The translations under genes and the position numbers were made by a program. A DNA stretch of 64,000 bases from NCBI GenBank assembly GCA_963772225.1, contig CAVYWD010000002.1, positions 2,138,872 to 2,202,871 on the forward strand, in the 5' to 3' direction. This stretch comes from an uncultured delta proteobacterium (GTDB lineage: Bacteria; Myxococcota; Myxococcia; Myxococcales; UBA5297). The notes under the pieces were generated by a model, which was not told the DNA's origin, did no database searches, and worked only from the letters and a program-made list of their open reading frames with translations. Position 1 is the stretch's first letter. Every line of letters starts with the position of its first letter. Shown one piece after another: positions 1 to 64,000 of the stretch.

Positions 1-2475
1 CTCGGCGCTCTGGCGGGCGTGGGCGAGCCGCTCGCGCTCCGCCGAATCCTCTTCCTCGGAGCGCATGCGAACCACCGCGCCCAAGTCCTCCAAGTCCTCG
101 CCCTCTGGCACGGGCTCAACCAGCTCCAAATCCTGGCCGTCGAGCGTCGGGGCCTCCTCGGCGCGCGCAACCTCCGCAGAAGGCTCGGGCTCCGGCGCGG
201 GCGCCTCGATCAGGTCCGCGTCTTCGATCTCCACCGGCTCGGTCAGCGGGATGGGAGCGACGACGGGCGCGCTTGCGGGCTCGGGCTCGGGCTCGGGCTC
301 GAGCGCGGTCGCAGGCGTAGGCGTAGGCGCGAACTCGGGCGTAGGCGCGAGCTCGGGCGCGGCGGCGAAAAGCTGCGCCTCGTGCGGAAGGGGCTCCTGC
401 GGCGCAGTGGCAACGAGCGCGGGCGGCGCGGATTCGCCGACCAATGCCGCCGGCTCGGCCGGCGCCTCCTCGGCGCGGCGGCGCTCGGCCTGCCGGGCGA
501 GAAGCTCGCGCGCCTCGGCCTCGAGCCGCTCGGCCGCGAGGGCGCGCTTTCGCGCGAGTTCCTGCGAGGCGCTGGACGCGGCCTGGCGCGCGAAGGCGAG
601 CTCCTGGGCCTGCTGCTGGGCCTGCGCCTCGGCCTCGGCGGCGCGCGCCGCCTGCTCGGCGCGCCGGCGCTCGGCCTCCTCGCGCTCTCGGGCTTCGCGC
701 TCCTCGCGCTCCTTCTTCTCGGCGAGCTCGCGGGCCAGGCGCTCGGCCGAAAGGCGCGCTTCCTCCATGGCGTTGCGGGCGAATTCTTCGGCCTCGATTC
801 GCTCGCGCTCGGCCCGCTCTGCGCGGGCCTGGGCCTGCTCCTCCTCGACGCGGGCCTGTTCCTCGGCGCTCTTGCGCGCCGACTCGAGCAGAGACTCGGC
901 CTCGACGCGCGCCGCCTGGGCGCGGTCCTGGGCAACGCGAGCGCGCTCTTCGAGATCGGTGCCCTGCTTGCGCAGCTCCTCCGCCTCGGCGCGCATCCTC
1001 GCAAGCGCTTGCTCGGTCTGGTCGAGCTCTCGCCGCAGCGCCTGCGCCCGCGCGCGGTGAGCCTCGGCCTCTGCGAGGCAGCGCCGCTCCTCGTCCGAAG
1101 CGCCGCGGACGGTGGACGTCTCGAGCTCCTCCAGCGCCGCTCGGCTTTCGGCGGCGACGCGGGCGCGCTCCTGCTCCGCCTCCTGGCGGGCCTCGGCCGC
1201 GATCCGCTCCGCCTCGTCCTGGGCAGCGGCCAGGCGGGCCTGCTTCTGGCCGAGGTCGTCCTCGGCCGCCTGCCGCGCCTGGCGCTCGCTGGCAAGCCTG
1301 GCCTGCGCCTCGGCGAGGGCCTGCTCAGCCAGAGACACCTCGGAAGCGGCGCTGTCGAGCTCACCCTTCGCGACGGCTTTGGCTTCCTCCACCAGCCGCT
1401 CGCGGATGCGCGCGGCCTTCTCGCCCGCGTCGCGCTGGATCTCGTCGACGAGGGCCTCGGTCTCTTTTCGGAGGCGGATCCGCTCGGCGACGGCCTGCTC
1501 CAGCGCCTCGCGCGCCTTGGCCTCGGCCTCGGCGGCCGCCTGCTCTTGCGCGCGGCGCCGCTCCTCTTCGGTCTTCTGGGAGCGGGCCTCCTCTTCGAGG
1601 CGAGAGCGGAGCTCGAAGGCCTTGCGCCGCTGCGCCTCGACCTGGGCGCGGGCCTCTTCTTCGTGCGCGCGGGCGGCGGCCTCGGCCTGGGCCCGGGCCT
1701 CCTCGACCCGGCGCCGAGCCTCTTCTTCGGCTTTGGCGCGCGCCTCGGGGCGCGGGTCGAATGGCTCGGCCGCGCCCAGGGCGAGCGCGGTGGCCGCGAG
1801 CCATCGGGCCTTTGGCGCCGGGAGCCTTTGGGCCTCGAGGTCCTCGGGGATGCCGCCCTCGCGCAGCGCCTCGAGCGCGGCGCGCTCCTCAGGCGCCAGG
1901 TGGAGCGACGCGAGCAGCGGCTCGGAGCCCTCGCGGAGCTTGAGCAAATTCGCGCCCAGGTCGGCGAGGAGCCCGAGCACCAGCGCCTCGGCGGCCGGGG
2001 CGGCCATGGCCACTGACACCGCCCACTCGGCGGAGAGCGCGACCGGGCCCGCCCACGCCGGCAGCGGCTGCTCTTTGAACTCCCACGCGCCGTCCTTCAG
2101 CGCCGCCAGCGCGCGCAGGTGCTCGACGAGCTGCATGCGCAGGCCCTCGGCCAGGCCGGCCTCGTCGAGGGCCTTCGCCTCCAGCAGCACCTCGGCCAGC
2201 GGGCGCCCCTTCTCGAGCTGAGGCAGAGCGCGGTCGAAGGCCTCGAGGTCGACCAATCCGTACTGGACGAGCACCTGGCCCAGCGGCCGATAGCCGACGG
2301 TGACCTGCGCGAAACACGGCGCGCCACCGCGGAGGAAGAGACGGCTGGTGCCGCCTCCCGCTTCGATGGAAAGCAGCCCCGTGACGGAGCGCGAGCGCGC
2401 CGCCAACAACAGGGCGGCCAAGGGCCGCTCATTCAGACGTCCACGGGTGAGTTCGAGCTCGGCTGGATCGCGCAT
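1..2475 (-). CDS. DUF4388 (PatA-like N-terminal domain) protein with a long Ala/Glu/Arg coiled-coil and an acidic Pro/Glu C-terminal region; 3' end lies beyond the window start
   Basis: Absent from the ORF track (no stop inside the window). The minus-strand ATG at 2475 opens MRDPAELELTRGRLNERPLAALLLAARSRSVTGLLSIEAGGGTSRLFLRGGAPCFAQV, a typical DUF4388 opening. The frame stays open for all 825 codons down to position 1 with protein-like composition. The + ORFs 19..2016, 65..1060, 444..1943 and 1112..2221 are Arg/Gly/Leu/Ser-rich shadows of it. Confidence 0.8.
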   Translation of the reverse strand, partial: MRDPAELELTRGRLNERPLAALLLAARSRSVTGLLSIEAGGGTSRLFLRGGAPCFAQVTVGYRPLGQVLVQYGLVDLEAFDRALPQLEKGRPLAEVLLEAKALDEAGLAEGLRMQLVEHLRALAALKDGAWEFKEQPLPAWAGPVALSAEWAVSVAMAAPAAEALVLGLLADLGANLLKLREGSEPLLASLHLAPEERAALEALREGGIPEDLEAQRLPAPKARWLAATALALGAAEPFDPRPEARAKAEEEARRRVEEARAQAEAAARAHEEEARAQVEAQRRKAFELRSRLEEEARSQKTEEERRRAQEQAAAEAEAKAREALEQAVAERIRLRKETEALVDEIQRDAGEKAARIRERLVEEAKAVAKGELDSAASEVSLAEQALAEAQARLASERQARQAAEDDLGQKQARLAAAQDEAERIAAEARQEAEQERARVAAESRAALEELETSTVRGASDEERRCLAEAEAHRARAQALRRELDQTEQALARMRAEAEELRKQGTDLEERARVAQDRAQAARVEAESLLESARKSAEEQARVEEEQAQARAERAERERIEAEEFARNAMEEARLSAERLARELAEKKEREEREAREREEAERRRAEQAARAAEAEAQAQQQAQELAFARQAASSASQELARKRALAAERLEAEARELLARQAERRRAEEAPAEPAALVGESAPPALVATAPQEPLPHEAQLFAAAPELAPTPEFAPTPTPATALEPEPEPEPASAPVVAPIPLTEPVEIEDADLIEAPAPEPEPSAEVARAEEAPTLDGQDLELVEPVPEGEDLEDLGAVVRMRSEEEDSAERERLAHARQSAE

Positions 2476-2554
2476 GTTCCTCTTAGCTTACCTGCGGCAT
2501 CAGAGCGAAGCAAAAACGCAAACCCCTCGAAATCACGACTGACCGGAGCCCAAC

Positions 2555-3037
2555 TCATCGCCCTAGGCCGGCGATTTGCCGCAGGGCCTCGTAGGTGGCG
2601 ACACCCACGCATGTCGAGAGGTTCATGCTGCGCCGTTCGGGCAGCATGGGGATAGCGACCAGGCCCTGCGGATGGGACTCCATCAGATCCTTGGGCAGGC
2701 CATCGGGCTCGGAGCCGAAGACCAGGTGGTCGCCCGGGCGGAATGCGACGTCCCAGAGCGACCGATCGCACCGGGCCGAGAAAAGGTGGCGCCGAGCGCC
2801 TTCGCTCTTGCGCAGGTAGTCGCCCAAGGTCGGGTGAAACTCTTGAAAGACCTTGTCCCAGTAGTCGAGGCCGGCGCGACGGAGGTCTTTCTGGGCGATG
2901 GAGAACCCGAGAGGGCCCACCAAGTGAAGCCGCGCGCCCGTCACGGCGCACAGGCGCGCGACGTTGCCGGTGTTCGGGGGGATTTGCGGCTCGATGAGGA
3001 CCAGGTTGAGCGGCGGGTCGATTGGGGTCAGATGCAC
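2555..3037 (-). CDS. trmL: tRNA (cytidine/uridine-34 2'-O)-methyltransferase TrmL (SpoU/SPOUT family)
   Basis: ORF 2555..3109. LNLVLIEPQIPPNTGNVARLCAVTGARLHLVGPLGF...PERRSMNLSTCVGVATYEALRQ is colinear with E. coli TrmL over its whole length. GTG at 3037 gives the expected ~160 aa. The ATG at 3109 would add an Arg-rich non-homologous leader. Confidence 0.85.
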   Translation of the reverse strand: MHLTPIDPPLNLVLIEPQIPPNTGNVARLCAVTGARLHLVGPLGFSIAQKDLRRAGLDYWDKVFQEFHPTLGDYLRKSEGARRHLFSARCDRSLWDVAFRPGDHLVFGSEPDGLPKDLMESHPQGLVAIPMLPERRSMNLSTCVGVATYEALRQIAGLGR

Positions 3038-3123
3038 GGGGCGCTCCGTCCTTGGGCGCGAGATGGAAAGGCGGGGCGATGGACCGTCAACCCCGCGGCG
3101 GCGCCTCACCTATACTGCCGCCC

Positions 3124-3483
3124 ATGCCATTCGTCGTGACCAACCGGACGCGCCAGGGAGCCGTGGTGGCCTCTCGCGTGGAAGAGGCCTCGAGCTGGGG
3201 CCGGCGCCTCAAAGGCCTGCTCGGCCGCTCGCACCTCGGAGCGGGCGAGGGCTTGCACATCGCGCCGTGCAACTCGATTCACATGTTCTTCATGCGCTTC
3301 CCCATCGACGTGGCCTTTCTCGACGCCGGCGGGAAAGTCATTCGAGCCATCCACGGCATCCGGCCGTGGCGGGCGACGCGCATCTACCTCGAGGCGCACT
3401 CGGCGCTGGAGCTCGAGGCGGGCGCGCTGGCGCGCAGCGGCACCGCCGAAGGCGACATGCTGGAGTTCGCGCAGGCGCCCTAG
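3124..3483 (+). CDS. DUF192 domain protein
   Basis: ORF 3022..3483. The internal ATG at 3124 gives MPFVVTNRTRQG. RLKGLLGR...GLHIAPCNSIHMFFMRFPIDVAFLDAGGKV...ALELEAG matches the DUF192 pattern. Confidence 0.75.
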   Translation: MPFVVTNRTRQGAVVASRVEEASSWGRRLKGLLGRSHLGAGEGLHIAPCNSIHMFFMRFPIDVAFLDAGGKVIRAIHGIRPWRATRIYLEAHSALELEAGALARSGTAEGDMLEFAQAP

Positions 3484-3810
3484 AGGCCTTGTGGGCGCGA
3501 ACGTGATGCGCTTGAGTCAAGTTTTGCCGAGCCGGATTGCGCCGAGAACTATCAACCATTGACTATCAACTATCGACGCGAGGCTGCGCCGCACCCTCTC
3601 CAACATGGCTCGTCGGTCTGAGGCGCGGCCTCGCTAGTCCCTTCGGCGCGAACTCTTGTGCAGGCTGGCAACCCTTTTCGGTTCCGGCTCAGCCGGGCTA
3701 GGGAGCCTCGTCGCAGGTCGGAGTACACCTGCAGACATTGACCAAAGTTCCCGGCAGTGGTTCAGGTGTCCAACTTGAACCGCCTTTGCGTTGAGCTAGG
3801 ATTCGCACCC

Positions 3811-4626
3811 ATGCGAAAGACCCTCCCGCTCGCGGCACTGCTCGTCGTCTTGCCTGCCCTCGCCGCGGCGCAGCAGGAGATGCCCGGGCTCGATCTGACC
3901 GACGAGCCCAAGAGCTCCGAGCCGCCGAAAGCTCCCGAGCGCGCCGCGCGGCCCGCGGCCCCCACCGAGGCCAACGAAGCCAAGGAGAGCGCGGCGAAGC
4001 TCACCGAGGCGGAGATTGCCTCGGAGGACCGCGTCAAGAGCGTGCAGCGCAAGGCGGCGTTGAAGCGCGGCCGCCTCGAGCTGACGCCCATGGTGTTCGT
4101 GAGCCTCAACGACGCCTTCTACCCGGAGTTCGGCCCCGCGGTGCGCGTCAGCTACCACCTCGCGGACGCCCTGGCGCTGGCCCTGCGCTACCAGCAGTAC
4201 AACCTCATCCCCGAGGACAACGTCCGGCTCGCGAAGCGCGAGCTCGAGTCGCGGCTTCTCTACGCGCTGCCCAAGCACAGCTTCGGGCTCGACTTCATGT
4301 GGTCGCCCATCTACGGCAAGGTGGCGGTCTTCAAGTCCATCCGCCACTTCGACCTCTATGTCTTGGGGGGCGTTGGGTTCATGCTCTCCCAGACCTCCAC
4401 GGGAAGCGCAGCCACGGGCGGCGGCGAGGGTCCGCACGCGACCACCTCGCTCGGGTTGGGGCAGAGGCTCGGCCTCACCGACTGGCTCTCCATCGACCTT
4501 TCGGCCATCGAGACGCTCTACTCCGACCGGCCAGGGCTGAGCAGCTCCGTTCTCCAGCACGCGCTCACTTTCAATGTTGGCCTCAGCTTCTTCCTGCCTA
4601 CGACGTTCGAGTACAAGGAGCCGTAG
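3811..4626 (+). CDS. outer-membrane beta-barrel protein, myxobacterial GltB/GltA (NfsA/NfsB)-like family
   Basis: ORF 3757..4626. ATG at 3811 gives the signal peptide MRKTLPLAALLVVLPALAAAQQ, then a Pro/Ala/Glu linker and a beta-rich C-terminal domain. It is paralogous to the next gene (VSYHL / LSYHL; WSPIYGKVAVF / WAPLYGKVNLF; HFD). Confidence 0.75.
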   Translation: MRKTLPLAALLVVLPALAAAQQEMPGLDLTDEPKSSEPPKAPERAARPAAPTEANEAKESAAKLTEAEIASEDRVKSVQRKAALKRGRLELTPMVFVSLNDAFYPEFGPAVRVSYHLADALALALRYQQYNLIPEDNVRLAKRELESRLLYALPKHSFGLDFMWSPIYGKVAVFKSIRHFDLYVLGGVGFMLSQTSTGSAATGGGEGPHATTSLGLGQRLGLTDWLSIDLSAIETLYSDRPGLSSSVLQHALTFNVGLSFFLPTTFEYKEP

Positions 4627-4700
4627 ATTGCATCACCGCAGGCGATTCTGCCGCGCGCCGGGGCGACTCACGGCTTCTCGCGCGCCGGATGGAACCGAAC

Positions 4701-5484
4701 ATGACGTGTCGCCCCGCTACCCTGTTGCTCGCCCTGGGCCCGACGCTCTTCGCGCCCTGCATTGCGCTGGCCGCCGACGCGGTCAAACCCCAGGCCGCGC
4801 CGGCTGAAGCCCGGAGCGGCAAAGAAGTGGAGAAGGACGCCGAAGACCGCGCGGCCGCCAAATCCGGCAAGCTCGAAGACCGGATTCCGCCGGTCTCCGG
4901 AAACCTCTTCAAGAAGGAGGGCCGCTTCGAGATTCTCGCCGACCCTCGGGTTCAGCCTCGCGGACGCCTTTTTCCAGAAGTACACGTTCGGGCTCAAGCT
5001 GAGCTACCACCTCTCGGAGGCGTTCGCGATCGGCGCATTCGGCACCTACGCGCTCGACTCCGTCGCCGGCACGGTCAGCGTCTGTCGATCCGGCGTCTGC
5101 GCCGCGCCGACCATGAGCGACCTCTCGTCGGTCCCCGGCAAGATCGGGTTCCTGGCGGGCGCGGAAGTCGGCTGGGCGCCGCTCTACGGCAAGGTGAACC
5201 TGTTCGCCGAGAAGGTGCTGCACTTCGACACCGGCGTCCTGGCGGGCGTGAGCGCCATCCAGTACGCGGCGCCGGGCGGCGCCATGACCACGACCATCGG
5301 CGGCCACCTCGGCATTGGCCAGCGCTACTTCCTGACCTCGTTCATGACCCTTCGGCTCGAGCTCCGCGACTACATCTACAGCGCCCAGATCGTTCAGCTC
5401 GGGGATCAGAGCTCGAAGATCGAAAACCAGCTCATGCTCGAGATCGGCCTCTCGCTCTTCGCGGGCCAGTCGCCCAAGGACTAG
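4701..5484 (+). CDS. second GltA/GltB-like outer-membrane beta-barrel protein, frameshifted as assembled (~4938)
   Basis: ATG 4701 (frame of ORF 4299..7409) gives the signal peptide MTCRPATLLLALGPTLFAPCIALAADA...KKEGRFEIL. Homology to the upstream paralog then continues in the frame of ORF 4762..5484 (PTLGFSLADAFFQKYTFGLKLSYHL...). The frames switch at GAGATTCTC-G-CCGACC. Confidence 0.7.
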
Positions 5485-5492
5485 AAGGCACC

Positions 5493-7409
5493 ATGCGCTT
5501 CTTCCCCATCGCCTGCCTGGCCGCCTTTCTCCTCAGGACCTCCGAGGCGGCGGCCCTCGCCCCGCCGCCGCTGGCCCGGCTCTCGGCCGCGCAGATCAAT
5601 TTCCAGGGACTCGACCTCTCCACCGGCGAGCCGACCCCGAAAAAGAAGCCGAAGAAGAAGGCCAAAAAGCAGCCGGCGGCGGAGTCCCGCGCTCCGGCGC
5701 TCACGCCTGCCCCCACTCCGGCGCCGGCCTCGCCTCCCGCGCTCGCGGAGCCCGGCGCCAAGAAGCCGGCCGACTCCACCGCGCCGGTGGGGCTGGACCT
5801 GACCGCGGACGCGCCCGCGCAAGCCAAACCTCCGGAGCCGGTGAAGAAGCAGCCCGCGGCGCCGGTCATGAGCTTCGACGCGGTCGACGTCTCCGGCAAG
5901 AGCGCGGAGCGCCAGCGCCTGGACGCGGCCATCAAGCTTTTCAAAGGGGAGGCCTACCAAAGCGCCGCGTTGGGGTTTGCCGAAGTCCTGAAGGACCCGA
6001 AGATGGCCGAGCTGCACGACGAGGCCCGCTACGTGCTCGGCAAGTGCTTGTTCCGGATGGGCATGTATCACTCGTCGCTCAACCAGTTCAAAGTGCTGCT
6101 CGGCAAGGGCCCCTCCAACAAGTTCTTCAAGAGCGGCCTCGAGTGGCTCTTCTACATCGCTCGCAAGACGGTCAACGAGCAGATCATCCTCGACGAGATC
6201 GCCAAGTACGCGAACCAGGAGTTCCCGGAGAAGTTCCGCTCCCAGTTCCGCTACCTGCTCGCGCGCTACCACTTTTCGCGCGGCAAGGCCCTCGACGACG
6301 CGGGCCAGGCCGACGAGGCCAAGAAGAGCTTCGAAGAGGCGAAGAAGCTCATCGCGCTGGTGAACCGGAACGACCCGTTCTACGGACGCATCAAGTACCT
6401 GGACGGCACCCTCCAGTTCCGGGAGGGCGCCTTCCCTCATGCGCTGGAGTCGTTCAAGGACGTCGTGCGCTCGAACAACCCGCGCGTCAATTCGGACTCC
6501 GACCCGCGCCTGCGCGAGCTCGCCTTCATGCAGCTGGCGCGCACGCACTACGGCCACCGGCAGAACCGCTACGCCATCTTCTATTACGACAAGGTCTCCA
6601 GCGGGTCCGACCAGTGGCTCGAGTCCCTCTTCGAGGCCAGCTGGGCTCACTTCCGCATCGGCGACTACGAGCGGGCGCTCGGCAACCTCATCACGCTCTC
6701 CTCGCCGTTCTTCAAGGACGAGTACTTCCCCGAGGCGCTCATCCTCAAGGCGGTCATCTATTACGAGAACTGCCGGTACCGCGAGGCCCGGGCCATCCTG
6801 GAAGAGTTCGAGCGCACCTACCTCCCGGTGCACAACGAGCTCGAGAAGATCCTCGCGCAGAACCTGGACGCGCAGCGCTCCTACGACGTCCTCTCGGACA
6901 TCCAGAAGAAGAATCGCTCCGGAGGCAAAGGCACATCGCTGTTGCTCGAGCGGATCCTCAAGCTCGCGCTCACCGACAAGGATTTGAAGCAGGTGAACGA
7001 CTCCATTTTGGAGCTCGAGAAGGAGATGGACTCCATCGCCGAGTCGCGCGACGCCTTCCGCTTCTCCGACGTGGCCAAGAACCTGACCGAGGGGCTCCGG
7101 ACGGAGCGCACCGCGCTCATGAGCAAGGCGGGGATCCTCGCCAAGGCAAAGCTCGAGTTCGAGCTCACGCAGCTCAAGGAGCTGCTGGGCCAGGCGCTGC
7201 GCATCCAGTTCGAGACCACCGACCAGGAGAAGAAGTTCCTCGAGCAGCAGCTCCTGGTTGGCTCGGCCCGCTCCGAGGTGCTGCGCAAGTACAAGTACTC
7301 GGTGGCGGTGGGCGACGAGCGCGAGTACTGGCCCTACGAGGGCGAGTACTGGCGCGACGAGCTGGGCAGCTACCAGTACACGCTCACCAAAGGCTGCCGC
7401 GGCAAGTAG
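5493..7409 (+). CDS. secreted TPR-repeat protein, GltC/NfsC-like
   Basis: Real part of the chimeric ORF 4299..7409. ATG at 5493, 8 nt after the previous stop, gives the signal peptide MRFFPIACLAAFLLRTSEAAA. This is followed by a Lys/Pro-rich linker and TPR-like helical repeats (AYQSAALGFAEVLKDP..., YVLGKCLFRMGMYHSS...). Size is 638 aa. Confidence 0.75.
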   Translation: MRFFPIACLAAFLLRTSEAAALAPPPLARLSAAQINFQGLDLSTGEPTPKKKPKKKAKKQPAAESRAPALTPAPTPAPASPPALAEPGAKKPADSTAPVGLDLTADAPAQAKPPEPVKKQPAAPVMSFDAVDVSGKSAERQRLDAAIKLFKGEAYQSAALGFAEVLKDPKMAELHDEARYVLGKCLFRMGMYHSSLNQFKVLLGKGPSNKFFKSGLEWLFYIARKTVNEQIILDEIAKYANQEFPEKFRSQFRYLLARYHFSRGKALDDAGQADEAKKSFEEAKKLIALVNRNDPFYGRIKYLDGTLQFREGAFPHALESFKDVVRSNNPRVNSDSDPRLRELAFMQLARTHYGHRQNRYAIFYYDKVSSGSDQWLESLFEASWAHFRIGDYERALGNLITLSSPFFKDEYFPEALILKAVIYYENCRYREARAILEEFERTYLPVHNELEKILAQNLDAQRSYDVLSDIQKKNRSGGKGTSLLLERILKLALTDKDLKQVNDSILELEKEMDSIAESRDAFRFSDVAKNLTEGLRTERTALMSKAGILAKAKLEFELTQLKELLGQALRIQFETTDQEKKFLEQQLLVGSARSEVLRKYKYSVAVGDEREYWPYEGEYWRDELGSYQYTLTKGCRGK

Positions 7410-7565
7410 GCCAGCGCCCGCCCGGGCGGCCCGACCGACTCGCGCCTTCCCACCCGCGCCGGCGGCGGGCGTCGTTTGCCGGCATGGCAGCCTGATGCGG
7501 GGGCGCCTCGGCTCCAGAGGTTCGCTCCGGGCGACCCGTTGACATAGGCTTCTTGCGAGCCGCCC

Positions 7566-9152
7566 GTGAGCCCCGCCCCGCCAGTCGCTCCGCCGATCCC
7601 GACCTCCCGAAAGCTGGAGCGGGAGGTGATCGTCTGGCTCGTCGGGATCCTGGGCGCGTTCCTCGCCATCGCCTTGGGGATCGACAGCGCCATCTACCGG
7701 CGCCTCGCCCTGTCCAACGCCACTCGAAGCCTGGAGGTGCTGGGTGGCTCCATCGAGAACGCGCTTCGCCTCGACATGGCCGAGGGCCGGTCCTCCGAGG
7801 TACAGCAGGTGCTCGAGGAGCTGGGCCGCAGTGAGCGCATCGACGCGCTGCGCATCGTCGACCCGGCCGGTCGCGTGCTCCGCTCCTCCCGCCCCGCCGA
7901 GCTGGGCCTGTCGCTGGGCGAGGACCTCGCGCTGCGCTCGGGACCCCGCGTCTCGAGCGCGGGACCCGGCCGCCTGCGGCTCTCGCGGCCCATCGCCAAC
8001 GAGCCCACCTGCCATCGATGCCACGGCGCCGCGTCCGAGCTCAATGGCGTGCTCTTGCTCGACTACTCCTTAGAGGAGGAGAACGCCCGGGTCCGCCGCC
8101 ACGGGATCCTGATGGCGGCCCTCTTGGCCTCGTCCATGACCGCGGCCGGCGTCGCCCTCGTGCGCCTCCTGCGCGCCCGCGTGGCGCGCCCGCTGCGCCG
8201 GATGCAGGAGGCCATGGCCAAGGCCGACCGCGGCGACCTGCCGATGGCCGTCGAGGTGACCTCCAGCAGCGAGATCGGCGCCCTCCAGCGCGAGCTCAAC
8301 GGGATGATCCGCCGCATCGAGACCCAGCAGCGCGACCTGGCCCAGAAGGAGCGGGAGCTCGCCGTCCAGGAGGCGCTGGCCGCGAAGAACCGCGCCCTCG
8401 AGGACGCCAACCGCGAGGTGAACGAGAAGAACCGCTACTACCTGGAGATGCTCGGCTTCATCAGCCACGAGATGAAGGCGCCGCTCTCGGTCATCAAGGG
8501 CTACTCCGGTCTGCTGCTGAGCGGCGCTCTGCTGGGCACGCCGGGAGCCGCCACGCAGGAGGCCTTGGAGGCGCTGGGGCGAAGCAGCGAGGCGCTGGAG
8601 GCCATGCTCGCCAACTACCTGGACCTGGCGCGCCTCGAACGCGGCGAGCTGTCGCCCGAGCTTCGCCGCGTTGACCTCGTGGCGGACGTGCTGGAGCCGC
8701 TGCTCGAGGAGCTTCGGCCGGCGGCCCGGATGAGCGGCCGGAGCCTGACGCTGAGCGCGCGCGAGGGGCCCGTCCCGGCGCTCGCCGACGCGAGCCTGCT
8801 TCGCTCGGCGTTCGGCAACGCGGTGGTCAACGCCCTCAAGTACGGCAAGCCGCGCTCGCAGGTCCTCGTGGAAGTTCAGCGGGAAGGCGGGGACGCGCGC
8901 GTCGGTATCTTCAACGAGGGGCGAGGAATCCCGAAGGCGGAGCTGGAGCGGATCTTCGAGCGCTTCACGCGCCTCGACAACGAGGTCACCCGCGCCGAGA
9001 AGGGCAGCGGCCTGGGGCTCTGGATCGTCCGGGAGATCGCCCGGCGCCACGGCGGCGAGGCCTGGGCCGAGTCGGAGGAGGGCCAGTGGGCGCGGATCGT
9101 CCTGCGGCTACCGGGCGCGAACAAGGTCGCCTCCGGCGAGGGCGGCTCTTAG
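7566..9152 (+). CDS. sensor histidine kinase (TM - periplasmic domain with CXXCH - TM - HAMP - coiled coil - HisKA - HATPase_c)
   Basis: GTG start. H-box FISHEMKAPLSVIKGY. N/G boxes NAVVNALKYG and GSGLGLWIVREIARRHGG. HAMP around RPLRRMQEAMAKADRGDL. CHRCH at codons 149-153. Confidence 0.85.
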   Translation: MSPAPPVAPPIPTSRKLEREVIVWLVGILGAFLAIALGIDSAIYRRLALSNATRSLEVLGGSIENALRLDMAEGRSSEVQQVLEELGRSERIDALRIVDPAGRVLRSSRPAELGLSLGEDLALRSGPRVSSAGPGRLRLSRPIANEPTCHRCHGAASELNGVLLLDYSLEEENARVRRHGILMAALLASSMTAAGVALVRLLRARVARPLRRMQEAMAKADRGDLPMAVEVTSSSEIGALQRELNGMIRRIETQQRDLAQKERELAVQEALAAKNRALEDANREVNEKNRYYLEMLGFISHEMKAPLSVIKGYSGLLLSGALLGTPGAATQEALEALGRSSEALEAMLANYLDLARLERGELSPELRRVDLVADVLEPLLEELRPAARMSGRSLTLSAREGPVPALADASLLRSAFGNAVVNALKYGKPRSQVLVEVQREGGDARVGIFNEGRGIPKAELERIFERFTRLDNEVTRAEKGSGLGLWIVREIARRHGGEAWAESEEGQWARIVLRLPGANKVASGEGGS

Positions 9153-9173
9153 CGGGGTGCGGCGGAGCCCGGC

Positions 9174-10320
9174 TCAACCGCCCCTCAGGATCTCCCGGGC
9201 GATGACCAGCCGTTGGATTCTGCGAGGTGCCCTCGTAGACCTGGATGAGCTTCGCGTCCCGCATCAGCTTCTCCACCGGGTACTCCTTCATGTACCCGTA
9301 CCCGCCGAAGACCTGCACGGCGTCGGTGGAGACGCGCATGGCCATGTCGGCCGCGAAGCGCTTGGCGTGGGACGAGACGAGCGTGTTGCGTTCGCCCTGG
9401 TCGAGGAGCCAGGCGCTCTTGAGCACCAGCAGCCGCGCCGCCTCGATCTCGGTGGCCATGTCGGCGAGCATGAACTGGATGCCCTCGAAGTCGGCGAGCT
9501 TCTTCCCGAACTGGGCGCGCTGGCCGGCGTAGTCGAGCGCGTGCTCCAGCGCCGCCCGGGCGATGCCCACCGAGATGGCCGCGGTGAGCGGGCGGCTGTT
9601 GTCCAGGGTCTTCATGGCGATCTCGAAGCCCTGGCCCTCTTCGCCGATGCGGTTCTTCAATGGCACCCGCACCTCGTCGAAGACGAGCGACACCGTGTTC
9701 GAGGCCCTCTGGCCCATCTTGTTCTCGTGCCGCCCCACCGTGAGGCCCTGGGGCCGGCCCTCGACCGCGAAGCAGATGAGGCCCTTGTGGCGCAGCTTGG
9801 GGTCGAGCGTGGCGAAGACGGTGTACTGGTCGGCGACGCCGCCGTTCGTGATGAAGCACTTCTCGCCGGTGAGGACGTAGAAGTCGCCGTCGCGCCGCGC
9901 CCGCGTGGCCAGCCCCGCCACGTCGGAGCCGGCGCCGGGCTCGGTGAGGCAGAACGAGGCGAACTTGAGCTCGCTCGCCATGGGCGCGCACAGCCGCTGC
10001 CTCTGCTCGTCGCTGCCCCCGAGCAGGATGGGGAGCATCGCCAGGTCGTTGGCGACCATGGAGGTGGCCACGCCGGCGCAGCCCCAGGCGAGCTCCTCGG
10101 TGATGATCGCCTCGTCCAGGTGGGAGAGCCCGGCGCCGCCCAGGCTCTCGGTCAGCGTCAGATTCAAGAGCCCCCGCTCGAAGCCCTGGGCGATGAGCTC
10201 GCGGGGGAACTCCCCGGTCTCGTCGAAGTGCGCCGCCCTGGGCCGGACTACCTCGCGGGAGAAGGCCCTCGCCGCCTGCTGCAGCTGCTTCTGCTGCTCC
10301 GTTAGCCCGAAGTCGATCAT
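9174..10320 (-). CDS. acyl-CoA dehydrogenase, frameshifted near the 3' end as assembled (~9218)
   Basis: ORF 8986..10320 is a full-length ACAD (MIDFGLTEQQ...CLTEPGAGSDVAG...YEGTSQ). After YEGTSQ it reads NPTAGHRPG instead of the conserved IQRLVIAREIL. Removing one A from CAGAATCCAACGG restores IQRLVIAREILRGG-stop at 9174..9176 and removes the overlap with the convergent kinase gene. Confidence 0.85.
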
Positions 10321-10518
10321 GAAACCCCCGGTCGACGCACGACACTGGCGCGACGTTTGAGATTCTACCAGCCCCCGCGGAAGTCATACGCTCAAGGGTT
10401 GGGAGCAGTCGAGCGGCGCGACATCGCCGGGGACGCTGCAGCCGGCGAAGGAGATGGTCGTGGAGAGAGACCTGGGCGAGATGAAATCCGTTGCGCTCCC
10501 GCGCGCGACCGCCACCCG

Positions 10519-11253
10519 ATGAGCGCGCGAAGGGCAGAAAGCGGGAGGGCGCCCCTGCCCGTCCGCCTGGTGCTCCTGCGCCCGCGCAACCCGGAGAACC
10601 TGGGGGCGGTGGCGCGCGCCATGAAGAACTTCGGGGCCGCCGATTGGGCCGTCGTCGACCCTCGCACCCTCGACTTCCACTCGGCGCGGCGGGTCGCCGT
10701 CCACGCGGAGGAGCTGCTCGACCGCCCTCGGGTCGTCGCCTCGCTCGACGAGGCGGTCGCCGACTGTGCCTGGGTGGTGGGCACCAGCACCCGCCGCCTG
10801 TCCGGCAAGCGCCAGCTCGCCCCAGAGGCGGTCGCTCGCGAGGCCTGCTCGCGGGCGAGCTTTGGCCCCACGGCCCTCGTCTTCGGCGACGAGCGCAGCG
10901 GGATGACGAACGAGGAGCTCTTGCGCTGCCACGACCTCTCCTCCATCCCCACCGATGCCGCTCAGCCGTCCATGAACCTGGCGCAGGCCGCGGTCGTCTA
11001 CTGCTACGAGCTGAGCCGCGCGGCGCGCGTGGAGGCGCCGCCCGCCGAGACGCCTGGGGCCCTCGACGCCGAGCTCACCGCCCTGCTCGAGGCCCTGCGG
11101 GCGGCGCTGACCGCCGGCGGCTTTCTGGTGGACGAGGGCCGCAGCGCCCTGGCTGAGCTCGGAGGGACGCTTTGGCGCGCCGCGCTCTCCCGCCGCGAGG
11201 CCCGACTGTGGACGACCGCGCTCAGGAGCCTGGAGCGGCGGCTCCGAAAGTAG
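10519..11253 (+). CDS. trmJ: SPOUT RNA 2'-O-methyltransferase, TrmJ-like
   Basis: ORF 10357..11253; internal ATG at 10519. VRLVLLRPRNPENLGAVARAMKNFG...VVGTSTR...ALVFGDERSGMTNEELLRCH...SMNLAQAAVVYCYEL is colinear with E. coli TrmJ, including the C-terminal helical extension. Confidence 0.7.
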   Translation: MSARRAESGRAPLPVRLVLLRPRNPENLGAVARAMKNFGAADWAVVDPRTLDFHSARRVAVHAEELLDRPRVVASLDEAVADCAWVVGTSTRRLSGKRQLAPEAVAREACSRASFGPTALVFGDERSGMTNEELLRCHDLSSIPTDAAQPSMNLAQAAVVYCYELSRAARVEAPPAETPGALDAELTALLEALRAALTAGGFLVDEGRSALAELGGTLWRAALSRREARLWTTALRSLERRLRK

Positions 11254-11271
11254 GCGCGTGCGCGCGGCCGC

Positions 11272-12147
11272 TCAGCCCAGGTCGAGCGCGGTCCGCATCG
11301 GGTCGGCGCGCAAGAGAGCGTCCAGTCGCGAGGCCACGTCAGGCGCGCTCAGGAACGGGTGATCGCGAAAGAGGCGGCCAGACTCCGCGGCGGCGTCGAG
11401 CGCGCGCGCCCGCAACGGCGCGACCTCGGCCACGCGCGCCACGTGGGGAGCCGCGAACTGCAGGCTCGCGGGATCCACGATTCCGCTCACCACGAACCCC
11501 CGGGTCTTGCGCGCGCAGCGGCACGGATTCGCCGGGTTGAAGAGGCCGCACTTGCCTTGAAGAAAGGCTTCGAGCTGCCGGCGCCCGCGCGAAAGGATCT
11601 GCCGAAAATTGTCGCGAGAGACCTCGAGGAGCTCGGCGCCAACGGTGTCGCTCGCTCCGAAGACCTCGCCCAGAACGAAGGTCAGCCGCTGCGTCCGATC
11701 GAGGCAGAGCAGCATGCCGGTCATGCAGCCGATCTTCGCCTCCTGCATCAGGAGCTCCTCCTCGGGACCCGAGGCCGGATCCGCCTCGGGCGTCTGGTCG
11801 AGGGCGCGGGCGTAGCACTCGAAGCCGGTGACGGCCCGCTCGGCCTTGCTCCGGCGGCGGTCCAGGAGATGGTTCACCGCGATCCGGTAGGCCCAGGTGG
11901 TGAACGCGCTTTCGGCTCGGAAGGACGAGAGGCGGGTGACGATCCGCAGGAGGATCTCCTGCGTCGCGTCCTCGGCGTCCTCGCGGTTCCAGAGCGACCG
12001 GTGCGCGAGGTTGAAGATCCACGACTGGTGATGGCGAACGAGGGAGTCCAGGGCCTCGCGCGAGCCCCCCGACGCGGCGCTCGCCAGCGCCCGGTCGCGT
12101 TCGTCCGACGGCGCGTCGCCCGCGAAAGGGCTCTCCGAGCCGATCAC
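11272..12147 (-). CDS. ECF-type RNA polymerase sigma factor with a ~100-aa C-terminal extension (C-x8-C-x-C)
   Basis: ORF 11272..12381. GTG at 12147 overlaps the upstream stop (GTGA). Region 2 is NREDAEDATQEILLRIV...FTTWAYRIAVNHLLD. Region 4 is VLGEVFGASDTVGAELLEVSRDNFRQILSRGRRQL. The extension is GKCGLFNPANPCRCARK... Confidence 0.8.
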   Translation of the reverse strand: MIGSESPFAGDAPSDERDRALASAASGGSREALDSLVRHHQSWIFNLAHRSLWNREDAEDATQEILLRIVTRLSSFRAESAFTTWAYRIAVNHLLDRRRSKAERAVTGFECYARALDQTPEADPASGPEEELLMQEAKIGCMTGMLLCLDRTQRLTFVLGEVFGASDTVGAELLEVSRDNFRQILSRGRRQLEAFLQGKCGLFNPANPCRCARKTRGFVVSGIVDPASLQFAAPHVARVAEVAPLRARALDAAAESGRLFRDHPFLSAPDVASRLDALLRADPMRTALDLG

Positions 12148-12962
12148 GGCCGCGCCCCTGGAACCGTCAGGAAGCGGAGGACGGCGTCGTTGAAAGCCTC
12201 CGGGATTTCGGAGGCGAACGCGTGGCCTGCGCCTTCGAGCACGGCGAGCCTGGCTCCGGGGACGGCTCGCGCCAAATCCTGGGAGGACGAGACGGGCAAG
12301 AGCGCGTCCTCGCGGCCCACCATCACGAGGCAGGGCGCGGCGATGCGCTCGAGAAGGCCCCCTCCGTCGTGCGCGAGGCAAGCTGCGGCCTGTCGGGCGA
12401 AGCCCATGGGCGAAGGGCCGGGGACCGAGGAGAGGACTGTGACGAGCTCGGCCACGGCGGCGGTATCCGAGAGGAGGCGATCCGAAAAGACCCAGGCGAA
12501 CTGCTCGCGCAGGACGATCTCGCGAGCAGTGCCCGCCTGCAACAGGCGAGACCAGAGATCGATCACGTGTCGCGCCCGCGGGGGAAGCCGCGCCGCGCTG
12601 GCCGCGAGGACGAGCCGCTCAATCCGCTCGGGGCGATCGGCGGCCAGGCGCTGCGCCACCAGCCCGCCCATGGAGAGGCCGAGCAAGTGCGCGCGCTCGA
12701 TGCCGAGGGCATCGAGCAGCCCGAGCGCGTCGTCGGCCATCTGCGCCGTGGAATACGGGCCGGTCGGGGTCTCGGAGCGCCCTGCTCCCCTGGCGTCGTA
12801 GGCGATCACGCGAAACGACCGCGCCATGGCCGCGAGTTGGGGAGCCCAGGAACTCATGTCGAGCCCGAGGCCGTTCAAGAGCAAAAGCGGCGGCCCGTGT
12901 CCTCGGACATCCACAGCGAGACGGACGCCGCCGACGGTGACTGAGTCACTTTTCGTTGTCAT
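12144..12962 (-). CDS. alpha/beta hydrolase
   Basis: 272-aa ORF with the nucleophile elbow GLSMGG, LLLLNGLG, and a C-terminal GAGH motif. Confidence 0.8.
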   Translation of the reverse strand: MTTKSDSVTVGGVRLAVDVRGHGPPLLLLNGLGLDMSSWAPQLAAMARSFRVIAYDARGAGRSETPTGPYSTAQMADDALGLLDALGIERAHLLGLSMGGLVAQRLAADRPERIERLVLAASAARLPPRARHVIDLWSRLLQAGTAREIVLREQFAWVFSDRLLSDTAAVAELVTVLSSVPGPSPMGFARQAAACLAHDGGGLLERIAAPCLVMVGREDALLPVSSSQDLARAVPGARLAVLEGAGHAFASEIPEAFNDAVLRFLTVPGARP

Positions 12963-13092
12963 GCCTCCTTGGACGGGCGGAGGCAGGGGCCTGTGACAGT
13001 TGCGCGTTATTGGGAAACCCGAGAACGGGGGCCGAGGGCGAACCGATTTCGGGGAACGGCCCGATGGGGCCGCGACGCGCCCGTCAGGACCT

Positions 13093-13941
13093 CTATGAGC
13101 GCTCGTTCGAACCGCTGGGTTTGGCGAGACTTGCCGAGGTCAGCTCACGGACCTCGGGGAATGCGCCTCGAATGCGGCCTTCGTGAAAGGCCAGCTGGCC
13201 GAGGCGAGCGGGAAGCGCGGCGGGATCGACCTTGGCGAGCTCGCGGCCGTCGAGGACGACCTTCCCGGCATGCTCCACGGGCAGGAGGGCGACGAGCTCG
13301 CGCGCCAGAGCGATGGATTGGTGCCAGCGCCCGGAGAGCGCGGCTGCGTCGGGCGTGGGCCCGTCGAAGTGGAGGCTGTCGATCTCGGCCTGGTTGTAGC
13401 GCGTGCGCGCGGCCTCTTCGACGATGGCCGCGGGGCTGAGCCCCGGGTCCTTGCCCGTGGCCGCCCAAGCGAGATACCCGAGCGGCTGCACGGTCAGGTC
13501 GCAGTGAAGCAGGTCGATCCAGTCGCGCGGCTCGCGGCGCCCGGCGACCGCGAGGATCTTGTTGGTCGCGAGATCGACCGGGTGCATCGTCAGGCCGAGC
13601 TCGGGGTGCTCGACCAGCGGGAAGAAGCGGTAGGCGCTGTCGTGCACCCACTGGATGAGGGTGGTTTCGGCGCCCTGCGACACCTGCGCTTCGACGAAGG
13701 ACGGGAGCTCCCGGATCACTCGGATCGAAAGGCCGGCCCGCGCGAGGCTCTCTCGGTCGCTCGCCCATGCCGCCGCGAGGGCGGCCTGAGCGTCGTGGAA
13801 CAGATCGATGTCCTTCGAACGGCGATGCCCGGCGAGGAGCTCGTTGAGAGCGACGCCGCCGGCGACATAGCTCTCGCCGGAGCGCCTGCGCTCGTCGGCT
13901 AGGAGCCTGCAGACGCGCCGCTGGAACTCCGTGAGAGCCAT
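13093..13941 (-). CDS. nucleotidyltransferase, AbiEii/AbiGii (DUF1814) toxin-like family
   Basis: ORF 13093..14076. ATG at 13941 gives MALTEFQRRVCRLL. YVAGGVALNELLAGHRRSKDIDLF matches the GG[ST]AL...R.S.D[IL]D[FL] NTase signature of this family. Size is 282 aa. Confidence 0.6.
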   Translation of the reverse strand: MALTEFQRRVCRLLADERRRSGESYVAGGVALNELLAGHRRSKDIDLFHDAQAALAAAWASDRESLARAGLSIRVIRELPSFVEAQVSQGAETTLIQWVHDSAYRFFPLVEHPELGLTMHPVDLATNKILAVAGRREPRDWIDLLHCDLTVQPLGYLAWAATGKDPGLSPAAIVEEAARTRYNQAEIDSLHFDGPTPDAAALSGRWHQSIALARELVALLPVEHAGKVVLDGRELAKVDPAALPARLGQLAFHEGRIRGAFPEVRELTSASLAKPSGSNERS

Positions 13942-14147
13942 TCTTTGAGCCTCCCGGCGCGAATGAAGGTGTCTCGGTCGGCGTGCCTCTGGATCGCGCC
14001 GAGGACCCTCAGGCGATCGGCCCGGGTGAGAGGGTAGTAGTCGGGTCGCAGGTACCAGAGAGACGCGCTTCGGCACTCGTCGACGAGCTCGTCGATTCGG
14101 CGGGCGAGCTCGTCATCGGAGGGGCGGTCTGGCTCGGGAGAGTCCAT
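13899..14147 (-). CDS. small hypothetical protein, possible cognate partner of the AbiEii-like gene
   Basis: 82-aa ORF with protein-like composition (MDSPEPDRPSDDELARRIDELVDECRSASLWYLRPDYYPLTRADRLRVLGAIQRHADRDTF...). Its 3' end overlaps the downstream start by 43 nt. Confidence 0.5.
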   Translation of the reverse strand: MDSPEPDRPSDDELARRIDELVDECRSASLWYLRPDYYPLTRADRLRVLGAIQRHADRDTFIRAGRLKEWLSRSSSGASAGS

Positions 14148-14234
14148 GGCGATGCACGCGCAATCTTAGCAAGGGCTTCGGCGATTGGCTTGGCGCATGG
14201 GCGCGGACTTTCCCGGGCGCTTTGCGGCGCGGCC

Positions 14235-14987
14235 CTACCACCCGACCCGCTCGCCGAGGGTGTGCGCCAGCATGCGGTGCCAGGTCGGCCAGTCGTGCGG
14301 CATGTCGCGGCCCCAGAGGTCGAGATTGTGCGGGATCTGCCGGCTCGCCAGGACCCGCGAAAATGCGGTGGTGTGCTCCGGCCGCTCCCAGGCGCCCTGG
14401 CCGGTCAACAGGTGGATCTGCGAGCGCTCGCGGATGAACTCGAGCAACCAGCCCTCTTGCAGGTTGGGCACGAACCAGCTCGGGTTGTTGTAGTAGCAGT
14501 CCTCGTCCGAGTAGCCGCCCAACACCTCGGCGAGGTCGTAGAAGCCGCTCATCCCGATGAGGCAGTCGAACAGGTCGGGCCTGCGGAAGAACTGATTCGC
14601 CGCGTGAAAGGCGCCGAACGAGGGGCCTCCGACGGCGATGCGCGCGTGGAGGTCGCCGAGCACATGGCGAACGTGCGGGACCACCTCCTCCTCGACGTAC
14701 GCCGAGTAGAGCCCTTGGCGGCGGGAGCGCTCGCGCAGGGGCACCGCCTCGTTGGCCCATGCCATCCGGTTCACGCTGCCGATGCAGAAGACCCGCACGC
14801 GCCCCGCTTCGATGAGCGGGCGCACGGCGTCGATGAGCCCGTGCGTTTCGCAGTTCAGGTAGTCCGCGTCGCCGGCCGGGTAGAGCACGAGCGCGTGCCC
14901 CCAGTGGCCGTAGCTGGCAATGGGCATCTGCATGTCCAGCCTGGGGCTGTACCAACTCGACAACGAGCGGCGGAAGTAGTCGGTCAA
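14235..14987 (-). CDS. esterase family protein (putative esterase / esterase D-like alpha/beta fold)
   Basis: ORF 14235..15125. TTG at 14987 is preceded by GGAGGA with an 8-nt spacer; an alternative ATG lies at 15026. WYSPRLDMQMPIASYGHWGHALVLYP and GGPSFGAFHAAN are typical of the family. Confidence 0.7.
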   Translation of the reverse strand: MTDYFRRSLSSWYSPRLDMQMPIASYGHWGHALVLYPAGDADYLNCETHGLIDAVRPLIEAGRVRVFCIGSVNRMAWANEAVPLRERSRRQGLYSAYVEEEVVPHVRHVLGDLHARIAVGGPSFGAFHAANQFFRRPDLFDCLIGMSGFYDLAEVLGGYSDEDCYYNNPSWFVPNLQEGWLLEFIRERSQIHLLTGQGAWERPEHTTAFSRVLASRQIPHNLDLWGRDMPHDWPTWHRMLAHTLGERVGW

Positions 14988-15295
14988 GGATGGAGTCCTC
15001 CGCGTCCGTCTCGCCCACGTCGCCATGCTGCTCGCCTCGCCGCAGCTCTGGCGAGAGGGCCGAGGGCCCGATCCGTCCTCGCGTAGCCTGGTCAACGCGA
15101 GCGCCGCGCGCCCGACATCGCCCACCGATTGACGCGGCGCATCCTCGCGCTCGCTCTGCGGCCGAACAACACCCCAGTCGGCTCCCTCCTCGGGCGCTGA
15201 CGACGCGGGCCAGACAGTGTATAAGCCGAGACCCCTCTGCCAAGGTACCGCGAGCGAACCGCGAGATTTCTTACTCTGAAGAAAGAGGAAAGCAC

Positions 15296-17848
15296 GTGAT
15301 CGACGCCTATTTGAACCATGAAGCTGAGCGCAAGGCGCTGGGCATCCCGGCGCGCGCCCTCAATGCGGAGCAGACCCGCGAGCTGGTGAAGCTCCTGGAG
15401 AGCCCGCCCGCCGGCCGCGAGGCATTCCTCGTCGACCTCCTCAAGAACCGGATCAACCCCGGCGTGGACCCCGCCGCCGAGGTGAAGGCCGGCTTCTTGG
15501 CGCGGATCCTCACGGGAGAGGTGAGCTCGCCCGTCGTCTCCAAGAAGGACGCCATCCAGATGCTCGGCACCATGATGGGCGGCTACAACGTCGCCCCGCT
15601 CGTGGCGGCTCTGGAGAACGCCGAGCTCGCGGAAGACGCGGCCAAGGCGCTCGGCGGCATCACCCAGGTCTACGACGCCTTCGACCAGGTGCTCGCGCTC
15701 TCCAAGACCAACGACGCGGCCAAGAAGGTCGTCGAGAGCTGGGCCAACGCCGAGTGGTTCCTGAGCCGCGCGGGCGTGCCGGAGTCCATCAAGGTCCGGG
15801 CGTTCAAGGTCGACGGGGAGATCAACACCGACGACTTCTCCCCGGCCGGCGACGCCTCCACCCGCCCCGACATCCCGCTGCACGCTCTGGCCATGGGCAA
15901 GTCGCGCTTCCCCGGCGGCGTGAAGACCATCGCCGAGCTGCGCGCGCAGGGCCTGCCGGTCGCCTTCGTCGGCGACGTGGTCGGCACCGGCAGCTCGCGC
16001 AAGTCGGCGTGCAACAGCGTGCTGTGGCACATCGGCGAGGACATCCCCTGCGTGCCCAACAAGCGGCGCGCGGGCGTCATCATCGGCGGCGTCATCGCGC
16101 CCATCTTCTTCAACACCGCCGAGGACTCGGGCGCCCTGCCCCTCAAGGCCGACGTCTCGGCCGTCAAGACCGGCGACGTCCTGGTCATCGACACCAAGGC
16201 CGGCGAGATCAAGCGGGAGAGCGGCGAGCTCGTCTCCAAGTTCGCGCTCGCGCCCAGCACCTTGGCCGACGAGTACCGCGCCGGCGGCCGCATCCCGCTC
16301 ATCATCGGCCGCGCGCTCACCGAGCGCGCCCGCAAGGCGCTCGGCCTGCCGCGAGGCACCTTCTTCGCCACCGCCCAGAACCCCAAGGCGAAGCCGGGCC
16401 AGGGCTACTCCTTGGCGCAGAAGATGGTCGGCAAGGCCTGCGGCTCGAAGGGCGTGCTGCCCGGCTCCTCTTGCGAGCCGAAAATGACCACCGTCGGTTC
16501 CCAGGACACCACGGGCCCCATGACCGCCGACGAGCTCACCGAGCTCGCGTGCCTGAAGTTCCAGGCGCCCCTGTTCATGCAGTCGTTCTGCCACACCGCG
16601 GCCTATCCCAAGGTCGCGGACGTGAAGATGCAGAAGAGCCTGCCCAACTTCGTCGAGGCGCGCGGCGGCGTGGCGCTGCGGCCGGGCGACGGCGTCATCC
16701 ACAGCTGGCTCAACCGGCTGCTCCTGCCTGACACCGTCGGAACCGGCGGCGACAGCCATACCCGCTTCCCCATCGGCATCAGCTTCCCGGCGGGTTCGGG
16801 CCTCGTCGCCTTCGCCGGCGCGCTCGGCTTCATGCCGCTCGACATGCCCGAGAGCGTGCTGGTGCGCTTCAAGGGCGACCTGCCCGTGGGGATCACCCTG
16901 CGCGACGTAGTCAACGCCATCCCGCTCTGGGCCATTCAGCAGGGGCTGCTCACGGTTCCCAAGAAGGGCAAGAAGAACATCTTCAACGGGCGCATCCTGG
17001 AGATGGAAGGCCTGCCCGACCTCTCGGTGGAGCAGGCCTTCGAGCTTACCGACGCCGCCGCCGAGCGCTCCGCCGCCGCCGCCTGCGTTCAGCTCAGCGA
17101 GAAGAGCATCGCCACCTACCTGCGCAGCAACGTCGCCCTCATGAAGAAGATGGTGGCCGACGGCTACGGCGACGCGAAGACGCTCAAGAAGCGCGTCCAG
17201 GCCGTGGAGAAGTGGCTCAAGAAGCCCGAGCTGCTCAAGGCCGACGCCAACGCGGAATACGCCGCCGTCATCGAAATCGACCTGGCGCAGATCAAGGAGC
17301 CCATCCTCGCCTGCCCCAACGACCCCGACGACGTGAAGTGGCTCACCGAGGTCGCGGGCACCAAGATCGACGACGTCTTCCTGGGCTCCTGCATGACCAA
17401 CATCGGGCACTTCCGCGCCGCCGGGGAAATCTGGAAGGGTCAGCCGTTCAACGCGGCGGTCCGCACCTGGCTCTGCCCGCCGACGCGGATGGATCAGCAG
17501 CAGCTCAAGGAGGAGGCCTTCTTCTCGGTCTACTCGCAGATCGGCGCCCGCCTCGAGACCGCCGGGTGCTCTCTCTGCATGGGCAACCAGGCCCGCGTCC
17601 CCAACGGCGTGACGGTCTTCTCGACCTCCACGCGCAATTTCGACGACCGCATGGGCAACGGCGCCAAGGTGTTCCTGGGGTCCGCCGAGCTCGGGGCGGT
17701 GGCCGCCAACCTGGGCCGCCTGCCGACCCCGGCCGAGTACCTGGCGGCCTACCAGGAAAAGATCGGCCCCAAAAAGGACTCCATCTACCGCTACCTGCAG
17801 TTCGACGAGCTGGCGGGTTACGCGCCGCCAGATCGAGGGGCAGCCTAA
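15296..17848 (+). CDS. acnB: aconitate hydratase B (bifunctional aconitase / 2-methylisocitrate dehydratase)
   Basis: Real part of ORF 14990..17848. GTG at 15296 follows AGAGGAAAG. VIDAYLNHEAERKALGIPARALNAEQTRELVKLLESPPAGREAFLVDLLKNRINPGVD... is colinear with E. coli AcnB to the end (850 aa), including the Fe-S ligand region GSCMTN...CSLCMGNQ. Confidence 0.95.
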   Translation: MIDAYLNHEAERKALGIPARALNAEQTRELVKLLESPPAGREAFLVDLLKNRINPGVDPAAEVKAGFLARILTGEVSSPVVSKKDAIQMLGTMMGGYNVAPLVAALENAELAEDAAKALGGITQVYDAFDQVLALSKTNDAAKKVVESWANAEWFLSRAGVPESIKVRAFKVDGEINTDDFSPAGDASTRPDIPLHALAMGKSRFPGGVKTIAELRAQGLPVAFVGDVVGTGSSRKSACNSVLWHIGEDIPCVPNKRRAGVIIGGVIAPIFFNTAEDSGALPLKADVSAVKTGDVLVIDTKAGEIKRESGELVSKFALAPSTLADEYRAGGRIPLIIGRALTERARKALGLPRGTFFATAQNPKAKPGQGYSLAQKMVGKACGSKGVLPGSSCEPKMTTVGSQDTTGPMTADELTELACLKFQAPLFMQSFCHTAAYPKVADVKMQKSLPNFVEARGGVALRPGDGVIHSWLNRLLLPDTVGTGGDSHTRFPIGISFPAGSGLVAFAGALGFMPLDMPESVLVRFKGDLPVGITLRDVVNAIPLWAIQQGLLTVPKKGKKNIFNGRILEMEGLPDLSVEQAFELTDAAAERSAAAACVQLSEKSIATYLRSNVALMKKMVADGYGDAKTLKKRVQAVEKWLKKPELLKADANAEYAAVIEIDLAQIKEPILACPNDPDDVKWLTEVAGTKIDDVFLGSCMTNIGHFRAAGEIWKGQPFNAAVRTWLCPPTRMDQQQLKEEAFFSVYSQIGARLETAGCSLCMGNQARVPNGVTVFSTSTRNFDDRMGNGAKVFLGSAELGAVAANLGRLPTPAEYLAAYQEKIGPKKDSIYRYLQFDELAGYAPPDRGAA

Positions 17849-18387
17849 CCACCCTAAACCGGCCGAGCCGGAACCAACGAGGGTTGCCTTAGGCTCCAGA
17901 CCCCAGGCTCCGGGTACTGCAGCTCCTGGGGCCCGGGGGCTGAAACCTGGAGTCTTTGCCATCCGCTGCCGCGGAGCCATCGGCTGCGCAAGCGTCGGGA
18001 CATCGTGGGCGTGCAGGACCGCGGGGAGCGTTTCGCGGTCGGGACTCTCGTGGTGATGATGGCGCTGCGCAAGATTTCCTCGCGAGGGGACTAAGGTCTC
18101 ATCCACGCCGGCCGCCCGGGCTCCTCAAAGGGCTCGGGCGGCTCGCAGCCCGGCGCGACTCGCACTGGCGGTGTGAGCAGCCCCTGTGTCGCCTCGACCC
18201 TCTCGCGCGCTCTCGACCCACCCCCGAGCCGGAGGCGAGAGGGCGCACGAGACCTCAACTGCGCTTTCCCGCGCAAGTCGCCGCCCCCGACGTAGTGAGC
18301 CGAGGCTCGCCCTCTCGCCGAAAGCGGCACCTGCACATCGCGCGGCCCCTCAGAGGCCTGGCGCGCGATTTGCGTAATGGCCCCGGC

Positions 18388-19035
18388 ATGACCGCCATGC
18401 GAATCCTCGTGATTGCGCCCGCGCCGCCCCTCGACGTGCATGCCGCCCTGCGGCCCATGGGGGCCGAGGTCGCCGACGCCTGGAGCCTGGAAGTCGCGAT
18501 CGCGTCCCACCGGGCGTCGCCGTGCCAGGTCGTTGTGCTCGACCGCCGCATCGGCCGGTCGGAGCCGGAGCCCGCCGCCGCAGCGGCGGCCCTGCAGATT
18601 CCCTGCGTCCTTTTAAGCGACGCCGCCTTGAACGGCTCGGTGAGCGTCGCCAAGCTCGCCGAGGCGGTGGGGCGCGCCGCCGCCCCGTCGCAGGAGTCGG
18701 CCATCGACTGGGCCGACCTTCGCGACCGCCTCGAGGGAGACGAAGGTTTGGGGCTGGAGGTGCTCGCGGCCTTCGCGGGCGACGCACCTGATCTGGTCCG
18801 CCGTCTGAAGGAGCTCGTTCTTTCGGGCGCGGACTGCCCGTCCATCACGCGCCTGGCCCACCAGATCAAGGGGGCGGCGGCGAACGCGAGCGTGAAGGGC
18901 ATGCGCGCGGCCGCCCATCAGATCGAGCTCGCCGGCAAGTCCTGCGCGCGCGACAGCTTTCCCGCCCCCCTGGCCGCGCTCGAGGCAGGGCTGGCAGCGC
19001 TCCAGAAAGAGCTGTCGGCGCGGCGTCGCCCGTAG
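18388..19035 (+). CDS. Hpt phosphotransfer protein with a degenerate N-terminal receiver-like domain
   Basis: Real part of ORF 17956..19035; ATG at 18388. The C-terminal part has the Hpt motif RLAHQIKGAAANASV. The N-terminal MRILVIAPAPP...VVVLDRRI is receiver-like but lacks the acidic pair. Confidence 0.65.
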   Translation: MTAMRILVIAPAPPLDVHAALRPMGAEVADAWSLEVAIASHRASPCQVVVLDRRIGRSEPEPAAAAAALQIPCVLLSDAALNGSVSVAKLAEAVGRAAAPSQESAIDWADLRDRLEGDEGLGLEVLAAFAGDAPDLVRRLKELVLSGADCPSITRLAHQIKGAAANASVKGMRAAAHQIELAGKSCARDSFPAPLAALEAGLAALQKELSARRRP

Positions 19036-19101
19036 AAGCGCCCGAGGCCCGCCCTCGCAAACTTTGGACAAGGGCGGGACGGCGTCGCATGCCTGCGGGC
19101 C

Positions 19102-20118
19102 GTGAACTCCCAGCACCGGTTCGTCGTCCCTGCTGCTGTCCTGGCCCTCTCCGCCTGCGCCCACGGGCCGGCCCGCGCGCCGCCGTTCGGCCCCGGCGCC
19201 TGGGCGAGCGAGCTCGACCGTCAGAACCCGCTCGTCGGCAAAATCTGGAGCCCGCGCGAGGGCGCCTTCGCCCACCCCGCGGCCCTCGAGACTGCCCTGG
19301 CTCGAGCCGATGCGGTGGTGCTCGGCGAGACGCACGACAACGCCGATCATCACGCGCTGCAGGCCGCGCTCGTGCGCGCGCTCATCGCCTCGGGCCGGCG
19401 GCCTGCGGTGGCCTTCGAGATGTTGGACGTCGACCAGCAGGGCGCCGTCGACGGCGCGCTGGGCCAGCCCGGCGCCACCGCGGACGCTTTGGCCGCCGCC
19501 GTGGTCTGGCAGAAGAGCGGCTGGCCAGATTTCGCGTTGTACCGGCCCATCTTCACGGCCGCCCTGGAGGCGTCGCTGCCCATCGTCGCGGCGAACCTGA
19601 GCCGGCGCGAGGCGCAGCAGGTGGTCCGGAGCGGGCGAGAGGCGCTCGCGCCAAAGCTGCGCGAGCGGCTGGAGCGCGAAGGGCCTCTGCCGGAGCCCGC
19701 CCTGCGCGAGCTTCGAGAGGAGATGGCCGAGTCTCACTGCGGCATGCTGCCGGAAAAGCTTCTCGACCCGATGATCGAAGCGCAGCGCGCCCGCGACGCG
19801 CAGATGGCCGAGCGAATCGAACCGGGGGCGCCGGAGCGCGGGGTCGTGCTCATCACCGGGGCGGGGCACGCCCGCCGCGACCGCGGCGTGCCGGCGTTCC
19901 TGCTCCGCAGCTCGCCCTCGCTCAAGGTCGCGTCCGTGGCGTTTCTGGAGGTCGCGCCCGAGGCGCGCTCCCCCCAGGACTTCGCGGCAGAATTCGGGCC
20001 GGAGCTGCCCTTCGACTTCGTGGTCTTCACCCCAAGGGCCAAGCGCGAGGACCCGTGTGAAGGGTTGCGCTCCCACATGGAAAAGGCCCACAAGGCCGCG
20101 CCCAATCCCGCCTCGTGA
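19102..20118 (+). CDS. ChaN-family (haem-binding, DUF399) lipoprotein
   Basis: GTG start with lipobox LALSAC. VVLGETHDNADHH, AFEML, LITGAGHARRDRGVP are ChaN/Cofac_haem_bdg hallmarks. Confidence 0.7.
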   Translation: MNSQHRFVVPAAVLALSACAHGPARAPPFGPGAWASELDRQNPLVGKIWSPREGAFAHPAALETALARADAVVLGETHDNADHHALQAALVRALIASGRRPAVAFEMLDVDQQGAVDGALGQPGATADALAAAVVWQKSGWPDFALYRPIFTAALEASLPIVAANLSRREAQQVVRSGREALAPKLRERLEREGPLPEPALRELREEMAESHCGMLPEKLLDPMIEAQRARDAQMAERIEPGAPERGVVLITGAGHARRDRGVPAFLLRSSPSLKVASVAFLEVAPEARSPQDFAAEFGPELPFDFVVFTPRAKREDPCEGLRSHMEKAHKAAPNPAS

Positions 20119-21204
20119 ACGGAGCGACCTTGGTCGACACCCTCGCCTGCTTCTTTGGGGACCGCCGGGTGAAGCGCCTGGCGGCGCTCGCCTTCTTCGT
20201 CCTCGCGCTGTTCGCGCTGCGCCACCTGGCGACGCTGTTCGTCTTTTTCCTGGTCTTCCGGAGCCTCCTGGCCTTCGCCTCCGACCGGCTCGCAACCTGG
20301 ACCGGGGTCAGCCGAAAGGTCTGGGTGGGCGCGCTGGTGCTCGCGCTGCTGGGCGCCGCCGGCGGCATGGTCTGGGGCGAGGTGCACCGGCTGGTACCGG
20401 GGCTCGCCGATTCTCAGCGGGCGGGCGCGGGGCGAGTGGCAAGAGCGGGTGCAGGCGGTGCGCGACACCGACCTGTACCGGATGCTCGAGGCGCAGCAGG
20501 TCGACCCCGAGAAGTACGCTGAGAAGGTCCAGGGCTTCGCCGAGAACCTGGTCCACGGCGCGGCCGCCACGGGCCGAATAGCGCTGCACCTGTTGCTGGG
20601 GCTCATCCTGGCGGTGCTCGCCATCCTCGAGGAGAAGGAGCTCGAGGAGGCGCTCGGCTCGCTGTCGAAGGAGAGCTTCGCGGGCTACGCGCTCGCCTAC
20701 GCCTCATTCCTCTCGGAGGCGGTGGTGCTGACGGTGAAGGTGCAGGTGATCGTGGCGGCAGTGAACGCGGCGGTCACCTTGCCCGTGCTGCTCGTCCTCA
20801 AGCTGTCGCACGTCCCGGCCCTGATGCTCATGGTCTTTGCCTTCGGGCTGGTTCCGGTGGTGGGGAACTTCCTCTCTGGCGCGGTGCTCATCGCGCTCGC
20901 GTATCTGAAGAGGGGCTTGGTCGGGGTGGCGGTGTTTTCCGTCTCCACCTTCGTGCTGCACAAGGTCGAGTCCTACTACCTGAACCCCCGCCTCACGGCG
21001 AAGCACGTCAAGCTCCCGTCTATCGCCCTCATCGCCTCGCTCATCGTGTGGGAGCACGTGGCGGGGCTCGCCGGAGTGTTCCTCTCATTCCCGGCGCTCT
21101 ATGTGGCCATGAAGGTCCGCGACCTGTTCCGGGCGCGCGCCTCCGAAATCGTCGCCCCGGTTCCCGCCGAGGAGCCCGAGCGCGCCGCCCGCCTCCAGGG
21201 GTAA
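20115..21204 (+). CDS. AI-2E family (PerM/YhhT-like) transporter, frameshifted as assembled (~20400-20445)
   Basis: The N-terminal TM segments are in ORF 20115..20522 (GTGA overlap with the chaN-like stop). The rest is in ORF 20449..21204 (LVPVVGNFLSGAVLIALA, HKVESYYLNPRL, SLIVWEHVAGLAGVFLSFP). The upstream frame turns into Arg/Gly/Ala junk after GEVHRLVPGLA, while the other frame reads GEWQERVQAVRDTDLYRML. Confidence 0.7.
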
Positions 21205-21226
21205 GCCTGGCCGCTATCATGGGGCG

Positions 21227-21874
21227 ATGATCGACTCGCGGCGCGAATGGATCCTCTCCCAAACCGTCGCGGCGGCGCCGCCGCTCTGCCCCGAGCTCCG
21301 GCTGCGGCTCATCACCGACGATTGCCCCCTCTGGACCGCGGGGGCCGCGGACCTGGAACGGCTGGGCATGCCCGACCCTTTCTGGGCCTTCGCGTGGCCT
21401 GGCGGGCAGGCCCTGGCCCGGCACCTGCTCGACCACCCTGACCTCGCGCGCGGCCAGCGGGTGCTCGACCTGGGCTCGGGGAGCGCCCTGCAGTCCATCG
21501 CCGCGCTCAGGTCGGGCGCCGTTTCCGCGCTCGCCGCCGACATCGACCCGTTCGCGGCAGAGGCGGCAAAGCTCAACGCCCAGCTCAACGGCGTCGAGCT
21601 TGAGAGCACCTGCGACGACCTCCTCGGCGCGCCGCCCGGCGGCTTCGACTTGGTCCTCGCCGGCGACATGTTCTACGAGCCGGGCCTCGCCGCGCGGCTG
21701 TGGAGCGCGCTGACCTCGCTCGCGCGCGCCGGCGCGCGGGTCCTGGTGGGCGACCCCGGCCGCGGGATGCTGCCCACCTCGGGGCTGTCGATCGTCGCCG
21801 AGTACGAGACCTTGGCCGACGCCGAAGTCACCGGGCCCGCCTCGGGGCGCTCGCGCATCTTCGCCTTTACTTGA
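21227..21874 (+). CDS. class I SAM-dependent methyltransferase (Methyltransf_16 / lysine-MTase-like)
   Basis: 215-aa ORF. FAWPGGQALARHLL...RVLDLGSGSALQSIAA...VLAGDMFYE is the SAM-binding fold pattern. Confidence 0.7.
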   Translation: MIDSRREWILSQTVAAAPPLCPELRLRLITDDCPLWTAGAADLERLGMPDPFWAFAWPGGQALARHLLDHPDLARGQRVLDLGSGSALQSIAALRSGAVSALAADIDPFAAEAAKLNAQLNGVELESTCDDLLGAPPGGFDLVLAGDMFYEPGLAARLWSALTSLARAGARVLVGDPGRGMLPTSGLSIVAEYETLADAEVTGPASGRSRIFAFT

Positions 21875-22020
21875 AGCTCTGGGCGCACGCGCAAAGTGCG
21901 CGCGGGTTCACTCCTGCTGTAAGTTGTCGCTCTTTCCCGCGCAGGGCGAGGAGCGCTTCGGAGCGCGAACGATGGCTGGGCTCCCTTCACATCCCGTCGA
22001 TCTCCGGGTCCTCCGCGCCG

Positions 22021-22605
22021 ATGGGGATCGCGATCGACGACACAGTGGCGCAGGACGTGCGGCAGGCGCTGGACAAAGGCGACGAAGTCCGCGCGACGAT
22101 CTGCCTGCTCGACGCCTACGGGGCGGAGATCTTCGGCTTCCTGGCCGGAGTGCTCGACGACGTCGGCGAGGCTCGCCAAGTCTATGCGGCCCTCGGCGAG
22201 CGGGCGCGGGAACGGCTGGTGACGTTCGGCTGGCCCTGCGGGCTGCGCACCTGGATCTACGCGCTCGCCCACCTCGTCATCGGCGAGATGCACCAGAGCT
22301 CGGCGGCCCCCGACTTGGCGAGTCTCGAGCTCCCGCAGCGGGGCACCACTCGGGCGCCGCCGCGCTCTCGAAGCGACGCGCTCGCCGACCTGCGGTCGAG
22401 TTTGCCGTTGCACGACCGCGAGCTGCTCGTCCTCCGGGTCGATCGGCGAATGACGTGGGAGGAGCTCGCCCTGGTCTTCCTCGGAGAGGACGCCTCGGCC
22501 AAGGACCACGCCTTGGAGATCCTCCGGCTCCAGGCGCGCTATCGCCTGCTCAAGGATTGGCTCGCGCGCGAGGCTGCGGTGAGGGGGATCCTCAGCCGTG
22601 ACTGA
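22021..22605 (+). CDS. ECF-like sigma-70 family factor (kinase-linked, ECF43-like)
   Basis: Real part of ORF 21700..22605; ATG at 22021. The region 2-like segment is LRTWIYALAHLVIGE. The region 4-like segment is LLVLRVDRRMTWEELALVF. It is paralogous to 26422..27033, and its stop overlaps the kinase start by 8 nt. Confidence 0.65.
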   Translation: MGIAIDDTVAQDVRQALDKGDEVRATICLLDAYGAEIFGFLAGVLDDVGEARQVYAALGERARERLVTFGWPCGLRTWIYALAHLVIGEMHQSSAAPDLASLELPQRGTTRAPPRSRSDALADLRSSLPLHDRELLVLRVDRRMTWEELALVFLGEDASAKDHALEILRLQARYRLLKDWLAREAAVRGILSRD

Positions 22606-24637
22606 CGGGCTCGACCCCAAGGACCCGCTCCCGACCGGGTCCACCGGCTCCGCTCTCCCGAGCTCGAGCTCGAGCGACACGCCGCTCCAGGAGCTCTTGC
22701 GCGCCGTGGCGCACGCCCCGGCGCGGCGGGCGCCGCTGGAGGTCCCCGACGGCACGCGCTGGGGCTTGGCCGGGCGCTACCTGGTCAAGCGGCGGCTGGG
22801 CCGCGGCGGCATGGGCATCGTCTACGTGGCGCTCGACACGCTGCTCAACCGCGAGGTCGCCCTCAAGGTCTTGGACGCGGCCGGCCTCGGCGAGGCCGGC
22901 GAGACCCGCGAGTCGCGCAGCGGCGCCCGGCTCCTGCGGGAGGCCCGCATCGCCGCGGGGTTCGAGCACGAGCGAATAGCCCGGGTCTACGACGTGGGCG
23001 AGCACGACGGCTTGCCATTCGTCGCCATGGAGCTCGTGCGCGGCCCGACGCTGCGCCAGTGGATGGCGGGGCGCGAGGTGAGCCCGAAGGAGGCGGCCTG
23101 GGCGGCCGAGCAGATCGCCGAGGGGCTCTCGGCCCTGCACGCCCACGGCGTCGTGCATCGGGATTTGAAGCCCGAGAACGTGATGATCGCCGAGTCGGGA
23201 GGCGTGAAGCTGCTCGACTTCGGCCTCGCGCGCAGGGCCCTGGAGCCAGGGGATCCACTGGCTTCGCTCGGCGGCGCGCCCGGGGAGTCCCAGAGCCTCG
23301 CGGCGATGTCCGGTACGCCGGGCTACATGGCTCCCGAGCAATGCGAAGGGCACGCGCTGGACGCGCGCGTCGACGTGTTCGCGTTCGGCGTCATCCTTTA
23401 CGAGCTGGTCACCGGGCGACGCCTGTTCGCGGGCCGTACGCCGGCGGAGATCGTCGCGGCCACCGTCCAGGCCGCGCCGTCCTTGAAGGGCGAGAAGTGG
23501 GAGGCCGCGCCGCCGCACCTTCGCAGCGTCGCCGCGCGCGCGCTCGCCCGGAAACCCGAGGGCCGCTTCGTCGACGGCCAGGAGCTCCTCCAGGCAATCA
23601 AGGCGCCGCCGTCGAAAGCCATCCGCGCCCCCCGCGCGCTCCTCCTGGCCGGAGCCACGGCGGCGCTCGCGGCGGGGGCGGCAACCGGCTGGGTCCTGCT
23701 CTCGAGGAAGTTCCCGCCGAAGCTCCCGCCGCCTCAGCCGCTGGCGGGGATGAAGTGGATCGCCGGCGGCCGATTCAAGATGGGCAGCACGCCGGAGGAG
23801 ATCGCCGCGAGCTGCAAGCTGGTCGGCAATCGGTGCCGTTCGGAGACGACCGACCGCGAGCAGCCGGCGCACGATGTGACGGTCTCGCCCTTCTTCCTGG
23901 ACGAGCGCGAGGTGACGAACGGCGAGTTTGCTGACTGGCTCATGACCTCGGCTCCATATCCGACCGTCGACGAGGACCCGCAGATGCATCTGAAAGTCCT
24001 GGTGCGAGACAATGCCAAGACCCTCCTCGCGAACCTCTACACGGAGTCCAACAGCGCTGAGTTCAGCGGCATCTCATTTGACGGAAATAGATTCTCCGCG
24101 CGCCCGGGCTTCGAGCGGCGGCCCGCTGTGCAGGTCACCTGGGACGGCGCGCGAATGTACTGCGAAAGCCACGGCAAGCGCCTCCCTACGGAGGCCGAGT
24201 GGGAGCTGGCAGCGCGCGGAGTCGAGCGGCGGGTCTTTCCGTGGGGGTCTAGCGCGCCTGCATGCGAGGGCGTCATCTTCGCTCGCCAAGAAGACGGCGA
24301 CTGCGGCGCGTTCGGCCTGGGCGCCGTGGACGTTTCCGAGGGCGCGCAGGACGTAACCCCCGAGGGAACTCACGGCTTGGGCGGCAACGCTTCGGAGTGG
24401 GTATTCGACGCTTTCGAGCTCGCGTACTACGCCCCGTGCGGCGATTGCATCGACCCTCGCGTGGAAGCTACCCGAGCCGGGCCCGAAGAGCAGCGCGTCT
24501 ACCGGGGCGGGTCGTGGTCGGCGAGCACGCTTTCGAGGGCGACCGCGCGAGGCCACTGGACTAGAATCGACACCTCCAGCGGCATCGGCTTTCGATGTGC
24601 AGCAAATGACCCGCGAGTCGAAAGGAGCAGACGATGA
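22598..24637 (+). CDS. membrane Ser/Thr protein kinase with an extracytoplasmic FGE-sulfatase (SUMF1/EgtB/PvdO-type) domain
   Basis: Kinase motifs: GRGGMGIVY, ALKVL, HRDLKPENVMI, DFGLAR, GTPGYMAPEQ. TM helix: ALLLAGATAALAAGAATGWVLL. FGE-type domain: MKWIAGGRFKMGS...REQPAHDVTVSPFFLDEREVTNGEF...RLPTEAEWELAARG...RVYRGGSW...GFRCA. Confidence 0.85.
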   Translation: MTDGLDPKDPLPTGSTGSALPSSSSSDTPLQELLRAVAHAPARRAPLEVPDGTRWGLAGRYLVKRRLGRGGMGIVYVALDTLLNREVALKVLDAAGLGEAGETRESRSGARLLREARIAAGFEHERIARVYDVGEHDGLPFVAMELVRGPTLRQWMAGREVSPKEAAWAAEQIAEGLSALHAHGVVHRDLKPENVMIAESGGVKLLDFGLARRALEPGDPLASLGGAPGESQSLAAMSGTPGYMAPEQCEGHALDARVDVFAFGVILYELVTGRRLFAGRTPAEIVAATVQAAPSLKGEKWEAAPPHLRSVAARALARKPEGRFVDGQELLQAIKAPPSKAIRAPRALLLAGATAALAAGAATGWVLLSRKFPPKLPPPQPLAGMKWIAGGRFKMGSTPEEIAASCKLVGNRCRSETTDREQPAHDVTVSPFFLDEREVTNGEFADWLMTSAPYPTVDEDPQMHLKVLVRDNAKTLLANLYTESNSAEFSGISFDGNRFSARPGFERRPAVQVTWDGARMYCESHGKRLPTEAEWELAARGVERRVFPWGSSAPACEGVIFARQEDGDCGAFGLGAVDVSEGAQDVTPEGTHGLGGNASEWVFDAFELAYYAPCGDCIDPRVEATRAGPEEQRVYRGGSWSASTLSRATARGHWTRIDTSSGIGFRCAANDPRVERSRR

Positions 24638-25107
24638 ATACGGACCCCACAATGAACAAGAAGCAGGCGATGCCTGCGGCCAGCGCGCTTGCAGCCGGGG
24701 AGACGCTGACTCCGGAGCAGGTGACAGAGCTGAACCGACTGGCGACAATCAATGTCGATTCCGCCGCCCCGCTCGTCCAGAGCACGGACATCGCGTCTGG
24801 CAATTTGCGGCAGGGCGCCAGCATTCAGGCAACTCTCGGCGCTGCACACAACCCAACGTGGAGTCTGGCGGTGGCCATTCGCTACACAGATCAATTCTTT
24901 ATTGGCATGATCGCGATCTCGGCTGGCCATCCGCTCGTGATCACGACAACGACCGTCGTCGAACCCGGCCTGCTTCGAGTTCTTCTATTTGAAGGCGTTG
25001 CGCAATACAACCAGTGGAAACTGAATCCCATGCGCGGAGACACGCTGCTGGGCACGCCGCCGCAGCGCGTTCGGGACGGCGGCGGGATTGCGCCCGTAGC
25101 CGCCTAG
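24634..25107 (+). CDS. orphan small protein A (157 aa), paralog of 25565..26041
   Basis: ATG overlaps the kinase stop (ATGA) and follows AAAGGAG. The gene is lower in GC than its surroundings. About half its residues are identical to protein B over the last ~90 aa (AVAIRYTDQFFIGM, VITTTT, RVLLF, GTPP...GGG). No family is recognised. Confidence 0.65.
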   Translation: MNTDPTMNKKQAMPAASALAAGETLTPEQVTELNRLATINVDSAAPLVQSTDIASGNLRQGASIQATLGAAHNPTWSLAVAIRYTDQFFIGMIAISAGHPLVITTTTVVEPGLLRVLLFEGVAQYNQWKLNPMRGDTLLGTPPQRVRDGGGIAPVAA

Positions 25108-25455
25108 AACCCCGGGCGCTCCTCCAGCGATCTCGTCCGGTGATGATGGTCACCTTCACCTGAGGTTGACTACGCGGTCGACGGCTCCTTGGTAGCTCTC
25201 ACTCCCTTCGCCCGTCACGGCCGGCGACCGCTGGGGCTCACGTTCCCCTAACTCCCTGTGCCTCCGACGCCGCCCCGCGAATACTGCCGCGCGGACCGTC
25301 GCCGGGGCCGGAGAGAAAGTCGACGCCGATTCCCGCGACTCGTTCCATGATCCCCCGTCCCACCATAGGTGCGCACGCAGAAACCCCGGTGAGAACAGAC
25401 GTCCCGTGATAGCCACCGTGCAACGACCTATGTCGGTGGTCGCGCAACGCAACAC

Positions 25456-25485
25456 TTGCAAACAAACTCAGATTCAAAGAATATT
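25456..25485 (+). promoter_or_regulatory. sigma-70-like promoter candidate for small protein B
   Basis: TTGCAA (25456-25461), a 17-nt spacer, then GAATAT (25479-25484), in an AT-rich patch ~80 nt upstream of the ATG at 25565. Confidence 0.35.
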
Positions 25486-25538
25486 CGGTGCCGTAGGATT
25501 AACCACCAACCCGGAAGAAGTGCTTCATGAATCATGCT

Positions 25539-25567
25539 GTATGTAGGTATGTAGGTATGTAGGTATG
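25539..25567. repeat. tandem octanucleotide repeat (GTATGTAG x3 plus a partial unit) ending in the start codon
   Basis: ctGTATGTAGGTATGTAGGTATGTAGGTATGgcc. Each unit carries an ATG, and the last ATG (25565) opens the ORF. Confidence 0.9.
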
Positions 25568-26041
25568 GCCGTTTTGGCCTCAGCTCTCGCGCTCGCAGGA
25601 TGCGGCGGAAAGGAGGGCGTGAACATTCAAGACAGTCAGGCGCTCGCTGTAGGTCGGGCGGCGCTTGCAGCACCGACGACTGTAGTCCAGTCCGTCGGGT
25701 CGACGGTCTCGCATCAGGATGTCGTAGCGGGCGTGTTGCAGAAAGGGGCCAGCATCGACGTGATCCTCGATGCCACGCAGCTCCAGGCCACGAACCTCGC
25801 GGTCGCCGTTCGCTATACGGACCAGCTCTTTCTCGGGATGGCTGCCGTCTCGACCAATAGCCAACCGACCGTGATCACAACCACGACAGAAGTAGAGCTC
25901 GATTTGATGCGCGTTCTTCTGTTCAAGAGCGTGGCCGACTATTATCTTTGGTATTCGGGAGCAACTCGCGGCACAACCCCACTCGGCGTACCCCCCAGAC
26001 CCATCGGGGAAGGCGGCGGCAGCCCACCTTCGGTCATTTAG
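25565..26041 (+). CDS. orphan small lipoprotein B (158 aa), paralog of 24634..25107
   Basis: Lipobox MAVLASALALAGCGG. The C-terminal domain is homologous to protein A (AVAVRYTDQLFLGM, VITTTT, RVLLF, GVPP...GGG). Lower GC. Followed by a strong hairpin. Confidence 0.7.
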   Translation: MAVLASALALAGCGGKEGVNIQDSQALAVGRAALAAPTTVVQSVGSTVSHQDVVAGVLQKGASIDVILDATQLQATNLAVAVRYTDQLFLGMAAVSTNSQPTVITTTTEVELDLMRVLLFKSVADYYLWYSGATRGTTPLGVPPRPIGEGGGSPPSVI

Positions 26042-26057
26042 CGAGGTGTGCGAGCCC

Positions 26058-26089
26058 GAGCCCCTCGCCGCGCGGGCGGCGAGGGGCTC
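26058..26089 (+). terminator. GC-rich stem-loop (candidate intrinsic terminator without a U-tract)
   Basis: GAGCCCCTCGCC..GCGG..GGCGAGGGGCTC forms a perfect 12-14 bp stem 17 nt after the stop at 26041. Confidence 0.45.
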
Positions 26090-26421
26090 CGTGATAAGCT
26101 GAAGTGCCTTCACGCTTGCCCGCCTCCAGCCGCCGCTTCCTTTCTCAATCGCATCGGGCTCATTAACAACGGGATGCTGCCTGCATTGCGTGCTGCGGGC
26201 GCACGGTCACGTGCGGAAACACCTTATGGAGTTCCCGGCCCGACGGTAGGCACGCTCGTCACGGCGCCTTTTGCGCACAAACGATCGAATCTCAGCGCCG
26301 AATGATGATGCACGCATGAGCAGGGCCCTGGAACGTCACGCGCGAGCCCCAGAGACGCGCAGGCGTCGTGGCGAAAAGTCTCATCCGCTCCTCGCAAGGC
26401 AAACCCTACAGACGCGGGATG

Positions 26422-27033
26422 CTAGACCAACCCCTCGGCCTTCGCGCGCACCGCCAGCCGCTCCTTGATGAGCTGGAACCGCTTGCGCACCCGGGCGGCC
26501 TCGCGCTTCCGCTCTTCCTCGGTGCACTCGTCGGGGTCGTCCAGGAACGAGAGGGCGATCTCGTCCCAGGCGAGCCCTCGGTCGACGCGCAGGATAAGAA
26601 TGGCGCGGTCGTCCTCCGGCAGCTCTTCGCGCAGCTTGGCGACGGCGTCGCGGCGCTCGGCCCTGAGCGCGGAGCGCGAGCGCGTCGTCACGTGCGCGAC
26701 GACCTCCTCGAGAGCCGAGGCCGAGACCCGGCCCCGCTCATGGCGCTGGGCGCCGCGGCGATACCGGTCAATCTCGTGCCGGGCGATCACGTACATCCAG
26801 GTGCGTAGAGAGCAGCGCCATTGGAAGGACGAAAGCGACCGCCAGAGCCTTTCGCTCGTGGCGGCGAAGACCTCGTCGGCGTCCGCCTCGCTCCCCAGGA
26901 CCCGCACCAGGAAGCCCAGGACCTCGGGGCCCAAAGCGCGCAGCGCCTCGGTCGACGCTCCCAAGGCGTCCCCTCGCTCGAGGAGCGCCCGGATGCGGGC
27001 ATCGAGCGGGCTATCAGGGCTTTTCGACGTCAT
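26422..27033 (-). CDS. ECF-like sigma-70 family factor, paralog of 22021..22605
   Basis: ORF 26422..27093; ATG at 27033 gives MTSKSPDSPLDARIRALLERGD. LRTWMYVIARHEIDRYRR and ILILRVDRGLAWDEIALSF are parallel to the first sigma. Confidence 0.65.
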   Translation of the reverse strand: MTSKSPDSPLDARIRALLERGDALGASTEALRALGPEVLGFLVRVLGSEADADEVFAATSERLWRSLSSFQWRCSLRTWMYVIARHEIDRYRRGAQRHERGRVSASALEEVVAHVTTRSRSALRAERRDAVAKLREELPEDDRAILILRVDRGLAWDEIALSFLDDPDECTEEERKREAARVRKRFQLIKERLAVRAKAEGLV

Positions 27034-27103
27034 CGGGCCTCGGCCCGAGGGTTGTAGCGCGCGTGTCGAGGATTGGTCCAGCGCTGAAACCACCCTTCAC
27101 AGG

Positions 27104-28111
27104 ATGTGTGCGCAGGGTTCAAACGCTCAGGGAGGCGTTGCCTGGGCGACAGGCGGCACCGCGCCCAGCGAGGACACCGCTGTGAATCGCGCGCTCTTGG
27201 TGGGGATCGACGCCTATCCGACCCAACCGCTCGCCGGCTGCGCCGGGGACATCAACAATCTCGCCGCGCTGCTCCTCGACGAGCGGCACTTCGCCTTCGG
27301 GGAGATCCGGCTGCTCGCGGACAATCGCGCCACCCACCGCGCCATGGTCGACGGTCTTCGGTGGCTATTTGGGTGCGCTTCACCCGGCGACCGCCTCTAT
27401 TTCCACTTCAGCGGGCACGGCGCCCAGGTGCCATCGGGTCCCCATGGCGAGCTCTTCGAGGCGCTCTGCCCCTTCGACTTCGATTGGAGTCCGGAGAAGG
27501 CTCTCGCGCGTCGCGACCTCGCGGGCCTTTGGGCCGCCCTTCCAAACGGCGTGAGCCTCACCTGGACGCTGGACGCGAGCTTCGCCGGAGAGCTCGCGCC
27601 CGAAGCGGCCCGCGCCGTCGCTGCGCCCCGCGGCCGCACATTTCGGGCGCCGGATTCGCTGGCCCGCGAAATCGAGCGCCGCCGAGAGCTCAACGGCGGC
27701 GCGCGGCCGCTCCTGAGCCCGCGGATGGCGGAGCGCTCGCTCCTGCTCGCGGCCTGCTGGTCCGACGAGGTCGCCTCGGAGGTCTCGTTCGACGGACGCC
27801 CGCGCGGAGCCTTTTCAAGTGCCCTGGTTCGGACCTTGCGCCGCCCCGCGAGCGCGCGTTCGCCCGTGGGTGCGCTGCCTCGAGTGCTCAGCAGAGATCT
27901 CAGGCTCTTCCATCAACACGCCGTCGCCGACGGCCCGCGCTCGGCGATGGCTCGCCCGTTCTTGGACGCTGCCGCTCGCGACCCCATCCGGCCCAAGTCT
28001 CCGGGAAGCCTGGGCCGGTTCGACCTCGGGGGCCGCGAGCCTCCGCTGAACCTCCTGAGCCCCCCACCCGCTCGCCCCGAGCCCGGCGTGCGCGGGCCGT
28101 GCGCCTTCTGA
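27104..28111 (+). CDS. caspase-family (peptidase C14 fold) protein lacking the catalytic Cys
   Basis: Real part of ORF 26465..28111; ATG at 27104 (alternative GTG at 27182). RALLVGIDAY and the His box LYFHFSGHG are present. The expected D-x-C-x-S-G position reads LDASFAGE (27572-27589). Confidence 0.65.
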   Translation: MCAQGSNAQGGVAWATGGTAPSEDTAVNRALLVGIDAYPTQPLAGCAGDINNLAALLLDERHFAFGEIRLLADNRATHRAMVDGLRWLFGCASPGDRLYFHFSGHGAQVPSGPHGELFEALCPFDFDWSPEKALARRDLAGLWAALPNGVSLTWTLDASFAGELAPEAARAVAAPRGRTFRAPDSLAREIERRRELNGGARPLLSPRMAERSLLLAACWSDEVASEVSFDGRPRGAFSSALVRTLRRPASARSPVGALPRVLSRDLRLFHQHAVADGPRSAMARPFLDAAARDPIRPKSPGSLGRFDLGGREPPLNLLSPPPARPEPGVRGPCAF

Positions 28112-28226
28112 GCTGACGCCCCGGCTTGAAGCGCTCAGGCAGGGACACTCGCCTCTCTGCGCGCCCGACTTCCTGAGCCGCACTTTGCAAGACCCCGGAA
28201 GGGCGTCCCAAGCCATCTAGCCGGAA

Positions 28227-28254
28227 TTGACAAAAGAGAAATGTAGCTTACTCT
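28227..28254 (+). promoter_or_regulatory. sigma-70-like promoter candidate
   Basis: A perfect TTGACA (28227-28232), a 16-nt spacer, then TACTCT, in an AT-rich patch just upstream of GGAGG-ATG at 28277. Confidence 0.3.
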
Positions 28255-28276
28255 TTTGGAAACTATTCCTTGGAGG

Positions 28277-29176
28277 ATGGCCATGAGTGACGAGCGAATG
28301 GAAGTGCTCCGGATGATCGCCGAGAGGAAAGTGACGGTCGAGGAAGGCGAGCGATTGCTGCGGGCCCTGGACGACCGCGATCGCCGTCCTCCGCCGGGCC
28401 GCGACGAGCCGCACGCCAAGGAGCGAGTGCCGAGCCTCCTCGGCGACCTCCTGGGGAACGTGGGCGCGATGATGCAAGGCCTGGTGAGCGATGCCCTCGG
28501 GGGCTTCGGGATGGTCATCCCGGGCCGAGATTCGCTCGCGGAGGAGCCGCTCGAGGGCGGCGGCGTGCAAATCGCCCCCGGGGAATCGCTGGAGATCTAC
28601 CAGCGCGGCGGCGACCTCGAGCTCACCCCGGCCGCGGACAATCGCTGGTCGCTCGCGAGCGGCGCGTCGCCGCAGAAGATCCAGGTGCTGCGAGGGAGGA
28701 ACCGCGTGGTGATCGTCAGCCGCGGCAGCGTCAAGGCGCTGGTCCCTTCTACGCCGAGCGAGGTGAAGGTCTCCACCGCCGGCGGCTCGCTGCGGGGCAT
28801 CGGCTTCACGAGCCCCTTGGAGGTGCGCAGCATGGGCGGCGACGTGGCCCTGGTGGCCCTCACTCGCCGCGTCGACGCGAAGACCATGGGAGGCACGCTG
28901 CACCTGGGCGTGGACGCCATCGACGCCGACTCGCGCGCGGAGACGCTCGGGGGCGACGTGGACGTGGAGCTGGGGCCCAACGCCCGGGCCCGAGTGCGGG
29001 CCTCGACGCTGGGCGGCGGCGTTCGGGTAGCGCCCGAGCTCGGCGGCACCTCGCGCGAGTGGACGATGCCGGGGGAGCAGGTCGTGCTAGAGATCGGCCC
29101 CGCGGGCGACGGCCTCGCTCCGACCCTGGAGCTCAAGACCGCCGGGGGCAACGTGCAGCTGCGCAGAAAGCCTTAG
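28277..29176 (+). CDS. DUF4097 (putative adhesin / LiaX-YvlB-like) protein with an N-terminal SHOCT-like helix
   Basis: ORF 28256..29176; ATG at 28277 or 28283 after GGAGG. N-terminus: MSDERMEVLRMIAERKVTVEEGERLLRAL. C-terminus: repeated GG[DST]V/L beta-solenoid-like units (STAGGSLRG, SMGGDVAL, TMGGTLHL, TLGGDVDV, TLGGGVRV, TAGGNVQL). Confidence 0.7.
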   Translation: MAMSDERMEVLRMIAERKVTVEEGERLLRALDDRDRRPPPGRDEPHAKERVPSLLGDLLGNVGAMMQGLVSDALGGFGMVIPGRDSLAEEPLEGGGVQIAPGESLEIYQRGGDLELTPAADNRWSLASGASPQKIQVLRGRNRVVIVSRGSVKALVPSTPSEVKVSTAGGSLRGIGFTSPLEVRSMGGDVALVALTRRVDAKTMGGTLHLGVDAIDADSRAETLGGDVDVELGPNARARVRASTLGGGVRVAPELGGTSREWTMPGEQVVLEIGPAGDGLAPTLELKTAGGNVQLRRKP

Positions 29177-29218
29177 CGCCCGTTCGAGCCCTTAGCGCGA
29201 TCAGAGGTGTCGCTCCCC

Positions 29219-29575
29219 ATGAAGGAATCGAATGCCCCCGGCCGCTGCCCGTCGTGCTCGGGCCCCATGCGCGTCGAGAAGCTCGCCTGCGCGAGCTGCG
29301 GGACCGAGGTGCAGGGGCGATACCGCCCCTGCCCGGTGTGCGGGCTCGACCCGGAGGCCCGGAAGCTCTTCGACCTGTTCCTCCGGGCGCGCGGGAACCT
29401 CAAGGACGTCCAGCGCTCGCTCGGCCTCTCGTACCCGACGGTGCGGCAGCGCATCGAGGAGATGTTCCGAAAGCTGGAGAGCGCCGAAGAGAGCCGCGAC
29501 CCCATGGAGATCCTCCAGCGCGTCCGCGACGGGGAGCTCACGGTCGACGAAGCCGAGCGGCTGTTGCGTCAGTAG
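29219..29575 (+). CDS. DUF2089 protein (zinc ribbon + HTH) with a SHOCT-like C-terminus
   Basis: ORF 29207..29575. CPSCSGPM...CASCG...CPVCG zinc ribbon. FLRARGNLKDVQRSLGLSYPTVRQRIEEM HTH. C-terminal GELTVDEAERLLRQ. Confidence 0.75.
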   Translation: MKESNAPGRCPSCSGPMRVEKLACASCGTEVQGRYRPCPVCGLDPEARKLFDLFLRARGNLKDVQRSLGLSYPTVRQRIEEMFRKLESAEESRDPMEILQRVRDGELTVDEAERLLRQ

Positions 29576-29988
29576 CCGCGCCCGAAGAGGCGCTCTCAAG
29601 CGCGGCCGTGCGCCCTCCCGAAGGCGCTCGTCACCGCATCCATCGGCCCCGATGTGAATCGCGAATTAGGGCAACACGGTCTCGACCTAGGAGCGGCGCA
29701 GTGACTCGAGGCGCCCGCCTCGCGCGACGGCATGGCCTGATTCTCTCGCTCGAAGTGCTCGGCCCGTGTGCGCGAGGAGCTCGTCGAACCGCCGCAGCGC
29801 CTCTTCCCGCTCGGTCCCGTCGAGGTCGACGAGCGACACCTCGGAGCACCTCCGGCAAGTCCCCTTTTTCACAGCCTGGGAAGGCGGGCGTAAGCCGAAC
29901 GATGCCGCGCTGCTCCTTGACTCCCGCGCGACTTCCAAGGCTACCCTTATAGCTCCTATTCGAATCGCTTGATGCCCGGGGGCGGATT

Positions 29989-30450
29989 TTGAACATCGCA
30001 AAGCGCTGGATTGAGACCTGGTCCGCGCTCGAGTGGCCCGAGGCCCTCGAGGCCGACCAAGAGCTCGTGCTCGACCTGTTGGACTGCCTCGTGCGCGAAG
30101 TGGCGCCGCTCGCATTGGAGTCCTCCGGGATGCTCGAGCGCGGCCGGCAGTTCCGGTCGCTCGGCTCCCTGCGCAGTGCGGGCGCCCTGGCCGACTTCCA
30201 GTGCGTCTCCCAGGGGGCCATGGACGAGGGCCGGCGCCTCGACAACCTGCCGAGCTTCCTGGCTCCACTCGGCGAGGCGCTCGAAACGCCGAGCAAGGAA
30301 TGCCTGGCGATCGGCGGGCCGGCCTGGCGGGCGGTCGCCCAGGCCATCGACTTCGGGGCCCCGGACTTCGGCGTGCGCGCCTGCCTGGGCCGCATCGTCG
30401 AGCGGCGCCGCGGCAGCGAGCTGCGCCCCCAGGCCGCCCTGCCCTGGTAG
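29989..30450 (+). CDS. hypothetical protein
   Basis: 153-aa ORF (TTG start) with balanced, protein-like composition (MNIAKRWIETWSALEWPEALEADQELVLDLLDCLVREV...). The competing antisense ORFs are Arg/Ser/Pro junk. Confidence 0.5.
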   Translation: MNIAKRWIETWSALEWPEALEADQELVLDLLDCLVREVAPLALESSGMLERGRQFRSLGSLRSAGALADFQCVSQGAMDEGRRLDNLPSFLAPLGEALETPSKECLAIGGPAWRAVAQAIDFGAPDFGVRACLGRIVERRRGSELRPQAALPW

Positions 30451-30624
30451 CTCTGGGCCCGCCCCTCACCCTACTCTTTTTTGCCGTCGTCCGAGCGCTC
30501 CCACCCCGAAGTCGCCTGAAGGCAACGCGGCACCCGCCTTGCTCGCACTTCATGCGGCGAGAAGGCGCAATCGAGCCGAGGGTCCGCCGTAGGGCTGGCA
30601 ACGAGAAAGGACGAGGAGGCTCCT

Positions 30625-30876
30625 ATGAACGTCGCCGAATCCAACACCGTCATCGTCGCGCGCGGGGTCATCGGAATCGCCGCTTCGATTCTGATCACCG
30701 CGGGTGCGACCTTCGGGGTCGCCGCCGAATTGCAGCGCGGTTTCGCGCCGGCCTTCCAGGGGTTGGAAGAGCGCCGCCCTGCGCCGCCCCCCGCAGCCAT
30801 GCCCGCACAGGCGCCGGAGATCATCCGGCCCACCGCCTCCGCAGGGGTCCCTTTTCCGAGCGCGCTCAAAGGTTGA
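30625..30876 (+). CDS. small membrane protein (hypothetical)
   Basis: ATG preceded by GAGGAGG. One clear TM helix (VIVARGVIGIAASILITAGATFGVAA). Confidence 0.5.
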   Translation: MNVAESNTVIVARGVIGIAASILITAGATFGVAAELQRGFAPAFQGLEERRPAPPPAAMPAQAPEIIRPTASAGVPFPSALKG

Positions 30877-31074
30877 CCGGGACCCATCCCTCCCGAGTGA
30901 GGCGAGGACCACCGGGTGCAAAGTCGCGGGCACTCGGTGAGCGTTCACCCTCGCGAGCCCCTGGGGTGCGACCGCACCTGCTTTGGCCGGTCGGCGAAGG
31001 CGGCAGCTTGTCCCGACCCGCTACCCGCTCGGAAGGGCCGCTCGCCGTCGCCGCGCGCGTCGGCACCGTGGTCG

Positions 31075-31608
31075 CTAGAACTTCGCATTCTCGAGGATCC
31101 GGTGAAGCGCCCGGCTCAGGCGCGCGGCGCGAGTGGGGTCGGAGAAGAGCCCGCGGTGCTGGGCGCCCACGAACGCGGTGTATTTCAGCTCGGCGAGGAG
31201 CCGCGGCTTCTTGCAACCGCTCGCTCGGTAGAGACCGGCGAGGTACTCGATTCGGCGCTCGTCCACGCGGTCGATGGCGGCGCGAGCGCGCGTATCCCGG
31301 TGGGCCCACGCGCGGACCGCCCCGTCGAGCCGGTGGTCCAGCCCGCGCACCACTTCGTCGAGCCGGGCGGCCCGCCGCGGGGCCTCCTCGCGCTCCGTGG
31401 CGCGGATAGGCTCCTCGGTGAGGTCCTCCTCCCACCGGGAAAGGAGGGCGGCTCGGAAAGCGTCGATGTCTCGGAAGTGGTGGTAGAAGGAGCCCTTCGT
31501 CTTCTTCAGGGCCGCGCAGAGCCGCTCGACCGTGACCGCCTCGATGCCCTCCTCGCGAAGCAGCGCGAGGCCCGCCGAGCACCAGTCGCGGGGCGAGGCG
31601 CGGCTCAT
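31075..31608 (-). CDS. TetR/AcrR family transcriptional regulator
   Basis: C-terminal piece of the chimeric ORF 31075..35169; ATG at 31608 overlaps the upstream stop (ATGA). The HTH region is GIEAVTVERLCAALKKTKGSFYHHFRDIDAF. Confidence 0.8.
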   Translation of the reverse strand: MSRASPRDWCSAGLALLREEGIEAVTVERLCAALKKTKGSFYHHFRDIDAFRAALLSRWEEDLTEEPIRATEREEAPRRAARLDEVVRGLDHRLDGAVRAWAHRDTRARAAIDRVDERRIEYLAGLYRASGCKKPRLLAELKYTAFVGAQHRGLFSDPTRAARLSRALHRILENAKF

Positions 31609-32051
31609 CGGGACGCCAAAAAGGTCAGCGCTGCGAGTGCCAGGAAGAGCGGCGAGTAGATCCGGCGATTGAGCCGCTCGAAGGGGCTCCCGACCGTCTC
31701 GGGGCGCAGGCGAGCATCGACGAAGCCCTCCAGCCCGCGCACCAGCAAGACCCCAGCTCCGAGCAACGCGGCTCCCCGCACCAGGTTGTGGGGGACCGGA
31801 AGCACCAGGAGCCCAGCGGCGCAAAGCGCCGTTGCAGCCGCCCCCAGGAGCACCACCGCGACCGCCCAAGTCGCCGCGGTCCCCGGCATGCGCATGCCCG
31901 GCCGGCCTCCCACCACCGTCCGCGCCAGGTCGTCCGGATCCGCGCCCGGCCAGAGTCCCCCGAGCGCCCAGTAGCCGTGCAGGACCGCGATGGCCGCGAA
32001 GGCGGCGGCAGCGAGGCTTCCGGCCAGCGCGCTGACGGAGCTGCGGATCAT
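31605..32051 (-). CDS. DUF3995 family membrane protein
   Basis: ORF 31605..32063; ATG at 32051 overlaps the corrected PNPOx stop (ATGA). Four hydrophobic helices and HGYWALGGLWPG. Confidence 0.65.
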   Translation of the reverse strand: MIRSSVSALAGSLAAAAFAAIAVLHGYWALGGLWPGADPDDLARTVVGGRPGMRMPGTAATWAVAVVLLGAAATALCAAGLLVLPVPHNLVRGAALLGAGVLLVRGLEGFVDARLRPETVGSPFERLNRRIYSPLFLALAALTFLASR

Positions 32052-32604
32052 GGCTCGCTCCAAGTTCCGCCGCGCCGGACGAGCCTCGCCGAGCGCAGGC
32101 CGAAGGGCTCGGGGTGATCCCCCGGGCGCTGTCCCATACTTCGAGAGCCTGCGGCTCGAACCGGAGCAGCACGAAGTCGTCGTCCTCCGGGCCCTCGGGC
32201 CAAAAGGCCCACCAGGTCGGCATGAAGCGCCGGCGCCGCTCCGCCAGGTCCTCCACCAACTCGACCCGTCCCGAGAGCACGACGCAGGCTTTGCCGTCGT
32301 CCTCGTAGACCAAGGTGGCCCGCGGGTCGGCGCGCAGCTGCGCCGCCTTGCGCGAGCGCGGGCTCGTCCCGAGCCACACCTCCAGCTCCGGCCCGGGCGG
32401 GAACGGCTGCAGGGCGCGCGCCGCGATGCCGTCCTCCCCCGCGGTGGCGAGCACGCAGTACTTCTTTCGCCTCATGGTGGCCCGCGCCGCGCTGAGCACG
32501 GCCGCTGCGCCGCTCCGCTGTCGGGAGCGGCCCCAGCGGCGAAAGAGCAGGGACAGAGCGCGGGCGAGCCGGTGGCGGAGGGAGAGCGGGGATGGCATAT
32601 CCAT
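32048..32604 (-). CDS. pyridoxamine 5'-phosphate oxidase family protein, frameshifted as assembled (C5 run 32119-32123)
   Basis: MDMPSPLS...KKYCVLATAGEDGIAARALQPF...WLGTSPRSRKAAQLRADPRATLVYED...FVLLRFEPQALEVWDSARG lies in the frame of ORF 31075..35169. The plausible end (DHPEPFGLRSARLVRRGGTWSEP-stop at 32048) is in the frame of ORF 32048..32377. Confidence 0.65.
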
Positions 32605-32620
32605 ACCATACTGTATGGTA
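32604..32620. promoter_or_regulatory. 17-bp perfect palindrome, candidate TetR operator
   Basis: TACCATAC-T-GTATGGTA is an AT-rich island in GC-rich DNA. It abuts the start codon of the first gene of the PNPOx-DUF3995-TetR operon. Confidence 0.45.
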
Positions 32621-32672
32621 CGCTCCGCGCGCAACCGAATGCCTCGCGCGCTTCGAGACGCGAGCCTACCCT

Positions 32673-33413
32673 CTAGCGCACGTAGCCGGACGCCAGGGCC
32701 CGCGCCCAGTCGGACCGGTCCCGCTTGGCCGCGAGCGCCGCCATGGAGCGGTGGTCGTAGGGCACCGACCGCAGCGAAGAGACCCAGCCGACGTTTCGCC
32801 GCCACTCGACGACGGCGTACCGGGCGTCGGGCGACCCGGTCTCCATGACGTGCGGGTGGGGCAAGTCCGCGACGTACGCCGGGAGCCCCACGCTTCCCGG
32901 GTTCACGACGAGCTGGCCGCTCGAGGTGCGCACGCTCCTGGGCAGGTGCGAGTGGCCGCAGGCGATGAGCGGCGCGGCGGCGGCGCCGAGGCGAGACTCG
33001 ATCTCGGGGAGCCGGGCGGTTCGAGCGCCCCCGGCCTCGACGGTCTCGAGGAGATAGACGACGTCGCTTTCGGGCGTTCCGTGGAAGAACACCGCCTCGT
33101 TCCCGAGTCGGGCCGTGGAGCTGAGCGCGGCCAGCCACTGCAGCTCCAGCGCGTCGAGCTGCGACCGGGCGTATTCGTCCGACGGCCTGCGCTCGCCGTT
33201 CTTCTGCGTCAGGAGCTGGCGCTCGTGGTTCCCGGCGAGGTGCTTCCAAGGCATCGTCATGAGGAGCTGCGCCGTCTCCTTGGGCAGGAGTGGCCCGGAG
33301 AGGCTGTCCCCCAGGTTGACCACCGCGTCGACGCCTCGCCGGTTGAAGTCGGCGATGACCGCCTCCAGAGCGGCGAGGTTTCCGTGGATGTCCGAGAGGA
33401 GTGCGAGGCGCAT
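32673..33413 (-). CDS. metallophosphoesterase (YfcE/MJ0936-like, Metallophos_2)
   Basis: MRLALLSDIHGN, NLGDSLSG, GNHE, FFHGTP and CGHSH are the complete phosphoesterase motif set. Size is 246 aa. Confidence 0.85.
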   Translation of the reverse strand: MRLALLSDIHGNLAALEAVIADFNRRGVDAVVNLGDSLSGPLLPKETAQLLMTMPWKHLAGNHERQLLTQKNGERRPSDEYARSQLDALELQWLAALSSTARLGNEAVFFHGTPESDVVYLLETVEAGGARTARLPEIESRLGAAAAPLIACGHSHLPRSVRTSSGQLVVNPGSVGLPAYVADLPHPHVMETGSPDARYAVVEWRRNVGWVSSLRSVPYDHRSMAALAAKRDRSDWARALASGYVR

Positions 33414-33664
33414 GGCGTTCGGGCTTTCGAAGGATGGGAAACGGCTCGAGGAGTCTTACCGCAAAGCGAGCTTCAAGAGGGCGAGCGCGCCGATCGACAC
33501 CGCGGCGATCCCCAGAATTCTCAGGCCCTGCACGGCCAGCAGAATCGCCACGGCGGCGACGGTCCCCGCGAGGAGGCTCCCGAGGACGAGCGGAGGCGCG
33601 CGCCGGAGCCACCGGGCGACGAGGTCCAAGACCTCCCCTTCGCGGCCAAATCCGGCCTTCGCCG
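33275..33664. repeat. 390-bp direct repeat, copy 1 (left boundary of the island)
   Basis: Identical to 46297..46686 except G33492 versus A46514; the offset is exactly 13022 bp. It covers the 5' 139 nt of the phosphoesterase gene, the 42-nt spacer and the last 209 nt of the zinc-ribbon gene. Confidence 0.95.
33456..33664 (-). pseudogene. duplicated 3' fragment of the zinc-ribbon membrane protein gene (intact copy at 46478..47191)
   Basis: ORF 33456..33776 ends with AKAGFGREGEVLDLVARWLRRAPPLVLGSLLAGTVAAVAILLAVQGLRILGIAAVSIGALALLKLALR, identical to the C-terminus of 46478..47191. Upstream of 33664 the similarity stops. Confidence 0.85.
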
Positions 33665-35169
33665 AATCGCGCGGCCAAGTGGAGCGCGACGCGCTGTGCG
33701 GCCTCGCTGCGCCGAGGATCGCCCAGGCACGCGATGACGATTTTCGCATCCGGCCTCTGGCCATATGCGCTCTCACACGTCAAGGCGATCGACGTCACGG
33801 CGCCCGTCACGCAGTCGGCGCATTGCGGCGCCTCCCGGGCGACGTAGGCCCAGACCGGCGCCAGGACGTCGAGCGCCTCCAACGTCTCCGCAATGGGCAC
33901 CCGGGACACCAACCCCGGCAATGCCCAGAGCGTGCCGTGCTCGATGTTGTGGTCGTTGAAAGGCGTGCGACCGCACTGCGCTCGAGCGGCCGCGGCCAGA
34001 GCGCGGACGAGGCCCACCGCATTCGCTGCGCTCTGGAGCAGCCACTGCGCATGCTCCCAGATCTGCCAATGGAGCCCCTCCAGCTTGGCGAGCACTGCCA
34101 GCATCCTCGCCGGGCTCTTCTCGAACGCCCGATCGAGCACCGCTTCCACCACCGACAGCCGGTCTCCGCCGCGCCGCAGCGCCTCGGCCTGGCCCAGGCG
34201 ATCGACGAGCCAGCGAGCGGATTCGATCTCGAAATCCCGGCCTGCCCAGCGGCTCAGCTCGGCGAGAACCGCCTCCGGGTCGTCCGACTGGCGGGCGCGC
34301 CAGAGCCGCGCCTCGGCCTCCAGGGCTTCGCAGGCGACCGGGGGCCGTCCCAGGGCCTCGCAGAAGCGCTCGACCGCCTCCGGAGAGCGATTCGCCGAGT
34401 CGAGGAACGGGACCGGGCCATCGTCGTACCAGAAGCCTTTGTGGATGACGCCCGGGACCCCATCGCTCGCCAGGGGCAGCCCCGCCTCTTCGGCGATGGT
34501 GCGGCAAAGAGCGTTCACCGCCCGCTCCAGCTCAGGCCGCAGCGCGGGATCGAGGGCCAAGTAGAACTGGTAGCCGAGCAGCTGATTCGCCTTGGAGACC
34601 GCGAGCAGCTTGCGGCCCACGATGGTGCCGCTCTCATCCCGCAGGTAGAGGACCCGCTTGTTGGCGTCGAGCGCGTTGAGCACCGTCGACGCGGCGTTGC
34701 AGCCGTCCTGGAGCGACAGGCAGGTGTCGAAGGGGATGCCCATGCGCAGTACTTCGAGCGGGTCATCCTCCGCAGCGAGCGTCAGCGTCCGCCCGCCGTC
34801 GACGAGCTCCACCCGCCGCGGCCCGAGCCACGCCTCGACGTCGAAGCTCGCCTCGTTCCGGGCGATCCAGGTCTGATTCACAGAGAGCGCCCGGGTGATC
34901 GGCGCTCCGGGGCGCGCAGCGGCGTAGCGCAAGAGCTGCCCCAAGAGCTCGCGGTTGCGGTCCGTCGAGAGGTAGAAGCGCACGGCGTCGCGCCAGGCCG
35001 GCGTCATCGCGGGGAGGCGGATTCCGAACCCGGCGTGAAGCGCCTCCCGCAGCGCAGCGTCCAGCCGAACTTCCAGCGCGCGCCCCTGCGCCGGCTCGAG
35101 GCGCTCCCGCAGGTGGCGGCGCGTCCAGTCGCGGTCGGGGAGGTCTTCGCTCGCGAGGAGCTGATCCAC
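33665..35169 (-). CDS. hypothetical protein, apparently 3'-truncated at the island junction
   Basis: N-terminal ~500 codons of the chimeric ORF 31075..35169 (GTG 35169: VDQLLASEDLPDRDWTRRHLRERLEP...GIPFDTCLSLQDGCNAASTVLNALDANKRVLYLRDESGTIVGRKLL...CLGDPRRSEAAQRVALHLAARF). Composition is good. The frame runs without a stop straight into repeat copy 1, where it becomes Arg/Gly/Pro junk. Confidence 0.55.
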
Positions 35170-35427
35170 ACGCGCCAGCCGCTCGCGCTGGGCCGCGCTC
35201 GGCGCCGAGAGCCCCGCCAGGTGCTTCGGCGGCGGCGTGGAGGTGATCCACTCTCGGCGGTTTTGGTGATCCAGTCTCGGTTGCGGGGTTGCGGGCGCAG
35301 GCCGTCAGAAGGGTGCGGGCGAATACGGAGGCGGGCGAGCCGTCCCCGCCGTCTACGGATCGCGGAAACGAGGCGCTGTCCCCGCGCTGGACTCGTCAGG
35401 GCCCGGGCCCCATTCCGGAGCGGGATC

Positions 35428-35458
35428 AAAACGCCGACCGCCGAAGGCGGGTCGGGCG
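35428..35458 (-). terminator. intrinsic terminator candidate (minus strand)
   Basis: The minus strand reads GCGCCCGACCCGCC-TTCG-GGCGGTCGGCG followed by TTTTGATCC. This is a 9-10 bp GC stem with one bulge, a UUCG loop and a U4 tract, ~130 nt after the stop at 35588. Confidence 0.5.
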
Positions 35459-35587
35459 CCTCCGGCGGTCAGTCTGTCGCGGTGATGAAGGGCGCCCGGG
35501 CCGCAGGCATTCCGTCGCGGTCGCGGGACGCTCGCCAGCGGAGCCCGCTCTGAGGGCCACACCTGCGGCCCGGGCAGAATCGCGGTA

Positions 35588-35788
35588 TCAGCGCCTCTTG
35601 CGCGAGGCGGGCTGCAGGGGCCCGTAGAGGAGCTGGTTGGGCTCGGTCGCAGTCCAGTGGGCCTCGACCTCGTCGCCGTACTCTTGCCAGAGCGCGACTT
35701 GGAGCTGGCCGCAGAGGTCGAGCAGCCAAGCCGCGGTGGGGCCGTCGAGCGGCGGGAGGTTGAGCGTCAGCGGCGGCCTCTCAATCAT
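35588..35788 (-). CDS. small hypothetical ORF coupled to istB
   Basis: Tail of ORF 35588..36199: MIERPPLTLNLPPLDGPTAAWLLDLCGQLQVALWQEYGDEVEAHWTATEPNQLLYGPLQPASRKRR. Its ATG overlaps the corrected istB stop (ATGATTGA). Confidence 0.4.
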   Translation of the reverse strand: MIERPPLTLNLPPLDGPTAAWLLDLCGQLQVALWQEYGDEVEAHWTATEPNQLLYGPLQPASRKRR

Positions 35789-36609
35789 GGGGTTCCTCCA
35801 CCGGGAGCTCGTGTCCCTGCTCCTTGGCCCGCTGGTGCGCCTGGTGCTGCCGGAAGCTCGGCCCGTCGATGTCGATCCGGATGGAGGTCGCCGCCAGGCG
35901 GTCGAGGACCGCCGCGGCCAGGGTAGCGTCGCCCAGGTACTTGCCCCATGAGGAGAGCCTGATGTTCGAGCGTGATCGCCGTGCTGGCGCTGCCGTGTCG
36001 GCAATCCAAGAGGGTGAAGATCATGTGGGCCGCGGTCGGCTCGTCGTCGCGGCGCTTGAGCTGGCCCAGTCCGACGTCGTCGATCACCAGGAGCGTGGGC
36101 CGACACCAGCTCTTCATCCGCCGCTCGTAGGAGCCGTCGGCCAGGCCGGCGTAGAGGTGGTCGACCAGGTCGACGCACCGGGCGTAGCGCACCATCCACT
36201 CCTGCTCGCAGGCTTGGACCGCGAGAGCCTGCAGGATGTGGCTCTTGCCGGTCCCGCTCTTACCGGTGATCAAGAGGTCCTCGTGCCGCTGGACGAAGGA
36301 GAGCGCGAAGAGCTCCTCGACGAAGCGGCGATCGAGCTTGGGCTGGAAGTCCCAGTCGAAGGCCGCCATGGTCTTGCGGACCTTCATGCCGCTGCCCTTG
36401 ATGCGCCACTCGATGCTGCGCTCGCGCTTGATGGCGGCCGCCGCAGCGAGCAGCTGCTCGGCGGCTTCCAGGTCCGAGGGCTGGTGCTCCTTGACCCAGG
36501 CCAGATAGGCATCGATGGAAAGCCCCCTCAGACCGAGTCGGTCGAGGTGCCGCTCGATGCGCTCCCGGGCTTCGGCGGCGGGGCCTTTGAGGGAGGTGGG
36601 GGCTCGCAT
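35781..36609 (-). CDS. istB: IS21-family helper ATPase IstB, frameshifted as assembled (~35971)
   Basis: ORF 35785..36648; ATG at 36609. Walker A is GKSGTGKSH and Walker B is LLVIDDVG. After STAIT the frame yields LEHQALLMG junk. Shifting by one nt gives the conserved SNIRLSSWGKYLGDATLAAAVLDRLAATSIRIDIDGPSFRQHQA...stop at 35781. Confidence 0.85.
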
Positions 36610-38165
36610 GTCGCTTCTCCTTGGGGCTCGGGGACTGTGCCGCGGCACGGCAGCGCGTCGTACTCGGCGAGGTCGCGCGGCTCGGTGCAGCTCTGGGCGA
36701 CGGCGCTCTTGAGCTTCTTGGCCGAGGCCGCGGCGACGTACTCGTCGAGCCGGCGGCGGTCGGAGCGGGCGTTGAGGATCTTCTCGATGCTGACGTGCTC
36801 GAGAGCGCCGAAGCAGAGCGCGTGCGAGAGCGCCTTGCAGAGCTCGGCGGTGTCGTAGCCCTCGCGCAGCGAAAGGACCTTGCGCGCGTGGTAGCCGGCC
36901 GACCGCGAGTCGCGCCGCTCGAGCGCCGCCAGGTACTCCGCTCCGGGCCCCCCAAGATCCTGGAATGCGCGCCGCAGGTGCTCGAGGTCGGGCCCGCCCT
37001 CGGCGCGCGGGGGCCGATGCCCCGGCAGGATCGACTGCTGCTGCGCGCCGCGAGGCCTGAGCTCGTGCCGTGCCAGGCAGGTCAGGTCCGCTTTGTAGAC
37101 GAAGAGCTCATTCTCGGTGATGCGCACCGGGAGAATCTCGGTGACGTATTCATAGGGCAGGGAATATTCATTGGTCTCCCAGGTCATGAAGCCCTCGAGG
37201 TTGCAGAGCTTGTAGAGCACCCGCGCGGTGTCGTAGGGGTGGCGCGGCAGCGGCCGCAGCAGCGACTGCTCTTCGGCGAAGAGCTCCATCCGCGTGCGCC
37301 GCTTCATCCGCTTGATGGGGCGCAGGTCGGCGATGGTGTCCATCCACCGGGAGAGCTGGGCCTCGAGGTCGGCCAGGTCGCGGAATGAGCGGCCCCGGAA
37401 GAAGCTGAGGGAGAGCTCCCAGAAGCTCCGCTCGACCCGGGGCTTGCGGTTGGGGGCATGGCGCACGGCGACGGCGGAGAATTCGTAATAGGTGGCGAAA
37501 TCGACGAAGCGGGGATTGAGGATCGGCTGGTTGCCTTCCCAGCGCAGCACCACCGGCTTCTGGCTATCGTAGGTGCACCGGCGCGCGGCGCCCTGGAAGC
37601 GCGCGAAGGCGTGGCGGTGGCCGTCCATCAAAGGGTGCAGGCCGTTGCTCTCGAAGAAGCCGAAGTACTTCCGGGTCGAGTAGCGCAGTGCGTATCCGAA
37701 GGCCTGCAGGGTCATGGACGGCGCATGGGTGAATTCCACCGGGTAGGGCGACCAGTCGCACTCGCCCATGTCCCCCGGCACCCGCGGCGGCGTCTGGAGG
37801 CTCGGCTTGGGCGGCAACTTCGGGCGCAGGTTGCTCACCAGGACTTTCACGATGGTGTCGCCGCCTGCGTAGCCATGCTCGTCGCGCAAATGCTCGAAGA
37901 CCCGCTGCGCGGTGATGTCCGGATACTTCTCGAGCAGCTCGGTGATCAGGCTGCGAAAGGGGTCGAGCTTCGAGGCGCGGCGGCGCGAGCCGCGCACCCG
38001 TGGCAGCGCCGAGTGCGCAGTTTCGCGCGCCTCCTGGTGGCTCTTGACGATGCGCCGCACGGTGTTTCGGCTGATGTGCAGGGCCCGCGCGATCGCGCGC
38101 CAAGTCATCCCCTCCTTGTCGAGCTGCACCACGTCGTGGACCAGCTGCGGGTCAAGCGGAAGCAT
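36528..38165 (-). CDS. istA: IS21-family transposase IstA
   Basis: 545-aa ORF. The N-terminal HTH is MTWRAIARALHISRNTVRRIVKSH. The DDE integrase core is colinear with IstA proteins (CDWSPYPVEF...GFFESNGLHPLMDGH...CTYDSQKPVVLRWEG). Confidence 0.9.
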   Translation of the reverse strand: MLPLDPQLVHDVVQLDKEGMTWRAIARALHISRNTVRRIVKSHQEARETAHSALPRVRGSRRRASKLDPFRSLITELLEKYPDITAQRVFEHLRDEHGYAGGDTIVKVLVSNLRPKLPPKPSLQTPPRVPGDMGECDWSPYPVEFTHAPSMTLQAFGYALRYSTRKYFGFFESNGLHPLMDGHRHAFARFQGAARRCTYDSQKPVVLRWEGNQPILNPRFVDFATYYEFSAVAVRHAPNRKPRVERSFWELSLSFFRGRSFRDLADLEAQLSRWMDTIADLRPIKRMKRRTRMELFAEEQSLLRPLPRHPYDTARVLYKLCNLEGFMTWETNEYSLPYEYVTEILPVRITENELFVYKADLTCLARHELRPRGAQQQSILPGHRPPRAEGGPDLEHLRRAFQDLGGPGAEYLAALERRDSRSAGYHARKVLSLREGYDTAELCKALSHALCFGALEHVSIEKILNARSDRRRLDEYVAAASAKKLKSAVAQSCTEPRDLAEYDALPCRGTVPEPQGEATCEPPPPSKAPPPKPGSASSGTSTDSV

Positions 38166-39066
38166 CGGAGGCTCCTGGCGCCCCGAGGCGCGCGTCGAGG
38201 GTCCGGGTCAGGGCGGCCAGCGCACCGCGCAGCTCGACGAGCTCGCGCGAGACCACCTCGCACGCCGGCGCTCCCAAGCTGGCCAGCGACCGCTCCAAGA
38301 GCCGCGCGTGCAGGCGCGTCGAGAGGCGCTTCATCGCCCAGGCGTCCGCGACCATCTGCTCGCCGGGCGTGCGCCGCGGTGCACTGCCCTTGGGGGACTC
38401 GGCGGCCATGGGTGCGCTGGCTCGCTCCAGCAGCGCCGGCCACTCCGCTTCCTGGGCCGCGAGCAGCGAATCGACCAGGCGCGCGGTCTGCCGCGTGGTC
38501 AGCCCTCGTCGGGCTACCACCAGGCCCACAGCGTCCTGGTTGCCGCGCGGCAACCGCGAAAGCTCTCGCACCGCGGTGGCCGACAACAGCCCCAGCCGCA
38601 CATTCGCCGTCAGCTCGTCCGACAGGTCCTCTGCCAAAGCCAGACGCCGACACACCCAGCTCTTGTCCCGCCCGAGCAGAATCGCGATCTGCGGCTGGCT
38701 CACGTGGTCGTCGCGATAGAGGGAGCGCACCAGCCAGCCCTCCTCGAGCTCGCACAGACCCGCCCCGGCGTTGCAGCGCAACAGCCGCACCTTCGCCCCT
38801 GCAGAGTCGACGCCGTGGACCTCGACGCGCAGCTTCGACCACCCAAGCTCGCGCGAGGCGCTCAACCGCTTGAGTCCATCGAAGACCTCCAGCTTCTCGC
38901 CCATTCGAAAGGCCTGCACCGGCGTCAGCTGCCCGAGCTTCGAGAGCGACAGCTGCATCTGCTGCGTGGCCTCGCCCGCGCACAGTCGCACCGCCAAGAG
39001 CGAATCGCCCAGCTCGCTCGGCGCCATCTCGGTGCTCGCGGTCGACACGCCCGTCATGCGCGCCAC
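38152..39066 (-). CDS. ParB/Srx-like N-terminal domain + HTH protein, translationally coupled to istA
   Basis: 304-aa ORF. The ParB-N-like segment is KLEVFDGLKRLSASRELGWSKLRVEVHGV. The HTH is SQPQIAILLGRDKSWVCRRLALA. The stop at 38152 lies 14 nt inside istA (start 38165). Confidence 0.7.
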   Translation of the reverse strand: MARMTGVSTASTEMAPSELGDSLLAVRLCAGEATQQMQLSLSKLGQLTPVQAFRMGEKLEVFDGLKRLSASRELGWSKLRVEVHGVDSAGAKVRLLRCNAGAGLCELEEGWLVRSLYRDDHVSQPQIAILLGRDKSWVCRRLALAEDLSDELTANVRLGLLSATAVRELSRLPRGNQDAVGLVVARRGLTTRQTARLVDSLLAAQEAEWPALLERASAPMAAESPKGSAPRRTPGEQMVADAWAMKRLSTRLHARLLERSLASLGAPACEVVSRELVELRGALAALTRTLDARLGAPGASDASA

Positions 39067-39095
39067 CGTGCGCCCTCACCGAGATCCTTGGCCAT

Positions 39096-39319
39096 CCCGG
39101 CGCGTGACAGGGCCGTTTTTCCCTCTGAGAGAGCTCGAAGCCGGCGCGTGACACGTACCTGCGGTCACCCGCTGCCTGACGGCTCCTCAGAGGGAAAACG
39201 GCGACTCGCCGGCGCCGCCGAACGCCGAAGCATGCGCGTGACACTGCTCCGCTCTGCGCAAAACCCCGAGGTTTCCCCTGCTGCCGCGCCAACTTGGCCG
39301 CCGAAGCCGGCGCGTGACA
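39096..39319. repeat. array of four direct repeats (core GCGCGTGACA; three copies share CGAAGCNNGCGCGTGACA) plus nested inverted repeats
   Basis: Copies end at 39109, 39153, 39243 and 39319. Copies 2 and 4 are 18/18 identical and each is followed by GTCAC 11-12 nt later (GTGACA-N-GTCAC). CCGTTTTTCCCTCTGAG (39113-39129) pairs with CTCAGAGGGAAAACGG (39186-39201). Confidence 0.85.
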
Positions 39320-39331
39320 TCGCTCCACAGG

Positions 39332-39724
39332 TCACGGGCCTGCTCCCGCGCCTGGTGCGCACGAGCACAGCTCACGCAGCGCCTCGGTCAGGGCAGCGCG
39401 AGAAGGCCGCGGAGTCGCCAGCGCCAGCTCGAGCACGTCCTCGAGTCGCGCGCCGAACGAGCCCCCCTGGTCGCCCGCCTCCGGCGGCCCCGCGCCCGAT
39501 CGCAGGGCTCTCTTCTGGGCCCGGCATCGGGCTTGTCGCGCCTGCTCCGCCTTCCGGAACTCCTCAGGCGCCTTCGCTCGACGTTCGCGCGCCTGTCGCT
39601 TGCGTCTCGCCTGGCGACAGGCTTCGCTGCATGCATGCTGCGTCTCCGCCGCGCGAGGATTGGGGGAGTACCAACTCCTGCACTCGCTACACCGCCGACT
39701 GCGGACCTTCTTCCGGGGTCGCAT
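39332..39724 (-). CDS. small basic zinc-ribbon-like protein (hypothetical)
   Basis: 130-aa ORF MRPRKKVRSRRCSECRSWYSPNPRAAETQHACSEACRQARRKRQARERRAK... with a C-x2-C...C-x3-C pattern, followed by an Arg/Lys/Ala-rich helix. Confidence 0.5.
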   Translation of the reverse strand: MRPRKKVRSRRCSECRSWYSPNPRAAETQHACSEACRQARRKRQARERRAKAPEEFRKAEQARQARCRAQKRALRSGAGPPEAGDQGGSFGARLEDVLELALATPRPSRAALTEALRELCSCAPGAGAGP

Positions 39725-39775
39725 CCCTCGACCGTCACGCCGAAGGGGTCCTCCGGATACTTCTCGCCCTGAGAG

Positions 39776-41419
39776 CTACTCCGACTCCCTCGCCTCAACG
39801 ACCGGGTGGATCTCGAGGCCGCCGACAGGTGGATCTCGATCACGCCGCCGCTGAAGGCCAGGTGCTCGCGCTCTCCGAGGAGCTTCGCGCGCCGGGCGAA
39901 ATCGCGCATCAGTGCCCGCGGCAGCGCGGGCCTCGCTCCGGCGAGCTGGAGGAGATGGCAGTACCGATCCAGGAGCTCGTCGTCGTCGAGCCAGGCTGCG
40001 AACTCCGGGAAGAGCCGCCGGCCCGCCCCGGGCTCGGTCCCCGCGAGCTGGGCGCTCAGCGTCCGCGCCTGCGCCGGCGCGCGATTGACCAGGGCGAGAA
40101 CGGCGTCGAGCCGCGCCAGGCGCGAAGCCGGCGCCTCCTGGGCGTCGGAGCTCGCCGCGAGCAGTGCCCGCGCAAACAGCGCCAGCTCCCGGTCGCGTCC
40201 GGCAGCCTCCGTCCGGAAGATTCGACGGCGGCAACTTGAGCTCCACGCCGCTCGCCCGAAGCCGTGGGGCGAGGTCCAGCACCCAGCGCCCCCAGGCGCG
40301 CAGGGCGTCCACGTCCTCGATGTCCCGGAGTCCTTCCAGCCTCTTGGCCGCCGCCAGCTTCCCGAGCAGCTCGATTTCCAGCCCGCGCGCGAGGAGCTTC
40401 TGAGCGGCGGCGCGGTCATGGGGATTGAGCTTGAGCCGCAACAGCAGCAGCCCCTGCGCCATGGTCAAAGGCGCGCTCTCCGCCTGGGCGTTCGGCGACG
40501 ACAGCTCTCGCAGGACGAAGTGCACGTCGTCGGGCGTCAGCGCTCCGCTCGACTCGGGCAGAAAAAGAAGGGCGAGCAGCGCCAGGGCGCGCTCGAGCCG
40601 CCGGACGTAGTCGGGCTGCCGCGTCGAGCCGATCCGCGCCAGCTGGAGGGCGCCCGCGACCTCCACGGCCTCCGCGAGAATGGGCGGGAGCTCGCGGAGC
40701 TCCGCTGGGGTGTGCAGCGCAGCGCCGGGCCACGCCACGGCCTCGGCGAGAACCTCGTAGATGACCCGATCCCTGGCGCGGCCTGCGAAGCGCTGAGCGC
40801 GGGGCCTCAGCGTCGCGATGAACCCGTCGAGGACTTCCGCCGGAAGATCCGACTTCGCTCCGCGCTCCCCTCGGAACCGGGCGGCGATGGCCTCCACTCG
40901 CCGCTGCGCCGTCCTTCGCCGCTCCCGAGCCCAGGCGATCGATCGGGCCTTCCAGGCTGCGAGGGCGCGGCCCGCCTCCTCACCGCGGAGCGCCTCGACC
41001 AACTCGAGAGGCCCAGCAAGTCCTGGCGCAGACCGGAGCCTCGCCGAGAGCGCGTCGATCTGCGACTGCCGGCGCGCGAGCGTCGCGGCGTCCAACGATC
41101 CGTAGCGCCGGAGCGCCCGCAACTCGGCGGCCAGCTCCCGGAGATCGGGGTTCTGCACGAGGACTCTGAGGTCGCACTGAGCCGCGGCGAGAAAGCGAGG
41201 CGCGACCAGCGTCGGCGGGCGCTTCAGCTCGCAGAAGCGTTCCAGCGCCGCGGCCGAAACCCCGCCCTGCTCCCAGACGGCGTCGAGCAGAGCCGCCGGC
41301 AGCGAGATCGCGCGGACCTGGACCAGGTGCAATCCCTCGAGACAAGCGAGCGGTGCGCCCTCGAGCAGCGACAGCCGCAGCAGGGTTCTCTTGAGGTCGG
41401 CAACGGCGTCCTTACTCAT
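39776..41419 (-). CDS. large hypothetical protein, frameshifted as assembled (~40220, possibly again near the 3' end)
   Basis: The first ~400 codons of ORF 39776..41419 are protein-like (MSKDAVADLKRTLLRLSLLEGAPLACLEGLHLVQV...). After ...RASGVELKLPPS, the sensible sequence continues in the frame of ORF 39388..40419 (IFRTEAAGRDRELALFARALLAASSDAQ...FPEFAAWLDDDELLDRYCHLLQLAG...). No family is recognised. Confidence 0.5.
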   Translation of the reverse strand: MSKDAVADLKRTLLRLSLLEGAPLACLEGLHLVQVRAISLPAALLDAVWEQGGVSAAALERFCELKRPPTLVAPRFLAAAQCDLRVLVQNPDLRELAAELRALRRYGSLDAATLARRQSQIDALSARLRSAPGLAGPLELVEALRGEEAGRALAAWKARSIAWARERRRTAQRRVEAIAARFRGERGAKSDLPAEVLDGFIATLRPRAQRFAGRARDRVIYEVLAEAVAWPGAALHTPAELRELPPILAEAVEVAGALQLARIGSTRQPDYVRRLERALALLALLFLPESSGALTPDDVHFVLRELSSPNAQAESAPLTMAQGLLLLRLKLNPHDRAAAQKLLARGLEIELLGKLAAAKRLEGLRDIEDVDALRAWGRWVLDLAPRLRASGVELKLPPSNLPDGGCRTRPGAGAVCAGTARGELRRPGGAGFAPGAARRRSRPGQSRAGAGADAERPARGDRARGGPAALPGVRSLARRRRAPGSVLPSPPARRSEARAAAGTDARFRPAREAPRRARAPGLQRRRDRDPPVGGLEIHPVVEARESE

Positions 41420-41573
41420 GGAGGGGTGAAGGGACCTCGGATCCGCTCAGGGGCCCTCGGCCGCGAGAGCCACCACCTCTCTTGACCTGAAGGCGCCCGC
41501 CCGCCACCCTCACCTTCTCCAGAAGTCGAGCGACGGCGCACCCAGCGGCTCGGCTGGAAGGGCAAGGGGAAGC

Positions 41574-42842
41574 ATGAGGAAGAGAGCCCAATGGCCGCAT
41601 GTGCTCTTGGCTGCGGCCGCCTTCGCTGCCTGTAACCTCCCGGGAGGCATCGTCCCCGGTGACGCCCCCGCAGACGCTCGCACCGCGCCGATCGACGCCG
41701 GCGCTCCTGACGCTGGGGCACCAGGCTTCGATGCCGGGCATCGAGAGGACGCGGGCGGCTCCGACGCGAGGGCGCCAGCGCCCGATGCCAGCAGCGGCGA
41801 TGCTTCCATTTCGAACGCTGATGCCGGACCCGCCGACGGAGGGTTCTTCCTCATCGGCGCGGACGTCTCGTGGGTCCCCGAGGACGAGAGCGCCGGGGCG
41901 CGCTTCGTGGACACCGACGGGAAAGAAAGGGAGATCCTCGCCCTCCTGAAGAACCACGGATTCAATGCCATTCGCCTGCGAACGTTCGTGGACCCCGCCG
42001 CCGCGGACGGCTACTCCGCCTCGGGCTACTGCGACTTGAGTCACACGGTGGCCATGGCTCGGCGGGTCAGAGATGCGGGAATGAGGCTCTGCCTCGATCT
42101 TCACTACAGCGACAATTGGGCCGACCCCGGCAAGCAATGCATTCCTGTGGCGTGGCAGGGCCTGTCGGCGGCCCAGATGGCCCAGGCTGTTCACGACTAC
42201 ACCCGAGACGTCCTCTCGGCGCTGGACGCCGCGGGGGCGGCTCCCGATCTGGTGCAGATCGGCAACGAGATCACGCCAGGAATGCTCATCCACGTCTGCG
42301 ATTCGAAGGGCAGCCCCCAGTCGACCAGCGCCGTCAACGGAAGCACCGCAAGCTGGGCAAACCTGGCCAAATTCCTGAAAGCCGGGGTTCAGGCCGTCCG
42401 CGAGAGCAACCCCGGCATTCTCACGGTGGTTCACCTCGACCGCGGAGGCAGCGCCAGCGCGAGCTCCACCTGGATCAAGAATGCTCGGGCGAACGGCGTT
42501 CAATTCGACGTCTTTGCAGAATCGTGCTACGTGGCCTTCCAGGGCCAGCCGAGCGCATGGAAGACGACCTTCGATTCACTGGCCAGCAGCTATCCCGATC
42601 TCAAGCTCGCGATCGCCGAATACAACAATGAGGCCGTTTCGAGCCTCGCCGGCGAGACGAGCATGCAAGCCGCCTACGACGTCGTCTCCGGCCTCCCCGC
42701 TGCTCAAGGAATCGGGACTTTCTTCTGGGAGCCCACGCGCTCGGGCACCTGGGGCAGCGGCTTGTTCACGGCCAAAAGCAACGTGCGCACGGCCATCCCG
42801 AGCGCGATGGCCGTCTACGATCAATGGAAGGCGTCGCGCTGA
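41574..42842 (+). CDS. arabinogalactan endo-beta-1,4-galactanase (GH53) lipoprotein
   Basis: Lipobox AAAFAAC, a low-complexity Asp/Ala/Gly linker, then GADVSWVPEDE...NAIRLRTFVDP...LDLHYSDNWADPGKQ...VQIGNEIT...IAEYN...FFWEP, which is colinear with GH53 GanB-type enzymes. Confidence 0.8.
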   Translation: MRKRAQWPHVLLAAAAFAACNLPGGIVPGDAPADARTAPIDAGAPDAGAPGFDAGHREDAGGSDARAPAPDASSGDASISNADAGPADGGFFLIGADVSWVPEDESAGARFVDTDGKEREILALLKNHGFNAIRLRTFVDPAAADGYSASGYCDLSHTVAMARRVRDAGMRLCLDLHYSDNWADPGKQCIPVAWQGLSAAQMAQAVHDYTRDVLSALDAAGAAPDLVQIGNEITPGMLIHVCDSKGSPQSTSAVNGSTASWANLAKFLKAGVQAVRESNPGILTVVHLDRGGSASASSTWIKNARANGVQFDVFAESCYVAFQGQPSAWKTTFDSLASSYPDLKLAIAEYNNEAVSSLAGETSMQAAYDVVSGLPAAQGIGTFFWEPTRSGTWGSGLFTAKSNVRTAIPSAMAVYDQWKASR

Positions 42843-42869
42843 AACCGGGGCGCGAACGCGGCCTCGGCC

Positions 42870-43047
42870 TCAGGCCGGCACGTCGGAGACCCGCGGCGAC
42901 CGCCGCGAATCGATCCGCGAGCGCCGCCGGCATCGCTTCGTGCACCTGGCCGGCGCGCACCACGCCCCCGGAGCCCGGCAGATCGCGGGTCGCGCAGGCC
43001 GAGGCCACGACGGTCGCCTGAAACCCGAGGTCGAGGCTCTCGATGAC
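42870..43047 (-). pseudogene. C-terminal fragment of an isochorismatase-family hydrolase gene
   Basis: Within ORF 42766..43140, only the segment VIESLDLGFQATVVASACATRDLPGSGGVVRAGQVHEAMPAALADRFAAV looks like protein, and it matches the C-terminal third of isochorismatase-like hydrolases. It is cut at ~43047, where the IS91-type fragment starts. Confidence 0.35.
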
Positions 43048-43690
43048 CGAGAACGACAGCGGCAAGGTCGTCCTGAAGCCCAGGCGCCCGCTGGCAGACG
43101 GTAGGGCTGAGCTGGAGATGACCCCGGTCACCCTGCTCAAGCGCTTGGCGGGCCTGGTGCCCCGGCCCAGAAGCCACGCGATCCACTACTACGGCGGGTT
43201 CGCCAACCACGCGAAACTGCGCAGTCGGATCGTTCCGCGCAGCCCGAGGATCCGCAGGCGCTGCCGAGGTGCGCCCAAGCTCCAAGGCCAGCTCGAATTG
43301 CCACTGCCCGACTTCATGCCGAGCTTCGGCGACCACGTGGACCTGCTGCAACGGGTCAAGGCGCCGGCCCCACGAGCGAGGGAGCTCGATTGGCCCTCTT
43401 TATTGAGACGAACGTTCGGGTCTGAAATCTTCAACTGTGACTGCGGAGGGCGGCCGTGTGGTGGCGTACGTGAGCGACCGAGCCCAGGCGGTGGCGATAC
43501 TCGAGAAGCTGGGGTTGCCCACGCAGGCACCGGCGATCGCACGGGCCCGCGGACCGCCGCGCCAGGAAGAGCTGTTCGACCGGCCATCCGGCGACTTCGC
43601 CGCCGACCCGATCTACCCGGACGGCGAAGGCACCTCGGCGAGGCTTGCTCGTCGAGTCGGGGATGATCTCAGCCTCAACTCAATTTTGCC
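43043..43690 (+). pseudogene. 3' fragment of an IS91-family (Y2, rolling-circle) transposase gene, also frameshifted (~43452)
   Basis: ORF 43043..43666 reads GRAELEMTPVTLLKRLAGLVPRPRSHAIHYYGGFANHAKLRSRIVP...LDWPSLLRRTFGSEIFNCDCGGR. It continues in ORF 43437..43847 as RVVAYVSDRAQAVAILEKLGLPTQAP...PPRQEELFD. This is the conserved C-terminal third of IS91-family transposases; the N-terminal two thirds are missing. Confidence 0.65.
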
Positions 43691-43820
43691 ACCAAAGACG
43701 CTCGCGGCGGCTCCGCCCCGCCGGACCGTTCGGAGGTCTCCGGCCACCCCGCCCTCCGACGCCAACGGGGGAAACGCAGTTCGAAACGCCTGCGCTCCCC
43801 AGGGCGGGGCCCTCGATGAG
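43421..43820 (+). repeat. IS91-type 3'-end sequence, copy A (inverted partner at 45846..46121)
   Basis: For example, GGTCTCCGGCCACCCCGCCCTCCGACGCCAACGGGGGAAACGCAGTTCGAAACGCCTGCGC (43733-43795) aligns with the reverse complement of 45866-45930 (GGTCTCCGACCCCTCCCGCCTTCCGACGCTGGCTGGGGAAACGCAGCTCGAAACGCCTACGC). Similarity extends to both sides, with one ~125-bp gap in copy B. Confidence 0.75.
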
Positions 43821-43951
43821 TTCGCCAGCCCGGCGCCAGCGCGATAGCCGAGCTGAAATCGAGGCCCTGTCGCCTACTGCATGAAGCGCGCCCGGCCAGA
43901 CACTGCTCGCCCTCGAGCACGTCCAATTCCTACGCTGTGTGAGCCTTCGAC

Positions 43952-45628
43952 TCAGGCGCGGGGAAGAAACTCCATGAGGTCGTCCCGCCGAAACGTTGCC
44001 GAGAGTTTGCGCAGACTCACCTGGCTCGCGGGGAGCACGTGGACGAGCGCATCGCCCAGCATCTTCAGCGCGCCGTTGAAGTAAGCCTCGCCCTTCGCTT
44101 CCACCAACTGACGTGCGGCGTCGAAGTTGCGATGGTCGACCCTCTCCAATGGCACCTTGAGGTCCGCCAGGAGCTCCTGGCCCATGAGCATTGCAGCGAA
44201 GTATGACGCATAGGGAAGCCAGTCGGGCGAGCCCTGTGGGGGGCTCCTGCGCTTGTTCTCAGCGATACGCAGCAGCAGCACGGCGAGCACGAGCTGGGCA
44301 CCATTCAGATTCGAGCCGAAGATCTCGTCGTACAGCTCGTCGAAATGTTGCATGGCGCGAAACCTCGCTCGATGCGGCATTCGTCGCCACACCGAGAGGA
44401 CCGCTTCCGCGGCCGTTCCCGTGCTGATCTCGTTTCGGGCGAACGGCTTCTCGGCTCGCTGGCGACGGTACTCGTAGCCGAGTTGACGAATCGACAGCTC
44501 GAGCGTCTTCTGCCGCTCGTCGTTCGATCGGAGATCCTTGAGATCGACCAGGCTCTGGCTGTTCGTCGCCCACGTAATTGTCTGCCCCTGCGGCCCGCCT
44601 TCCTGTGGGAGCTGATACAGACGCGCGAGGACGTACGTGTGCTCGAGTCCGGGAGGAGCCTTCTCGAACGCGGCGAGCGTCAGTTGGATGGTACGGCTCG
44701 TCTGGCCCCCGTTGATGATCTGCAGCCCGTCGACCTTCACGTTGTGGTTCTCAGGCTGAAAGGCGCTGTAGTCGAAGCGGTCGCAAGTGAGCGTGATGCC
44801 GTTGTTGTAGAAGAAGAAGTTCGTGCGGTCGGCATCGCTTTGCAGCGTCTTCTGAATCGCCTCGTTCACCCAGCTGCCTTCGAAGCCCAGAAAGCGGCGG
44901 ATGTTCCGGTCCAGGAGGCCGTCGCCGTGCGTTTCCATGAGCCGCGCGAGTTCCGAAACCGGGAGCTTCCCGATGAACACTCTGGAGAAGTTGAGATCCT
45001 CGACGATTGATTTGCCGGCGAAGTGAAGGGTGTCTTTGACGCTCGGAGGCCTCTGCAGTATGCGAACGAGGTCGTCGTGGTTGACATGCTCGAAACGCAC
45101 CCGGTCGCCGAACTGTTCGCGGTCGATGATCTGCTGAACATCCTCGCTCCATTTCACGCCATTGCTGCAGAGGATGAAGCGCACCCGGGGGATGTTCTCT
45201 GCGATGAGCGAGCGGATTTCCTCGACCCGTACCTGAAGACGCGGGTTCAGGTTGTCGGGTGCGTCGGGCCGCAGGAGCATCCGTATAGCTTGAATGGCCT
45301 TGAGCACCGCGTTTTGCTCGAACCCCTTCACGCCCTCGAGGTTCGCGTGATGGTACTTCCCCTGAAAGAAGGTGACCGTGAACGATCCGTCGGAAATGTC
45401 CGAAATGTCGATCGCGTCGACGCCGAAGTCGTTTCCTCCCTCCGTGAGCGCTTCGAGGGCTTCATCTTCGGTGAGCCCGAGCGTCACTTTTTGGCAGAGG
45501 ACGACGAAGGCCACGGAACGAGCCGCGGTCTCGTCGAGGGTCTTACCAACGGCCTGATCGAGCTGGGGCTTGAGTCGCAGCGCGAGCGCGCGGACCTGCT
45601 GATCGATGATGCCGACATTGACGTTCAT
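43952..45628 (-). CDS. AIPR (abortive infection phage resistance) family protein
   Basis: 558-aa ORF, lower GC than its flanks. GNDFGVDAIDI, FFQGKYH, RNIRRFLG, FFFYNNGITLTCD and QIINGGQTSRT are the AIPR/PF10592-type motifs. Confidence 0.8.
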   Translation of the reverse strand: MNVNVGIIDQQVRALALRLKPQLDQAVGKTLDETAARSVAFVVLCQKVTLGLTEDEALEALTEGGNDFGVDAIDISDISDGSFTVTFFQGKYHHANLEGVKGFEQNAVLKAIQAIRMLLRPDAPDNLNPRLQVRVEEIRSLIAENIPRVRFILCSNGVKWSEDVQQIIDREQFGDRVRFEHVNHDDLVRILQRPPSVKDTLHFAGKSIVEDLNFSRVFIGKLPVSELARLMETHGDGLLDRNIRRFLGFEGSWVNEAIQKTLQSDADRTNFFFYNNGITLTCDRFDYSAFQPENHNVKVDGLQIINGGQTSRTIQLTLAAFEKAPPGLEHTYVLARLYQLPQEGGPQGQTITWATNSQSLVDLKDLRSNDERQKTLELSIRQLGYEYRRQRAEKPFARNEISTGTAAEAVLSVWRRMPHRARFRAMQHFDELYDEIFGSNLNGAQLVLAVLLLRIAENKRRSPPQGSPDWLPYASYFAAMLMGQELLADLKVPLERVDHRNFDAARQLVEAKGEAYFNGALKMLGDALVHVLPASQVSLRKLSATFRRDDLMEFLPRA

Positions 45629-45845
45629 GGTGCCTCTCTTGCCCGAGTTTCAAGTGTACCTGAAGAACAGGCGGCATAACTTGCCCGTTGTCCCGGGCAC
45701 CAGAATCGTCGGGCGCGCCATCGTAGGCTTGAGTTGCGGTCGTTCGCCACTCCAAGGACCACTAACCCGGTGCTAAGCCAGCTCGAGGCCTCACCGCTGC
45801 TTAAAGGAAGCCCTTCCCAAGGCAAGTCGGTTGCTGCTTTGAACG

Positions 45846-46121
45846 CGCCATGAGCAGACCCACCCTGTGCGTAGGCGTTTCGAGCTGCGTTTCCCCAGCC
45901 AGCGTCGGAAGGCGGGAGGGGTCGGAGACCGCCGCATGGTAGTACTGGACAGAGCCGAGCGAGCGTGTTTGCTGGCAAGACCGGCCAGGAGGCTAGACCA
46001 TCCCCGGCCCGGCGAGCAGAGCGTCGCCGAGCTGCCTTCGTCCACGCCGGCCCCCTCCCTGAAGCGCCGTGGGCGCTCCGCTCGCAGTGCACGTATTCAC
46101 TCCGTGCGTGAAGACTTCAGA
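45846..46121 (-). repeat. degenerate IS91-type 3'-end sequence, copy B (inverted relative to copy A)
   Basis: See copy A. It retains a decayed remnant of the transposase C-terminus (TCTGAAGTCTTCA... versus TCTGAAATCTTCA...). The transposase body is cut off by the island junction at 46296/46297. Confidence 0.7.
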
Positions 46122-46296
46122 TGCGCGCCGCGCTGGCCGCGGTGGACTGGCCCGCCCGCTTCCAACCCATGATTCCGGCGGGCCTGACGCTGGCGTCGGA
46201 GTCGGCGGCCTTAGGGGCCGGACGGCGGCGGCGGTCGAGGTGAGCGGGCGCGGCGCCTGTCCCTCTCACGGGGCGCGCGGCGAACGCGTGGAGGCC

Positions 46297-46435
46297 TCTC
46301 CTTGGGCAGGAGTGGCCCGGAGAGGCTGTCCCCCAGGTTGACCACCGCGTCGACGCCTCGCCGGTTGAAGTCGGCGATGACCGCCTCCAGAGCGGCGAGG
46401 TTTCCGTGGATGTCCGAGAGGAGTGCGAGGCGCAT
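46297..46435 (-). pseudogene. duplicated 5' fragment of the metallophosphoesterase gene (intact copy at 32673..33413)
   Basis: ORF 46211..46435 starts MRLALLSDIHGNLAALEAVIADFNRRGVDAVVNLGDSLSGPLLPKE, identical to the intact gene, then diverges into junk at 46296. Confidence 0.85.
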
Positions 46436-46686
46436 GGCGTTCGGGCTTTCGAAGGATGGGAAACGGCTCGAGGAGTCTTACCGCAAAGCGAGCTTCAAGA
46501 GGGCGAGCGCGCCAATCGACACCGCGGCGATCCCCAGAATTCTCAGGCCCTGCACGGCCAGCAGAATCGCCACGGCGGCGACGGTCCCCGCGAGGAGGCT
46601 CCCGAGGACGAGCGGAGGCGCGCGCCGGAGCCACCGGGCGACGAGGTCCAAGACCTCCCCTTCGCGGCCAAATCCGGCCTTCGCCG
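46297..46686. repeat. 390-bp direct repeat, copy 2 (right boundary of the island)
   Basis: 389/390 identical to 33275..33664. Confidence 0.95.
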
Positions 46687-47191
46687 CGTCCTCGGCGTTC
46701 TTCGCTTCCAGGCGCCGTCGGTTCGCCTCCGACACCTCGCGCGCGAACGCCGCCGCGCCCTCTCGGCGCAGTTGGCTCGCCTCGGCTTCGGCCTGAGCTC
46801 GCGCCTCGCGCAGGACCTCGAGGGCCGCGTCCTCGCTCTCCTTCTCCGCGAGGCGCTTCTGCCAGAGCGCCTCGTTGAATGCCCGCTGCTCGGGCGAATC
46901 GAGGCCGGCGCCGCACTGCTGGCAATGGGCCGCGCGGGCGCCGTTGTCGGCCTCGCACCGCGCACAGCGCAGGAACGGCATCTCGGTCGAGGGGCGCGCG
47001 TCGTCGAGGGCCGGCGGCGGCTCCTGAAAGCGCGCGGCGCTCGCGCCCGAGGAGCTCGCCCGCGGCGCCTCGGCCGAGGGCTGCTCGACCGCCTCGAACC
47101 GGCTCGAATGGGCCGGAGCGCTCGGCGCTGTCGGCGCTTCCTTCCGCGAGCGCTCGAGCTTCAGGAAGCGCGACTTGCGATCGCCCTTCAC
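46478..47191 (-). CDS. zinc-ribbon / coiled-coil protein with a C-terminal double TM anchor
   Basis: 237-aa ORF. GTG at 47191 overlaps the AAA gene stop (GTGA). The zinc ribbon is FLRCARCEADNGARAAHCQQCG. There is an Ala/Glu/Arg helical region. The C-terminal hydrophobic segments are PPLVLGSLLAGTVAAVAILLAV and ILGIAAVSIGALALLKL. Confidence 0.7.
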   Translation of the reverse strand: MKGDRKSRFLKLERSRKEAPTAPSAPAHSSRFEAVEQPSAEAPRASSSGASAARFQEPPPALDDARPSTEMPFLRCARCEADNGARAAHCQQCGAGLDSPEQRAFNEALWQKRLAEKESEDAALEVLREARAQAEAEASQLRREGAAAFAREVSEANRRRLEAKNAEDAAKAGFGREGEVLDLVARWLRRAPPLVLGSLLAGTVAAVAILLAVQGLRILGIAAVSIGALALLKLALR

Positions 47192-48765
47192 GAGCCCGCC
47201 CCGGCGTCGGCGGCCGGAGGCGGGGCCGAGGCGGGTCGCGTCCGGGTCGCGGCCCAGTCGCGCAGCCGGCGGAGGTCGTCAGCCAGGGTCGTCGAAAGCG
47301 GCACGGTCTCCTTCAGCGCCTGCAGCACGTGGCGCTGCTCGAGCTCCACGCCCTCGGCGAACGCGTCGTAGAGCCCCGCGACAATCGCCTGCTCGATCTC
47401 CGCGCCGCTGAAGCCGTCGCTCGCCCGGGCGATGGCCTCGAGGTCGAAGCGGGACGGGTCGCGCCGGCGGCGGCGCAGGTGGATCCGGGCGATCTCCCGG
47501 CGCTCGTCCGCGGCGGGGAGGTCGACGAAGAAGATCTCGTCGAAGCGGCCCTTGCGGATGAGCTCCGGCGGCAGCGCCTCGATGCGGTTGGCGGTGGCGA
47601 CGACGAAGACCGGCGCGGTCTTTTCCTGGAGCCACGTGAGCATCGCGCCGAAGACCCGCGCGGTGACCCCGCCATCGGTGAAGCCCGAGGAGCCGGCGCC
47701 CGACAGGCCCTTCTCGATCTCGTCGAGCCACAGGACCACCGGCGCCACGCTCTCGGCGACGCGGATGGCCTTGCGCAAGTTCTCCTCCGAGGAGCCGATG
47801 AGCCCGCTGAAGATGCGCCCCATGTCCAGGCGCAGCAGCGGCAGGCGCCACTCGGCGGCGATGGCCTTGGCGGTCAAGCTCTTGCCGCAGCCCTGCACGC
47901 CGAGGAGGAGCACGCCCTTGGGCTCGGGCAGGCCGAAGCGCCGCGCCGTTTCGCCGAAGGCCGCCGAGCGTCGCGCGAGCCAGGTCTTCAGGCTGCCGAG
48001 CCCGCCGATCTGTCCCAGGTCGTCCTGCGGCGCGAAGTACTCCAGGAGCCCGCTCTTGCGGATGACCTGCCGCTTCTCCTCGAGGACGAGCTGCGCGTCG
48101 GCGGCGTCGAGCCGGCCGTCTTTGGCGATGGCCTTGGCGAAGGCGTTCTCGGCCTCGCTCAGGGTGAGGCCCAGCGCGGCCTTCACCAGCTGCTCGGCTT
48201 GCTCCTTCTTCAAGTCCACCGTGGCCTTGTTGCCCGCGCGCACCACCGTGACGATGTCGCGCAAGAGCAGCGCGAGGTCGCGGAAGGTCGGCAACGGAAC
48301 GTCCAGGACCGTCACCTCCTTCTCCAGCTCGAGCGGCAGGGCGAGCGTGGGCGACACGAGGAGGAGCGTCGTGAACGTGCTCTTCAGCTCGTGGGCGAGC
48401 TCGCGAAGGGCGCGCACCACCAGCGGCTCCGAGAGGTACGGGTGGAAGTCCTTGAGCACCACCAGGGCCGGCTCGGCGATCTTCTCGATGGCGGCCAAGG
48501 CCTCCGGCGGCTCGCGCGTGCCCTCGAGAGCGGCCATCGCCGCGCGGGCGCCACCCGCCTTGCGCAGCCCGCGCGTCACCGACCAGGTGTAGAGACCCTT
48601 GCCGTGCGCCGTGGCCAGGTCCTGCAGGACCGCGTCGAGCCGCTGCTCCTCGAAGGTGACGAGCCAGATGAGCGGGTAGCGCGCCCGGATGAGCACGTCG
48701 AGCTCGCGGACGTACGCCGGGGCGCTGTGCGGGGACTGCGGCGAGGTGGGGCTCTGGTCGGCCAT
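47188..48765 (-). CDS. AAA family ATPase (classic AAA module with a ~250-aa N-terminal domain)
   Basis: Real part of ORF 47188..49500; ATG at 48765 ([10 protein letters not shown]...). Walker A is GVQGCGKS and Walker B is VLWLDEIEK. The SRH region is [22 protein letters not shown]. Confidence 0.8.
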
Positions 48766-48849
48766 GGCAAGGGGCCGCGCTGTCTCGCCTTGGCGGCGGG
48801 CTCTCGCGTCCTCGCTCAAGGAGGATACACGACGTGCGATCATGGCCGC

Positions 48850-49509
48850 ATGCGCCGCGCCCCAATCGTCCTCTTCGCCCTCGGCGCGCTCTCCTGCGGC
48901 AGAGGCGGCCCCGCCTTCGGCGAGGTGCAGCGCGGGCAGGGCACCTACTACGACTCCGCGAACGGCGACGGCGCTTGCATGTTCGGCCCCTCTCCCGGCG
49001 ACCTCGATGTCGCGGCGCTGAACGACCCGCAGTGGGACGGCAGCGCGGTCTGCGGCGCCTGCGCGAAGGCGACCGGCCCCAACGGCAGCGTTACCGTGCG
49101 CATCGTCGACCGCTGCCCCGAGTGCAAGTCGGGCGACCTGGACTTCTCGCCGCAGGCGTTCGCGAAGCTGGCCGACCTCTCTCAAGGCCGAGTGGCCATC
49201 ACCTGGCAGCTCGTGCCCTGCGACGTCTCCGGCGACGTGCGCTACCACGTGAAGGACGGCTCGTCGCAGTGGTGGACCGCGCTCCAGGTGCAGAACCACC
49301 GCCTGCCGATCCGCTCGCTCGCGTATCGGAGCGGCAGCGACTGGGTGGACGTCCCTCGCTCGGATTACAACTATTTCGTCGCCGAGAAAGGCATGGGGCC
49401 AGGCGCCATCCACGTGCGCATCACGGCCTGGGACGGCCAGTCGCTCGAGGACGAGCTGCCGGGGCCCGACGCGGGCGCGACCTTCGACGGGGCGGGGCAA
49501 TTTCGCTGA
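48850..49509 (+). CDS. bacterial expansin-like protein (EXLX1/YoaJ-type: DPBB domain + CBM63-like domain)
   Basis: Tail of ORF 46879..49509; ATG at 48850 with the signal peptide MRRAPIVLFALGALSCG. GTYYDSANGDGACMF...GACAKATGPNGSVTVRIVDRCPECKSGDLDFS is followed by WWTALQVQNHRLPIRSL...SDYNYFV. Confidence 0.75.
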   Translation: MRRAPIVLFALGALSCGRGGPAFGEVQRGQGTYYDSANGDGACMFGPSPGDLDVAALNDPQWDGSAVCGACAKATGPNGSVTVRIVDRCPECKSGDLDFSPQAFAKLADLSQGRVAITWQLVPCDVSGDVRYHVKDGSSQWWTALQVQNHRLPIRSLAYRSGSDWVDVPRSDYNYFVAEKGMGPGAIHVRITAWDGQSLEDELPGPDAGATFDGAGQFR

Positions 49510-49541
49510 GCGGGTCCAGCCCCTTCGCTCGGCTCATCGGC

Positions 49542-50924
49542 TCAGAAGACCCCTGGCATGTCGACCTGCGCCGGCGTCGGCCGGAGAGGCCGCGGGTAGT
49601 CGACGGCCGCAGGGACCGACTCGGCGCGCTTCAGGCTCGAAATGGCGGAGCTCGACGTCGCCGACCGGCAGCTCCCGTTTTCGGCGAAGTAGAGGGCCGC
49701 GCTCGTCGACGCCTCGTCGGCGCTGTCCTGCGCGTGGCTGAGGTCGTCGGCCGCCGCGCAGAGCGGCCCGTGCGAGCTGTCGTCGGGGAGGCCGCTGAAA
49801 TAGCCCGCATTGCCTTCGCTGTTGGCAAGCGCGAAGGAGATGAGGAACAGCTCTCGGTCCACGTTGGAAAGGGTGAAGATCTGCTGGCCCACCGGCTTTC
49901 CATAGGACGAGTCGCCGACGAAAGCGATTTTCAAATACGGATCCAGAGCATTGGGCACGAGCTCGGAGGCCGACGCCGAGGCCTTGGTCATGATGAACGC
50001 GACTCGCTGAAAGGCGCTCGCATCGGCCTCGGAATTGAAGGTCAGCGTCTGGTCGCTGGAGGAGTGCTGGGAGTTGAACTGCTCCTGGCACATCGTCTTC
50101 CCCGACAGCCCGCCGGCGAGGAGCGAAGCCAGGGTCTGCGCGGTGCTGACATAGCCGCCACCGTTGTAGCGAAGGTCGACGACCACGTTCTGGACGCCCT
50201 TGTCCTTGAAGTCGGCGAAGGCCGCCCGGAGCAGATTGTCGGCGGGCGCGATGAAGGTCCGCAGGCAGACGTAGCCCGTGGTCCCAGAGACCCAATGCGA
50301 AGGGACCGGATCGACGTCGTACGTCCCCGGCGCCATGGTGCGCGTCACCGGCGAGGAGGCGCCGACGGGCACCACCGAGAACACCCGCTGCACCCCGGCG
50401 CTGGAGGATTGGATCAGCGCGGCGAGCGAGCCGTCGTCGTTCGACACGTTGGCCACCGGCGTCAGGTTTGCCGCGTCCGGGCCGATGGAGAGGATCTCGT
50501 CTCCGCGCGAAAAGCCGGCCGAGGCCGCCGCCGAGTTGGCGAAGACCTGCGAGACGAAGAGCCGCTGCGAAGGCAGGCTGCCCTGAATCTGCATTCCGAA
50601 GCCGTAGCCCGCGGTCTGCCCTTGCTGGAAGTAGCTCTGGTAATCCTCCGTCGTCAGCAAGTAGCTCCAATACCGGTCCTTTCCTTGGGCGCGGGCCTTC
50701 GAGGTCAGCGCGTCGAGGAGCTCGTCGGCGGTCGCGTACTTCTTCGGGTCGGCCAGCGGGTCGTCCGAAGCCGGCAGCAGGTCTTGGAAGAGGTACCAAT
50801 CGCGAGCCGTCGCGAGGACGTCCTGCTTGCGCTGGTCCTCGAGGCTCGCGGAGCTTCCGCAGCTGGCGAGCGCGACCGCGGCGGCTCCTGCGAGGCAGAG
50901 ACGGAATTGCACGAAGGACCTCAC
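49542..50924 (-). CDS. S41 family (C-terminal processing) peptidase lipoprotein with a PDZ domain
   Basis: Real part of ORF 49542..51413; GTG at 50924 with lipobox ALASC. The PDZ-like segment is VSQVFANSAAASAGFSRGDEILSIG. The S41 core is GYVCLRTF...VVVDLRYNGGGY...TKASASASE...GKPVG. Confidence 0.75.
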   Translation of the reverse strand: MRSFVQFRLCLAGAAAVALASCGSSASLEDQRKQDVLATARDWYLFQDLLPASDDPLADPKKYATADELLDALTSKARAQGKDRYWSYLLTTEDYQSYFQQGQTAGYGFGMQIQGSLPSQRLFVSQVFANSAAASAGFSRGDEILSIGPDAANLTPVANVSNDDGSLAALIQSSSAGVQRVFSVVPVGASSPVTRTMAPGTYDVDPVPSHWVSGTTGYVCLRTFIAPADNLLRAAFADFKDKGVQNVVVDLRYNGGGYVSTAQTLASLLAGGLSGKTMCQEQFNSQHSSSDQTLTFNSEADASAFQRVAFIMTKASASASELVPNALDPYLKIAFVGDSSYGKPVGQQIFTLSNVDRELFLISFALANSEGNAGYFSGLPDDSSHGPLCAAADDLSHAQDSADEASTSAALYFAENGSCRSATSSSAISSLKRAESVPAAVDYPRPLRPTPAQVDMPGVF

Positions 50925-51089
50925 TGTCGGTTTTGAGATGAAACCGACGAGGAGGCTAGCACGGGCCGGCACGCCTGAAAGAGGTGAGGCCCAGGCGGGG
51001 GCGCTCTCGGCGATCGAGGTGCCCCTTGCGCGCGGGCCGCCGCTTCGCCTATCGAAAAGCTCTCGCCCACGCCTCCCTGTGAGGACCTC

Positions 51090-51968
51090 ATGCCCACCGA
51101 CGTCCGATTTCCGGCCCGCGACGGGCGAGCCCTCGCCGGGACGCTGTTTTCGGCGCCCTCGCCGGCAGGCACCGTGGTGCTGGCCTCGGCGCTGGGGGTG
51201 CCGCGCTCGTTCTATGCGGGCCTCGCGGGCACCCTGGCCGAGCGCGGCCTCACGGCGCTGACCTTCGACTACCGCGGCATCGGCGAGTCTCGCGACGGCT
51301 CGCTGCGCGGCTTTCACGCCCACCTCCACGAGTGGGGAGAGCTCGACCTGGCCGGGGCCTTCGACTGGATGCGCGGCCGGCACCCGGACCTCCCGCTGCA
51401 GCTTTTGGCCCACAGCGTGGGCGGCCAGCTCTTCGGGTTACTCGAGGACGCGCCGGTCTCGGGCGCCATCTTCGTCGGCTCGCAGAGCGGGAGCTGGAAG
51501 ATGTGGCGCGGCCTGGAGCGGCTGGGGATGTTTGGCATGTGGCACCTCGCCATGCCCCTGTGCGCCTTCGCGCTCGGCTACATCCCCATGAAGGCGCTCG
51601 GCCAAGGCGAGGATCTGCCGGCCGGCGTTGGCTCGGAATGGGCCCTTTGGGGCCGCGAGGACGACTACATCTGGAGCTACGCCCGGCCTCGCGGCGGGCT
51701 GGGCTTCACGCGCTGGTCGGGCCCGCTTCGGTCGTACGCCGTGTCCGATGACCGATACGCGCCTCGCGCCGGCGTCGACGCCCTGGTGGCCATGTACACC
51801 CGCGCGCGGTCCGAGGTCCGCGTCCTCGAGCCCGCGGCTCTGGGTGTCCCGCGCATCGGCCACTTCGGCCTCTTCAAGCCCGCCTTTCGAGAGACGTTCT
51901 GGAGCGAGCTCGCCGAGGGGCTCTTAAGAGCGACTCGCCCATCCGCGCCGCTCGCGCCCGATGACTGA
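51090..51968 (+). CDS. alpha/beta hydrolase
   Basis: 292-aa ORF with FDYRGIGES, the nucleophile elbow AHSVGG, and a C-terminal GHFG. Confidence 0.75.
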   Translation: MPTDVRFPARDGRALAGTLFSAPSPAGTVVLASALGVPRSFYAGLAGTLAERGLTALTFDYRGIGESRDGSLRGFHAHLHEWGELDLAGAFDWMRGRHPDLPLQLLAHSVGGQLFGLLEDAPVSGAIFVGSQSGSWKMWRGLERLGMFGMWHLAMPLCAFALGYIPMKALGQGEDLPAGVGSEWALWGREDDYIWSYARPRGGLGFTRWSGPLRSYAVSDDRYAPRAGVDALVAMYTRARSEVRVLEPAALGVPRIGHFGLFKPAFRETFWSELAEGLLRATRPSAPLAPDD

Positions 51969-52221
51969 GGCGAGGGCTCGCCGAATCGAGCTCCCGCTCC
52001 ACGAAGTCAATCGCCGTCGAGCCGCGCCTAATTTGGGCCTGCGATTTCCCCGCTCATCGCCCGCGATCGAGGGCCCGTGGCGACGCCGCCCGAACCGAGT
52101 CCCGGCGCGACGATGGCGAGGCGACGGCGGCCCGAGTCCGCGCCGCAAAGAGCTCTTGCGCTGATATCCTCGGCCGCCTCAGCTCACCCAGGCCGGCCTC
52201 GAAGGGGACCCGACGACCTTC

Positions 52222-54978
52222 ATGTTCGCCCTCATCCTCGCCGCGGCGATCCAGACGGCCGCGCCGGCGGCCTCGCTCGCCGCCGAAGACGCGACTCAGG
52301 GCGAGGCTCAGCCCTCCAGCGCGGACGAAGCCCGCTCCGCCCAGGCCGACGCAGGCACCGAGGCCCCGCTCGACGGCGGAGCCGAGAGCGCCTCGGCCAT
52401 CGAGCCGCCCGAGCTCGCCGAGGACTCGCCCGCACTCTTTCCCGCCGCCCTTCGAGAGAAAGGGGAATCGGGCGAGGTCGAGCTCCAGCTCCTGGTCGAC
52501 GAGTCCGGCAAGGTGGCCGAGACGTCGGTCGCGCAGGGCGGCAATCCGCTCTTCGAGCAGGCCGCCCTCGAGGCTTCGCAGCGGCTCGTCTTCAGGCCGG
52601 CGCGCATGAACGGGAAGCCCGTCGCCGTGCGGCTGTCGTTCCGCTACCGATTCGAGGCGCCGCCGCCCGCGCCCGCGGCGCCCGCGCGCGGCACCCTGCG
52701 CGGGCTCGTGCGCCAGAAGGGCCTGCGCTCGCCGCTGGCCGGCGCTTCGGTCGACTGCTTCGGGGCGGCGGCCGCGACCGGGCCCGACGGGCGCTTCGAG
52801 CTCTCGCTCACGGCCGGGCTGAACCCGTGCCGCGTCACCGCTCCCGGCCACCGGCCCGCGACGTTCCTGGAGCTGCTGAAGCCGGGCGACGCGCTGGACG
52901 TCGTCTACGGCCTCGAGCCCGAGCGCATCAACCCTTACGAGACCATCGTCCGCGGCGAGCGCGAGCGGACCGAGCTCTCGCGCGTCACCCTGCGCGACCA
53001 GGAGCTGCGCGAGGTGCCCGGCACCATGGGCGACCCGTTCCGCGTGGTGATGCTCCTGCCCGGAGTCTCCGGAATCGTCTCGGGCCTCGCGTACCCTGTG
53101 GTGCGCGGGACGTCCCCCGCGTCGACGGGCTACTTCCTCGACGGCGTTCGGGTCCCGCTCCTGTTCCACCTGGCGCTCGGGCCGGCGGTGGTGCACCCCG
53201 ACTTCCTCGACTCGGTCGACTTCTATCCGGGCGCGCCGCCCCCCGAGTACGGGCGCCTGCTGGGCGGCGCCATCGACGGGAAGATCCGCAAGCCCCGCGA
53301 CGACCGCTGGCACGGCTCGGTCTACGCCGACCTCATCAACGCCGGCGGGCTCATCGAATACCCGGTGGCGAAGACCGGCACCGACTTCACCGTCGCCGGG
53401 CGCGTCAGCTACACCCCGTGGCTCACGGCGCTGCTCGCGAGCTCGGTCATCAAGGCGAGCTCGAGCGGCAAGACCCCCTCGGTGGTGCTCGACTTCTGGG
53501 ACTACCAGGCGCGGGTCGAGCAGGCACTCTGGGGCGGTCGCCTGCGCCTCTTCGCGTTCGGCAGCAGTGACAAGGTGGGCACCGAGTCCGACGACCCCAC
53601 CGTCGCCTCAGCCACCGAGTCCATCCTTTTCCACCGCGTCGACCTGCGCTATCGCAGGAGCCTTTGGGGCGGCGACCTGGAGGTGGGCGGCACCTTCGGC
53701 TTCGACCGCATCGGCACGGACGCGAATCAGCTCGTGAACCAAGCCAGCGCGGCCACTCAGCTGGAGCGCTGGGTCTTCCTCGTCGACGAGACGACCTGGC
53801 GCGGCCGGGCCCGCTGGGAGAGGCCGCTCGCCGAGCGGCTCACGCTCTCGGCCGGCGGCGACGTGGAGCGCCAGGGGAACTCGCTCACGTTCACCGCGCA
53901 GGTGAACGGGCAGCCGGTAGACCAGACGCTGCCCATCGCCGTCGGCACCTTCTTCGGCCTCTGGAGCCAGCTCACCTGGGAGAGCCAGGACCGCCGCTGG
54001 CGCGTGACCCCGGGCCTGAGGCTCGACGCCTTTCACAAGGTCCCCAGCCTGACGCTCCTCAGCGCCGACCCGAGGATCACCGCGCGCCGCATCCTCGACG
54101 AGCACTGGACGCTGAAGGCCGGCGCCGGCCTCTTTCACCAGCAGCCCACCGCGCTCATCCAGCTGCCGGTGGTCGACGTCGGCGGGCTCGCCTACGGCTT
54201 GCAGGAGGGGGCGCAGCTCGACGTGGGCGTCGAATGGAAGGGCGCGAGCGGCCTGCAGGTGAACGCCGACGTCTACTACAACCCGCTCTTGCGCACGGTC
54301 GAGCTCGACCCCTTCGGCGGCACGACCACGCCGTCCGCCCCGAAACCGACGCCCGCGGTCCTTCGCGCCATCGAAGGGGTCGACACCCCGCTCCCGGCCG
54401 TCTCCGCCTCGAGCGGGTACGCGACCGGGCTCGAGCTGATGGTGCGCCACCCGCTGGGAGGCCACTGGTTCGGCTGGGTCTCGTACACACTCCAGCGCAG
54501 CGTGCGCAAGACGACGTTCGACCGCCTGAACGCCGCCGGCGAGCCGGTCGGGACGGCCACCGCTCTCTTGCCGTACACCTACGACCAGACGCACGTCTTC
54601 AACGCCGTGGTGAGCTACAAGCTCGCGAACAACTGGACGGTGGGCGCCGTGCTGCACATCAACTCCGGGCGGCCCGAGGCGGGCAACCTCACCTCGACGA
54701 CGATGCGCGAAGGCGTCGACGCGTCGGGCAACCCGGCCTGGGTCGCCGTCTCTCGCGATCAGGTCGACCGGCTCCCGCCGTTCTGGCGGGTGGACCTGCG
54801 CGTCTCCAAGACGTGGTCGAGCGACCTCTACAACCTGGAGCTCTACCTGGACGTGCTCAACGCCTCGCTCAGGACCGAGGTCTACGGCTTCAACTACATG
54901 CCCTCGAACCCGCTCCAGAAGGTGGCTCAAGGCGCGCCCATCGTGCTCCCGGTCCTGGGCCTGAAGGGGACCTACTGA
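52222..54978 (+). CDS. TonB-dependent receptor-like outer membrane protein with N-terminal TonB_C and carboxypeptidase-regulatory-like domains
   Basis: 918-aa ORF. The TonB C-terminal fold is FPAALREKGESGEVELQLLVDESGKVAETSVAQGGNPLFEQAALEASQRLVFRPARMNGKPVAVRLSFRYRF. The CarbopepD_reg-like segment is GTLRGLVRQKG...GRFEL. The plug is EVPGTMGDPFRVVMLLPGV. This is followed by a long beta-barrel with a terminal aromatic residue (LKGTY). Confidence 0.75.
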   Translation: MFALILAAAIQTAAPAASLAAEDATQGEAQPSSADEARSAQADAGTEAPLDGGAESASAIEPPELAEDSPALFPAALREKGESGEVELQLLVDESGKVAETSVAQGGNPLFEQAALEASQRLVFRPARMNGKPVAVRLSFRYRFEAPPPAPAAPARGTLRGLVRQKGLRSPLAGASVDCFGAAAATGPDGRFELSLTAGLNPCRVTAPGHRPATFLELLKPGDALDVVYGLEPERINPYETIVRGERERTELSRVTLRDQELREVPGTMGDPFRVVMLLPGVSGIVSGLAYPVVRGTSPASTGYFLDGVRVPLLFHLALGPAVVHPDFLDSVDFYPGAPPPEYGRLLGGAIDGKIRKPRDDRWHGSVYADLINAGGLIEYPVAKTGTDFTVAGRVSYTPWLTALLASSVIKASSSGKTPSVVLDFWDYQARVEQALWGGRLRLFAFGSSDKVGTESDDPTVASATESILFHRVDLRYRRSLWGGDLEVGGTFGFDRIGTDANQLVNQASAATQLERWVFLVDETTWRGRARWERPLAERLTLSAGGDVERQGNSLTFTAQVNGQPVDQTLPIAVGTFFGLWSQLTWESQDRRWRVTPGLRLDAFHKVPSLTLLSADPRITARRILDEHWTLKAGAGLFHQQPTALIQLPVVDVGGLAYGLQEGAQLDVGVEWKGASGLQVNADVYYNPLLRTVELDPFGGTTTPSAPKPTPAVLRAIEGVDTPLPAVSASSGYATGLELMVRHPLGGHWFGWVSYTLQRSVRKTTFDRLNAAGEPVGTATALLPYTYDQTHVFNAVVSYKLANNWTVGAVLHINSGRPEAGNLTSTTMREGVDASGNPAWVAVSRDQVDRLPPFWRVDLRVSKTWSSDLYNLELYLDVLNASLRTEVYGFNYMPSNPLQKVAQGAPIVLPVLGLKGTY

Positions 54979-54979
54979 C

Positions 54980-56476
54980 ATGGTTGCGAGCGAAGCACAG
55001 GCCCCGGCGCATCGCCGGCTGAAGGCGACAGGCGTCGCGGTGGCGACCCTTTCGTTGGCCCGGCTGCTCTTCGGGCTCCGCTTCGAGCTGGTGCCGCAGG
55101 AGGCCTATTACTTCTTCTGGTCCGAGCACCCGGCGCTCTCGTACTTCGACCATCCGCCGGCCGTCGCCTACGCGCTCTGGCTCTCGTCGGCGGTCTTCGG
55201 CAGGACCGCTTTCGCCGTCCGCTTCGCCGCCTTCGCGCTCACTCTGGGGACGCTCGCCGCCTTCTTGGCGCTCTCGCGCCGGTTTCTCCCCAGCGCCAAG
55301 CGGAGCGCCGCGCTCCTGCTCTTCGCGACCACGCCCATGGTCACGTTGCTCACGCTCATCTCCACACCGGACGTCCCGCTCGTCTTCTTCTGGGCCCTGG
55401 CCCTCGTCTTCCTGCACGACGCCCTCTTCGCCGGCCGGCGCTGGGCGTGGCTCGCGGGCGGCCTCTGCATGGGGCTCGCGTTCGACTCCAAGTACACCGC
55501 GGCCTTCCTGCAGGTGGGCTTGGGCGTGTTCCTGCTCGCCTCGCCGCGCCACCGGCCGCTCTTGAAGACGCGCTGGCCGTACCTCTCCATTTTGGTCGCG
55601 CACGTGGCGGCGCTGCCGGTCTACATCTGGAATTGGCAGCACCAGTTCCTGTCGTTTCTCTTCCAGACCAAAGAGCGGGCCATCGCGACGCCCCCGGGGC
55701 TGACCTGGCGCTTCTTCTTCGGCCTGCTCGGGACGCAGGCGGCGGTGCTCCTGCCGCCGCTGCTCCTCGCCATGGCCTGGTTCATCGCCCGGCGCGGCCC
55801 CGGCCTCGCTTTGCGCAAGCGCCCGAGCCGCGAGAAGCCGCTCTTCCTGATGTGCTTCCTGGCGCCCTGGGCGGTGCCGATCGCCGCGCTCTCGCTCATC
55901 GCCCAGGTCAAGCCCAACTGGCTCTACTCGGCGTACCTGTCCGGCGTCCTGCTGGTCTCGGCGCTCGCGTCGCGCCGGCTGTTGCACCTGAACGTCGCGC
56001 TATCGGTGGTCCTGCACATCGTCATGGCGGTGGAGGTGCTCTTCTACCCGGTGCCGCTCCAGACTGATGACACCTGGTTCGGCTGGAAGGCGCTCGCGCG
56101 CGAGGTCGCCGCGCGGCACGCGGCCGACCCGAAGCCGTTCATCTTCGCCGCCGACTCGTACAAGACCACCGCCGAGCTCTCGTTCTACCTGCCCGAGGTC
56201 GCGGTCTGGGGCGAGAACGTGCTCGGCATCCCGGCGCTCGAGTTCGACTTCATCCCGGGCCCGCCCGACCCTCTCATCGGCCAGGACGCCCTCTTCCTGG
56301 ACTCCGCCCCGCATGACTTCACTCCGGACCCGGCGCCGCGGGCGTTGGAGTATTTGCTCCCGCACTTCGAGTCCTGCGCCCAGGAGGACCCCATCCTCAT
56401 CCGTCGCCGAGAAGCGATCGTGCGCAAGTTCTTCGTGTTCCGCTGCCGGCACTTCCTGGGGCCCTACGTCCCGTGA
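54980..56476 (+). CDS. glycosyltransferase family 39 (ArnT/PMT-like) membrane protein
   Basis: 498-aa polytopic ORF. QEAYYFFWSEHPALSYFDHPP...GLAFDSKYTA matches the GT39 N-terminal loop pattern. The start is 2 nt after the receptor stop. Confidence 0.75.
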   Translation: MVASEAQAPAHRRLKATGVAVATLSLARLLFGLRFELVPQEAYYFFWSEHPALSYFDHPPAVAYALWLSSAVFGRTAFAVRFAAFALTLGTLAAFLALSRRFLPSAKRSAALLLFATTPMVTLLTLISTPDVPLVFFWALALVFLHDALFAGRRWAWLAGGLCMGLAFDSKYTAAFLQVGLGVFLLASPRHRPLLKTRWPYLSILVAHVAALPVYIWNWQHQFLSFLFQTKERAIATPPGLTWRFFFGLLGTQAAVLLPPLLLAMAWFIARRGPGLALRKRPSREKPLFLMCFLAPWAVPIAALSLIAQVKPNWLYSAYLSGVLLVSALASRRLLHLNVALSVVLHIVMAVEVLFYPVPLQTDDTWFGWKALAREVAARHAADPKPFIFAADSYKTTAELSFYLPEVAVWGENVLGIPALEFDFIPGPPDPLIGQDALFLDSAPHDFTPDPAPRALEYLLPHFESCAQEDPILIRRREAIVRKFFVFRCRHFLGPYVP

Positions 56477-56583
56477 ACCTTCTCGGCGCCGGCGCGCTTT
56501 GCCCGGAGTTGACCCAGCCGTCACCGAATCGCCACCGGCCCCCTCTATTGCAGCGAGCGTTGGGGGTGTATCCAAGGAACGAC

Positions 56584-57279
56584 ATGGCGCGCATTCTTGT
56601 CATCGAAGACGAGCAAGACCTGCAACGGGTGCTGGAGTTCAACCTGGCGCAGGCCGGCCACCAGGTCGCAGTGGTGGGCCAGGGCCAAGACGGCCTCAAG
56701 GTCGCCAAGGAGAAGCCGCCCGACCTCGTCTTGCTCGACCTCATGCTCCCGGACATCTCGGGCACCGAGGTGTGCAAGGGCCTCAAGTCCGACCCGAAGA
56801 CGCGCGGCGTTCCGGTGATGATGCTCACCGCCAAGGGCGAGGAGATCGACCGGGTGCTCGGCTTCGAGCTCGGCGCCGAGGACTACGTCGTCAAGCCGTT
56901 CAGCGTGCGCGAGCTTCTCCTGCGGATCGGCGTGGTGCTCAAGCGCAAGGCCCCTGCGGACGCAGCCCAGGGCGCCGAGGTGGCCTTCGGCTGCCTGCGC
57001 TTCCACCCCGAGGCGCACCGGACCTTCGTGGACGGCGCCGAGGTCGAGCTCACCGCCCTCGAGTTCCGGCTCCTCACGGTGCTCTACGCGCGCCGCAATC
57101 GGGTGCAGTCGCGCGCGGTCCTGCTCGATGACGTCTGGGGGATCACCGCCGACGTCACCACTCGCACCGTCGACACCCACGTCAAGCGCCTGCGCGAGAA
57201 GCTGGGCAAGGCGGGCGTCTACATCGAGACCGTCCGCGGCGTCGGCTACCGCTTCGCCGAGGTCCCGGAGCAGCCCTGA
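56584..57279 (+). CDS. OmpR/PhoB-type response regulator
   Basis: Real part of ORF 56473..57279; ATG at 56584. The receiver is MARILVIEDE...LVLLDLMLPD...LTAKG. The winged helix is LTALEFRLLTVLY...TVDTHVKRLREKL...IETVRGVGYRF. Confidence 0.9.
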   Translation: MARILVIEDEQDLQRVLEFNLAQAGHQVAVVGQGQDGLKVAKEKPPDLVLLDLMLPDISGTEVCKGLKSDPKTRGVPVMMLTAKGEEIDRVLGFELGAEDYVVKPFSVRELLLRIGVVLKRKAPADAAQGAEVAFGCLRFHPEAHRTFVDGAEVELTALEFRLLTVLYARRNRVQSRAVLLDDVWGITADVTTRTVDTHVKRLREKLGKAGVYIETVRGVGYRFAEVPEQP

Positions 57280-57550
57280 CGAGGACTGCGCCTCAGACCG
57301 ACGAGGCATGTTGGTTCTGCGTGGAACCGGCTCGGCGAAAGGCTGGACTCGAATGCAGGGAGTGCTCGGCCGCTCCCGCAGCAGGCCTGGGGCGAGGCGA
57401 ACGACCGCACCGGTTGGGGGGCCTCAAGGACCCCGCTGGGCGCTGGCCCGGAAGGCGGTTGACGCTGATCGACCCCCCGCCTAAGCTTCCGGCCCTCCAC
57501 GGCTGGAGCCCCGGCGGCCAAGGCCACGGGCCCACAATGGAATTCTCCCC

Positions 57551-58450
57551 TTGAATCTCGCGCGCACACTCGCCCTCCTCTGCCTGACCCTTGCCTCCGG
57601 CTGTTCCGGCCTCATCGCGAACCTTGCGGCCGACAGCCTCTCGGGCAACGGCTCGTCGTTCTCCAGCGACGACGACCCAGAGCTCGTCAAGGAGGCGGTG
57701 CCCTTCGGGCTGAAGGTCATCGACTCGCTGCTCGAGAGCTCGCCGAACAACCCGAAGCTCCTGCTCGCGGCGGCCTCGGGGTACACGCAGTACGCCTACG
57801 GCTTCGTTCAGGACGACGCCGAGCGCCTCGAGGGCAAGGACCCCGAGGCCTCCCGCGCCCAGTTTGCGCGCGCCCGGAAGCTTTTGCGGCGCGGCTACGG
57901 CCACGGCTTCCGCGGCCTCGAAGCTCGGCACAAGGGCTTCGGCGAGCGCTTCGCCCGCGACCGCAAGGCAGCCGTCGAGGAGCTTTCGAAGGACGACGTC
58001 CCGCTCATCTACTGGACCGCGGCGGCGCTGGGGGCGAGCATCTCCATCTCCAAGGACGACATGGCGCAGGTCGGCCGGCTCCCGGAGGTGGAGGTCCTGG
58101 CCGCGCGCGCCCTCGCGCTCGACGAGGCGTGGGGCGACGGCTCCATCCACGAGCTCTGGATCTCGCTCGACTGCCGCTCCGAGGCGATGGGCGGCAACCC
58201 GGCCCGGGCGCGCCAGCACTACGAGCGCGCGCTGCAGCTCACCCACGGAAAGAAGATAGGGCCGCACGTCACCTGGGCGGAGTCGGTGGCGGTGCCGGCC
58301 CAGGACCGCAAGCAGTTCGACGAGCTCCTCGACACGGCGCTCGCCTTCGACGCCGATGAGGAGCCGCGCTTCCGGCTCGTCAATCTCATCGCGCAGCGCC
58401 GCGCCCGCCGGCTCAAGGCCGCCGCGGGCGACCTGTTCTTGGAGGAATGA
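57551..58450 (+). CDS. TRAP transporter TatT-component family lipoprotein (TPR-like)
   Basis: TTG start with lipobox LTLASGC. The helical repeat protein ends ...RFRLVNLIAQRRARRLK. Its stop overlaps the DctP-type gene start (ATGA). Confidence 0.65.
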   Translation: MNLARTLALLCLTLASGCSGLIANLAADSLSGNGSSFSSDDDPELVKEAVPFGLKVIDSLLESSPNNPKLLLAAASGYTQYAYGFVQDDAERLEGKDPEASRAQFARARKLLRRGYGHGFRGLEARHKGFGERFARDRKAAVEELSKDDVPLIYWTAAALGASISISKDDMAQVGRLPEVEVLAARALALDEAWGDGSIHELWISLDCRSEAMGGNPARARQHYERALQLTHGKKIGPHVTWAESVAVPAQDRKQFDELLDTALAFDADEEPRFRLVNLIAQRRARRLKAAAGDLFLEE

Positions 58451-59463
58451 CCACCATGCGCCGCCTCACATCCATCCTTTTCGCCCTGCTCCTGGCGCTC
58501 CCGTCCCTCGCCCGCGCCCAGACCGTGGTCGTCAAGCTGGGCACGCTCGCACCCGACGGCTCCTCCTGGCACAAGCTGCTCAAGGAGATGGGCGAGAAGT
58601 GGTCGGAGGCCTCCGGCGGCAAGGTCAAGCTCAAGGTCTTCCCGGGAGGCGTCGCCGGCAACGAGAGCGACATGGTCCGCAAGATGCTCGTCGGCAGCCT
58701 GGACGCGGCGTCGCTGACGGTGGTGGGCCTGCACGACATCGAGACGAGCCCCCAGGCCATCGCCTCGCCGGGCCTCATCGGCGACGACGCGGAGTGGGCC
58801 TACGTCTTCGAGCGCATGGCGCCGGTTTGGGAGAAGCGGCTCGGCGACAAGGGCTTCGTCGCCCTGCATTGGGCCGACACCGGCTGGGTCCACATGTTCT
58901 TCAAGAAGAACGTGAAGAGCCCGGCGGAGATGAAGGGCCTCAAGGTCTTCGCCTGGGCGGGCGACCCCGCCTCGGTGAAGGCCTGGGAGCTCGCGGGCTT
59001 TCAGCCGGTGGTCATCAGCTCCACGGACATCATCACCTCGCTTTCCACCGGGATGATCGACGGCCTGGGCATGGTCCCGGTCATGGTCTTCACCGCCCGC
59101 TTCTTCGAGCAGGCGCGGTACATGACCGAGGCCTCGTGGGGCCATTTGCCGGGCGGCACCATTGTGAAGAAGTCCACCTGGGAAAAGATCCCCGCGGACG
59201 TTCGGCCGAAGCTTCTGGAGATCGCCCAGGAGTACGGCAAGCGGGTGAACTCGGAAGTGATGAAGATGCAGGACGACGCGCTCGCCCAGATGAAGAAAGC
59301 GGGCCTGCAGGTCATCCCCTTCAGCGACGCCGACAAGAAGGCATGGACGGAGATGGCCGAGCGCACTTGGCCCGCCCTGCGCGGCGGCATGACCACGCCG
59401 GAGTCCTTCGACGAGGTCAAGAAGCTTCGCGACGAGTACCGGGCCTCGAAGGGCAAGAAGTGA
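58447..59463 (+). CDS. TRAP transporter substrate-binding protein (DctP/TatP-type)
   Basis: 338-aa ORF with a signal peptide (ILFALLLALPSLARAQ). The DctP-fold pattern is VKLGTLAPDGSSWHK...FPGGVAGNE... Confidence 0.8.
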   Translation: MTTMRRLTSILFALLLALPSLARAQTVVVKLGTLAPDGSSWHKLLKEMGEKWSEASGGKVKLKVFPGGVAGNESDMVRKMLVGSLDAASLTVVGLHDIETSPQAIASPGLIGDDAEWAYVFERMAPVWEKRLGDKGFVALHWADTGWVHMFFKKNVKSPAEMKGLKVFAWAGDPASVKAWELAGFQPVVISSTDIITSLSTGMIDGLGMVPVMVFTARFFEQARYMTEASWGHLPGGTIVKKSTWEKIPADVRPKLLEIAQEYGKRVNSEVMKMQDDALAQMKKAGLQVIPFSDADKKAWTEMAERTWPALRGGMTTPESFDEVKKLRDEYRASKGKK

Positions 59464-61466
59464 GCGGCGAGCCGGCCAGTCGCGCCATCCCCGCTGCTCC
59501 CTCTGTGCCCGACGGCGCCGCCTCGGGCGCGAGCCCCGCTTCGCCGCCGCCGCCGCCGCTGCCGCTCTACGAGCGCGTGGTCGGCGCGTTCGAGAAGTGG
59601 TCGGTGGTGGTCATATTGATGCTGATGACGCTCTTGCCGGCCGCCGAGGCGGTCGTGCGGCGCGTCCTGCACGACTCCATCCCCGGCGCGGTGCTCTACA
59701 CCCAGCACCTCACGCTGTGGGTCGGCTTCCTGGGCGCCCTCATCGCGTCGGGAAGCGGCCAGCACTTGTCGCTCGCGACCGGCGAGATGATCCCCAAAGG
59801 CCGCCTGCGGGACCTCTCTCGCATCTACGTCGGGGCCGTCGCCGGCGGCGTCTGCGCGCTGCTCGCGTATGCCTCGGTGCGGCAGGTCCAAGATGTCTCC
59901 TCGGCGGCCGCGCGGCTGCCCGCGCTCCTCCCCGAGCTCATCCGCAATCACCTGCCGACGCACGGGGGCGCCTTCGTCGAGTTCCTGCGCCTCGGGCCCG
60001 TGCAGTGGTGGAGCGAGCTGATCATGCCCGCGACGCTGGGGCTGATGGCGCTGCGCTTCGTCTACCGCGCCTCGGAGCGCTGGCGGGGGCGGCTGGCCAC
60101 TGCGGCGCTCGTCGGGGCCATCTGCGCTCTGGGCTTCGCCTCCGGCCACGCCGAGCGGCTCGTCTTGCCGGGCGCGGTCGCCATCGGCTTCGGCGTGCTC
60201 CTGGGGGCCCCGGTCTTCGTGGCCATGGCGGGCCTCGCCATGCTGCTCTTCTTCGCCGAGGGCACGCCCATCGCCTCGGTGCCGGACACGACGTTCCGGC
60301 TGGTCGCCTCGGCCTCGCTGCCGGCCATCCCGCTCCTCACCGCGGCCGGCTACATCCTCGCCGAGGGCGGCGCGTCCAAGCGCTTGCTGCGGCTGGCGCG
60401 GGCGCTCATCGGCTGGGCGCCGGGCGGCCTGGCGGTGATGATCTGCGTGGTGCTGGCCGGCTTCACGACCTTCACCGGTGGCTCCGGCGTCACCATCCTC
60501 GCGCTGGGCGGGCTCGTGCTGCCCATGCTCGTCTCCGAGAAATACCCGGAGGGCTTCAGCCTGGGGCTGGTGAGCAGCTCGGGCTCCTTGGGCCTCCTGT
60601 TCCCGCCGAGCCTGCCTGTCATCCTCTACGCGGTGGTCGCCAAGGCGAGCGTTCAGGAGCTCTACATCGCGGGCTTCGTGCCCGGCCTCATCCTGGTCGT
60701 CGCGGTGGCCGTCTACGGGATGGTCGTCGGCGTGCGCACCAAAGCCCCGCGCCAGAAGTTCGACCCCAAGGAGGCCCTGGTCGCTTTCTGGGAGGCGAAG
60801 TGGGAGCTCGCCATCCCGGCCATCGTGCTCATCGCCATCTTCACCAGCTTCGCGACCATGGTCGAGGCGGCGGCGCTCTCGGTGGTCGCGGCCATCGTGA
60901 GCCAGAGCTTCATCTTCAAGGACCTGCACTGGCGGCGCGAGCTGCCCGGCGTGCTCGCCCACAGTGCGACGCTGGTCGGCGCCGTGCTCATCCTGCTCGG
61001 CGTGGCGATGAGCCTGACCGACTACCTGGTCCTCGCGGAGATCCCCGCGGCGGTCCTCGAGTGGACGCGGACGCACATCCAGTCGCCGATGGTGTTCCTG
61101 CTCGCGCTCAACGCCGCGCTGCTCGTGCTGGGCAGCGTCCTCGAAATCTACTCGGCCATCATCGTGCTCGCGCCGCTGCTCGCGCCCATGGCGGGCGCCT
61201 ACGGGATAGACCCTTTGCACATGGGGATCATCTTCCTCGCGAACCTGGAGCTCGGGTTCCTCTTCCCGCCGATGGGCCTGAACCTCATCCTGTCTTCGAA
61301 CCGCTTCAACCAGCCGCTCACGCGCCTTTACAAGGTGGCGGCGCCATTCCTCGCCATCATGGCGGCGGGCGTCTTGCTCATCACCTACGTGCCCCAGCTG
61401 ACGACCGGCGTCCTGCACTGGGTGCGCCCCAAGCCCGCGGCCGCGCAGGTCGAGCCGGGCGAATAG
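59460..61466 (+). CDS. TRAP transporter fused small/large permease (DctQ-DctM)
   Basis: Real part of ORF 58356..61466; GTG at 59460 overlaps the previous stop (GTGA). A DctQ-like 4-TM region is followed by the DctM core (GAPVFVAMAGLAMLLFF...IPLLTAAGYILAEGG...TGGSGVTILALG...). Confidence 0.8.
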   Translation: MSGEPASRAIPAAPSVPDGAASGASPASPPPPPLPLYERVVGAFEKWSVVVILMLMTLLPAAEAVVRRVLHDSIPGAVLYTQHLTLWVGFLGALIASGSGQHLSLATGEMIPKGRLRDLSRIYVGAVAGGVCALLAYASVRQVQDVSSAAARLPALLPELIRNHLPTHGGAFVEFLRLGPVQWWSELIMPATLGLMALRFVYRASERWRGRLATAALVGAICALGFASGHAERLVLPGAVAIGFGVLLGAPVFVAMAGLAMLLFFAEGTPIASVPDTTFRLVASASLPAIPLLTAAGYILAEGGASKRLLRLARALIGWAPGGLAVMICVVLAGFTTFTGGSGVTILALGGLVLPMLVSEKYPEGFSLGLVSSSGSLGLLFPPSLPVILYAVVAKASVQELYIAGFVPGLILVVAVAVYGMVVGVRTKAPRQKFDPKEALVAFWEAKWELAIPAIVLIAIFTSFATMVEAAALSVVAAIVSQSFIFKDLHWRRELPGVLAHSATLVGAVLILLGVAMSLTDYLVLAEIPAAVLEWTRTHIQSPMVFLLALNAALLVLGSVLEIYSAIIVLAPLLAPMAGAYGIDPLHMGIIFLANLELGFLFPPMGLNLILSSNRFNQPLTRLYKVAAPFLAIMAAGVLLITYVPQLTTGVLHWVRPKPAAAQVEPGE

Positions 61467-61497
61467 CGGGGCCATCGCCGGACGCAGGGGAGCTCGC

Positions 61498-62289
61498 ATG
61501 CCCAGCGGATCTCAAGCAGCGCGACGGCCCCGTCGAGCCTCCGGCTCCTCGGAGCTGCGGGGCCCTTCCAAGGCCCGCGTAGAAACCCTCCTCGCCGAGC
61601 TCCGGTCCATGGGCAGCGAGCGGGACCGGGCCGGCAAGGCCCGCTACGGCATCAACGTCGAGAACGCCTTTGGCGTCTCGGTCTTCGAGCTGCGCAAAGT
61701 CGCCAAGCGGATAGGCGTGGACCACGCGCTGGCCCAGGCGCTTTGGGCCACCGGCAACCACGAGGCGCGCCTGCTCGCCTGCTTCATCGACGACCCCGCT
61801 CGCCTCAGCGCCGAGCAGATGGAGTCCTGGGCCAAAGACTTCGACTCCTGGGACATTTGCGACCAGGCGACGACGAGCCTCTTCGACCTATCGCCGCTCG
61901 CGTGGCCCAAGGCGAAGGAGTGGGCCGGGCGCGACGGCGAATGGGTCAAGCGCGCCGGCTTTTCGACTCTGGCGGGCCTGGCGGTTCACGACAAGGCGGC
62001 GGCGGACCGCGATTTCGAGAGATTGTTTCCTCTGATCGAGCTCGGCGCATTCGACGAGCGCAATTTCGTCAAGAAGGCCGTCAACTGGGCCTTGCGAAAC
62101 ATCGGCAAGCGGAACCGGGCCTTGAATTCCGCCGCGCTCGCGTGCGCCGAGCGAATTCGCATGGAGGCCGATCGGCGCGCGGGCGGGCCGCGCGGCGGCG
62201 ATCCCAAGGCGCGCGCCGCCCGCTGGGTCGCCGCCGACGCCGTGCGCGAGCTCGGCTCCGAGAAAGTCCGGGCGCGCCTGAAGGCGTGA
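61498..62289 (+). CDS. DNA alkylation repair protein (AlkC/AlkD-like HEAT-repeat glycosylase family)
   Basis: 263-aa ORF. YGINVENAFGVSVFELRKVAKRIG...LWATGNHEARLLA...WDICDQ...FVKKAVNWALRNIGKRN is characteristic of the family. Confidence 0.75.
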   Translation: MPSGSQAARRPRRASGSSELRGPSKARVETLLAELRSMGSERDRAGKARYGINVENAFGVSVFELRKVAKRIGVDHALAQALWATGNHEARLLACFIDDPARLSAEQMESWAKDFDSWDICDQATTSLFDLSPLAWPKAKEWAGRDGEWVKRAGFSTLAGLAVHDKAAADRDFERLFPLIELGAFDERNFVKKAVNWALRNIGKRNRALNSAALACAERIRMEADRRAGGPRGGDPKARAARWVAADAVRELGSEKVRARLKA

Positions 62290-62769
62290 TGGCGCCCCGC
62301 GACAATCGCGACGCGGTCGCGCGATGGCAGTTCTCTCTCGCGTACGTCAGCGGCCCCATCTCCGGGCGGTGTCGACGGCTGTCCTCGTTGGAGGCGGACC
62401 GCAGGAGACGGGCCATCGCCCGCGCCGGCCAGCTTCTTCCGCAAGTAATCGAGGTCCGCGTTCGCGGCATCGAGCGCGACCGTACCCGTGTCGGGAATGA
62501 CCCCGACGAGCCGAGCGTCCGAGCGATTGTCGTCGAGCTGATCAGGGGTGGGCTGCGCATTGGCGGCTGGCCGCATGGCGACGTCGCCCGGCGGTCGGCA
62601 TCGCCAATCGCCCCTCGGCGCATCAGGGGGCCGATCGTGAGCGCGCCGGTCATCCTGTGCCGATGCGCAAGGGCGCGCTGCGCCTTGTCCTTGCCCCGAC
62701 TCCAGGTGATTTTCTCTGGAGGGGCCGGCGATTGACTGGCCTCTCCCCCATGGTAATGTCAGCGCGCCC

Positions 62770-64000
62770 ATGGCTGCCCCCAAAGTCCTCATCGTCGACG
62801 ACAACCAGGAGCTTTTGAACCTCTTGGCTCGTCTGTTCAACGACGCCGGGTACCAGGTGCTTTCGGCGGGCAAGGGCAAGGCGGCGCTCGACCTGGCCCG
62901 CTCCGAGAAACCGGCGCTAGCCGTTCTCGACATCCTCTTGCCGGACATGATGGGCTACCACCTGGCCGAAGCCATTCGGCGCGATCAGAACGTCCCGGTC
63001 ATCTTCCTGACCGGCGTCTTCAAGGGCGGCAAGCACGCAGCCGAGGCGAAAGCCAAGTACGGCGCCGTGGCGTACTTCGAGAAGCCGTTCGAGGCGCACA
63101 AGCTCCTGGAGACGGCCCGGTCGCTGGTCACGCCCGAGCCCCCCACCGGCCCCAAGACTGCCGACTCCACCTTCGAGGTCGAGCTCGACATCGACGTCGA
63201 AGAGGAGCGCCCGCAGGAGCCCCTGGAGCTCACCGGGGTGGTGCGGATCACCGGCGGCGATAACATCTCCGCCGAGCTCAAGGGGGCCCGGCTCACCGCC
63301 TCTCCCGGCCGGCCCGGCCAGGCGGCGCTGGTCCGCCCGCCGCCGCCCAATTATCCGCAGGCCCCCGCGCCGGTCGCCGAAAGCGACCGCGGCACTCGAC
63401 GAGGCGACCTCAAGGACAATTTGCCCTCGCTCATCAACGCCTTCTATCAGTCACAGGAGACCGGCGAGCTGGGCGTCCAACGCGGCAAGGTGAAGAAGGT
63501 GGTGCTCTTCGAGAAGGGCCAGCCGGTGTTTGCCCTCTCCAACCTCGTCACCGACCGCTTTGGCCAGTTCCTGGTGCGGGTCGGGAAAATCAACGAATCG
63601 CACCTCAAGCAAGCCGCCGCCACCGCCGCGGTGACCCGGCGTCGCACCGGCGAGATCCTCGTGGAGATGGGGCTGCTCAAGGAGACCGAGCGGCTCTACT
63701 ACGTCGGCCAGCAGGTCAAGAGCATCATCTACTCGCTCTTCGGCTGGGAAGAGGGCGTCTACGAGCTCGCCTTCAAGCGGACGGCCCAGAGCGAGTCCAT
63801 CAAGCTCGACCTGCACCCGGCGAACCTCATCGTCCGCGGCATCAAGAAGCTCTACAAGCCCGAGCGCCTGCGCCGCCTGCTCGCGCCCGAGGACCGCGTC
63901 CTCCCCTCGCTGCAGCCGGCGTATGCGCTGAGCGAGATCGAGCTCGAGAAATGGGAGGCGGAGCTCTTGCCCAAAGCGGACGGAAGCCGAACCGTGGCCG
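62770..64000 (+). CDS. response-regulator receiver + DUF4388 domain protein; 3' end beyond the window
   Basis: Absent from the ORF track (runs off the end). ATG at 62770 gives MAAPKVLIVDDNQELLNLLARLFNDAGYQVLSAGKGKAALDLARSEKPALAVLDILLPDMMGY...FEKPF. After a linker comes GDLKDNLPSLINAFYQSQETGELGVQRGKVKKVVLFEKGQPVFALSNL (DUF4388-like). Confidence 0.8.
   Translation, partial: MAAPKVLIVDDNQELLNLLARLFNDAGYQVLSAGKGKAALDLARSEKPALAVLDILLPDMMGYHLAEAIRRDQNVPVIFLTGVFKGGKHAAEAKAKYGAVAYFEKPFEAHKLLETARSLVTPEPPTGPKTADSTFEVELDIDVEEERPQEPLELTGVVRITGGDNISAELKGARLTASPGRPGQAALVRPPPPNYPQAPAPVAESDRGTRRGDLKDNLPSLINAFYQSQETGELGVQRGKVKKVVLFEKGQPVFALSNLVTDRFGQFLVRVGKINESHLKQAAATAAVTRRRTGEILVEMGLLKETERLYYVGQQVKSIIYSLFGWEEGVYELAFKRTAQSESIKLDLHPANLIVRGIKKLYKPERLRRLLAPEDRVLPSLQPAYALSEIELEKWEAELLPKADGSRTVA

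Follow-up and report, generated by a model that had tools for sequence, protein, structure and literature searches.

A 12.6-kb insertion flanked by a 390-bp duplication of the junction between a zinc-ribbon gene and a metallophosphoesterase gene

The window analyzed here, a 64-kb stretch of DNA from an uncultured high-GC lineage, carries an insertion of 12,632 bp (33665-46296) at the junction between a zinc-ribbon gene (ZnR) and a metallophosphoesterase gene (MPE), and 390 bp of this junction are present in duplicate, one copy on either side of the insert. The best explanation for this arrangement, which we hold with moderate confidence, is homology-driven integration, either Campbell-type or one-ended; how the DNA recombined, what form the donor had and how recent the event was are all inferred. 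The locus represents a real, recent and fairly ordinary genome rearrangement and is a useful worked case of how a variable region grows.

The two repeat copies, R1 (33275-33664) and R2 (46297-46686), are each 390 nt in length and are offset by 13,022 bp. Sequence comparison in the window reproduced the claim of an earlier, sequence-only reading of this DNA that they differ at one base (389/390 identical). This sole mismatch (G33492/A46514) is synonymous, affecting an Ile codon (ATC vs ATT) in the zinc-ribbon frame. Outside both ends, identity falls at once to background (about 7-11 of 25 positions), so that the repeat edges are sharp, and no further long repeats were found in the 64-kb window. 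As R1 and R2 are the sole long repeat in 64 kb, a chance origin is excluded, and because the copies are still 389/390 identical the event was probably recent.

Each copy contains the last 209 nt of ZnR, a 42-nt spacer and nt 1-139 of MPE. The layout of two gene ends around a 42-nt spacer had been described before and matches the gene coordinates: the MPE ATG is at 33413 in R1 and 46435 in R2, while the ZnR stop codon is at 33456-33458 and 46478-46480, respectively. Each copy is continuous with a native gene on its outer side only. R1 continues on its low-coordinate side into the intact MPE, of which 46 codons are left at R2, and R2 continues on its high-coordinate side into the intact ZnR, of which R1 holds the truncated end; each gene is thus full length at one copy only, as the sequence-only reading had stated. 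The inner edges of R1 and R2 form the junctions J1 (33664/33665) and J2 (46296/46297), respectively. The repeat calls for some caution in annotation, as it creates two truncated gene copies.

The resident genes are all on the minus strand. The intact MPE (246 aa, 32673-33413) matches Pfam Metallophos_2 (E-value: 5.8e-17) and has 76% aa identity to the MPE of locus L056. The intact ZnR (237 aa, 46478-47191) has a C-terminal hydrophobic tail and eight homologues, which directly follow an AAA ATPase gene wherever the context was read. In the window, the ZnR GTG start overlaps the stop codon of the AAA gene as GTGA. The AAA ATPase (525 aa, 47188-48765) has about 90% aa identity to that of locus L053; an AAA ORF of 770 aa had been called previously, but this was an overcall whose upstream portion is part of a plus strand gene. 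In each of the five related loci that were read (L053-L057), AAA and ZnR are direct neighbours. MPE follows the pair in L056 and L057 and is present as a relic in L053, while a transketolase gene is found there instead in L054 and L055; neither AAA nor ZnR was identified near MPE in any of 52 more distant MPE loci. The previously suggested AAA/ZnR/MPE operon therefore appears to be only partly supported: AAA and ZnR are a conserved overlapping pair, but the linkage to MPE is limited to L056 and L057 and to the relic of L053. The island splits the AAA-ZnR pair from MPE, and a 5' fragment of MPE remains at R2 and a 3' fragment of ZnR at R1.

L056 and L057, the nearest relatives found (63-76% aa identity to the window), carry a contiguous AAA'-ZnR-MPE arrangement and so represent the empty site. 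A search for such a site in related genomes had been proposed; its ZnR-MPE spacer is 149 nt in length vs 42 nt in the window. Removal of the insert and one repeat copy (33665-46686) yields the arrangement that exists in these relatives, in agreement with the earlier proposal that this deletion would restore a tight AAA/ZnR/MPE gene order. As L056 and L057 carry the contiguous genes, the insertion and duplication are the derived state.

In homology-driven integration, the incoming DNA would already have borne a segment consisting of the ZnR 3' end, the spacer and the MPE 5' end, and would have recombined with the resident locus through this shared 390-bp segment. The donor may have been a circle entering by a single crossover (Campbell-type) or a linear piece with one homologous and one illegitimate end; both routes would leave one repeat copy on each native flank and would give the same product. 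Direct flanking repeats with native continuity on the outer sides only, as found here, are the expected product of such an event. Homologous recombination can act on direct repeats of this length to delete what lies between them, and the island could be lost again through recombination between R1 and R2. The locus would then be a natural example of a long flanking duplication arising from the entry of DNA through a short homology patch.

Campbell-type integration of suicide and integrative plasmids is similar to the situation observed here in that direct repeats equal to the shared segment flank the insert, the interrupted genes are each intact at one copy, and the process is reversible through the repeats. 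In contrast to these plasmids, no vector, replicon, donor or circular form was identified for the island, and its shared segment is an arbitrary 390 bp over two gene ends, with two illegitimate joins to the insert. Related routes include homology-facilitated illegitimate recombination (PMC3240628) and transformation-generated merodiploids (PMC3784515), in which a homologous anchor and an illegitimate joint together add foreign DNA. The overlap can also be duplicated by this means if the illegitimate joint lies upstream of the end of the anchor, although in most published cases little DNA is gained and recipient sequence is deleted and not duplicated. J1 resembles such a joint. It fuses a truncated large gene to the truncated ZnR, with a break at about aa 1053 of 1,300-1,500, and it appears to be an arbitrary break inside the large gene, as expected of an illegitimate joint and unlike the terminus of an element.

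Transposase target-site duplications (TSDs) range from a few bp to about 15 bp and are found beside termini with inverted repeats or defined ends. The 390-bp duplication is far too long to be of this type, as had already been argued, and the ends of the insert (33665 and 46296) lack terminal inverted repeats; by contrast, the TSD of an IS21 element inside the insert is 8 bp. Islands mobilized by an integrase carry a tyrosine or serine recombinase gene at one end, and frequently use a tRNA or tmRNA gene as their att site. An integrase-mediated genomic island was rejected, as no integrase or other recombinase domain was found in the ORFs scanned and no tRNA or tmRNA gene was found in the window, which also had no Rfam matches.

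A staggered double-strand break could duplicate 390 bp with no need for donor homology if nicks about 390 nt apart were followed by end-joining of a linear 12.6-kb fragment and fill-in of the overhangs. Both ends of the island look arbitrary (a cut gene at J1 and non-coding DNA at J2), and one such event would account for both junctions as well as for the near-identity of the copies. We nonetheless consider this quite unlikely. First, overhangs of 390 nt are, to our knowledge, not a documented routine outcome in bacteria. Second, the single mismatch between R1 and R2 would require a later mutation. Third, a break offers no reason for the presence of an AIPR gene, described below, at the same junction in L053.

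L063, an independent short-read Logan contig, crosses J2 and ends exactly k-1 = 30 nt inside R2, which indicates that the reads contain two contexts at that edge. The join at J2, for which a junction check had been proposed, is therefore present in independent reads and, because L063 is an independent contig, J2 is unlikely to be the product of scaffolding alone. The same result fits a 13,022-bp circle together with an empty chromosomal site equally well. The assembly might thus have been mis-threaded, with the chromosome path led through a distinct molecule of 13,022 bp, or a variant from a subpopulation (the island and one copy of the segment), at what is a single ZnR-MPE junction. The repeat is a two-in, two-out node, and L063 shows that both contexts occur in the reads but does not place them on one molecule; the 1-nt indel between L063 and the window indicates that consensus errors or heterogeneity exist, and mis-assembly may likewise account for a 1-nt frameshift in the large gene. 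We assign this possibility a low probability, however, as the source contig is 3.05 Mb in length (according to a protein database), suggesting long-read data that would easily span 390 bp; R1 and R2 differ at one base, which is not expected of one sequence used twice; and no replication gene was recognized in the island, so that a 13-kb molecule would not persist in free circular form.

The insert is a patchwork of a truncated large gene, a GH53 galactanase gene, decayed ISCR/IS91 sequence and a low-GC AIPR gene, and is not an autonomous element. GC content is 0.72 in the large gene, 0.66 in GH53 and 0.61 in AIPR, which points to a mosaic origin of the insert. The contents listed in the sequence-only reading (IS21 and IS91/ISCR sequences, GH53, AIPR and fragments) were recovered, but most of its "unknown ORFs" and fragments are pieces of a single large gene into which the IS21 element has inserted, and the island is more orderly than the "mosaic" described there.

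The large gene is host-like and belongs to a family of 1,300-1,500 aa proteins that has no Pfam domain. J1 truncates its middle part (aa ~531-1053; 33665-35223, minus strand), the C-terminal 250-450 aa are missing from the window, and its N-terminal part (aa 1-533; 39857-41419, minus strand) contains the 1-nt frameshift near 40225. The two parts are separated by an intact 4,633-bp element (35224-39856, minus strand) with ~38-nt terminal inverted repeats and a perfect 8-bp TSD (GCCAGGTG, 35216-35223 and 39857-39864). Elements of the IS21 family encode an IstA transposase and an IstB helper ATPase, and have terminal inverted repeats and a TSD of 4-8 bp. Consistent with assignment to this family, the element encodes IstA (36528-38165; transpos_IS21, E-value: 1.1e-58, 199 bits vs a cutoff of 160) and IstB (35785-36648; Pfam IstB_IS21, E-value: 6.9e-37), the latter scoring 141 bits against NCBIfam IS21_help_AAA, below the cutoff of 200. 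A ParB-like gene (38152-39066) and a small NinG-like ORF (39332-39724) are also found inside the element. When the element is removed in silico together with one copy of the TSD, 639 codons of the large gene read as one open frame, and the IS21 insertion is later than the truncation at J1. The GH53 galactanase gene (41574-42842, plus strand; Pfam Glyco_hydro_53, E-value: 4e-74) is located between the large gene and the ISCR/IS91 sequence.

The AIPR gene (558 aa; 43952-45628, minus strand) encodes an AbiU-like protein that is assigned to this domain family by matches to Pfam AIPR (E-value: 1.1e-42, 147 bits vs a cutoff of 25) and PADLOC AbiU (E-value: 4.2e-38), from which a defence function is predicted. 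Nearby is a 5'-truncated, degenerate ISCR/IS91-family (Y2) transposase remnant (42860-43666, plus strand). The NCBIfam match covers only the C-terminal part (model positions 353-466 of 509, at about 43058-43450), the Y2_Tnp match is weak and the reading frame degenerates; neither an intact HUH-Y2 transposase nor a terIS was identified in the island. The AIPR gene is enclosed by two inverted arms of ~190 nt. Arm A (43617-43808, plus strand) is just 3' of the transposase remnant, while arm B (45859-46050, minus strand) is a solo end, ~78% identical to arm A with indels, that has its outer end toward AIPR and its transposase side toward J2 and R2. A GTTC tetranucleotide is found 11-14 nt beyond each arm (43820-43823 for arm A and, on the minus strand, 45844-45841 for arm B), and 246 nt of apparently non-coding sequence (46051-46296) separate arm B from J2.

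In the IS91 family, oriIS abuts a GTTC or CTTG target, no TSD is formed, and adjacent DNA can be co-mobilized and circles produced (PMC13181058). Arms A and B are read, from their position alone, as oriIS-type IS91 ends. A specific version of homology-driven integration would be one-ended rolling-circle capture, in which an ISCR/IS91 element beside MPE nt 139 failed to stop at its terminator, ran on into the 390 bp and transferred this segment to other DNA, giving a circle that homologous recombination then rescued. The putative oriIS-type arm B lies only 246 nt from J2 with its transposase/terminator side toward R2, the tetranucleotide after each arm is an IS91-family target (PMC13181058), an ISCR transposase remnant is present, and complex class 1 integrons have the same order, R - ISCR end - captured DNA - R (PMC4839121). 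Against this, only 246 nt are found where a transposase gene of about 1.5 kb and terIS are expected, and these have no similarity to the remnant. In addition, the arms are ~22% diverged and hence old, J1 must be a natural adjacency or a transposition joint and yet fuses two truncated genes, and neither J1 nor J2 abuts a recognizable IS91 end or target tetranucleotide. Because the arms are ~78% identical while the repeat copies are 99.7% identical, IS91 activity need not be tied to the duplication. We regard this capture as rather unlikely and its link to the duplication as circumstantial; of the IS91 activity suggested by the sequence-only reading, the C-terminal remnant and the two arms were found, but the expected end and target arrangement was not found at the junctions.

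Complex class 1 integrons with a duplicated 3'-CS were reportedly described by Stokes et al. in 1993 (cited in PMC6218425). These contain a 3'-CS, ISCR1, captured genes and a second, partial 3'-CS copy, and one-ended rolling-circle capture followed by homologous rescue has been proposed for ISCR1 located between the duplicated segments (PMC4839121). The island is similar in that a duplicated host segment surrounds an IS91-family end and captured genes, and in that the IS91-type end beside one copy points the same way: the orientation of arm B beside J2 fits the ISCR1/3'-CS topology. It differs in that its ISCR is present only as remnants with no intact transposase, its cargo is a defence gene, a glycosidase gene and a broken large gene with no resistance genes, its host is a high-GC environmental bacterium and its junctions have no clean ISCR boundary.

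In L053, an AIPR gene is also located between ZnR and the MPE relic, with an orientation and breakpoint different from those of the window. This suggests that part of the island on the J2 side may predate the duplication, and the shared site is not predicted by a simple one-step circle model. An alternative is that AIPR inserted in a common ancestor of the two lineages, which were later rearranged differently, and that the repeat is an old duplication homogenized by gene conversion. AIPR is indeed found between ZnR and MPE sequence in both, and its aa identity between the window and L053 (64%) resembles that of ZnR (58%). Even so, this history is highly improbable: 390-bp direct repeats 13 kb apart should delete the island well before 30-40% protein divergence is reached, and neither breakpoints nor orientation are alike. 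Furthermore, the closest AIPR to that of the window is not the L053 copy but that of L059/L060 (82%), located in an unrelated defence-island context where AAA_21/AAA_15 ATPase and RhuM genes adjoin it, and AIPR GC is low and unameliorated in both lineages.

The island is similar to defence islands and hotspots between core genes in that a low-GC AbiU-like AIPR gene is located beside mobile-element debris and the same intergenic neighbourhood is AIPR-occupied in L053. It differs in that no integrase or dedicated targeting machinery was found at the island, and the known loci, two occupied and one empty, are enough to suggest a "hotspot" but too few to support one statistically. A bolder proposal, which we consider speculative and distinctly unlikely, is that the gap between AAA/ZnR and MPE is a recurrent AIPR landing site in this lineage, reached via ISCR-type one-ended capture and homologous rescue, with the 390-bp duplication as a fresh footprint. 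If this is correct, the mechanism proposed for ISCR1-type resistance regions would be shuffling phage-defence genes; if the AIPR gene of L053 reflects targeting, the gap would be a defence-gene hotspot served by rolling-circle elements, a lead only, from three informative loci. Within the window itself, the layers can be ordered: old ISCR debris is followed by the AIPR gene, then by the 99.7% identical duplication and finally by the clean IS21 insertion.

The two copies of the repeat flanking the island, R1 (33275-33664) and R2 (46297-46686), are 390 nt in length, are offset by 13,022 bp and have a single mismatch (G33492 versus A46514); the near-identical direct repeat described in the sequence-only reading was thus confirmed in every particular. 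Identity falls to background immediately beyond both ends, so that the edges are sharp, and no further long repeats were found within the 64-kb window. Each copy contains, on the minus strand, the 3'-terminal 209 nt of a zinc-ribbon gene (ZnR) including its stop codon, a 42-nt spacer and the 5'-terminal 139 nt of a metallophosphoesterase gene (MPE). The single mismatch is synonymous (isoleucine codons ATC and ATT). As previously claimed, the gene map places the only complete MPE at R1 (32673-33413), where a ZnR tail remains, and the only complete ZnR at R2 (46478-47191), where the 46 MPE codons that remain run on into island sequence. MPE now lies 13 kb from ZnR and the adjacent AAA ATPase gene (AAA), with a truncated gene upstream of it on its own strand. 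Based on general recombination behaviour, recombination between R1 and R2 would bring AAA-ZnR-MPE back together and set free a circle of 13,022 bp.

Because the window is approximately 70% G+C, long spurious ORFs are common in it and ORF length is meaningless as evidence of coding; third-position GC frame plots were used for gene calling throughout the window. Two long frames were rejected as single genes. The first, a 770-aa ORF (47188-49533) taken as one long AAA gene, is two genes, both with counterparts in L053, a related locus (JGI 3300055024, contig Ga0556608_0000196): the 525-aa AAA gene (47188-48765, minus strand), whose stop codon overlaps the GTG start codon of ZnR, and a second gene (approximately 48850-49509, plus strand) whose counterpart shows a weak DPBB_1 match. 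The antisense frame here is open by chance at high GC. The second, a 1,410-codon frame (31075-35304, minus strand), is a high-GC artefact that is coding in parts only and spans TetR, DUF3995, PNPOx-like and MPE genes, the repeat and the truncated large gene. Downstream of MPE are three ordinary small genes (PNPOx-like, DUF3995 and TetR), while the wider surroundings, which include a Ser/Thr kinase-FGE fusion, a sigma factor, an S41 peptidase and a TonB-type receptor, look like ordinary chromosome.

Homologues of ZnR are rare: only 8 (including that of the source genome) were found among 5.8 billion proteins. Relatives carrying an empty site had been suggested as a check, and two Logan loci, L056 and L057, provide one: ZnR (63% identical to that of the window) is preceded by AAA' and followed, after a 149-nt spacer, by MPE (76%) and the next gene. 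In L054 and L055, the order is AAA, ZnR (approximately 39% identical in L054) and transketolase. A search of genome contigs with MPE for a closer empty site gave matches of ≤64% identity without linked AAA or ZnR, and none of 52 more distant MPE loci had AAA, ZnR or S41 next to MPE. Judging from these gene orders, AAA-ZnR is a conserved pair to which MPE is adjacent only within the closest group. The three-gene operon proposed previously is partly supported: AAA and ZnR are adjacent in all five related loci read (L053-L057), and MPE follows them in L056/L057 and, as a relic, in L053.

The defence gene of the island, an AbiU-like AIPR gene (43952-45628, minus strand; Pfam 1.1e-42, PADLOC AbiU 4.2e-38), has a GC content of 0.61 compared to 0.70 for the window. 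A second AIPR gene (64% identical, GC 0.60) is found between the ZnR stop codon and an MPE relic in L053 (10709-12910), a locus with AAA approximately 90% and ZnR 58% identical to those of the window. The order in L053 is AAA, ZnR, 62 nt, AIPR on the opposite strand, approximately 170-220 nt, a decayed MPE relic (MPE nt ~53/68 to ~312, with indels) and a relic of the gene that lies 3' of MPE in L056. AIPR is thus present at the ZnR/MPE junction in two lineages, with differing orientation and breakpoint; the mutual distances between the window, L053 and L056 are about equal. Beyond the shared block, comparison of the window with L053 gave only high-GC noise. The AIPR of the window is closer to that of L059/L060 (82% aa identity), where the gene is flanked, in the region 3066-8804, by an AAA_21/AAA_15 (OLD/AbiEii-like) ATPase gene on one side and a RhuM-family gene on the other. 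No AAA, ZnR or MPE was found near this AIPR, and its setting is a typical defence island unrelated to the locus in the window. No conserved flanks or inverted repeats were found around AIPR in L053, L060 or L061. Given the orientation and breakpoint in L053, the closer match elsewhere and the low GC content common to the window and L053, separate acquisitions at the same locus seem more likely than one ancestral insertion, and the ZnR/MPE junction may be a place where this defence gene lands repeatedly.

RNA and signal scans of the repeat and its surroundings identified no tRNA, Rfam match, promoter or terminator. A 390-bp duplication without terminal repeats, a tRNA target or, in the ORFs scanned, an integrase domain is excluded as the footprint of either a transposase or an integrase, which upholds the argument that 390 bp is too long for a transposase target duplication. 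Homology-driven integration is the simplest reading and the best fit overall, and we give it an even chance of being correct: donor DNA with a copy of the ZnR-3'/spacer/MPE-5' patch would have recombined with the resident junction. The donor could have been circular (Campbell integration) or linear, joined through homology at one end and by illegitimate recombination at the other. In the linear case, J1 (33664/33665, the inner edge of R1) would be the new joint and J2 (46296/46297, the inner edge of R2) could be older, which would sit well with the presence of AIPR at the ZnR/MPE junction of L053. The Campbell-type interpretation proposed earlier is therefore partly supported, a circle and a linear donor fitting equally well. 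Insertion at a staggered break, in which the duplication would not depend on homology, seems unlikely. Homology-mediated insertion with a long flanking duplication and a variable region containing a defence gene is a known type of event, of which this is a new example; what could add interest is the presence of AIPR at this site in another lineage and a topology like that of ISCR1, with few loci behind both.

An assembly artefact had been named as the alternative. The AIPR protein is encoded exactly on L063, a 2,730-bp Logan contig (run ERR11594402) that is 99.96% identical to the window from 46326 to 43596, with one 1-nt indel at 43668. L063 spans J2 and stops exactly 30 nt into R2. Logan contigs are built with k = 31, and where a sequence has two predecessors, a contig ends k-1 = 30 nt inside it. 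Given this k, the stop indicates that J2 is present in the raw reads of an independent assembly and that these reads contain two different contexts for the edge of the repeat on the MPE side, which rules out a spurious join at J2. However, L063 fits a free 13,022-bp circle accompanied by an empty site as well as it fits the integrated form; mis-threading of such a separate molecule into the contig is, in our estimation, improbable. At its other end, L063 stops at 43596, just within ISCR sequence. This break may reflect multiple copies of ISCR in that sample (with intact copies possible elsewhere) or local heterogeneity.

The ISCR sequence follows a GH53 galactanase gene (41574-42842, plus strand; 4e-74) and is a degenerate, 5'-truncated ISCR/IS91 transposase remnant (approximately 42860-43666; model positions 353-466 of 509). 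AIPR is enclosed by inverted arms A (43617-43808) and B (46050-45859), which were extended from a 48-nt inverted repeat to approximately 190 nt and are ~78% identical with indels. Arm A is directly 3' of the transposase remnant and arm B is a solo copy; IS91-family elements carry oriIS just 3' of the transposase. GTTC, an IS91-family target tetranucleotide (PMC13181058), occurs 11-14 nt beyond each arm. The transposase side of arm B points to J2, 246 nt away, and the intervening sequence (46051-46296) has no identifiable match and no protein similarity to the ISCR remnant. As a special case of homology-driven integration, the donor could have been captured by ISCR: the succession of repeat, IS91-type end, captured DNA and repeat, together with the orientation of arm B, mirrors ISCR1 between duplicated 3'-CS segments (PMC4839121), and IS91-family elements co-mobilise flanking DNA and form circles (PMC13181058). 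However, the arms are 22% diverged, compared to 0.3% for the repeat, so the ISCR insertions are old; there is neither a transposase nor terIS between arm B and J2, and neither J1 nor J2 is a clean IS91 boundary. We consider this origin doubtful, the topology and arm orientation giving circumstantial support to the rolling-circle idea of the sequence-only reading and the old remnants and the junctions speaking against it.

The island (33665-46296; 12,632 bp) contains the kinds of sequence listed previously (IS21, IS91, GH53 and AIPR) in a more orderly layout than the term "mosaic" implied. Two stretches on the minus strand, 39857-41419 (N-terminal part; tblastn with four family members) and 33665-35223 (residues ~531-1053; protein-family match, no Pfam domain), are one large gene, which is broken at 35223/35224 and 39856/39857 and ends prematurely at J1. 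Its family consists of 1,300-1,500-aa proteins (1,535 matches at E ≤ 0.001, best identity 57%), among which, including members P0009-P0012, no Pfam domain was found; one member, in L058 (GCA_049841135.1), has an ordinary chromosomal setting. In tblastn with the four members, residues 6-409 lie at 41413-40229 and residues 411-533 at 40224-39856, separated by a 1-nt frameshift near 40225 (40224-40229) that could be a real pseudogenising mutation or an assembly consensus error. No part of the window encodes the C-terminal 250-450 residues. Circular permutation, with the C-terminus at the other end of the island, was rejected because tblastn found nothing past aa ~1053, and a C-terminus beyond MPE in the shared open frame was rejected because only the PNPOx-like, DUF3995 and TetR genes are there.

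The interruption is an intact, 4,633-bp IS21-family element (35224-39856) that ends in inverted repeats of ~38 nt and is flanked by a perfect 8-bp target duplication, GCCAGGTG. A truncated element lacking one end was considered and rejected when the real ends were found at 35224 and 39856. In silico deletion of the element and one copy of the duplication yields a stop-free 639-codon frame collinear with residues 411-1051 of P0010. The flanking repeat (389/390) and the target duplication of IS21 (8/8) have both stayed intact, so both events look recent, in agreement with the recent duplication proposed earlier, and either may have come first; an old duplication homogenised by gene conversion is very improbable. 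The element encodes IstA (NCBIfam transpos_IS21, 1.1e-58) and IstB (Pfam IstB_IS21, 6.9e-37) and, upstream of istA, a ParB-like gene and a small NinG-like ORF. At 4.6 kb, it is unusually long. Between the ParB-like gene and the NinG-like ORF (39092-39319), an 18-nt direct repeat, CGAAGCCGGCGCGTGACA, occurs four times with no inverted partner; these copies are possibly operator or parS-like sites.

Follow-up and report, generated by a model that had tools for sequence, protein, structure and literature searches.

The window analysed here, a stretch of DNA 64,000 nucleotides long, contains on its minus strand one copy of an IS21-family transposable element of 4,633 bp (35224-39856), delimited by its termini and by comparison with independent copies. 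It holds five ORFs, encoding a Zn-ribbon protein, a ParB-like protein, IstA, IstB and a small protein. A four-site direct array of the TGTCAC(G)CGCC type lies directly upstream of the ParB-like gene. From the left end to the right, the features are as follows.

39857-39864, minus strand: left copy of the target-site duplication, CACCTGGC on the minus strand; the same 8-mer abuts both ends
39799-39856, minus strand: left terminal inverted repeat, beginning CTTCAGCGGCGGCGTG; similarity to related loci L057 and L059 begins exactly at 39856, with a terminal consensus common to the family
39829-39837 and 39806-39814, minus strand: two GAGATCCAC sub-repeats of the left terminal inverted repeat
39332-39724, minus strand: ORF for a 130-aa protein with a Zn-ribbon (CxxC...CxxxC) and a basic region; weak match to the NinG N-terminus
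39092-39319, minus strand: array of four direct 18-nt sites, TGTCACGCGCCGGCTTCG, at 39302-39319, 39226-39243, 39136-39153 and 39092-39109
38152-39066, minus strand: ParB-like gene with a ParB/Srx-type N-domain, an HTH and a helical C-terminus (Pfam, PDB profile, Foldseek)
36528-38165, minus strand: istA, DDE transposase of 545 aa, overlapping the ParB-like gene by 14 nt
35781-36609, minus strand: istB, AAA+ helper directly downstream of istA; Pfam IstB_IS21 matches on either side of a frameshift
35588-35788, minus strand: small ORF of 66 aa, its ATG overlapping the corrected istB stop (35781-35783) in ATGATTGA
35434-35472, minus strand: terminator-like GC-rich hairpin followed by GUUUUG (16-bp stem, -35 kcal/mol, z -3.0)
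35224-35281, plus strand: right terminal inverted repeat, reading inward CTTCGGCGGCGGCGTGGAG; L057 similarity stops at 35223 or 35224
35243-35251 and 35266-35274, plus strand: right-end sub-repeats GTGATCCAC and GTGATCCAG
35216-35223, minus strand: right copy of the target-site duplication, CACCTGGC on the minus strand, a perfect 8-bp match to the left copy

The terminal inverted repeats are imperfect and about 58 nt long, with 15 of 16 and 23 of 30 terminal nucleotides identical between the two ends. Both follow the pattern CTTC(A/G)GCGGCGG...GATCCAC x2, and the two GATCCAC sub-repeats lie about 23 nt apart at each end, an arrangement kept family-wide. Every copy compared has the ends 5'-CTTC(A/G)GCGG...CCGC(C/T)GAAG-3', and the adjoining base varies. 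Similarity to L057 (84%) covers exactly 39856-35223, and similarity to L059 (94%) begins exactly at 39856, beyond which the flanks are unrelated. When the element and one copy of the target duplication were deleted in silico, a single open frame was restored across the junction in the host ORF. Elsewhere in the family, a related 4,515-bp element is present in identical copies whose flanks differ, L112 has a second clean 8-bp duplication (CCCTGACA) and L003 a 6-bp one (CCGTTG); short direct target duplications of 4-8 bp are typical of IS21 elements. The same 3.05-Mb contig holds at least four IstA variants, each more than 90% identical. Because of the terminal repeats and target duplication, the exact limits of similarity, the copies in different flanks and the restored host frame, we conclude that minus-strand 35224-39856 is an IS21-family mobile unit of about 4.6 kb whose insertion into a host ORF duplicated 8 bp of the target.

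The original prediction had drawn a smaller unit, an IS21 derivative of about 3.9 kb and four ORFs between 35377 and 39319, in which the TGTCACGCGC repeats formed the outer, IstA-binding left end, the termini were assumed to be TG...CA and no clean target duplication was seen. That version is almost certainly wrong. The repeats do start with TGT, and their multiplicity recalls IS21 terminal repeats, but there is no inverted copy at the opposite end or anywhere else in the window, and homology runs 537 bp past the outermost repeat and 153 bp past 35377, stopping at 39856 and 35224, the outer ends at which the target duplication (35216-35223 and 39857-39864) and the terminal inverted repeats sit. 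The sequence TGTCCCCGCGCTGG is present at 35377 and is not an end of the element; the TGTCACGCGC repeats are instead the internal array kept across the family, and the missed fifth ORF is the Zn-ribbon gene. Other parts of the prediction fared well, among them an IS21-family unit with a ParB-like gene coupled to istA, the four direct repeats upstream of that gene, the overlap of the corrected istB stop with the ATG of a 66-codon ORF, and the terminator-like hairpin.

The transposition genes are readily recognised. IstA scores 199.2 bits against NCBIfam NF033546 (cut-off 160) and aligns to the IstA of IS5376 (8q4d) with E 5e-32; its DDE triad is intact, D137, D200 and E245 matching the positions of D124, D187 and E233 in IS5376. 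In istB, the predicted frame correction agrees with a 1-nt insertion near 35971 relative to the intact genes of L057 and L058. Pfam IstB_IS21 matches the N-terminal part with 127.7 bits and the C-terminal part with 34.9 bits, and, owing to the frameshift, the score against NCBIfam NF038214 (140.9 bits) stays under the cut-off of 200; istB is intact in relatives. The corrected translation has 274 aa, with Walker A GKSGTGKS and Walker B LLVIDD. Homologues of the small ORF occupy the same place in L057 (78% amino acid identity) and L013 (60%), and other elements have a 96-112-aa ORF type there, mostly with an ATGA overlap; dN/dS of the small ORF is 0.32 against L013 but 1.07 against L057. The hairpin beyond it belongs to non-coding DNA (35405-35576) with 77% identity to L002. 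At the other end of the gene set, 97 of 112 loci have a CxxC..CxxxC ORF ahead of the ParB-like gene; for the Zn-ribbon ORF of the present copy dN/dS is 0.28 against L057, and its Cys/Arg pattern recurs in the upstream ORF of ParB-less IS21 relatives. The order Zn-ribbon, ParB-like, IstA, IstB, small ORF is fixed in the mobile unit.

Prototypical IS21 and IS5376 (PMC10122671, PMC11208146) share with this element a DDE IstA with an N-terminal HTH, an AAA+ IstB downstream, two sub-repeats per end and a short target duplication. They are elements of about 2-2.5 kb with two genes, whereas this one has 4.6 kb and five, the Zn-ribbon, ParB-like and small ORFs and the four-site array being extra. For IS5376 a 3'-CA is a signature (PMC10122671), but all copies compared here end ...GAAG-3', so that the ends read CTTC(A/G)G...C(T/C)GAAG with 3' ...AG in place of CA; we regard 3'-CA as typical of IS21 rather than strictly defining. 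The closest annotated IstA proteins, at about 31-32% identity, are on Burkholderia thailandensis plasmid p2002721643 (L140, 2099-5519) and a Mesorhizobium huakuii plasmid (L141), with no annotated plasmid IstA above 32%. These two relatives also have a Cys-rich Zn-finger ORF upstream of istA, with the R-C-x2-C-R...Q-x2-C-x3-C pattern found here, and a 71-73-aa ORF that overlaps the istB stop by 4 nt; homology to the proteins studied here is weak (BLASTP E 0.77 for the Zn ORFs, 0.003-0.1 for the small ORFs). Unlike the present element, they have neither a ParB-like gene nor an internal array, and their Zn-finger ORF directly abuts istA. L140 is about 3.4 kb long with ends of the usual TGT...ACA type.

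The ParB-like ORF encodes 304 aa from GTG 39066, the predicted length, or 301 aa from ATG 39057; the ATG is the likelier start, giving 301 aa as in P0001. As had been proposed, its last 14 nt lie within the istA ORF (38152-39066 against 36528-38165), and its composition of a ParB N-domain and an HTH is supported. Pfam HTH_ParB (27.5 bits against a threshold of 22.6) and KorB (23.5 against 22.3) both match. A PDB profile match to Myxococcus xanthus ParB, Noc and Spo0J (E 4e-8) covers residues 32-199, and Foldseek finds ParB 7bnk (E 7e-11 over 194 columns) and KorB 8qa8 (E 7e-6). Pfam ParB_N (PF02195) gave no match for the window protein at E <= 0.01, and some homologues carry a precomputed one. 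For the C-terminal domain the model predicts a helical hairpin, with low confidence.

Of 120 loci chosen for their ParB similarity (identities down to 40%), 118 have IstA directly downstream of the ParB-like gene, so the pair is not an accidental neighbourhood, and no copy ends between the two genes. All long contigs in the sample are Myxococcota. With this linkage and a dN/dS of 0.42, the ParB-like gene is integral to the IS21 element. We found no description in the literature of an IS21 element with a ParB-like gene, this array and five genes. Insertion sequences that carry passenger genes are known, and the protein might instead be cargo whose function lies in the host (a regulator or anti-silencing factor, for example) and not in the transposition of the element. 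PADLOC matched it to no anti-phage defence model, which would be consistent with such cargo. Cargo genes, though, normally vary between related IS elements, and here the gene keeps one position, one orientation and its coupling to istA, the array in cis is kept across 40-100% protein identity, and the family was found only next to IstA and was absent from the plasmid and phage collections searched. We consider cargo very improbable.

Chromosomal ParB/Spo0J and Noc give the best sequence and structure matches of the ParB-like protein, over residues of about 30-200 (N-domain and HTH), but identity is only 17-23% and scores are far below cut-offs (40 bits against 315 for NCBIfam nucleoid_noc; 19 against 58 for parB_part). 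Unlike them, it has no recognised palindromic parS, its CTP motifs are degenerate and its gene lies inside a transposon; the element's ORFs include no ParA partner, and IstB is the sole ATPase. CTP box II, GERRxRA in ParB, reads D-G-[LFV]-K-R-x-R-A-A, the Glu lost and the first Arg replaced by Lys (GERR to G-L-K-R). Box III (ENxxR) has become RCNAG in near-clade proteins and is lost completely from the distant clade, which has ELHDG there; box I (QPR) could not be aligned. Further parallels are KorB of RK2, VirB of Shigella pINV and BisD of ICEclc, which also combine a ParB N-domain with an HTH, are encoded on mobile elements and have specific sites beside the genes they regulate. They differ in that they bind CTP and clamp on palindromic or inverted-repeat sites, whereas here GERR and ENxxR are mostly replaced and the sites are direct repeats; none of them is linked to a DDE transposase.

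The array itself lies 537-765 bp from the left end. Its four repeats end at 39109, 39153, 39243 and 39319, against a chance expectation of 0.47 matches per window. Fixed spacing is kept by 102 of the 112 related elements; counted from the start of the ParB-like gene, their four sites lie near -280, -200, -110 and -42, and the modal spacing is 79/90/69. Site variants (CGC, GGG, AGG, TGA and CCCTCG, for example) are specific to the element, all sites within one element being alike, and the motif was found nowhere else in the elements, the right end included. A few elements have an intact ParB-like gene and no recognisable array. ParB-less IS21 relatives with the Zn-finger ORF, IstA, IstB and small ORF have no array of three or more copies; the array thus tracks the ParB-like gene.

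That association counts against a different assignment, in which the Zn-ribbon protein or the N-terminal HTH of IstA binds the array and the ParB-like protein does another job, such as processing DNA ends as a ParB/Srx-type nuclease or NTPase. Its DGxKR does resemble the DGxxR signature of non-partition ParB/Srx proteins. The conserved, basic Zn-ribbon ORF lies beside or overlaps the array. In about a third of elements, sites 2-4 are preceded by another conserved motif, TGGGAC(A), a hint of two binding specificities, and the HTH residues of the ParB-like protein showed no covariation with the site variants. Yet its best structure and sequence matches are DNA-binding ParB, Noc and KorB, HTH included, and it has no sign of nuclease catalytic residues. 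On balance, this assignment seems improbable.

The explanation we favor, with roughly even confidence and by analogy with KorB, casts the ParB-like protein as an array-binding regulator of the parB-istA-istB operon. BisD (PMC12409273) and VirB (PMC10653881) are precedents for ParB-like regulators of mobile elements. In prototypical IS21, IstA binds the terminal sub-repeats and synapses the ends, and IstB captures target DNA and activates IstA (PMC10122671, PMC11208146). By extension, IstA would here bind the two GATCCAC sub-repeats at each end and bring the ends together, and IstB would capture the target and activate IstA; the window copy, with its frameshifted istB, would depend on another copy's IstB for any further move. 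The ParB-like protein would be the element's own site-specific DNA-binding regulator, its invariant HTH (KSWVCRRL) contacting the four sites beside its own gene, and binding could control the parB-istA-istB-orf5 operon so that transposase output stays low or conditional. With the canonical CTP-pocket residues largely replaced, it may simply bind an operator or bridge DNA and not work as a CTP-driven sliding clamp. Several observations weigh against this regulator: the sites are direct repeats and not the palindromes usual for dimeric ParB, KorB or Noc, an inverted G[GT]GAC box standing ahead of sites 2-4 in only about a third of elements; sites and HTH do not covary; the CTP residues are degenerate; and the Zn-ribbon protein and IstA are also candidate DNA binders. 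In addition, a search in and around the array of the window copy and of 87 relatives placed no sigma-70-like promoter, which leaves the operator role unanchored.

A transposition cofactor in place of a transcriptional regulator is a less likely reading. The early region of phage Mu offers an analogy, with a DDE transposase and its AAA+ partner (A/B) downstream of small regulator genes and of a multi-site operator/enhancer several hundred base pairs inside the left end. In Mu, both the repressor and MuA bind these sites, and any relation of those regulators to the ParB-like protein is analogy only. ParB-family proteins bridge or spread on DNA. As with the internal enhancer/operator of Mu, the ParB-like protein might shape or bridge DNA at the array and help or license synapsis by IstA; alternatively, by spreading outward from the array, it might bar IstB from DNA close by, conferring target immunity in cis. 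The constant placement of the array inside the left end, the overlap or abutment of the ParB-like gene with istA (which suggests co-production) and their near-obligate linkage across a diverged family agree with such a role, as does the MuA/MuB-like organisation of IstA and IstB (PMC10122671). Against it, ParB-less IS21 elements, the closest annotated relatives included, manage transposition with no module of this kind, the right end and the rest of the element are free of array-like sites, and the CTP-pocket residues for clamp-type spreading are degenerate. We regard it as possible but rather unlikely that protein and array form a dedicated third component of the IstA/IstB machine, a ParB/KorB-type DNA-binding or clamp module encoded by the transposon that directly gates transpososome assembly or target choice and does more than repress a promoter; if they do, the module would be a previously undescribed control of a DDE-transposase/AAA+ system. 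In this 4.6-kb element, which always carries three extra genes, a well-studied transposition machine may be controlled in a new way.

The IS21-family element in the window is larger than the original prediction proposed. Instead of ~3.9 kb with ends at the repeats, it spans 4,633 bp, from a left end at 39856 to a right end at 35224. The raw observations behind that prediction were essentially correct, as the open reading frames (ORFs), the four direct repeats and the hairpin are all present, but there is no inverted TGTCACGCGC copy anywhere in the 64-kb window, and the repeats are internal, 537-765 bp from the left end. One relative, identified by searching with the ParB-like protein, is present as identical 4,515-bp copies in differing flanks (loci L001-L010) and has perfect terminal inverted repeats CTTCGGCGCCGGTCTCAAACTGATCCACT. 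The same type of terminus is found at both ends of the window element, which has the following features.

Starts 39856, minus strand: left end, beginning CTTCAGCGGCGGCGTG, with two GAGATCCAC sub-repeats
39332-39724, minus strand: Zn protein, 130 aa, CxxC...CxxxC zinc-ribbon and basic helical region
38152-39066, minus strand: ParB-like ORF, 304 aa in an ORF scan
36528-38165, minus strand: istA, 545 aa, IS21-family transposase by Pfam and NCBIfam
35588-35788, minus strand: small ORF (orf5), 66 codons
35434-35472, minus strand: terminator-like hairpin, 16-bp stem, -35 kcal/mol, z -3.0, then GUUUUG
Finishes 35224: right end, read inward CTTCGGCGGCGGCGTGGAG, holding GTGATCCAC and GTGATCCAG
39857-39864 and 35216-35223: perfect 8-bp direct repeat CACCTGGC, the target-site duplication

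The left and right ends share 15 of their first 16 and 23 of their first 30 nucleotides. Although no clean target duplication had been seen previously, the perfect 8-bp repeat abuts both true ends, and its presence shows that integration happened. Two independent closer relatives confirm the ends: similarity to L057 (84%) spans exactly 39856 to 35223, and similarity to L059 (94%) starts exactly at 39856, with unrelated DNA outside. The element interrupts a host ORF, since the flanks join into a single open frame once the element and one copy of the duplication are removed (...AKLLGEREHLA up to the junction and GLSAPSAAQRERLARVDQLL... beyond it). This reading-frame continuity is the support for the empty site; a search for uninterrupted homologues of the host gene gave only four distant hits, none aligning cleanly over the junction, and the host ORF matched no Pfam family. 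Upstream of the insertion the host gene is split over two overlapping frames (ORFs 39776-41419 and 39388-40419, minus strand), which hints at another frameshift, or at sequencing errors, in this part of the contig. The L059 copy (5773-7174) is inserted beside two tyrosine-recombinase (Phage_integrase) genes, and gene calling breaks its istA region into short pieces; this copy may therefore sit inside another mobile element and be degraded.

The transposition genes are those of IS21. The 545-aa protein scores 199 bits against NCBIfam NF033546 (cut-off 160) and aligns to the IS5376 IstA structure (PDB 8q4d, E 5e-32), with D137, D200 and E245 aligned to its catalytic residues D124, D187 and E233. 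istB follows istA, with PF01695 matches on either side of a frame break and intact Walker A and B motifs. Compared with the intact genes of relatives L057 and L058, it carries a 1-nt insertion near 35971 (ATCACGCTCGAAC against ATCACT-TCGAAT), implying either that this copy is defective and reliant on the IstB of another copy or that the assembly contains an error. From its family membership, IstA would be expected to bind the two sub-repeats at each end and IstB to capture target DNA. IstA, IstB, the gene order, the composite terminal repeats and the target duplication are all as in IS21. Unlike prototypical IS21, the element has five genes and an internal array, and its termini end in ...GAAG-3' rather than in the TG...CA form originally assumed or the signature 3'-CA described for the prototype (PMC10122671). 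Full-text literature searches, including those on IS21 in Myxococcus, turned up no account of an IS21 element that carries a ParB-like gene or extra ORFs.

The final 14 nt of the ParB-like ORF overlap istA, and translation more likely begins at the ATG at 39057, for a length of 301 aa, as in the database version of the protein (P0001). The original prediction had assigned this gene to the element and proposed looking for the same adjacency elsewhere. Loci were chosen for their resemblance to the ParB-like protein rather than to IstA, 45 from species-representative genomes and 80 from metagenomes. The adjacency recurs: among the 120 sampled loci in which the ParB-like gene is full-length and is followed by at least 500 nt, 118 have IstA immediately downstream, the pairing persists down to 40% ParB identity, and in no copy does an element end fall between the two genes. 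Synonymous divergence between the window element and L057 is a mosaic (dS 1.25 in the Zn gene, 0.49 in the ParB-like gene and 0.21 in istA), which suggests recombination between element lineages.

The family is widespread, with at least 578 confirmed matches in a metagenome scan for the ParB-like protein and 159 representative protein clusters at E < 1e-30; the protein had no match in plasmid or phage collections. Genome hits all come from metagenome-assembled genomes (MAGs), and every long contig carrying the family (12 kb to 3.3 Mb) belongs to a Myxococcota MAG, from Myxococcales, Anaeromyxobacter, Polyangiales, Kofleriaceae or Nannocystis. Assignments to other phyla rest on 2-8 kb contigs, for which binning is unreliable. 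Many members (among loci L012, L014, L020, L025-L031, L036, L038, L039 and L044) lie on contigs of ~2-6 kb binned outside Myxococcota, for example as Betaproteobacteria, Chloroflexota, Gemmatimonas or Acidobacteriota, and members are labelled 'ParB/RepB/Spo0J family partition protein' or 'ParB/Spo0J partition protein' in public data and MAGs; the non-Myxococcota binning and annotation are probably artefacts of a repeated element. By cluster metadata, on which the copy number in the source genome depends, the exact IstA of the window is on four contigs of that genome and several variants more than 90% identical share one 3.05-Mb contig. These counts fit a multi-copy, recently active element.

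The earlier gene list comprised only IstA, IstB, the ParB-like protein and the small ORF, but a fifth ORF, the Zn gene, lies between the left end and the repeats. In 97 of 112 related loci an ORF with this cysteine pattern precedes the ParB-like gene, and dN/dS of the window gene against L057 is 0.28. Pfam, NCBIfam, PADLOC and PHROGs gave only weak matches for the Zn protein, namely a sub-threshold NinG match in Pfam and HNH and NinG/Rap families in PHROGs (E 0.0035-0.0046), and a database search returned four hits. Homologues of the small ORF occupy the equivalent place in L057 (78% amino acid identity) and L013 (60%). In other elements the place is taken by an ORF of 96-112 aa, which usually overlaps the istB stop through ATGA. 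dN/dS for these ORFs is 0.3-0.65 in the more divergent comparisons but 1.07 in the closest pair. The small ORF is probably coding, and it matched nothing in Pfam, NCBIfam, PADLOC or PHROGs. The non-coding stretch from the small ORF to the right end, including the hairpin (35405-35576), is 77% identical to the distant relative L002, a conservation equal to that of the coding regions, and matches no Rfam family.

The nearest annotated IstA proteins, ~31-32% identical, are on plasmids of Burkholderia, Paraburkholderia, Caballeronia and Mesorhizobium. Two such plasmid elements, L140 from Burkholderia and L141 from Mesorhizobium, have in front of istA a Cys-rich Zn-finger ORF that shares R-C-x2-C-R...Q-x2-C-x3-C with the window Zn protein, a resemblance for which pairwise BLASTP was not significant. 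A 71-73-aa ORF overlaps their istB stop by 4 nt, and the inverted repeats of L140 (2099-5519) are of the TGTGAACGCCGG...ACA type. Neither element has a ParB-like gene, nor an array with at least three copies. It is therefore probable that the Zn-ribbon gene and the trailing ORF go further back in an IS21 subgroup, and the ParB-like gene and array appear to be a module that the Myxococcota lineage acquired. The plasmid gene table omits the conserved Cys-rich ORFs (L140 2487-2954; L141 upstream of 3004), and a small 'hypothetical protein' overlaps the istB stop (L140 5200-5415; L141 5266-5487). An IS21 subgroup with accessory ORFs thus appears under-annotated.

The array consists of four GTC[AC]C-core sites at about -280, -200, -110 and -42 from the ParB start, an arrangement shared by 102 of the 112 related elements. 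Spacing is most often 79/90/69 nt, and 76/90/44-45 in the subgroup of the window element. The consensus is TGTCACGCGCC(A/G)(C/G)C(C/T)TCG, with variants by element (CGC, GGG, AGG, TGA, GAG, or CCCTCG replacing CACGCG), and within any one element a single variant is common to all sites. Such concerted change suggests either that the sites co-evolve with one specific binding partner or that the repeats are homogenised. No consistent copy of the motif was found elsewhere in the elements, on either strand and including the ends. In about one-third of elements, sites 2-4 are preceded by an inverted G[GT]GAC box whose distance from the site is fixed. This second motif, TGGGAC(A), is an approximate inverse of the site core (for example in L012, L014, L017, L020 and L025) and is found upstream of the sites at distances of 13-14 nt for site 2, 13 or 24 nt for site 3 and 3-5 nt for site 4; the only box in the window is GGTGAC before site 3. 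It may reflect two binding specificities or asymmetric dyads. RNA pairing between box and sites was also tested: GGGAC stays constant whatever the site core, and this lack of covariation or compensatory change argues against pairing. Rfam gave no match. In the window, a 32-nt inverted repeat (72% complementary; 39098-39129 and 39186-39217) brackets site 3, and a terminator-like hairpin (39199-39220, then TTTTCCCTCT) lies between sites 2 and 3; conservation of either in L002 is not obvious.

The 304-aa ParB-like protein clears the Pfam thresholds of both HTH_ParB and KorB. A profile built from 22 family members matched, across residues 32-199, the structures of M. xanthus ParB, Noc and Spo0J (E ~4e-8), and an AlphaFold2 model (mean pLDDT 67) matched ParB (7bnk, E 7e-11) and KorB (8qa8, E 7e-6). 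The protein thus has the fold and architecture of the ParB/Noc/KorB superfamily, but no ParA partner, and the sites beside its gene are direct repeats in place of the family's palindromes. The CTP-pocket residues are replaced (GERR by G-L-K-R, and ENxxR by RCNAG or ELHDG), which makes a CTP-driven clamp mechanism doubtful, and the helix-turn-helix (HTH) sequence KSWVCRRL is invariant.

Several mobile elements have regulators with a ParB fold: KorB is one, and others are VirB (PMC10653881) and BisD (PMC12409273). With this precedent, and because the array sits directly upstream of the ParB-like gene and tracks that gene rather than the Zn protein or IstA, we propose that the protein has a KorB-like regulatory role. 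It would bind the array beside its own gene through the invariant HTH and so set expression of a parB-istA-istB-orf5 operon. Since the array follows the ParB-like gene, a reading in which the sites are bound by the Zn protein or IstA, and the ParB-like protein has another activity, is less likely. When site variants were compared with ParB-like, IstA and Zn residues by mutual information, and the HTH by eye, no HTH residue tracked site class; the Zn signal is trivial, since the sites overlap the Zn coding region in many elements. The KorB-like proposal has real weaknesses, in that the sites are direct rather than palindromic, this covariation was not found, and neither a scan of this copy nor a relaxed scan of 87 relatives identified a consistent sigma-70-like promoter. 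A role for protein and array as a Mu-enhancer-like or target-immunity cofactor of transposition is a minority possibility, somewhat better placed than binding by the Zn protein or IstA. We favor the KorB-like regulator.

IS21 is currently a structural model for AAA+ ATPase control of a DDE transposase, and ParB-family proteins (KorB, VirB, BisD and Noc) are increasingly recognized as regulators well beyond partition. A widespread Myxococcota IS21 lineage joins the two topics: within its mobile unit a ParB-like gene and a four-site array that looks cognate have become fixed, together with a Zn-ribbon gene and a small ORF. For annotation, these ParB-like genes, tagged as partition proteins in MAGs, belong to a transposon, one that breaks assemblies into ~2-6 kb contigs. 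At ~4.6 kb, the element offers a compact system in which to ask how a ParB-fold protein serves a transposon, be it in autoregulation, in synapsis or in immunity.
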